Positions 1-26,546 of a stretch of DNA of 26,546 nt are shown here, in pieces (position 1 is the stretch's first letter; the number at the start of each line of letters is the position of its first letter). The stretch spans positions 1-26,546 of the forward strand of contig NZ_JAYKGW010000001.1 in NCBI RefSeq assembly GCF_035285525.1. The letters are read 5' to 3'. The notes under the pieces are model-generated. The model was not told the origin of the DNA, ran no database searches, and saw nothing but the letters and a program-made list of their open reading frames with translations. The position numbers and the translations under genes were made by a program. The DNA comes from Okeania sp. (GTDB lineage Bacteria; Cyanobacteriota; Cyanobacteriia; Cyanobacteriales; Microcoleaceae).

Positions 1-170
1 GTTGTGGCCTTGATTGAGATGGTGTACTTGCCCTGGGTTGTGGCCTTGATTGAGATGGTGTACTTGCCTGAGGTTGTGGCCTTGATTGAGATGGTGTACT
101 TGCCTGAGGTTGTGGCCTTGATTGAGATGGTGTACTTACTCTGGGTTGTGGCCTTAGTTGAGTTATATTT
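1..170. repeat. 36-bp tandem repeat, about 4.5 copies (gttgtggccttgattgagatggtgtacttgccyngg), coding on the minus strand for the repeat SRPQPxxSTPSQ
   Basis: Copies start at 1, 37, 73 and 109, with a degenerate copy at 145. The period is a multiple of 3 and lies in frame with the minus-strand CDS. Confidence 0.85.
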
Positions 171-838
171 GATTGGAAAGCAGGTGGCCGAGAACGTAAG
201 TTTTGATTTTCTTGATTAGGTCTTCTTCTTGGAGGCAATCGTTGTGAGTTTTGTTGTGGGGCAGCTTGACTTAAATCTGGAAACTGGTTGGTAGGTTGAG
301 TTCTCCTGGGTTGAGTCCAAGAAGAGGGTAACTTAGGTTCTGGTAGACTTGGGATATCTGGTACTCGTTGACTACCTAGTTCAGGAAGTTGGGTAAATAT
401 AGAATCACCTGTCCCATCAGTCTCTCGAGATGGTACTGGAATAGTTGGTAAGCCAGAGAAAGGATCTTTTGTATCTATAATTCCTGGAGTAGAAGTTTGC
501 GTTTGAGAAGTTGTATCAGTTTGAACCTCTTGCTTAAGAGATGACGTTCTCTCATTCGGGTCTGTAGACCTGATTAAATCTGTGGATATTTCCGACTTTT
601 CAGGAACATCTGGAGATGGAAAAAGCCCATCAGTCTTCTGAGGAACATCTGGAGATGGAGAAACTCCATCAGTCGGTGTTGGAGATGGAGATTCTGGAAC
701 TTCTGATGTTGGGCTAGGAGAAGTTTCTGGAGTGTTGGTGGTAGAACTATCTGTTTTATTGAAAAAAGGAAGAGAGTCACATCCATTTATCCAGATAGAT
801 AGTATACTTACTCCTACTGTTAAGAAAAGTTTACGCAT
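1..838 (-). CDS. Partial CDS (N-terminal 279 codons; continues past window start): probable secreted lipoprotein, Pro/Ser/Thr/Gln-rich, ending in 12-aa tandem repeats
   Basis: Absent from the ORF track because it has no stop codon inside the window. Hand translation of the minus strand from the ATG (complement of 838-836) stays open to position 2. It reads MRKLFLTVGVSILSIWINGCDSLPFFNKTDSSTTNTPETSPSPTSEVPESPSPTPTDGVSPSPDVPQK...RPQPRVSTPSQSRPQPQASTPSQSRPQ. A hydrophobic leader is followed by Cys20 in a lipobox-like INGC context. Confidence 0.7.
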   Translation of the reverse strand, partial: MRKLFLTVGVSILSIWINGCDSLPFFNKTDSSTTNTPETSPSPTSEVPESPSPTPTDGVSPSPDVPQKTDGLFPSPDVPEKSEISTDLIRSTDPNERTSSLKQEVQTDTTSQTQTSTPGIIDTKDPFSGLPTIPVPSRETDGTGDSIFTQLPELGSQRVPDIPSLPEPKLPSSWTQPRRTQPTNQFPDLSQAAPQQNSQRLPPRRRPNQENQNLRSRPPAFQSNITQLRPQPRVSTPSQSRPQPQASTPSQSRPQPQASTPSQSRPQPRASTPSQSRPQ

Positions 839-1185
839 TACAAATATAAAAAGCCTAATATTGCATAGGATAACATTCTCTTCAAGCAAGCTTCACTAAA
901 TTGGAAATAATCAAAAAGCTCAGGGTTGGTATTTTAATTTTCTTTCTATCTAAGTTTAGACCCATTTTAAAGTGCATCTTAGCAAGTAAAATACAGGATA
1001 TTTCGGGTAAAGTAGGTACAGGATAAATTATGGAAATATTGTAATGCTGGCCGGAAAGCCCGCGTAAGTGTATCCTACGAAAGTCAAATTTGGTGTAATT
1101 TCCATTTGAATAGTTACACTTCCGAGGCAGGAAGGCAGAAGGAAAAACGAAAAGAAAAGTTGAAAGGAAAAAGGTTTTTTATTAT

Positions 1186-1262
1186 TAGACATCTCCAAAA
1201 ATCAAAATTAAAATCAATTATTCTATACGAAATTATTAATCATTCTTTCCTGTTCCCTCTTT
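1186..1262. mobile_element. Truncated copy of MITE family C (terminal sequence TAGACATCTCCAAAAA)
   Basis: The left end tagacatctccaaaaatcaaaa and the internal attctttcctgttccctctttt match the complete copies at 7453-7815 and 16181-16293. The right end is replaced by the family B element that starts at 1263. Confidence 0.5.
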
Positions 1263-1537
1263 TATAGACACCCTAAACGGTTCTGTGAAAAGGTAATAGG
1301 GGAGTAGAGGAGATGGGATAGCAGGAGTTTCCTTGGTCAGAAACTGCGGAAAAAGATTGAAACAGGACTTACGCATCAAACTGCGTTATCATCTCACATT
1401 TATAAAATAGCGAACAACAATAATCACAGGCGAAAACCAGGTTTCTTGGTTGGCGGCAGGTAAGTCCTGTGAAAAATACCCCCCGACTCCCCGACTCCCT
1501 CACTCCCTATCCTAGATACGGTTAGGGGTTCTATAGA
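1263..1537. mobile_element. MITE family B (TIR TATAGAaCCCTAAaCGG.TCT) carrying G-rich heptamer arrays, with a nested family A MITE at 1364-1468
   Basis: The inverted ends are tatagacaccctaaacggttct and agatacggttaggggttctataga. The internal element 1364-1468 is bounded by aggacttacgca and ggtaagtcct. Related copies lie at 12283-12487 and 18215-18406. Confidence 0.6.
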
Positions 1538-1847
1538 GATGTTGATTGATTATCCGGAGATGATATTAGAAGTTAGATAGAATAATCATCGGATTGGCAA
1601 TATACAGAAGTCATCTGACTTAGTAATACATATTTTCAATGCGTATTAGCTTATTACCCTTAAAACAAAAATTAGTGTTGAGAGATTTAAGGAGAATTAA
1701 AAGTATTGGAAAAAAAGCTGCTCTTGACTATTAGAGGTGTATATTCATTATTTATGAGGCTAATAGCTGAATTGTTACAAAATGCTACATTAGTATTTTT
1801 AGATTATTCATTATAAAACCGAGATGAGGTATAAAAGGTAAGAAATT

Positions 1848-3446
1848 ATGAATGATGGTTCTATATCTCCGGTGGTGCTAATTATTTTAGATGGTTGGGG
1901 TTATCGAGAAGACAAAGATGGAAATGCCATTGCTGTGGGTAAAACACCTAATATAGATAGTCTTTGGCAAGCTTATCCAAGAACTTTGATTCAAGCTTCT
2001 GGGAAAGCAGTAGGTTTACCAGAAGGTCAAATGGGTAACTCAGAAGTTGGTCACTTAAATATTGGAGCGGGGAGAGTTGTTCCCCAGGAATTAGTGAGAA
2101 TTTCTGATGCAGTAGAAGATGGTTCAATAGCAGAAAATCAAGCTATTGAAAAGATTTGCCAGGATGTGATAGAACGTAATTCTAAATTACACTTAGTAGG
2201 TTTATGTTCCCCTGGAGGAGTTCATTCCCATATAGACCATTTATTAGGTTTACTGGACATGGCTAAGGCCAAAGGAATTTCTGATATTTGTATTCATGCC
2301 ATTACTGATGGACGTGATACAAATCCTAAATCAGGAGTTGCTATGCTTAAACAAATAGAATATCATACTAATCAAATTGGTGTAGGCAGAATTGCTACAG
2401 TTAGTGGTCGGTATTATGCAATGGATCGGGATAAGCGATGGGATAGAATTCAGAAAGCTTATGAAGTAATGACTCAGGATGGTTATGGAGTAGGTCATTC
2501 TGCTTCTGATTTACTACAAAAGTCTTATGCTGAAGGTATAACAGATGAGTTTGTCATCCCAGTTAGAGTAGCTCCAGGAGCTATAGAAGCAGAAGATGGT
2601 GTAATTTTCTTTAATTTTCGCCCAGATCGTGCCCGGCAATTAACTCAAGCTTTTGTAGACCCAGGTTTTAATGGATTTGAACGCCAACAAATTCAACCAT
2701 TGACATTTTTAACTTTTACTCAGTACGATTCTAGTCTGCCAGTTTTAGTGGCTTTTGAACCTCAAAATTTTAATAATATTCTGGGACAGGTAATTTCTCA
2801 ACATGGTCTGCGTCAGTTCCGGACTGCGGAAACTGAAAAGTATGCTCATGTGACTTACTTTTTTAATGGGGGTTTTGAACAACCATTTGAGGGAGAAGAC
2901 CGAGAGTTGGTTCAGAGTCCTATGGTAGCTCATTATAATGAAGCACCAGAAATGTCTGCTGAAGAGGTGACAAAAGTAGCGATCGCTGCGGTAAAAAAGC
3001 AAATCTATTCTCTAGTCGTGATTAATTATGCTAATCCTGATATGGTGGGTCATACTGGAGTAATGGATGCTGCGGTAACTGCCATTCAGGTAGTTGACGA
3101 ATGTATAGGAAAACTTTTAGAAAGTATTAGTCGAGTGGGTGGTACAGGGATTATTATTGCTGACCATGGCAATGCTGAGTATATGTGGGATGAAGATGGT
3201 AATCCTTGGACAGCTCACACAACTAATCCGGTACCATTTATACTAATAGAGGGAGAAAAACTTAAAATTCCTGGTCATGGGACTGAAGTACCTTTAAAAA
3301 AGGATGGGCGGTTAGCAGATGTAGCACCAACTATTTTGGAAATTCTCAATTTGCCTCAACCTGCTGAAATGACTGGAAAGTCAATGATTGATAAGGCCGA
3401 GTATGATTTGAAACAAAATCGTACTCCTGTGCGAGTGGGTTTATAA
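1848..3446 (+). CDS. gpmI: 2,3-bisphosphoglycerate-independent phosphoglycerate mutase
   Basis: 532 aa. Contains the iPGM hallmarks VLIILDGWG, GNSEVGHLNIGAGR (catalytic Ser region), ITDGRDT, NYANPDMVGHTG and ADHGNAE. Followed by secG, as in many cyanobacteria. Confidence 0.95.
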   Translation: MNDGSISPVVLIILDGWGYREDKDGNAIAVGKTPNIDSLWQAYPRTLIQASGKAVGLPEGQMGNSEVGHLNIGAGRVVPQELVRISDAVEDGSIAENQAIEKICQDVIERNSKLHLVGLCSPGGVHSHIDHLLGLLDMAKAKGISDICIHAITDGRDTNPKSGVAMLKQIEYHTNQIGVGRIATVSGRYYAMDRDKRWDRIQKAYEVMTQDGYGVGHSASDLLQKSYAEGITDEFVIPVRVAPGAIEAEDGVIFFNFRPDRARQLTQAFVDPGFNGFERQQIQPLTFLTFTQYDSSLPVLVAFEPQNFNNILGQVISQHGLRQFRTAETEKYAHVTYFFNGGFEQPFEGEDRELVQSPMVAHYNEAPEMSAEEVTKVAIAAVKKQIYSLVVINYANPDMVGHTGVMDAAVTAIQVVDECIGKLLESISRVGGTGIIIADHGNAEYMWDEDGNPWTAHTTNPVPFILIEGEKLKIPGHGTEVPLKKDGRLADVAPTILEILNLPQPAEMTGKSMIDKAEYDLKQNRTPVRVGL

Positions 3447-3509
3447 GGTTTCTCAACACTAAGATTATTAGTGAATTTTTTAAACTGTTATTGAAAGAAT
3501 CAGAAGAAT

Positions 3510-3743
3510 ATGAATGTTGTTCAACTTGCGGAAATTATCTGGGTTATATCCGCTCTTGGTATTATTATATTTGTCTTGTTACACAGCCCGAAAGGTGATG
3601 GGATAGGTGGTATTGGCGGACAAGCTCAGTTATTTACTAGCACTAAAAGTGCGGAGATAACTTTAAATCGAATTACTTGGACTTTATCTATAGTGTTTAT
3701 GGGTCTCACTATACTTCTGAGTGCCGGGTGGTTGCCTCAGTAA
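3510..3743 (+). CDS. secG: Preprotein translocase subunit SecG
   Basis: 77 aa with two hydrophobic helices flanking a Gly-rich loop (SPKGDGIGGIGGQAQLFTS). Sits immediately downstream of gpmI. Confidence 0.85.
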   Translation: MNVVQLAEIIWVISALGIIIFVLLHSPKGDGIGGIGGQAQLFTSTKSAEITLNRITWTLSIVFMGLTILLSAGWLPQ

Positions 3744-4011
3744 GAAGTTAGAGGTCAGAAGTCAGAATTCGGAAGTTAAATTCTCGCTGTAACTAAAAAT
3801 GAGTTTTTCCTATGGAAATGCTCCGCTAAAGAGAATATAGTAATTTCCTAATCTTTGCTTTGACTGTTATTATACTTTCCCAGACAAATATCTGGGAAAT
3901 TAGTGAATCTAATTATAACAGTCATTTAAGTGGGATGGGCATCCTGCGGGTAGAAAATATAAGGAACGGGCAAGATGCCCTCATACTTCCTCCAAAGACC
4001 TAGAAGGCAAA

Positions 4012-4049
4012 CCCAGAAACCCGGTTTCTTGAAGAAACCGGGTTTCTCT
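4012..4049. repeat. Palindromic hairpin repeat family D (AGAAACCCGGTTTCT-n-AGAAACCGGGTTTCT), located between the convergent secG and TPR genes
   Basis: cccagaaacccggtttcttgaagaaaccgggtttctctg. Near-identical copies occur at 12889-12925 and 18075-18112. It lies 10 nt beyond the TPR gene stop. It could act as a bidirectional terminator, but no U-tract follows it on either strand. Confidence 0.7.
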
Positions 4050-4059
4050 GTCTCCCTAT

Positions 4060-4881
4060 TTATCTAATTTTAAGAAATTTTTCTAAACTATCAACTAATG
4101 TTGGTGGCCAACGACGAATATTAGCTACCCAATCAAGGTCTTGATACCGAGGGTCTAATCCTACAGTAGCGACCCAATTACTTTCTGCTTCTCCCTTTTT
4201 TCCTTGCGACCAAAGACAAGCTGTTAAAGCTGCCCGCATATCTGCAAAGTTGGGATATTTACGAACAAGATTTTTTATAGTTTGGACTGCTTTTTGAGTT
4301 TGTCCAATTTGGTAGAGAGCTAGAGCATAATTAGCACGAGCAAAAGCGTATTCAGGGGCTAATTCTGAGGCTTTTTGATAATCTGCGGTAGCTTTTTCCC
4401 ATTCTCCTAGTCCTCCTTCTGCATTGCCACGGTTATTATAGGCAACTGGGTCTGTTGGGTCTAATTCTATGACTTGATTATAATCAGCGATCGCTTCTGA
4501 CCATTGTTGGAGTCTTTCATAAGCTATACCACGATTTAGGTAGGGGTCTGGTGCTAAGGGTACAATTTCTATTGCTTTTTCATAATCGGATATTGCTGCT
4601 TCTATTTTGTTTTGGCTGAGTCTGACATTACCTCTGTTACTCCAGATAGCAGGGTTGTCGGGATATTGTTTGAGGATTTGAGTCCATAATTGTTCGGCGT
4701 TGGTAAAGTCTCCGTTATTACTGGTGTTTAAGGCTTGATCAAATAGATTTTCTAATTTTTCTATTTGGGTGGGAGTAAAATTTTGTGGTTGACTGGCAGC
4801 TATTACATTTGATGGGTGACTCAAGGAAAATAGAGATAATAAAAGGGTTGTTATGAAAAGTTGGCGAATTAAGTTCGGCAT
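4060..4881 (-). CDS. Secreted tetratricopeptide (TPR) repeat protein
   Basis: 273 aa. N-terminal signal-like segment LFITTLLLSLFSLSHPSNVIAA. Contains several 34-aa TPR units with AxxxYxxAIELxPxxxxAYxNRG patterns. Confidence 0.8.
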   Translation of the reverse strand: MPNLIRQLFITTLLLSLFSLSHPSNVIAASQPQNFTPTQIEKLENLFDQALNTSNNGDFTNAEQLWTQILKQYPDNPAIWSNRGNVRLSQNKIEAAISDYEKAIEIVPLAPDPYLNRGIAYERLQQWSEAIADYNQVIELDPTDPVAYNNRGNAEGGLGEWEKATADYQKASELAPEYAFARANYALALYQIGQTQKAVQTIKNLVRKYPNFADMRAALTACLWSQGKKGEAESNWVATVGLDPRYQDLDWVANIRRWPPTLVDSLEKFLKIR

Positions 4882-4934
4882 ATTGATAATTTAGTTATAT
4901 TGTCGGTTAGTATCTTATAGTGCTTTTCATTGTT

Positions 4935-5048
4935 ATATCATGTCCGGTAGCATCGAAAGCGTGTATAAAATTAAGGTGAAAATGAGATAAAACCTTTTAC
5001 CTTCAACATAGCTGCTTTCTGCCTTTTCCACCAAAGTCTAATATAAAC
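4935..5048 (-). mobile_element. MITE family G copy (end TTATATCATGTCCGG), inverted relative to the copy at 7087-7214; far end truncated where a family A MITE is inserted
   Basis: Aligns by eye to the reverse complement of 7087-7214. Shared blocks are atatcatgtccg-tag-atcg, gcgtgtataaaatyaaggtgaaaat and ttctgcctt. Confidence 0.55.
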
Positions 5049-5137
5049 AGGACTTACACAAAGGTACTATGTATAGATTTAAAAAACTATTGCGGAAGGG
5101 TTTTTGAGGCTATATGTAGCGTCTCTGCGTAAGTCCT
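5049..5137. mobile_element. MITE family A (TIR AGGACTTACGCA / TGCGTAAGTCCT), about 90 bp
   Basis: aggacttacacaaaggtactat...aaaaaactattgc...gtctctgcgtaagtcct. Same family as 1364-1468, 7518-7612, 22249-22338 and 25377-25460. Many solo ends (gcgtaagtcct) are scattered elsewhere. Confidence 0.75.
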
Positions 5138-5728
5138 AATAAAATCCGGTTGAATAGGGTTTGCTGAAAAAGTCTTTTAGTAGCGGGGAGGAGCCAGAAG
5201 CCAGAAGCCAGAATCCAGGAAGAATAGCAGTTATAAAGGAATTAGCTAGAAAAATTGTCTCTTAATTTTTCTCAAGAACAAAACTTTTTCTGTTAACTTT
5301 TTCACCTATTTGACCTAAAAGCTGATACTTTTTCCCGACATAAAATTGCTAAAAAGTTAGTTTGTCTGTCAATACTTTCATGTTTCCATACGCCAGCCCT
5401 AAATACTCGTTATATAGTTGTCGGAGATGGGGAGATGGGGAGATTGAAGTGTAGAAAAAATTATGAACATATACAGCAGTCGAAGCAAAGGTTAAGACAG
5501 TTCAAAAGCTGAAAACTCAGACAACGCCAGATTCTTCCTTCTTTCTTCTACTATATACTTGTAACCGGATTCTATATAATTAGGGTTTGCGCTCAAAAGT
5601 CTCTATTTTAGGGGTAGGAGTCAGGAGGGGGATGCAGAAGGGAATATTGGTTCAAAACAAAAAGGTTTTTTCTCACTGATTGTTTGGAGATGATATGATT
5701 CCTGGATAATACAGCAGTTTTTATTTCG

Positions 5729-5818
5729 GTAGACCACAGTAGGGACGCCCTTATGCAACGTCCCTACGAGATTTTGGTTATGGCTCCGGTGGTTCATCAA
5801 GAGTGAAAAGCGCTGTAG
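5729..5818 (+). repeat. Dispersed repeat family E: hairpin GTAGRGAC...GTCYCTAC plus a conserved 49-nt tail
   Basis: The 49-nt tail agattttggttatggctccggtggttcatcaagagtgaaaagcgctgta is identical in the copy at 16405-16493. A diverged copy lies at 23139-23214. Hairpin-only relatives occur near 13030, 17943, 18590 and 25783. Confidence 0.75.
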
Positions 5819-5992
5819 GTACTAGGAAGATAAAAAAATATCTGACAGACTAGAAAATCTTTACCGATTCTTTACATTCTCTAACTATAACTATATTTGT
5901 GAGGCTAAAAGTTCAGCTTTAAATATACATAAATAGGACAGCTTTTACTGTTAGCCAAGCAAAAATGAACATATTATTATTGGAGAAAAAAA

Positions 5993-7075
5993 ATGCCATC
6001 AGATTTTGACACAGAACTTGAGTTAGGTACTGATATTGACAATTCTGACTTTCCTTTAACTCCAGAAACAATTGTATCCTATCGGGCAAAAATTGATGAT
6101 GATGATGATGAGGACGATGAGGACGATGAGGACGATGATGAGGACGATGATGAGGACGATGATGAGGACGATGATGAGGACGATGATGATGAGGACGATG
6201 ATGAGGACGATGACGAGGACGATGATGAGGACGATGAGGACGATGATGAGGACGATGAGGACGATGATGAGGACGATGATGATGAGGACGATGATGAGGA
6301 CGATGAGGACGATGATGAGGACGATGACGAGGACGATGATGATGAGGACGATGATGAAGACGATGATGATAACAATGTGATTGAGGGGACTGACCAAAAT
6401 GACTCACTGGTTGGTACAAATAATGACGACTTAATCAATGGTCTTGAAGGCGATGATACAGTTACAGGTAAGAGTGGCAATGATGAGATATTTGGTGGTC
6501 CTGGTAGCGATCGCTTGATTGGTAATGGTGGTGATGACGAACTCCAAGGTGGTCTCGGTAATGACGAACTCTTAGGTGGTCGAGGTAACGACGAAATTTG
6601 GGGTGATAATGGTAATGACCAACTCCGAGGTGGTCGTGGTCATGACGAACTTTTAGGTGGTCGAGGTAACGACAAAATTTGGGGTGATAATGGTAATGAC
6701 GAATTAATCGGTGGTCGTGGTAATGACGAATTAATCGGTGGTCGAGGCAATGATACCCTCACAGGTGGTCGTGGTAATGACGAATTAATCGGTGGTCAGG
6801 GTAATGACGAACTCCGAGGTGGTCAGGACGATGATATCCTCACAGGTGGTAGCGGTAATGATACCTTTGTCCTGGAGGTGGGTCAAGGGACAGACACTAT
6901 TCGTGATTTCAATGTGGGTCAAGATTTCATTGGTTTGGTAGGTTTCAGCTTTGACGAGTTAGATATTAGTACCTCTGAAGGCAATACTATAATTGAGTTT
7001 GGTACTGAAACTATAGCTATTCTTAATGGAGTTGATGCCAGCACTCTAACTGAGAGTTCTTTTGAGATTATCTAA
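5993..7075 (+). CDS. Hemolysin-type (RTX) calcium-binding repeat protein with a 92-residue poly-Asp/Glu tract
   Basis: 360 aa. GGAG lies 7 nt upstream of the ATG. Residues about 35-126 are exclusively D and E. About 16 nonapeptide GGxGxDxL(x) repeats follow (GGRGNDELIGGRGNDTLTGG...). The C-terminus carries a TFVLEVGQGTDTIRDFNVGQDFIGL module typical of RTX proteins. Confidence 0.85.
   Translation: MPSDFDTELELGTDIDNSDFPLTPETIVSYRAKIDDDDDEDDEDDEDDDEDDDEDDDEDDDEDDDDEDDDEDDDEDDDEDDEDDDEDDEDDDEDDDDEDDDEDDEDDDEDDDEDDDDEDDDEDDDDNNVIEGTDQNDSLVGTNNDDLINGLEGDDTVTGKSGNDEIFGGPGSDRLIGNGGDDELQGGLGNDELLGGRGNDEIWGDNGNDQLRGGRGHDELLGGRGNDKIWGDNGNDELIGGRGNDELIGGRGNDTLTGGRGNDELIGGQGNDELRGGQDDDILTGGSGNDTFVLEVGQGTDTIRDFNVGQDFIGLVGFSFDELDISTSEGNTIIEFGTETIAILNGVDASTLTESSFEII
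6095..6370 (+). repeat. Imperfect trinucleotide/9-15 nt microsatellite, (GAG GAC GAT[GAT]0-2)n, encoding 70 Asp + 22 Glu
   Basis: Read directly from the sequence. There are 22 units, each starting with GAG (one GAA) followed by GAC and then one to three GAT (one GAC). All six reading frames are open across it, which creates spurious ORFs. Confidence 0.95.
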
Positions 7076-7086
7076 AGGAAGTTCTA

Positions 7087-7214
7087 ATATCATGTCCGGT
7101 TGAATAGTTACATTTTGGAGAAAGGAAGGCAGAAGAGAAACTTTTCTGCTATTTTCACCTTGATTTTATACACGCACGGTGCCCGAAAAATCCGATACTA
7201 ACGGACATGATATA
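7087..7214 (+). mobile_element. MITE family G, complete copy (TIR ATATCATGTCCG / CGGACATGATAT), 128 bp
   Basis: Perfect 12-nt terminal inverted repeats. Starts 12 nt after the stop of the acidic RTX gene. The inverted homologue at 4935-5048 lies on the other side of that gene. Confidence 0.7.
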
Positions 7215-7452
7215 ATCAGGACTTACGCAAAGACACTATATAATATAGAATCCCTAAGCGTATCTTTAAAAAAAATAAGCGATCGCTAATCTCTTCAGTA
7301 TTAGTGGGATAAAACAAAGATTAATTTTGGCAGTAGCATTTTCCTTTCTTTCTTTCAAAATTTTTCGTCAAGCTTTTATATAGAATCCGGTTGAATAGTG
7401 ATTGTATAGCAATGTGCGCACTTAATCTTTACAAATTGCAGGAACTGTCCAA

Positions 7453-7815
7453 TAGACATCTCCAAAAATGAAAAATCAAATCATATCATATCAAATCCGC
7501 TTAATTGCAAAAATATCACGACTTACGCAAAGGTACTATATGTATTGTATAGTTAAAAAACTATTGTACAATAGTTTTAAGCACTATATCTAGGGTCGCT
7601 GCGTAAGTCCTGAAATATGATATATGTTTGTAATTTAAGAAATTACTTCAATCCCCCCATCCCCCCATCATCCCATCCCCCCATCTCCCCATCTCCTCCA
7701 ACTATATAATAACTATTCAACCGGATTTGATATCAATTCTTATCCATAAATTATCAATTCTTTCTTCCTGTTACCAGTTAAGTGTTACCTGTCCCCTCTT
7801 TTCTGGAGATGTCTA
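7453..7815. mobile_element. MITE family C (TAGACATCTCCAAAAA ... TTTCTGGAGATGTCTA) with a nested family A MITE (7518-7612) and a C-rich heptamer array (about 7655-7700)
   Basis: The terminal inverted repeats are readable at both ends. The internal ttcttcctgttacc...cccctctttt matches the 113-bp copy at 16181-16293. The nested element is bounded by cgacttacgca and gcgtaagtcct. Confidence 0.6.
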
Positions 7816-7930
7816 ATAATTATAGAATTATCAACACATACTTATATAACCGAATTCTATATAAGATAAAATCCGGATAATTAATATCCCCAAGTCCGCA
7901 GCAACTGGAACGGAGTGGAAAGAAGCAATC

Positions 7931-10900
7931 TCAGGGGTGCGCAGAGATTGCTTCCTGTCGTCGCAATGACAATTGTTCAACTGGATTTGATATAACGCTC
8001 TTTTTTGAATTAGAAGAAAGATTTTCGTAAAAATCTCTCTCCTTTTCTTCATAACAATATTCCACTGCTCCCAATGCTTTGAGGCTGGATTTTTGGGCAT
8101 TGTTTAATCCTGTGACTCCAGTAATGTTAGCATTTTCATAAGGTCTGGATACTCTCAGGGTTTTGATACACTTTCCTGTTTTAATGTTCCAGAGTTTAAT
8201 TGTTCCGTCAGCGCTACTGCTGGCAAGAATGTTACCGTTGGGGTGGAATGCTACTGCTAATACCCAACTCTGGTGTCCGCTCAAAGTGGCGTATAGTCTG
8301 TGGGTGTTAACATTCCATAAGCGGACAGTGTTGTTCTCTCCTCCACTTGCTAATAGTTGACTGTCTGGACTGAAAGCAATTGAATAAGTCCATGCTTGTT
8401 GACCTTCAAAAACGGCGAGGCATTCTTGGGTAGTAATATTCCACAAGCGGACTGTTGTATCATGGCTGCTAGTTGCTAACAGTTTGCCATCAGAACTGAA
8501 GGTAACTGACATAATCTCTCCTTGATGTCCTTGAAAACTGCTGAGATTTTGATTTGTCTCAATATCCCACAATTGAAGAATAGGCTCAACTCCACCAACA
8601 GCTATTTTCTTACTATCTGGGCTGATGGCAATTGTGTAAACTTTTAATTTACAGTGATTTGGTGAAGTTTTCCGTTCCTGCTTTGTCTTGATATCCCAGA
8701 ATCTCAAAGAGCAAACGTCTCCAGCACTAACGAATAAGCTATCGTCAGGAGTAAAAGCAATAGAATGCACTTGATCTGTATATCCGCTTAAAGTTGCCAA
8801 ACATTCACTGGTAATCACATTCCATAACTTAACTGTAAAATCGAAACTTCCACTAGCTAGAGTTTGACCATCAGGACTAAAAGCAACTGATTGCACACGC
8901 TCCTGATGTTTGGGGAAAGTTGCTACTACTTTTCCCTCTTTTAGATTCCAAAGTCTGACAGCACAGTCATCGCTACCACTAGCTAAAGTCTTCCCATCAG
9001 GACTAAAAGCAATTGAGCGAATCCAATTTCCCCAACCTTCTAAAGTATTTAAGAGTTTGATATTATCAATATTCTCAATGTTCCATAAATTTACTTTTTT
9101 ATCACTAGCACTACTAGCTAAAATCTTGCCATCAGAACTAAAAGCCACCTGAAATGATCGGGATGTATGTCCTGCTAAAGTCTTCAGTAGTTGGGGGCGA
9201 TCGCTATAACTGACATCCCACAATTTGACAGTGAAATCACCACTACCACTGGCAAGCATTTTTCCATCTGGGGAAAAAACCAGTCCTCTAACATTATTAT
9301 TTCCAGGAATAGTAGCAACCAGGGAAATATTTTTGATATCTCTAATATCCCAAAGTTTAATGGTAAAGTCAAAACTAGCACTTGCCAAAACTTTACCATC
9401 AGGTCTAAAAGCAATTGTTCTGATTCCTTCTTGATGTCCTGATAAGGTAGCTAAACATTTACCATTATTAACATTCCATAGCTTGATATTTCTATCTTTA
9501 CTAGCAGTTGCTAAAATTTTCCCACTTGGACTAAAGACTAATTTGTTGATCCAACTTGTGTGCCCTGGTAAGGTAGCTAGATATTTGCCATTCCTGAGAT
9601 TCCATAATTGGATTTTGCCATCTATACCACAAGTAGCTAAGAGTTGCATATTTGGACTCAAGGCAGTAGCTTTTACGAGTTCAGAATCTATGAGTAAACT
9701 TCTCAAACATTTACTGCTGGGCAAATGCCAAATTTTTACTGTTTTGTCAGCACTAGCGCTAACTAGAGTTTGACCGTCCGGAGAAAATTGTATGCTTCTG
9801 ACTGTATGGGTATGACCTTCCCAAGTCAAAAGTTTTTTACCATCTGCAACTTGCCACAAATGAATTTTGCCAGATTCATCTCCCGTTGCCAAGAGTTTAC
9901 TATCAGAAGTAAAAGTTAACGACCTAACTGTACTCATAGACTCCATAAAAACACAATCAGTCAGATTTGCTTCAGTCAAATTAACATCCTGCAAACTCGC
10001 ACCTACAAAATTAGCTCCCAAAATGACAGTGTGACTCAAATCCCAACGCTCCAAAGCCAGATTATCAGTTTTTACTAGCAATGTCGTTCCATTGCCACCC
10101 AAATAACCAACCTCGTCAACAGTTTTCCCCCGCGTTCCCTCCACAACTTCCCTTAACTGATTACAAATTTGCGCTGGGGTTGTTTTCCCAGAGAGTATGG
10201 ACAACAACAAATCTATAACTGCCTTCGCCAGGGGTATCTCTCCAAAAGTGGAACGCAAACGCTCCCAAGACTCTCTAGAAAAAGTTTTTAGAGGCGCAAT
10301 AGAAATAACCTCCCCTTTAGCATCCACTTCCCGTTGGAAATAATTAGACCAAGTGTATTCCTGAGCTGTTGCCTGGCAATTAACATGAGACTGCGCTGCT
10401 GCCACTTCCATAAAATCTGGAGGCAACACCCCCAACTCGGCAGCAAATTTATAGGCAACAAAAAACTCCAACAACGAACGATGCGCCGGACTATAATCCC
10501 CATCTTCATTGCGAATCAACATTGTCTGACCCATCATGTCGTAATGCCAGTGGTCTAAATCTTTTTTTTCTCGCACTTCTGATTCAAACAAGCGACGAAT
10601 GCGGTCAGGAAACTCCCGATAGTTGAGACTCATCTTGTTGTTAGATAACATTTCCCAAGAAAGTTCGCAGAGAAAATACAACTTATCTGCTATAGAAGTA
10701 AAAGTGCGCTTTTGCTTGATATCTCGTGCCATCTTGTGTTTCACTGCATAGAGATAAATCCGCGCCAAATCTATCGCTTTCCCTGCTTCAATGTCTGGCA
10801 GCGCCTCCAGAATCAACTCGCTCATCACCGGACGTCTCGCTAAATCTAATAATTGAGGATCGCCCATCACCTTTTCCACTGTCGCGGGTTCAGTCTGAAA

Positions 10901-12238
10901 CGAAAGCACCCGACGAATTTGGTCGTCGTTAAATTTCTGTAGTTCCAACACTTCAAACTGGGGAGGTTCCCCAGTCAAGTTAGCTACAGAAGCTTGCAAC
11001 TCGGCATTCAATAAAGCCAGACCTTCTTTGGCTTCTGGGAAATGCTCTGTGCGACAAGTGAGAATCACCTTAGCTCCTGGAACTACTGTTTGCGCTAACT
11101 CCCAAAAATTATTAATCATCCTTTGCCGATCCACCTTAGCTGCCATTTCGTCGAAACCGTCAAAAATCACCAACAACTTACCCATGCGGTTGAGGAGTTC
11201 AAAAGCAGAATAACCAGGCAGGGGAATTTCATGTTGGCGGAAAAAGAACTCGGAAAAGAGAGACTCCATATTAACTGCCCTAGCATAATCTCGCAACAAA
11301 ATAATTAGAGGCAAGCGGGGACGTTCCACTCCTCGCTTTTTCGCATCCAAATAGCGCTGCAACTGTTTCCAAGCGTAATGGAAAACAAACCAAGTTTTAC
11401 CAGTACCGAACTCTCCCAAAACTGACAAGTGTTTTTTAGCTGGATCGCTTTGCCATTGGTCAATATAACCATCTATCCAGCCGTCTTCTGACCCGTAATA
11501 ACTGACTCCTATTTTTTGTTTAGTATTGGGATCAATTTCTGCTTTGCTACAAGCGAGGGGTACATATTTGACATCTATTCCCCGCTGTTCGACCTGTTCT
11601 TCTAACCACTGACAATAACCACTGAAGTCTGCTTCTTGGTCTATCAGTTCGTCGAAGGTGTAGCAAAATAAATTTTGGTTTTCTGGTTGTTTCGCTTCAT
11701 CGCGAGCTGCTTTACTAATTCGACGGACTGCAACTAACCAACCTTCATTGGTTTTTTCAGTGGTGACGGACTGACGCAAAGCCTTGAGATCGTAAATTTC
11801 TGCTTCACCTTCTAATCCTCGAATTAGGATGCGATCATGTCCGCGACGAGTTTTAATTTTGATCGTCCATTCAAACCACCTTTTACCTTTTTTATTCTCA
11901 CGGTGATAGTCTGTAAATTGATATCCGAGGATTTCAAACCATTCTCTCATCTGTTGGGGGAGCAGGAAGTTGTGGTGATCGCTATTTTGTTTAATTTCGG
12001 CTTCCACAACTCCTCTAAAATTAGCTCTGGAGACTCGTTGCTGAAATAAGTTTGCTAGTATTTTCCATAATTTAGCACCTTCTTGTCTGATATATACTCG
12101 ATCAAAATTTGTTTTTGCTGATATTTCTGCGTATCTTTCCCCCTTCCAAGCTAGGGAAAAAATATTCTTTTGCAAGTCGCTGAGATTTTTTTCTTTTAGT
12201 TGATTATTGATAAACTCTAATGCTTCTTCTGGTGTCAT
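7931..12238 (-). CDS. STAND-class NACHT NTPase with N-terminal HTH-like module, restriction-endonuclease-like module, short pentapeptide-repeat stretch and 14 WD40 repeats (bacterial NLR-like protein)
   Basis: 1435 aa. Residues 1-80 ([43 protein letters not shown]) resemble the HTH module found at the N-termini of cyanobacterial STAND/WD40 proteins. Residues about 95-185 ([12 protein letters not shown]...[22 protein letters not shown]...[17 protein letters not shown]) have an Mrr-like layout. Walker A is GEFGTGKTW (about nt 11393-11416) and Walker B is [11 protein letters not shown] (about nt 11143-11178). Pentapeptide-like stretch: [25 protein letters not shown]. There are 14 repeats ending in LW[NDQH][ILV], enough for two 7-bladed propellers. 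The canonical end [23 protein letters not shown] is followed by a 42-aa tail. Confidence 0.85.
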
Positions 12239-12282
12239 AGATCATGGCCTTTACTGTTTCAGGACTTACGCAAGGACACTAT

Positions 12283-12487
12283 ATAGCTCCCAAATCGGTT
12301 CTATAAAATTAGGTGCGGAGATGGGAAGATGGAGCTATTTTTCTACCTTTTTCCCTATTCCATTTCTCTCACTCCTGACTTCCCCTCCTGGGAGGGGTTA
12401 GGGGTGGGTTAACTCCTGACTCCTGTCTCCTTTGGCAAAAACCAACACCTTTGCCAACATAGCGTTAGGGGTTCTATATAGAAGCCC
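12283..12487. mobile_element. MITE family B copy (about 205 bp), immediately upstream of the NACHT-WD40 start
   Basis: tatagctcccaaatcggttctataaaattaggtgcggagatggg...tttttccctattccatttctctcactcctgacttc...tttggcaaaaacc...gcgttaggggttctata. Collinear with 18215-18406. Confidence 0.65.
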
Positions 12488-12778
12488 TAACCGTATCTTT
12501 GCAAAAGTGAGGATTAAAAGACAGGATTCAGGATATAGGAGTCAGGAGTCAGAATTTCCAGAAATAGAATAGAGAAAAAAATATAAAAATACCCCCATTA
12601 TGCACTATCTCCCCTACTCCCTTACTCCCCAGCTAATTTTATACAGGCATTTAGGGGTTCTATATAGCGGTTTTGCGTCACTCCTGATTCTAACATTTTC
12701 AGAGTTAGAGCTGTTTTGAAAGACCTACTCAGGAGTTGAGTCAAATATCCAGGAATTAGGCAGAGAAACCATACATAT

Positions 12779-12871
12779 AGGACTAAAGCCATGAGGTAGG
12801 AAAAACAGGGGTTTGAGATTGCTTCCCTTGGGTCGTATCGTAGGAAAATACGTTGCACTTGCGTAAGTCCT
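12779..12871 (+). mobile_element. 93-bp MITE (family A variant: AGGACTAAAGCC ... GCGTAAGTCCT), copy 1 of a direct pair
   Basis: Near-identical to 13157-13249; the differences cluster in tcgtaggaaaatacgttgcac versus tcggacgaaaataggttgcag. Confidence 0.75.
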
Positions 12872-12888
12872 AGTTATAACTTACGCAA

Positions 12889-12925
12889 AGAAACCCGGTT
12901 TCTCTTAGAAACCGGGTTTCTGGGT
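12889..12925. repeat. Hairpin repeat family D copy
   Basis: agaaacccggtttctcttagaaaccgggtttctgggt. Same palindrome as at 4012-4049 and 18075-18112. Confidence 0.7.
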
Positions 12926-13156
12926 TCAGATGGCTTTAGTCCTGATAGTCAGAGATAAATGGTCTTTTCTTGTTTCATAAAACCGATATAAAACGTCATA
13001 AAAAGTGACATTTTCATGTTTACTTCCTGCTGTACGGACGTTGCATACAACGTCCCTACTAGGGTCCTCGGACACCAACTAGCTGATTATATCCTGTAAT
13101 GACGTAAATTATCAACTAAGTTTTCACTCTACAGGTGGTGCATATTTCATATTTTT

Positions 13157-13249
13157 AGGACTAAAGCCATGAGGTAGGAAAAACAGGGGTTTGAGATTGC
13201 TTCCCTTGGGTCGTATCGGACGAAAATAGGTTGCAGTTGCGTAAGTCCT
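13157..13249 (+). mobile_element. 93-bp MITE (family A variant), copy 2 of the direct pair
   Basis: aggactaaagccatgaggtaggaaaaacaggggtttgagattgcttcccttgggtcgtatcg...gcgtaagtcct. Followed by two further solo gcgtaagtc ends at about 13256 and about 13330. Confidence 0.75.
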
Positions 13250-13484
13250 GATTTTGCGTAAGTCCTGATATCAAATCATAGACTTGTATGTAGGGACAAA
13301 GGATAGTTCACCTAAATCAAGTAATTTGGCGTAAGTCTTGCTACTAACAAAAACTAACTTTTTATTTCAACAAAAACTAACTTCCAGTCATAACATTTCC
13401 TAACCAAAAGCCTCTAAGAGCAAAATTAAGATAGAAGTATCGAGCGAATCGATAGTCAACCAAAAATTAATTGGAAGCCTGAAA

Positions 13485-15173
13485 ATGGAAATAACATTTG
13501 ACCCCAGAATTGAGTTTATTGAGCCGATAGAAGAAATAGATGAGAGGACAGTCTTTTCCTTGGAAGATAAATATTTTACTCTTGTCCCTGAAGTTATTGA
13601 GCGTGTCAAAGAAACAGTTGAGTCAGGAGAAATCTTTATAGATCCTACATGGCCTGGTAGTCCTTCTATACCAAAACCTAAATCGGTTTCAGGAAAAGAA
13701 TATTCGAATAATGCAGATAAAGATACTAACGGAATACCAGATCCTACTCAAAATCTACTTTGGTTTGGAAATGGCTTAACGAATAATGCATTTGATTATG
13801 GGATTGGAGCACAGGTAGATGCTATATCAAATTCGGGAGATGCTCTCTTCTCTTCAGTTGTTAGAAATCAAAGTAACCTGGTGTTTTCTACAACTTTTAG
13901 TAACAAAATCTACTATGAAACTCCTTCTGGAGGGAAAGGAGTTTGGGCATCCCCTAGTCAAATAGATAAACCAAATGAGCCAGTAGGCGATCCTGGAGTG
14001 CTTGATGTAGATGGTTTAGAATTATGGGGTCCTGTAGATGGTAATCGCTTCTCTGTATATGGAGATCAAAATGCAGCTGTCTACGATTACGATTATGTTA
14101 GCGGAAATATTACCGCGCTATATTCTCAGGTAGACATTGCTCAAGCTATTGGTGTATCCCCTACAGCTGCGGACAAAGTTAACATTGATGCTATGATGAC
14201 ATCTGGGGAGAAAATTATATTTAGTATCGATCCTATTGAGGAGTTGGGACTTGATGGAGGTGAAATTTGGTTTTGGGACGGGAGTACAGCAACGGCTAGT
14301 TTCCTCAAACATGGAGGTCATGTTTGGGATACTGAGTTTGATGTGATGAAGACTTTTGGCACAGTTTCAGAAAATATTAATGCTCTAGAATCTGTTGGTC
14401 AATACTTTTTACCATGGCTAACAGCGGATTATTTGGTGCCTGTGGAAGTTGATGAGAAGTTATTATTGTCAGATCCGCTTCCTCTTGGTGGTGTTGATCC
14501 TGATATTATAAAAGTTCCAGGAGGAATAAAAATCAACGGTACAAGAGGTAATGACAAACTCATTGGTGATAGTGGTGATGATACCCTTAATGGTGGTCGT
14601 GGTAATGACTACTTAAATGGTAAGAGTGGCGATGATACCCTTAATGGCGGTAATGGCAATGATACCCTTAATGGTGGTAATGGCGATGATACCCTTAATG
14701 GTGGTCGTGGTAATGACAAACTTCTTGGTAAATCAGGTGACGATTTGCTCCTAGGTTACTCCGGTAAAGATACCTTGCAAGGAGATGCTGGTAACGATAC
14801 CCTTACAGGTGGTGGAGGTCCTGACAAATTTCTCTTTAATACCAATAAGACATTTAAGACAAATGATCTAGGTATAGATGAAATCACTGATTTTTCACAA
14901 AAACAGGGAGATGTGATTATCCTAGATCTTACAACTTTCACTGCTATCAACAGTACTCCGGGAACTGGATTCAGTATTGCTGATGAATTTGCTACAGTTA
15001 CTGATGACTCACTGGCAGCAACATCTGATGCCGTAATTGTCTATAATAGTGACAATGGTAATTTGTTCTATAATCCCAATGGTAGTGACTCAGGTTTCGG
15101 TACTGGTGGTCAGTTTGCAACTTTGACAAATACTCCATCCTTAGAAGCAGGAGATTTCTTCCTCAGAAATTAA
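13485..15173 (+). CDS. RTX-type calcium-binding protein with a large uncharacterised N-terminal domain
   Basis: 562 aa. Residues about 350-450 hold about 11 nonapeptide repeats (GGRGNDYLNGKSGDDTLNGGNGNDTLNGGNGDD...; nt about 14540-14830). The C-terminal module is DEITDFSQKQGDVIILDL...NGNLFYNPNGSDSGFGTGGQFATL...AGDFFL, as in cyanobacterial hemolysin-type Ca-binding proteins. I do not recognise the first roughly 340 aa. Confidence 0.8.
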   Translation: MEITFDPRIEFIEPIEEIDERTVFSLEDKYFTLVPEVIERVKETVESGEIFIDPTWPGSPSIPKPKSVSGKEYSNNADKDTNGIPDPTQNLLWFGNGLTNNAFDYGIGAQVDAISNSGDALFSSVVRNQSNLVFSTTFSNKIYYETPSGGKGVWASPSQIDKPNEPVGDPGVLDVDGLELWGPVDGNRFSVYGDQNAAVYDYDYVSGNITALYSQVDIAQAIGVSPTAADKVNIDAMMTSGEKIIFSIDPIEELGLDGGEIWFWDGSTATASFLKHGGHVWDTEFDVMKTFGTVSENINALESVGQYFLPWLTADYLVPVEVDEKLLLSDPLPLGGVDPDIIKVPGGIKINGTRGNDKLIGDSGDDTLNGGRGNDYLNGKSGDDTLNGGNGNDTLNGGNGDDTLNGGRGNDKLLGKSGDDLLLGYSGKDTLQGDAGNDTLTGGGGPDKFLFNTNKTFKTNDLGIDEITDFSQKQGDVIILDLTTFTAINSTPGTGFSIADEFATVTDDSLAATSDAVIVYNSDNGNLFYNPNGSDSGFGTGGQFATLTNTPSLEAGDFFLRN

Positions 15174-15335
15174 ATCCTAGATTCCGCACTACCAAATTTA
15201 GTGTGAAATAAGGGGATTTGATATAAAACTGATATGAAACATTAAATTTTCCCTCCCTTCTAGAGCAGTAGGGGGGATATTATTTTGCCATGCTATAATC
15301 TCAATCATACCTATTAATTATTAAGGTGAAGCTCA

Positions 15336-16154
15336 ATGGTTTTAACTGCCCAACAATTAGAGGCAATAATGCCTGATGCCACTCAATTAGAAAGCGACGA
15401 ACCCCCCATGGAAAGCTCTCAACACTATACCCAACTTATGTTGCTAGTTATTTGTCTGGAATGGTTGTGGCGCAATAGAAATGATTACTTTATTGGTGCT
15501 AACTTGACTATTTATTACAGTCGCCAATATCTGAAAACTCGTGACTTTCGCAGACCAGACTTTTTCTTAGTCAAGGATACCCAGAAGCAACCCCGGAAGT
15601 CATGGGTAGTGTGGGAGGAAAACGGTAAATATCCCAATTTAATAATAGAGTTACTATCAGACTCTACCGCTATAGTAGATCGCAACTTCAAAAAACAGTT
15701 ATATCAAAACAACTTCCGCACCCCAGAGTATTTTTGGTTTGACCCGGAAACTATGGAGTTTATGGGATTTCGCTTACAACAAAATGGTTATGCAGAAATT
15801 CAACCGAATGATCGAGGTTGGGGTTGGAGTCAAGAATTAGAATTATATTTAGGAGTAGATGAAGGTCAACTTCGTTATTTTACTGCTAATGGTGAACGAG
15901 TGCCAACTCCCCAGGAGGATGCGATACAAGAAAAATTGCACGCTCAAGTAGCTCACTCACAAGCCCAAAATGCTTTTGCTGATGGTGAAGAAATTGGGGA
16001 ACAACGAGGCCGAGAAATTGGCCAACAAGAAGCCAAACAAGAAGCAGTCCCTCGATTACTCAAATTAGGATTGAGTTTAGCGGTAATTGCTGAATCTTTA
16101 GATTTGCCTTTGTCGGTTGTTCAACAAATAGCTAATTCTGCTAATAATAATTAG
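15336..16154 (+). CDS. Uma2-family (DUF820, PD-(D/E)xK-like) endonuclease with a Gln/Glu-rich C-terminal extension
   Basis: 272 aa. The Uma2-typical segments are SSQHYTQLMLLVICLEWLW, RPDFFLVKD, PNLIIELLSDST...DRNFKKQLYQNNFRTPEYFWFDP. The tail ...GEQRGREIGQQEAKQEAVPRLLKLGLSLAVIAESLDLPLSVVQQI is common in cyanobacterial members of the family. Confidence 0.75.
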   Translation: MVLTAQQLEAIMPDATQLESDEPPMESSQHYTQLMLLVICLEWLWRNRNDYFIGANLTIYYSRQYLKTRDFRRPDFFLVKDTQKQPRKSWVVWEENGKYPNLIIELLSDSTAIVDRNFKKQLYQNNFRTPEYFWFDPETMEFMGFRLQQNGYAEIQPNDRGWGWSQELELYLGVDEGQLRYFTANGERVPTPQEDAIQEKLHAQVAHSQAQNAFADGEEIGEQRGREIGQQEAKQEAVPRLLKLGLSLAVIAESLDLPLSVVQQIANSANNN

Positions 16155-16180
16155 CCTACCTTTGTCAGCTGTTCAACAAA

Positions 16181-16293
16181 TAGACATCTCCGGAAAAGAG
16201 GGAACAGGGAACACAACCGCGCTTAACTGGGAAGAGTAATTGATGCTTTCGTATGGGAGAATTGATTCTATTTTTTATTTCTGGAGATGTCTA
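16181..16293. mobile_element. MITE family C, compact 113-bp copy (TAGACATCTCCGGAAA ... TTTCTGGAGATGTCTA)
   Basis: Clear 15-16 nt terminal inverted repeats. Starts 27 nt after the Uma2 stop. Its first 3 nt overlap a 25-nt duplication of the Uma2 3' end. Confidence 0.75.
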
Positions 16294-16404
16294 ATACCTA
16301 ATTTTACTAATAATTGAGTTCTAGACTAACTTGACTACAGAATATTTTTGAGGGATAATTCAATTTTATTTGTAGTCAAGTTAATTTACAACGGTTTTCC
16401 TAAA

Positions 16405-16493
16405 CGGTAAACCACTGTAGAGACCTTGCATGCAACGTCTCTACAAGATTTTGGTTATGGCTCCGGTGGTTCATCAAGAGTGAAAAGCGCTGT
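16405..16493 (+). repeat. Dispersed repeat family E copy (hairpin GTAGAGAC...GTCTCTAC plus the conserved 49-nt tail)
   Basis: The tail is identical to that of 5729-5818. The hairpin carries paired substitutions relative to that copy. Confidence 0.75.
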
Positions 16494-16588
16494 AAAAAAA
16501 TTAGACAGAAAGTTGAAGCAATAAATCTACTATTATAGCGTTTTTTACAAAGAAAGGTAAACTACAAAACTCTTTCCTTCTTTCTTTC

Positions 16589-17863
16589 TTAAATCATATT
16601 TTTAGCTTTAGCTTGAATCAATAAATCTGAATCATCCACAAACAACTCAGCAGTTTGATTATCGCCTAATTCTTTCAATGCCAATAAACAAGCATATTTT
16701 AAGTCAAAAATTCTTGTATTACTGATAGTTTCTTTAAGTAAAGGTATCGCTTGCTCATCTCCCAAATTTCCCAGAGCAAGTGCAGCAGCACCACGAGACT
16801 TCTGAAACTGAGGCGCTGTATTATGGAGTGCTTCTACCAACAGATCGTAAGCATCAACATATTTGAGCCAACCTAATAGTTTCACTACATGATAGTGAGC
16901 GCCATAATCATTATGAGCGCTTTCAGCAAAAGTTGCTATTAATGCTGCACCTGCAACTTCCGGGTAAACGTCTAAAAGAGTTTTGCTAGCTAAATAACAC
17001 CTGCCAAAATCTGTACTGTATAACTCGTTAATCACAAATTCTAAAGCTGGAGTTTGATCGTATTCGTGAACTAATTCTAAATCATGGGGACGATCGCAAA
17101 TCACTAAATCTAAAAAGGGTTCAATTTTAGCAAATTTCATCTCACCTTTGGGAATACCTGCTGCTGCTAATAGTCTAATTGCTCGGAGACGAAAAACCAT
17201 CGAAACAGGACATTTAGCAATATTCGGAATAGACTGATAATATTTAGCATCAATCAAGTCTTGAATACAAGCACGTCTAGCATTAACACTGGAATGCTCT
17301 AAAAATTTCACTACTTTTGTCATTTGGGAATAATCTCCCGTTAAACGACAAACAGTAGCGATCGCTGCACTAGCAATAGGTTCGTCATCAGATTCGATAA
17401 ATTGCTGAATTTTGGTTATTGCAGGTTTATAGTCAAATTTTGCCAATACCTGAATAATTAAACGATAAGTTTGATTTGGTTTTTCCAGCAACTGGGCAAT
17501 TTCTGCCATAATTTCTTGGTCTTCTGTTCCTAGTTCCCCTATTGCCCAGACAGCATTTTCTACAGTATAACAGTCTGCATCACTTAAACAAGCTCGAATT
17601 GTCGGTAATGCTGATTTCACATTCAAACGCCCCAAGGTTTCGATCGCTTTACGTCTAGCAATTTTATGTTCTAAGACAGGATTAGTGTCTTTTATGGTTT
17701 TGATTAAAGCATTAATAGAGCGATCGCTGGGAAAATTCACTAAATGACTTGCTGCTACATAACGTTCTGATTTATTTTCTAATTCTTCTAGAGGTGTTTC
17801 TAATAAAGAAATTGCTTTTTCTTCAGTTAATCCAGGAAATATATTGAAAAAACGCTTATCCAT
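16589..17863 (-). CDS. cpeY: Phycoerythrobilin lyase, HEAT-repeat E/F-type, CpeY-like
   Basis: 424 aa. Matches as I remember them: MDKRFFN...YVAASHLVNFPSDRSINALI, IRACLSDADCYTVENAVWAIGELGT, TDFGRCYLASKT, NDYGAHYHVVKLLGWLK, PQFQKSR. The size agrees with the roughly 429 aa reported for Fremyella CpeY. Lies in a phycoerythrin gene neighbourhood. Confidence 0.75.
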   Translation of the reverse strand: MDKRFFNIFPGLTEEKAISLLETPLEELENKSERYVAASHLVNFPSDRSINALIKTIKDTNPVLEHKIARRKAIETLGRLNVKSALPTIRACLSDADCYTVENAVWAIGELGTEDQEIMAEIAQLLEKPNQTYRLIIQVLAKFDYKPAITKIQQFIESDDEPIASAAIATVCRLTGDYSQMTKVVKFLEHSSVNARRACIQDLIDAKYYQSIPNIAKCPVSMVFRLRAIRLLAAAGIPKGEMKFAKIEPFLDLVICDRPHDLELVHEYDQTPALEFVINELYSTDFGRCYLASKTLLDVYPEVAGAALIATFAESAHNDYGAHYHVVKLLGWLKYVDAYDLLVEALHNTAPQFQKSRGAAALALGNLGDEQAIPLLKETISNTRIFDLKYACLLALKELGDNQTAELFVDDSDLLIQAKAKNMI

Positions 17864-18074
17864 TTTTTTGGGGTGTTAATTATAATCAACAATTACAGAA
17901 GTTTTCAAGTCAATGAACCACATAAAAACAAATGATCATCTCGTAGGGACGTTGCATACAACCTCCCTACTTTGTAGTCTACTGAAATGAAAAGCGTTGT
18001 AATTTCTTGAATAGATTATATCAGGACTTACGCAGAAACTTAGTTTATCAACAAAATTTCGTGGTTTGAACTGA

Positions 18075-18112
18075 ACCCAGAAACCCGGTTTCTCCTAGAA
18101 ACCGGGTTCCTC
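18075..18112. repeat. Hairpin repeat family D copy
   Basis: cccagaaacccggtttctcctagaaaccgggttcctcc. Confidence 0.65.
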
Positions 18113-18214
18113 CCGTGTAAGTCCTAATATAAAGGTTTGGGACAAAAATACACAGGACTGACGCAGCGACCTTAGATATAGCGCTTAAAACTATTGCGCA
18201 ATAGTTTTTTGACT

Positions 18215-18406
18215 CTATAGAACCCCTAAACGGATCTCTAAAATTAGTTGGGGAGATGGGGAGATGGGGAGTAGGGAGTGGGTGAGATGGGGAGATGGTG
18301 AATATAAAGCTCTAATTCTAGCTTTTTCCCTATTCTATTTCTCTCACTCCTGACTTCTTTGGCAAAAAAACACACCTGTGTAAAGATACGCTTAGGGGTT
18401 CTATAT
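18215..18406. mobile_element. MITE family B copy with a GGGGAGA/T heptamer array
   Basis: ctatagaacccctaaacggatctctaaaattagttggggagatggggagatggggagtagggag...tttttccctattctatttctctcactcctgacttctttggcaaaaaaacac...cgcttaggggttctata. The left flank is a truncated family A element. Confidence 0.65.
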
Positions 18407-18733
18407 TAGAGTTGTTAGGAATTAAGCAAAAAAAATGGCTAAAACCTTTATCAGTAAAGGCTTACAGATATTTGAGATGTCTAAATCACTAAAACTCTTG
18501 CATAGCAAGCTTTTGAGTATTTTAAATTTTTATTTCCCAACAACTCTATTATATATAGTACCTTTGCGTAAGTCATGATACATACTAAAGTAGAGACATT
18601 CCATGGAATGTCTCTACTATTTTTCACCAAATATTTTTGAATCAGGACTTATGCAGAACTATCATATCTTTTCTCTAAGAATTTGCGTAAGTCTTGTTAA
18701 TGTGGGTAGAAAACCTGAAGGTATTTCAGTAAA

Positions 18734-18997
18734 TTAGAGAATACCTATATTCGCCAACCCTAAAATCACACCAAATCCGATGACATGGCCTAAACTGGTA
18801 GTTGCTAATAAAGCAGGATAACCCATTCCACCAAACATTTCTGGCATAGGTAATGCAGGTCCAGCACTAGGAGTAGCCATAGTGGACTTACCTACAGCGA
18901 TCGCTAATATATTGCAAACAATCATTACTATTCCCACTAGAGGACTCCACTCAGGGGTATGGGGAACTGCAGCAGCAAGTGTTATTAAATGAATCAT
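18734..18997 (-). CDS. psaK: Photosystem I reaction centre subunit PsaK
   Basis: 87 aa with two transmembrane helices. PsaK-typical segments are PEWSPLVGIVMIVCNILAI and FGGMGYPALLATTSLGHVIGFGVILGL. Confidence 0.85.
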   Translation of the reverse strand: MIHLITLAAAVPHTPEWSPLVGIVMIVCNILAIAVGKSTMATPSAGPALPMPEMFGGMGYPALLATTSLGHVIGFGVILGLANIGIL

Positions 18998-19575
18998 GTT
19001 AATTTCTCCTTAATTGATTAAAACAGTAATTCAAACTGGATAAACTGATTTTTTTTTGTGAATATTTTAAATCTTTTTAACAAACATAAGAATATTAAAA
19101 AGAATCTGTCTTGAAAGCAACAATAGCACAGAAATATTCTGATAACTTTAATGCTCAATGCAACAGCAATAACACCAAAAATCCTCGTCTTTAAATACTC
19201 CCTTTGCTTGAGCAAAAGGAGATGTCAATTAATTTAATATTTTCTCAAACTTTGTCAAGTAATTAAGTAGTAAAAGTAATAAAAATTAACTTTACAAAAT
19301 TTACATATTATTTAGTGAAGTTTTATTAATTTGTTTCTGATAAATAAAATTTTGAACCATTACATTATATATTGATTCTGTGAGTAATCAAGCTTTTTGA
19401 GAATTAAAGAGAATACCTTAATTATTTAATTAATTTCATGTCCTAGTATCTACTTTTTAAAGTATTCAGGACTGATGCGGGCAAACGTAAAAAGCCCGTT
19501 TTTTCATAGGTATCTATTGTTTGTTAAAAACAACTTTAATCTAAATTAAACCATAAAGTCTTTAGGAAAAAAACA

Positions 19576-20334
19576 ATGGGAAACTTAACCACAGTCGAGC
19601 CACTAGAACTCCGCCCCAATGCTTCTGAAGGAGAACTAGAGCAAATCATCAAAGCTGTCTACAAGCAAGTATTAGGAAATCAGCATCTGATGGAAGGCGA
19701 TCGCCTCTCTAGTGCTGAATCTAAACTCTGCAATGGTGATATTACAGTCCGTGAGTTTGTGAGAAGTGTAGCTCAATCAAGTCTTTATCAGAAACTATTT
19801 TTTGAATCCTCATCTCAGTACCGCTTTATTGAGTTAAACTTTAAGCATTTGTTAGGTCGTGCTCCTCAAGCACAGGAAGAAATTTCTGAACACGTTCAGA
19901 CTTATAATCAAAAAGGGTACGAAGTTGAAATTAACTCCTACATAGATAGTGAGGAGTATATCGAAAGTTTTGGTGATAATGTTGTACCTTATCCCCGTAG
20001 TATCCGTTCAGTTGTTGGACTGAAAAACGAAGTTTTCAACCGCACATTTTCTTTGTTCCGGGGTCCTGCTACCAACGATAGTGATAACCGTGCCAAGTTA
20101 ATAACTTCTATAGCTGCCAACTTACCTACTCCCATTAAGCTTGCTGTAGGTAATGGAGCTTACAGCAATACAGGAAAACGCTTCAAAATTCAGTTTTCTA
20201 GCTCTAAAACTTCTGCTAGACTGAACAAATTTAGCCGTCAGGAATGTGTAGTTAACTACAACCAGATGTCTCAACAAGTTCAAAACATTCATAAGACAGG
20301 TGGAAATATTCTAAGTATTACTGAAGTAGCATAG
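19576..20334 (+). CDS. Phycobilisome rod linker polypeptide, phycoerythrin-associated type (CpeC/D/E family): PBS-linker domain plus C-terminal CpcD-like domain
   Basis: 252 aa. The linker-domain motifs are IIKAVYKQVLGNQHLMEGDRL...ESKLCNGDITVREFVRSVAQSSLYQKLFF...YRFIELNFKHLLGRAP...YNQKGYEVEINSYIDSEEY. The CpcD-like end is KRFKIQFSS...VNYNQMSQQVQNIHKTGGNILSITEV. Assignment to PE rather than PC rods rests on gene context only. Confidence 0.75.
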   Translation: MGNLTTVEPLELRPNASEGELEQIIKAVYKQVLGNQHLMEGDRLSSAESKLCNGDITVREFVRSVAQSSLYQKLFFESSSQYRFIELNFKHLLGRAPQAQEEISEHVQTYNQKGYEVEINSYIDSEEYIESFGDNVVPYPRSIRSVVGLKNEVFNRTFSLFRGPATNDSDNRAKLITSIAANLPTPIKLAVGNGAYSNTGKRFKIQFSSSKTSARLNKFSRQECVVNYNQMSQQVQNIHKTGGNILSITEVA

Positions 20335-20417
20335 TATTTTTCCTTTTTGTTATAAGATACTCCCGATGCTGTATTGTATAAACACTATGGCACGGTTTTT
20401 TTAGTGTATGTTAATAA

Positions 20418-20657
20418 TTAGGGCTTGCTGATTAAATCAGAAAGTATTGAGAGATAAAAGTTTCAGTATCATTTTGTCGAAAAAAGTATAAGGTTTTAGA
20501 TGTCTCAGGTGCAAAAATTCAGCATTTTGGGCTAACTATGGTAAAAAAATGAAGAGGCTATTCTTCTGAACTACCTTCTCCATAATTCCCATTGATTCTG
20601 ACTCCTGATTCCTGACTTCTGGCCTGATTACTCATACTTTCCATAAGCAAGCCCTAA
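20418..20657. mobile_element. MITE family F (TIR TTAGGGCTTGC / GCAAGCCCTAA), 240 bp, ending 28 nt upstream of the HEAT-lyase start codon
   Basis: The ends are ttagggcttgctgattaaatc and actcatactttccataagcaagccctaa. Internal blocks (gcattttgggctaactatggtaaaaaaa, ctgactcctgattcctgac) recur at 21636-21884 and within 25225-26110. Confidence 0.65.
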
Positions 20658-20685
20658 TTAGTTCTCAAATTATTATAATTTTTCC

Positions 20686-21543
20686 ATGTCTCCAGAAGAA
20701 ATAGATAGTTTTCTCACAAAAACTAGACAAGAAGCAATCCAAAAAACTTTTGACATTAATAATAGCCAAAGGTTACAACTGATGGTAGAATGTATGGGTG
20801 ATTCCCGGGGGATGGTCCGCTTAGGTTTTGCCGAAACTCTTGGACAAATTGGCAAACCAGCTACTCCTTTTCTCACTGAAGCTCTCCTAAATCACTCCGA
20901 TCCAGTTGTCCGACGAGCTAGTGCCAAAACTTTGACCCTCATTGCCGATCCAGATACAGTTTCCCCCCTAGTCCATGCTCTACTTAATGATGAAGATACA
21001 GTAGTAAAAGGCTCATCAGCAGGCGCTCTGGCTCGGATAGGAGAACCTGCTGCCCCTGTTTTATTAGAAATTTTAGGCTCTAGAGAACATCCAGAAAGCA
21101 CTAAAGGTCATGCTGCTTGGGCTTTAGCATTTATTGGAGCTGAAGCCAAAGAGCATTTGTATCGGGAGATTAATTCTGAAAAAGTGGCAGTTAGATCTGC
21201 TGTGGTGGGAGCGATCGCTAAAATTGCTCAAGACTCAGGAGAAGAGGAAGCCATCAATATTTTGATAACTGCCCTAGAAGATTCGTCGGAGGAGGTACGG
21301 ATTGAAGCAGCAGCAGTTTTGGGAAATTTAGCTTATAAACCAGCAGTTCCCAATCTAGTTGAATTACTGAATCATCGGACTAGCGGTGAAACTCGCAAGG
21401 CAGCAGCTTTGTCTTTAATGAAAATTCGTTCCCATAGTGCTTTAGAGCCGTTGCGGGGAGCATGGGAACAAGAGTCAGAGGAAGATATTAAGAAAATTAT
21501 CAAATTGGCAATTACTCAATTAGAGAGACAACCTCCTTCTTGA
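20686..21543 (+). CDS. HEAT-repeat E/F-type phycobilin lyase (CpcE/CpeF-like)
   Basis: 285 aa. Shows the repeated PBS-lyase HEAT pattern (VRLGFAETLGQIGKPATPFL; DPVVRRASAKTLTLIADPDTVSPLV; EVRIEAAAVLGNLAYKPAVPNLVELL). Located in the PE cluster next to the linker gene. Chromophore and site specificity cannot be read from the sequence. Confidence 0.65.
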   Translation: MSPEEIDSFLTKTRQEAIQKTFDINNSQRLQLMVECMGDSRGMVRLGFAETLGQIGKPATPFLTEALLNHSDPVVRRASAKTLTLIADPDTVSPLVHALLNDEDTVVKGSSAGALARIGEPAAPVLLEILGSREHPESTKGHAAWALAFIGAEAKEHLYREINSEKVAVRSAVVGAIAKIAQDSGEEEAINILITALEDSSEEVRIEAAAVLGNLAYKPAVPNLVELLNHRTSGETRKAAALSLMKIRSHSALEPLRGAWEQESEEDIKKIIKLAITQLERQPPS

Positions 21544-21546
21544 GCT

Positions 21547-21586
21547 GAGGAGTAGGGGAGTGGGGGAGTAGGGGAGTGGGGGAGTA
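21547..21586 (+). repeat. Tandem octamer array (GGGGAGTR)x5 starting 3 nt after the HEAT-lyase stop
   Basis: gaggagta ggggagtg ggggagta ggggagtg ggggagta. An inverted counterpart lies at 22427-22464. Confidence 0.9.
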
Positions 21587-21635
21587 ATAGAATTATCAAC
21601 AAATACGATATACTCAGTTTCTTGGTAAGTTGATC

Positions 21636-21884
21636 TAGGGCTTGCTGATTAAATATCAAAATCTTGACGAGCTGAAGGTTTTACCCTTTTAAGGTACTAA
21701 TAAAGTACCAGCTTTTAGGTGGTAATGGTACGGTTCCCGAAAAATCATGCATTTTAGGATTTTCGGCAACATAAGGGTAGAAAATCACTCTGATAATTCT
21801 TCTGACTACTTCTTCTATGATTTTCATTCCTGCTGGATTCTGGATTCTACCTCTACCACTCATACTTTTTCAGCAAACCCTCTA
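21636..21884. mobile_element. MITE family F copy (TAGGGCTTGCTGA ... TCAGCAAACCCTCTA), 249 bp, overlapping the 5' end of ORF 21817-22086
   Basis: The ends and the internal ...actcatacttt.. block align with 20418-20657. The first 23 codons of the annotated 89-aa ORF (MIFIPAGFWILPLPLILFQQTLY) lie inside this element. Confidence 0.6.
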
Positions 21885-21885
21885 T

Positions 21886-22218
21886 ACTAAGTCTAAAAAA
21901 TTTCCGATAGAAGAAAGGTATTCTTTAATTGACCAAATTAGACGCTCGTCACGTTCTGTTTGTGCTAATTTGGCTGGAGCTTGGCGAAAACGTAGATATG
22001 AACTAGCTTTTGTTGCTAAATTCAATGACTGTGAAGCAGAAGCAGCGGAAACACAAACTTGGCTTGATTTTGCTGTGAAATGTTGATATTTAGATGCAGA
22101 AACAGGACAAAAACTTTCAAAAAGCTATGATGAAATTATCAGCATTTTAGTCAAAATAATCAATAATCCTTATCCTTGGTTGTTGAAACATCGAGGAGAT
22201 AAAGAAATGAAAAGTTAG
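21886..22218 (+). pseudogene. Four-helix-bundle protein (23S rRNA intervening-sequence protein / Avd-like family), 5'-truncated by a MITE and carrying an in-frame TGA
   Basis: Family-typical segments are KSKKFPIEERYSLIDQIRRSSRSVCANLAGAW...AEAAETQTWLDFAVKC. A TGA follows at 22084-22086. The same frame then continues with YLDAETGQKLSKSYDEIISILVKIINNPYPWLL to the TAG at 22216-22218. The usual first helix is missing. Confidence 0.7.
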
Positions 22219-22248
22219 TTGGTGTTTTTCTCTGATGGTATTACTCTT

Positions 22249-22338
22249 AGGACTTACGCACGAAACACTATATGTAGCTTCTATAACTATTGTGCAATAG
22301 TTTTTTAACTCTATAGATAGTACCTTTGCGTAAGTCCT
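22249..22338. mobile_element. MITE family A copy, 90 bp
   Basis: aggacttacgcacgaaacactatatgtagcttctataactattgtgcaatagttttttaactctatagatagtacctttgcgtaagtcct. The core is almost identical to 25377-25460. Confidence 0.8.
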
Positions 22339-22426
22339 GACTCTGTATTATTAGAAAGCTCCAGAAAGTGTTCTGAAACCTTTATAATGCTGTTCCAAAA
22401 TCAGTATTTTTGGAGATGTCTATTTT

Positions 22427-22464
22427 ACTCCCTCACTCCCCCACTCCCTTACTCCCTACTCCCT
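22427..22464 (-). repeat. Tandem 7-8 nt array (GGGAGTR)n on the minus strand, overlapping the last codons and stop codon of cpeZ
   Basis: The plus strand reads actccctc actccccc actccctt actccct actccctg. The minus strand reads ...tca ggg agt agg gag taa, i.e. S G S R E stop of the 206-aa ORF. Confidence 0.85.
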
Positions 22465-23069
22465 GACTTAAACTTCAACATATCCAACCGAGATAAAGCA
22501 CTATTAGCAGTTTGGCGTATCAAGACATCAGCAGATTCATCATTGGCTAATTTGCTTAATACTTCTTTAGAGCGTTCGTCATTAATAGAACTAACAGCAT
22601 TAAGAATCCCTACTGCCAAACCTATATTATCAGTTCCATCAAGAACCTCCAGTAAACTATCTAAAGCAGGCACACCAACAACTCCTAATGCCATTGCCGA
22701 GGCCAGATTAACAACAGGATGAGGGTCAACGAGTCCTTTTTTCAAACTCTCAATACCTTCTGAAGGAAAGGGGACATCGTTATGATTACAGTTAATAGCT
22801 ACTTGAGCTAAAGCTTTAGCACAACTACTTCTAATAGTTGAATTATCACTATTGATCAATGAATATACTAGAGGTGGTACTGTATCTATTCCTATCACCC
22901 CCAATACCTTAACTGCTGCTCGCCGATAAGTGGTGTCTTCTTCTGCCAAAATTTCCATTAACTTAGGAATAGTATTTTCATGGCGGGTTTCGGCTATTTG
23001 CCACATTGCTCGATCGCGGAGGTGAGGGTTAGGATGTTTTAATTGTTCAAATAATGAAGATTGTGTCAT
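22449..23069 (-). CDS. cpeZ: HEAT-repeat phycoerythrin lyase-associated protein CpeZ-like
   Basis: 206 aa. Contains LKHPNPHLRDRAMWQIAETRHENTIPKLMEILAEEDTTYRRAAVKVLGVIG, DNSTIRSSCAKALAQVA and DESADVLIRQTANSALSRL. The size matches the roughly 205 aa reported for CpeZ. Lies downstream of cpeBA. Confidence 0.75.
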   Translation of the reverse strand: MTQSSLFEQLKHPNPHLRDRAMWQIAETRHENTIPKLMEILAEEDTTYRRAAVKVLGVIGIDTVPPLVYSLINSDNSTIRSSCAKALAQVAINCNHNDVPFPSEGIESLKKGLVDPHPVVNLASAMALGVVGVPALDSLLEVLDGTDNIGLAVGILNAVSSINDERSKEVLSKLANDESADVLIRQTANSALSRLDMLKFKSGSRE

Positions 23070-23138
23070 TTCAGTTATCAGTTATCAGTTATAAGTATCT
23101 CCTGTGACAGGCGTAGTTTTGTAATATCATGTCCAAAA

Positions 23139-23214
23139 GTAGGGGTGAACCACTATTCCCCCCTACAGCATTTTGGTTATAAGAATGTGGTTCATCAATC
23201 TGAAAAGCCTTGTA
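23139..23214 (+). repeat. Diverged copy of dispersed repeat family E
   Basis: gtaggggtgaaccactattcccccctacagcattttggttataagaatgtggttcatcaatctgaaaagccttgta. Preceded by a solo family G end (aatatcatgtcc). Confidence 0.55.
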
Positions 23215-23433
23215 ACTGGACTTTTGGAGAAAAAAGGTCAAAAACAAGGTAAAACGGTTATATAGTAAGATTTTTACCTAAAATTAACTGTTTTCTTGAT
23301 ATATCTAGGTTTCAGCCATTTTCAGCAATTCCAGGTATTTTCCTTGCTAATTACTGGGTTTGAAGCCATTTTCAGCGTCAAAAATCTACAACTCCAGGTA
23401 ATACAACCAAGATGGTTGTGCGACAAAAGCCAA

Positions 23434-23489
23434 GGGACTCTTAGTTAGTTGCTTACCAAATATTCGGTAAGTAATTAACTGAGAGTCCC
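23434..23489 (-). terminator. Long imperfect stem-loop about 70 nt downstream of cpeA; candidate cpeBA terminator or mRNA-stabilising hairpin
   Basis: gggactcttagttagttgcttacc-aaatattc-ggtaagtaattaactgagagtccc forms 24-nt arms. In the cpeBA sense it has three A.C mismatches and is followed by ttggcttttg. In the plus-strand sense the same positions are G.U wobbles, so the strand of function is uncertain. Confidence 0.4.
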
Positions 23490-23558
23490 AAAGTTATCTA
23501 AAATTAAAGTAGTTTTCAAGCCAGAATTTTATTCTAGCCTCAACTCAACTAAATTCTA

Positions 23559-24065
<507 letters not shown>

Positions 24066-24230
24066 CTATTTTTTGTTTTTGTTGGACTTGATTGACATAC
24101 CCCCGATTTGTGCCTACAGGACAACCCGGGATTCTTCAGCCTAAAAATTTTGGCCACTGTTTATACAGAGGTGATGTCTTCCCCCTGTTTTAATACCTAG
24201 CTCGGTTATAGTAAGACAGCTTGGGAGAGA

Positions 24231-24809
<579 letters not shown>

Positions 24810-25224
24810 TTATTTTCTGTAACTCGATAATTACAGTCTCTAATAACAGGGTGTGTTTTGTCTCGCTTTCTGAGTAAGAAAGTAATATTTTGTAAAAAAG
24901 TAAATATTTGTTACTATCTTTTAATCAAAGCCAATGAAATGCCAAGGAACAGGAAGTAGTGGGAGTATCTTGTTCCTACCCCTGGTATTCTTGTGTCCTG
25001 TATACATGAGTTTGCGCTTCTTTAGTCTGATGGTGAAGGTAGGGAGTAGGGAGTAGTTAAGGTTTAGGATTTAGGGGAGTTCTGGAAGAGGCGGTCATGT
25101 CCTATCCACCCTTAGTTTCTCTGTCATAATAAATTATCACTTTGTCTTTAGTACCCTCCATTAATGGAAAAGCTGGTACTTTTTCAACACTTAAAATTGT
25201 TCAAACCTTTATTTCTAAATGCTA

Positions 25225-26110
25225 GGGAGATTTAATTAGCAAGCCCTAGATAGGGTTTGTGCTTCTTCAGTCTTTTTTTAAGGAGTAGGGGAGCTGGAAA
25301 GTATTTTTTTTGGCCCAACTATGCGCCTAAAATGTTAGCTTGAGGAGCATAGTTGAGCTGAAAACCAGTAGAACTGAGGCTCAGGCGCTATATATAGCTT
25401 CTATAACTATTGCACAATAGTTTTTTAACTCTATATATATAGTACCTTTGCTTAAGTCCTGACCAGGTATTTTTTCTAAACCTAAAAAGGCTAAAACATT
25501 TATCTGTAAAGACTTTGAGATTTAATTAGCAAGCCCTACATAGGGTTTGCGTATGTAAAGTCTTTATTACTGGTGTAGAAATCAGGGGTCAATATTTAGG
25601 ATTCAGCAGTCAGAATAAATGTCAATTTTATAGATACAGGACTTACACAGCGACCCTAGATATAGTTTTGAAAACTATATCTAGGGCTTGCCGAAAAAGT
25701 CTTATGGGTGAGGGTAGGAATCAGGAGTCAGGAGTCAGGTAGGGGAGCCGTCGGATTTGCGAAGTACAGGAGACAAGAGTCGTAGGGACGTTGCATAAGA
25801 AAAATGCGTTTCATGTCGTGCAGCGAAACGTCCTTACAGGAATTTATAGAAGACAGGAGGAAGAATTATCCCTTAATTTTTCTGCTTCGTATCAAGCAAA
25901 ATCCTAGCTTTTTTAGTAATTGAAGAGGAAAAAGTGTCAGCTTTTAGGTCAAAAAGGTTTAAAAAGGAGCGCATTTTGGGCGCATACATACATAGTTGGG
26001 CAAAAAAAATTATTTCCTACCTCCGCGTCACCCCATCACTCTATCTCCCCATCTTTTTATAAAGACTTTTTCAGCAGACCCTATTTAATCAGCAAACCCT
26101 ATATATATAT
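25225..26110. repeat. Composite array of nested or abutting MITE/SDR fragments (families A, E, F and others) in the 1.6-kb ORF-free region upstream of cpeBA
   Basis: The 35-nt junction gagatttaattagcaagcccta-n-atagggtttg is repeated at 25227-25262 and 25517-25551. A family A copy lies at 25377-25460. There is an inverted pair ttttttttggcccaactatgcgcctaaaatg (25304-25334) / cattttgggcgcatacatacatagttgggcaaaaaaaa (25972-26009). A family E-type hairpin starts at 25783. Confidence 0.6.
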
Positions 26111-26407
26111 TAAGTTTGCGTAAGTCCTAAGATAGAGAAAGTAATCAAAATAATTTTCCCTTTGATTTTTCTACTCTTGTCTTCTGCCTAAAATCCTAAC
26201 TTTTTGGTCACTACAGCGATAAAAGTTGCGCTTTGTTCCGTGTTTAAAGGCTAAAGTTCTTATCTGTTCAGGACTTACCGAAAAATTAATAACTAAATAA
26301 TTAAATAATTCGTGTCTTGAAGCCTCCCCTTTAAAAGGGAAAAAAATAATTTTTTCCTTTTATTCAATCCTATCCGTTTTTAGGGAGAGGTAATTATCAA
26401 TTATCAA

Positions 26408-26546
26408 TTATTCATTATTATGGTTAATTTGGTCAAAACATTTGGATATATCAGCATCTAATACATACTTGGGTTTATGGTTGATGCTGACATAGATTGC
26501 CTCAATGGCATCATGTGTTGACCCCCGGAAAAGACCATAACTATTA
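26408..26546 (-). pseudogene. Fragment of a group II intron-type reverse transcriptase (RT domain blocks about 1-3), prematurely ended
   Basis: Not in the ORF track because it runs off the window end. The minus strand translates as NSYGLFRGSTHDAIEAIYVSINHKPKYVLDADISKCFDQINHNNE-stop. The patterns GFRPGRSxHDAI and xLDADIxKCFDxINH are typical of bacterial group II intron maturases, which normally continue about 300 aa beyond this point. I saw no intron domain V/VI-like sequence downstream. Confidence 0.5.

Follow-up and report, generated by a model that had tools for sequence, protein, structure and literature searches.

Clade 11 of the bacterial NACHT proteins (bNACHTs), as listed in Table S1 of Kibby et al. 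(bioRxiv 10.1101/2022.07.19.500537; Cell 2023), includes the architecture HTH+NA-iREase1+NACHT+BetaPropeller. This architecture is found in the Anabaena protein WP_157087485.1, and a clade-11 protein of Okeania sp. SIO3H1, NEN90591.1, carries NA-iREase1 at residues 89-203, NACHT at 271-601 and BetaPropeller at 736-1367. The order Pentapeptide+BetaPropeller recurs across the clade. Precedents among the bNACHTs include dependence on Walker A and gain-of-function WHD mutants, such as those of bNACHT25, and the outputs considered by Kibby et al. include "adaptors", among them transcription-regulatory and DNA-binding domains. In the part of their Table S2 used here, the assayed bNACHT genes all come from Klebsiella, E. 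coli and Vibrio, and none belongs to clade 11. To assign anti-phage function and oligomerisation to the protein described below is therefore an extrapolation.

The window, which is the whole 26,546-nt stretch of Okeania DNA analysed, encodes a protein of this kind. According to the ORF list of the window, a minus-strand open reading frame (7931..12238) specifies one intact 1435-aa protein with an ATG start. An earlier sequence-only reading gave no strand, but every protein string that it quoted is present in the translation; all features given below lie on the minus strand. That reading was also right that the protein is NLR-like, a STAND protein of the NACHT kind whose sensor consists of repeats. 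The NACHT nucleotide-binding domain (aa 271-445, 10904..11428) matches PF05729 with an E-value of 7e-9 and 36.2 bits (cut-off 26.7). Its Walker A motif is intact (GEFGTGKT, 275-282), its Walker B motif (355-364) contains DGFDE, and 14 WD40 repeats are found at aa 766-1351. The domain is preceded by a conserved linker or pre-NACHT segment (aa 201-270, 11429..11638; identity 69-86% in close relatives, dN/dS 0.08-0.09) and followed by the helical/winged-helix part of the NACHT module and a spacer (aa 446-720, 10079..10903; 76-86% identity in homologues). For the co-linear Okeania protein, Table S1 of Kibby et al. has NACHT running to approximately residue 601. A short pentapeptide-repeat stretch (aa 721-765, 9944..10078; PF00805 match at aa ~733-764, E 6e-6) separates the NACHT module from the propellers.

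Repeat dissection and the Pfam WD40 and beta-propeller families define two propellers, both putative sensors: repeats 1-7 (aa 766-1053, 9080..9943; dN/dS ~0.30) and repeats 8-14 (aa 1054-1365, 8144..9079; dN/dS ~0.31). Pairwise identity between the repeats has a mean of 36% and a maximum of 56%; the mean value indicates no recent internal homogenisation. A conserved C-terminal tail follows (aa 1366-1394, 8057..8143) and is the end point of all relatives in an alignment with 10 of them. In the window, the ancestral TGA stop has become TGT (8054-8056): at this place the DNA alignment reads GAATATTGA in the relatives versus GAATATTGT in the window. Protein and DNA alignments thus delimit a window-specific read-through extension of 41 residues (aa 1395-1435 plus stop, 7931..8056).

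Compared by architecture, the protein does not differ from bNACHT clade 11, and has in addition the 41-aa read-through tail. The domain order is the same, with NA-iREase1, NACHT, Pentapeptide and WD40 propellers at near-identical coordinates, and so is the variable N-terminal slot (NNH5, EAD4, caspase, HTH). We would place the protein in clade 11 on this architecture. The domain E-values and the 82% identity to a syntenic orthologue (see below) are far beyond chance. The locus had been put forward as the window's best candidate for a novel system, a claim that we do not uphold: Pfam has a curated family for the nuclease-like module, and the architecture and a co-linear Okeania protein are already in Table S1.

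The nuclease-like part (aa 93-200, 11639..11962) is the known NACHT-associated inactive restriction endonuclease, NA-iREase1 (PF22722, E 2e-39, model 1-106/106). The proposal of an Mrr-like segment with a restriction-endonuclease fold was borne out. The AF2 model is confident (pLDDT 94.8) with alpha-beta-beta-beta-alpha-beta topology, and Foldseek matched it to MspJI, EcoT38I, AspBHI, AF1548, Can2 and the RPB5 N-domain, with restriction endonucleases and the N-terminal domain of RPB5 as the best PDB fold matches. In RNA polymerase, the N-terminal domain of RPB5 is a non-catalytic restriction-endonuclease (REase) fold. RPB5 N-domain chains recur among the fold matches (probability 0.97-1.0), and RPB5 is the top sequence-profile match, a non-significant one (E 0.22); there is no demonstrable sequence homology between the two, and their biological contexts are unrelated.

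The module is also catalytically altered, as had been suspected: among 123 family members no lysine is conserved in or around strand 3 (columns 131-148 all hold ≤8% Lys). The Mrr_cat match reached 19.8 bits in the local Pfam copy, under its gathering cut-off of 21. The idea that ExE stands in place of ExK could not be confirmed, as the register is not fixed and the Mrr_cat match begins only at residue 132; from the Mrr_cat consensus we take R140-G-L142 to be the (E/Q)xK position, subject to the same uncertainty of register. Conserved acidic residues in the 123 members are E123 (71% E, 10% D), D135 (62%) and E145 (82%), whereas the family-conserved E109 is lost (T in our protein and in the relative L002, A or D in other close relatives). 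The family alignment contains many conserved Arg, which would suit a nucleic-acid- or phosphate-binding surface. The dN/dS of 0.13-0.19 indicates that the module is maintained by purifying selection. We favour a non-catalytic role for it within the core, either structural or in binding: it could be a dimerisation/oligomerisation scaffold, such a binding surface or an interface with the nucleotide-binding domain.

The N-terminal module (aa 1-92, 11963..12238) is a five-helix HTH. The local Pfam copy gave only a sub-threshold match to Sigma70_r4_2 (E 0.23); the precomputed Pfam annotation of the exact same protein assigns PF26355 HTH_VMAP-M9. The AF2 model has a pLDDT of 91.6. Its Foldseek matches, which are weak (E 0.3-1), are mostly NarL, GerE, DosR, RcsB and ECF sigma region 4, with a TMt of 0.77 and an rmsd of 1.7 Å to 1je8. 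Most of the matched structures are LuxR/NarL and sigma region 4 domains bound to DNA, and the module is LuxR/sigma-70 region-4-like. It is the least conserved and fastest-evolving domain (54-65% identity, dN/dS 0.31-0.44); the NACHT nucleotide-binding domain is the most constrained (87-95% identity, dN/dS 0.03-0.06).

We found that the iREase segment is present in all 120 of the closest homologues. The iREase-NACHT core is fixed in these proteins and the extreme N-terminus swaps: one large cluster of 102 has an N-terminus of ~200 aa (NNH5 or DUF4062), five have a caspase, four form an XRE-like group, three have the HTH of our protein (itself included) and one has EAD4. DUF4062 has been shown by experiment to be a TIR-like NADase (bioRxiv 10.64898/2026.05.01.722283). 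With caspase, DUF4062 and EAD4 at the N-termini of paralogues, the family is indeed conflict-flavoured, as had been proposed.

The nearest relatives of the protein are from Okeania (Oscillatoriales); the earlier framing in terms of Nostocales was wrong. A syntenic orthologue is found in one sister species, Okeania sp. SIO3I5 (82% aa and 85.6% nt identity). The whole-gene dN/dS is 0.21, and a value of ~0.2 indicates that the gene is maintained. Divergence is mosaic, which suggests recombination between paralogues. Within Okeania alone, the family occupies three or more genomic contexts that are unrelated to one another. Neighbour genes in the window are iPGM, TPR, RTX, Uma2 and phycobilisome genes, a setting that does not obviously mark a defence island. 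PADLOC gave no matching defence model for the NACHT part, its sole match being HEAT-ARM_XIII, through the WD40 region. The locus had been described as a MITE-saturated accessory block. This is true only in part: short dispersed repeats fill intergenic spacers across the entire window, phycobilisome cluster included, and the NLR gene, Uma2 and the outer flanks are syntenic in the sister species. Only the two RTX genes lack a match there, the remodelled flanks showing RTX genes in the window versus four Uma2 copies in the sister species. Across 11 HTH-type loci the NLR is the only gene common to all, in agreement with the view that it looks like a one-gene unit, and these loci have no conserved neighbour gene as a possible partner.

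Apaf-1, NWD1, TEP1 and the cyanobacterial Apaf-1-like STANDs share with our protein an N-terminal output module, a STAND NTPase and two WD40 propellers, and Apaf-1-like autoinhibition by WD40 has been described (Nature 2026, PMC13581612; bioRxiv 10.64898/2026.05.01.722283). Paralogues of our protein have a caspase or DUF4062 where the Apaf-1/NWD1/TEP1-type STANDs have CARD/DUF4062. However, the NTPase of Apaf-1 is NB-ARC and not NACHT, and none of these STANDs has an inactive REase between output domain and NTPase, whereas ours has one, together with an HTH output. The fungal HET-E/HET-D/NWD NLRs are similar in combining NACHT with WD40, in their expanded paralogous families and in their swappable N-terminal effector. 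They differ in lacking both iREase and HTH and in having highly similar, internally recombining WD repeats.

Taking Apaf-1, the bNACHT and Avs proteins that have been characterised and STAND regulators of the MalT/AfsR type as analogues, we propose that the protein is probably an Apaf-1/MalT-like switch, in which the propellers would sense a ligand, NACHT would oligomerise and the clustered HTH would bind DNA. At rest, the two seven-bladed WD40 propellers and the short pentapeptide stretch would hold the NACHT module closed. A ligand, most plausibly a protein derived from phage or stress, would bind the propellers and free the module; the intact P-loop would then exchange or bind NTP, and the protein would oligomerise. 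Oligomerisation would cluster the N-terminal modules, and HTH clustering would lead to cooperative DNA binding and a transcriptional or DNA-tethering response rather than to direct nuclease killing. Cooperative DNA binding appears the most likely output because a LuxR/sigma-region-4-type HTH fills the slot.

Instead of binding DNA, the HTH could act as an adaptor: once NACHT has oligomerised, the HTH would bring in or switch on a separately encoded effector or a vWA-MoxR/VMAP system through protein-protein or homotypic contacts, as proposed for the EAD and Death-like domains of the same slot. We consider this unlikely, though worth weighing. The slot is shared with EAD4 and NNH5, presumed non-enzymatic adaptors; adaptor-type N-termini were proposed explicitly by Kibby et al.; and the Pfam name links the HTH to the variable non-enzymatic middle regions of the VMAP proteins of vWA-MoxR ternary conflict systems, proposed to be invader sensors (Kaur et al.). 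The fast evolution of the HTH is what one would expect of an arms-race or adaptor surface, at least as much as of a domain that reads specific DNA sequences. Two short proteins, P0267 (91 aa) and P0268 (167 aa), consist of an HTH_VMAP-M9-type module alone, but one of the short proteins (L082), in which the HTH is followed by a WD40 fragment, looks like the remnant of a collapsed NLR gene, and another (L083) heads a probably frameshifted gene for a STAND-like AAA_35 ATPase that also has a periplasmic-binding-protein domain. Genuine stand-alone partners are thus not established. Against an adaptor also stand the lack of a conserved partner gene at the 11 loci and the match of the modelled fold to canonical DNA-binding HTHs, several of them solved on DNA. 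The sequence-only reading favoured the REase-fold module as effector, a non-canonical nuclease cleaving DNA and killing the cell upon activation, or as a DNA-sensing element. The latter variant is folded into the switch model as one possible role of the iREase. For the former, the fold is a true restriction-endonuclease fold under purifying selection, and E123, D135, E145 and the Arg residues leave room for a non-canonical activity. There is also a validated precedent: in bNACHT25 (E. coli ECOR11, WP_001702659.1), an active Mrr-like REase precedes NACHT/nSTAND4 and NCH1 in a single-gene NLR-like switch; this REase is the effector, and toxicity is lost with D48A. The beta4-alpha3 segments of the two proteins are recognisably similar (NEIWVVTNSSISNNAQEKI from that comparison). 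However, bNACHT25 belongs to clade 6 and has the short NCH1 as sensor instead of a double WD40 propeller, and our protein lacks the catalytic Lys and carries a separate module in front. Likewise, Avs/AVAST proteins with Mrr/Cap4-type nucleases are one-gene STANDs with a repeat-domain sensor; Avs detects phage proteins, and oligomerisation activates its N-terminal REase-fold domain. They differ from our protein in their catalytically active nuclease, TPR-like sensors and non-NACHT NTPase, and the PADLOC Avs models did not match it. An iREase effector is very improbable and was rejected: the curated family is named inactive, Mrr_cat stays sub-threshold, E109 is gone from our protein and its closest relatives, strand 3 has no conserved Lys, and the module is an invariant part of the core whatever the effector in front of it, so that it would be redundant beside a caspase or a DUF4062 NADase.

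A housekeeping or developmental regulator of the MalT/AfsR kind, with propellers that sense an endogenous protein or metabolite and an HTH that regulates host genes, would need no conflict role; this is doubtful. MalT, AfsR (SARP) and LAL regulators resemble our protein in layout alone (STAND NTPase, repeat sensor and HTH output). The HTH of MalT is of the LuxR type, the fold class matched here, and is located at its C-terminus. These regulators belong to the MalT and AP-ATPase/SARP STAND clades, with TPR/SUPR sensors and no iREase, in contrast to the NACHT, WD40 and iREase of our protein. An intact gene under purifying selection, syntenic in the sister species amid ordinary genes, with non-homogenised WD repeats, no PADLOC match to its NACHT part and no defence island around it, would suit such a regulator. 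Yet close paralogues with the same core bear death or immunity effectors (caspase, TIR-like NADase, EAD4), the mosaic divergence suggests exchange between paralogues, and the flanks have been remodelled. The family is also massively expanded, with its unrelated contexts within Okeania, and Kibby et al. and Kaur et al. tie such expansions to conflict systems of multicellular bacteria.

Taken together, these comparisons make the Okeania protein not a new system but a typical member of a known cyanobacterial NLR-like family, for which we infer a putative immune role as a ligand-gated, DNA-binding switch. This NA-iREase1-NACHT family, with its constant core and variable N-terminal slot, is greatly expanded in filamentous cyanobacteria.

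The NLR, a 1435-aa NACHT protein, is encoded by a single 1435-codon frame with an ATG start, on the minus strand of the window at 7931-12238 (ORF list). We scanned the whole protein and its non-repeat part with Pfam. The NACHT family PF05729 matched residues ~272-444 at E 7e-9, its score of 36.2 bits exceeding the cut-off of 26.7. A motif scan placed a Walker A motif that fits GxxxxGK[ST] at residues 275-282 (GEFGTGKT) and a Walker B motif at 355-364, where D-G-F-D-E agrees with D[GAS]hDE, the NACHT-specific Walker B signature as defined by Kibby et al. (bioRxiv 10.1101/2022.07.19.500537). [quoted passage not shown] The segment C-terminal to the NACHT hit (residues 446-720) is conserved among NLR homologues. 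A pentapeptide stretch lies at ~733-764 (Pfam scan), and 14 tandem WD40 units extend from 766 to 1351 (motif scan). The Pfam signal of the WD40 region is very strong: 13 stretches were counted, plus multiple matches to whole-propeller families. Fourteen repeats would form a double seven-bladed propeller, assuming a 7+7 split. Pairwise identity between the repeats reaches 56% at most; homogenisation by fungal-style concerted evolution is ruled out because the repeats share just 36% identity on average. All the elements named in the sequence-only reading were found in the order it gave, with statistics far beyond chance.

The same reading had proposed the gene as a candidate novel system. However, the architecture is already catalogued. 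Kibby et al. distinguished 25 clades among ~20,000 NACHT proteins from bacteria, and their Table S1 lists 'NA-iREase1+NACHT+Pentapeptide+BetaPropeller' in clade 11, together with 'NNH5+NA-iREase1+...', 'EAD4+NA-iREase1+...' and 'CASPASE+iREase+...' proteins and an Anabaena 'HTH+NA-iREase1+NACHT+BetaPropeller' protein (WP_157087485.1). An entry from Okeania sp. SIO3H1 (NEN90591.1; NA-iREase1 89-203, NACHT 271-601, BetaPropeller 736-1367) has essentially the layout of our query. The NLR shows the clade-11 arrangement of a variable N-terminus, NA-iREase1, NACHT, pentapeptide and beta-propeller. The clade itself is defined by a tree of the NACHT module, and we infer the placement from the architecture and from the Okeania entry with matching coordinates. 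The NLR is thus a further member of a catalogued bNACHT architecture whose NA-iREase1 domain is already in Pfam, and no novel system. In the part of Table S2 covered here, the bNACHT genes tested by Kibby et al. came from Klebsiella, E. coli and Vibrio, with none from clade 11 or from a cyanobacterium; nor did we find a functionally tested clade-11 member in the literature that we located. A 2026 survey of STAND receptors (PMC13581612) mentions Apaf-1-like WD40 STANDs in cyanobacteria that have a caspase at the N-terminus.

What is the nuclease-like module? Residues 93-200 matched PF22722, 'NACHT-associated inactive Restriction Endonuclease 1', over the complete model (1-106 of 106) at E 2.3e-39; the score, 134.1 bits, is above the cut-off of 27. 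This module, hereafter iREase, adjoins the NACHT module, which starts at residue 271, and the segment lies upstream of NACHT in 120 of the 120 closest homologues. From an alignment of 58 rows, AlphaFold2 yielded a confident model (pLDDT 94.8, pTM 0.86) with an alpha-beta-beta-beta-alpha-beta core, the PD-(D/E)xK topology. Its top Foldseek matches were the restriction endonucleases MspJI, EcoT38I and AspBHI, AF1548 and the Can2 nuclease (TMq ~0.5, probability 0.97-1.0), so a nuclease fold is indeed predicted; a profile search of the PDB with the iREase alignment returned no significant match. The N-terminal domain of the RNA polymerase subunit RPB5 was a repeated Foldseek match, and this domain is itself a non-catalytic restriction endonuclease fold. 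The family is compact: among the 1.84 billion cluster representatives searched, 181 clusters matched at E <= 1e-3.

The module fails as an active Mrr-type nuclease. Mrr_cat (PF04471) matched only in part (model positions 45-102 of 115, starting at residue 132 of the NLR) and with 19.8 bits, below the cut-off of 21, and the D ... (D/E/Q)xK triad has no lysine. We counted lysines at columns 131-148, that is, strand 3 (133-142) and its flanks, where the lysine of (D/E)xK must lie. This census is independent of register and was chosen for that reason, as alignment did not fix the equivalents of D48 and the catalytic lysine. Lysine made up no more than 8% at each of these columns in a 123-member alignment, and the query has none. 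With no lysine-rich column across 131-148, the canonical catalytic lysine is missing in any register, which fits the curated name 'inactive'. In bNACHT25 the REase is experimentally active and a D48A mutation abolishes toxicity. When we aligned the iREase family to this active REase with hhalign, only the beta4-alpha3 segment aligned. The sequence-only reading had suggested that the module may be catalytically altered, with an apparent ExE in place of ExK. The loss of the lysine holds across the 123 family members, but the register E143-G-E145 is tentative: the Mrr_cat consensus, read from the start of the partial match, would place (E/Q)xK at R140-G-L142. The family retains the acidic residues E123, D135 and E145, a conspicuous group of arginines (R131, R132, R136, R140, R172 and R173) and W100, W167 and D196; E109, otherwise conserved, was lost in the subclade of the query. 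Ratios of dN/dS against three relatives were 0.13-0.19, so the module is maintained and not decaying.

The sequence-only reading had also considered the nuclease-like module to be the effector or a DNA-sensing part. Comparison of the 120 best homologues overturned the effector role. All 120 share the iREase-NACHT core (59-77% identity), and what differs is the segment N-terminal to iREase. In 102 proteins, which form one large cluster, this segment is ~200 aa long and carries NNH5 or DUF4062; five proteins have a caspase, four a ~100-aa XRE-like segment, three (counting the query) the HTH type and one an EAD4; the other proteins lack part of their N-terminus through truncation. DUF4062 has TIR-like NADase activity, as experiments have demonstrated, and occupies the position equivalent to a CARD in human NWD1 and TEP1 (bioRxiv 10.64898/2026.05.01.722283). 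As judged from these alignments, the N-terminus swaps while iREase-NACHT stays fixed, and therefore the extreme N-terminus is the effector or adaptor slot and iREase part of the invariant machinery.

In the query, this slot (residues 1-92) holds a putative DNA-binding domain. In our local Pfam copy, the sole match was to Sigma70_r4_2 and stayed below threshold (11.6 bits, cut-off 25.7, E 0.23); precomputed annotation of the exact protein in a public collection assigns PF26355, HTH_VMAP-M9, at E <= 1e-5. A profile search of the PDB with the HTH alignment found nothing significant. A structure model from a shallow, 7-row alignment had five helices and a pLDDT of 91.6. Most of its top 50 Foldseek matches were NarL, GerE, DosR, RcsB, CviR or ECF sigma region 4 (E 0.3-1), and several of the matched structures were solved on DNA. 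Weak E-values are usual in Foldseek for helical domains of 60 residues. Superposition on NarL (1je8) gave a TMt of 0.77 and an rmsd of 1.7 A over 63 columns. The model thus predicts a tri-helical fold superposable on DNA-binding members of the LuxR and sigma-70 region 4 families. The HTH module is the fastest-evolving part of the NLR (54-65% identity, dN/dS 0.31-0.44). A homology search with its 92 residues alone returned no candidates, and a search with a 14-sequence alignment returned three short proteins only. We found the module in two contexts outside the NLR family. At locus L083 (2417-6416), it heads a STAND-like ATPase of the AAA_35 family whose sensor is a periplasmic-binding-protein domain (Peripla_BP_6/ANF_receptor); this region is called as three overlapping genes and is possibly frameshifted. 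In Symploca (L082, 8001-8914), it is followed by a lone 132-aa WD40 fragment, and the locus resembles an NLR gene that has collapsed.

We scanned a single genome of each species and detected 424 relatives of the NLR. Residues 1-1393 were matched at 67-82% identity only in Okeania species, two unclassified cyanobacterial MAGs (L005 and L009) and one Arthrospira. The sequence-only reading had framed the gene within the Nostocales. Copies from that order share just ~53-55% identity, most of them without the N-terminal module, and a Nostocales origin is ruled out since the best full-length relatives and a syntenic locus are from Okeania (Oscillatoriales). This locus, L002 of Okeania sp. SIO3I5, matches the window in iPGM (89% amino acid identity), a TPR protein (90%), the NLR (82%; 85.6% at the nucleotide level over 4186 nt), Uma2 (83%) and a HEAT/PBS-lyase-like gene (89%). 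Exact-protein matches of the NLR, TPR and Uma2 were confined to 1-4.6 kb contigs of a single sample (SRR19514071).

The NLR is under purifying selection: dN/dS was 0.19-0.23 over the whole gene, 0.03-0.06 in the nucleotide-binding domain and ~0.3 in the propellers. Synonymous divergence was uneven. Against another relative, L008, it was saturated in parts of the N-terminal half and ~0.30 in the propellers, while dS of iREase and the linker could not be estimated. Which of L008 and L002 is the closer also changes by domain: propeller 1 is closer to L008 (83% amino acid identity) than to the syntenic orthologue (78%), and iREase shows the opposite (69% versus 82%). The uneven dS and this swap suggest, at the level of sequence comparison, domain-level recombination among paralogues. 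All 10 full-length relatives end in '...SLKALGAVE(x)' with a TGA stop. In the window, the codon at the ancestral stop (8054-8056) is TGT, and the frame runs on for 41 residues (CYEEKERDF...AISAHP; 7931-8056, minus strand) that have no counterpart elsewhere; the tail stems from a recent stop-codon loss. The odd C-terminus could mark a decaying pseudogene, but this is ruled out by a full-length alignment without frameshifts, a dN/dS of 0.21 and the single stop-codon change.

Does the NLR act with its neighbours? We compared 11 loci with HTH-type NLRs. The NLR was the only gene common to all and occurred in at least three unrelated contexts, and therefore a multi-gene system is unlikely and the NLR is not a fixed core gene; it looks like a one-gene unit, as the sequence-only reading had proposed. 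A multi-gene operon was rejected: the recurring neighbour is Uma2, which is extremely abundant in cyanobacteria, and the loci are not independent. Uma2 genes (PF05685) lie near HTH-type NLRs at 15336-16154 in the window, at 5616-6413, 13394-14098, 14233-15006, 16181-16747 and 17318-18124 in L002, at 14605-15171 in L003, at 14596-15162 in L009 and at 14763-15515 in L004. Up to 1 kb downstream of these NLRs, there were 7 hits (0.92 per 10 kb), while most other bins had ~0-0.2 per 10 kb; the exception, the 2.5-5 kb downstream bin with 19 hits, is assumed to stem from related Microcoleus loci with one common flank. The loci represent ~4 contexts and Uma2 is very abundant; the recurrence may reflect chance or a recombination hotspot.

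The neighbours of the NLR in the window are ordinary genes (iPGM, TPR and phycobilisome components), one Uma2 and two RTX (HemolysinCabind) genes, which flank it at 5993-7075 and 13485-15173. The first RTX protein contains a ~110-residue run composed almost wholly of Asp and Glu. Both RTX genes are without a match in L002, and therefore the spacers around the NLR were remodelled between species. L002 instead carries four Uma2 copies, which flank the NLR on both sides and are 86-91% identical in nucleotides to the single Uma2 of the window, and a duplicated NLR 3' fragment in the same spacer. This fragment (L002 15682-15895, 214 nt) shares 90% identity with window 8049-8262, the 3' end of the NLR. 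It is situated 2.7 kb downstream from the intact gene and next to a Uma2, and probably both are left over from a second copy of the NLR and the Uma2 that followed it. Directly beyond the Uma2 of the window is a phycobilisome-related cluster (16589-24791), made up of genes for a phycobiliprotein, a CpcD-domain PBS linker and three HEAT/PBS-lyase-like proteins, which places the NLR beside core photosynthetic antenna genes.

The surroundings had been described as a MITE-saturated accessory block. Short repeats, Uma2 and two RTX genes are present, but the repeats are not specific to the NLR. Dispersed repeats of 30-100 bp (77-93% identity, both orientations) occupy most intergenic spacers of the whole window, including the phycobilisome cluster (for example, at 5048-5139, 7514-7612, 12311-12382, 12770-12871/13148-13249, 18154-18221, 22247-22340 and 25369-25474). 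They are a genome-wide feature and no mark of an accessory island. A tandem duplication lies at 1-162 of the window (1-90 versus 73-162, 91% identical). In PADLOC-DB v2, the NLR matched only HEAT-ARM_XIII, through the WD40 region; bNACHT and Avs models did not match, and neither did any model to the NACHT part.

Taken together, the NLR combines an intact, very strongly constrained NACHT signature, a constantly associated REase fold that is dead yet maintained, an exchangeable output slot at the N-terminus that here contains an HTH fold, and a pentapeptide stretch followed by a double WD40 propeller. By analogy with Apaf-1, bNACHT/Avs and MalT/AfsR, the propellers would autoinhibit the protein and sense a ligand, and the NLR would then oligomerise in an NTP-dependent manner. 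Proximity would activate the N-terminal module, in this case through cooperative DNA binding by the HTH, and iREase would serve as a non-catalytic scaffold or nucleic-acid-binding element. These steps draw on bioRxiv 10.1101/2022.07.19.500537, PMC13581612, bioRxiv 10.64898/2026.05.01.722283 and established knowledge. We consider the scheme as a whole somewhat probable, with the identity of the protein near-certain and its output held with moderate confidence.

Other explanations deserve weight. The HTH may act as an adaptor; non-enzymatic 'adaptor' outputs that include transcription-regulatory and DNA-binding domains are part of the scheme of Kibby et al., and we regard this role for the NLR as possible but unlikely. 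That the NLR is a regulator outside biological conflict seems improbable to us. The iREase could be a non-canonical nuclease, but lysine is missing in and beside strand 3 in both query and family and Mrr_cat stays under its cut-off, and we judge this explanation very improbable. A bolder and rather doubtful reading is that the NLR would be a prokaryotic NLR with a DNA-binding, non-killing output, a counterpart of CIITA/NLRC5 or MalT within an immune NLR family. The dead REase would be a DNA- or nucleotide-binding clamp or sensor that cooperates with the LuxR-like HTH, and ligand-induced NACHT oligomers would form a multivalent DNA-binding platform, able to induce a regulon for defence or stress or to mask the DNA of an invader; the recurrent Uma2 genes beside HTH-type copies, which have an active REase fold, could then provide the nuclease in trans as a partner for the dead module.

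The NLR adds no architecture. It is useful as a clean representative, intact and kept by purifying selection, that can be compared with a syntenic orthologue. In multicellular cyanobacteria, few NLR-like expansions are as large as clade 11, which is also, by architecture, the closest bacterial analogue of Apaf-1/NWD1/TEP1-type proteins. Our survey sharpens the picture of this clade: the 'nuclease' is a dead, constant core and the variable output sits N-terminal to it. The target therefore becomes the role of a dead REase fold beside NACHT, which could lie in scaffolding, in clamping DNA or in autoinhibition, together with the significance of an HTH as the output of an NLR.
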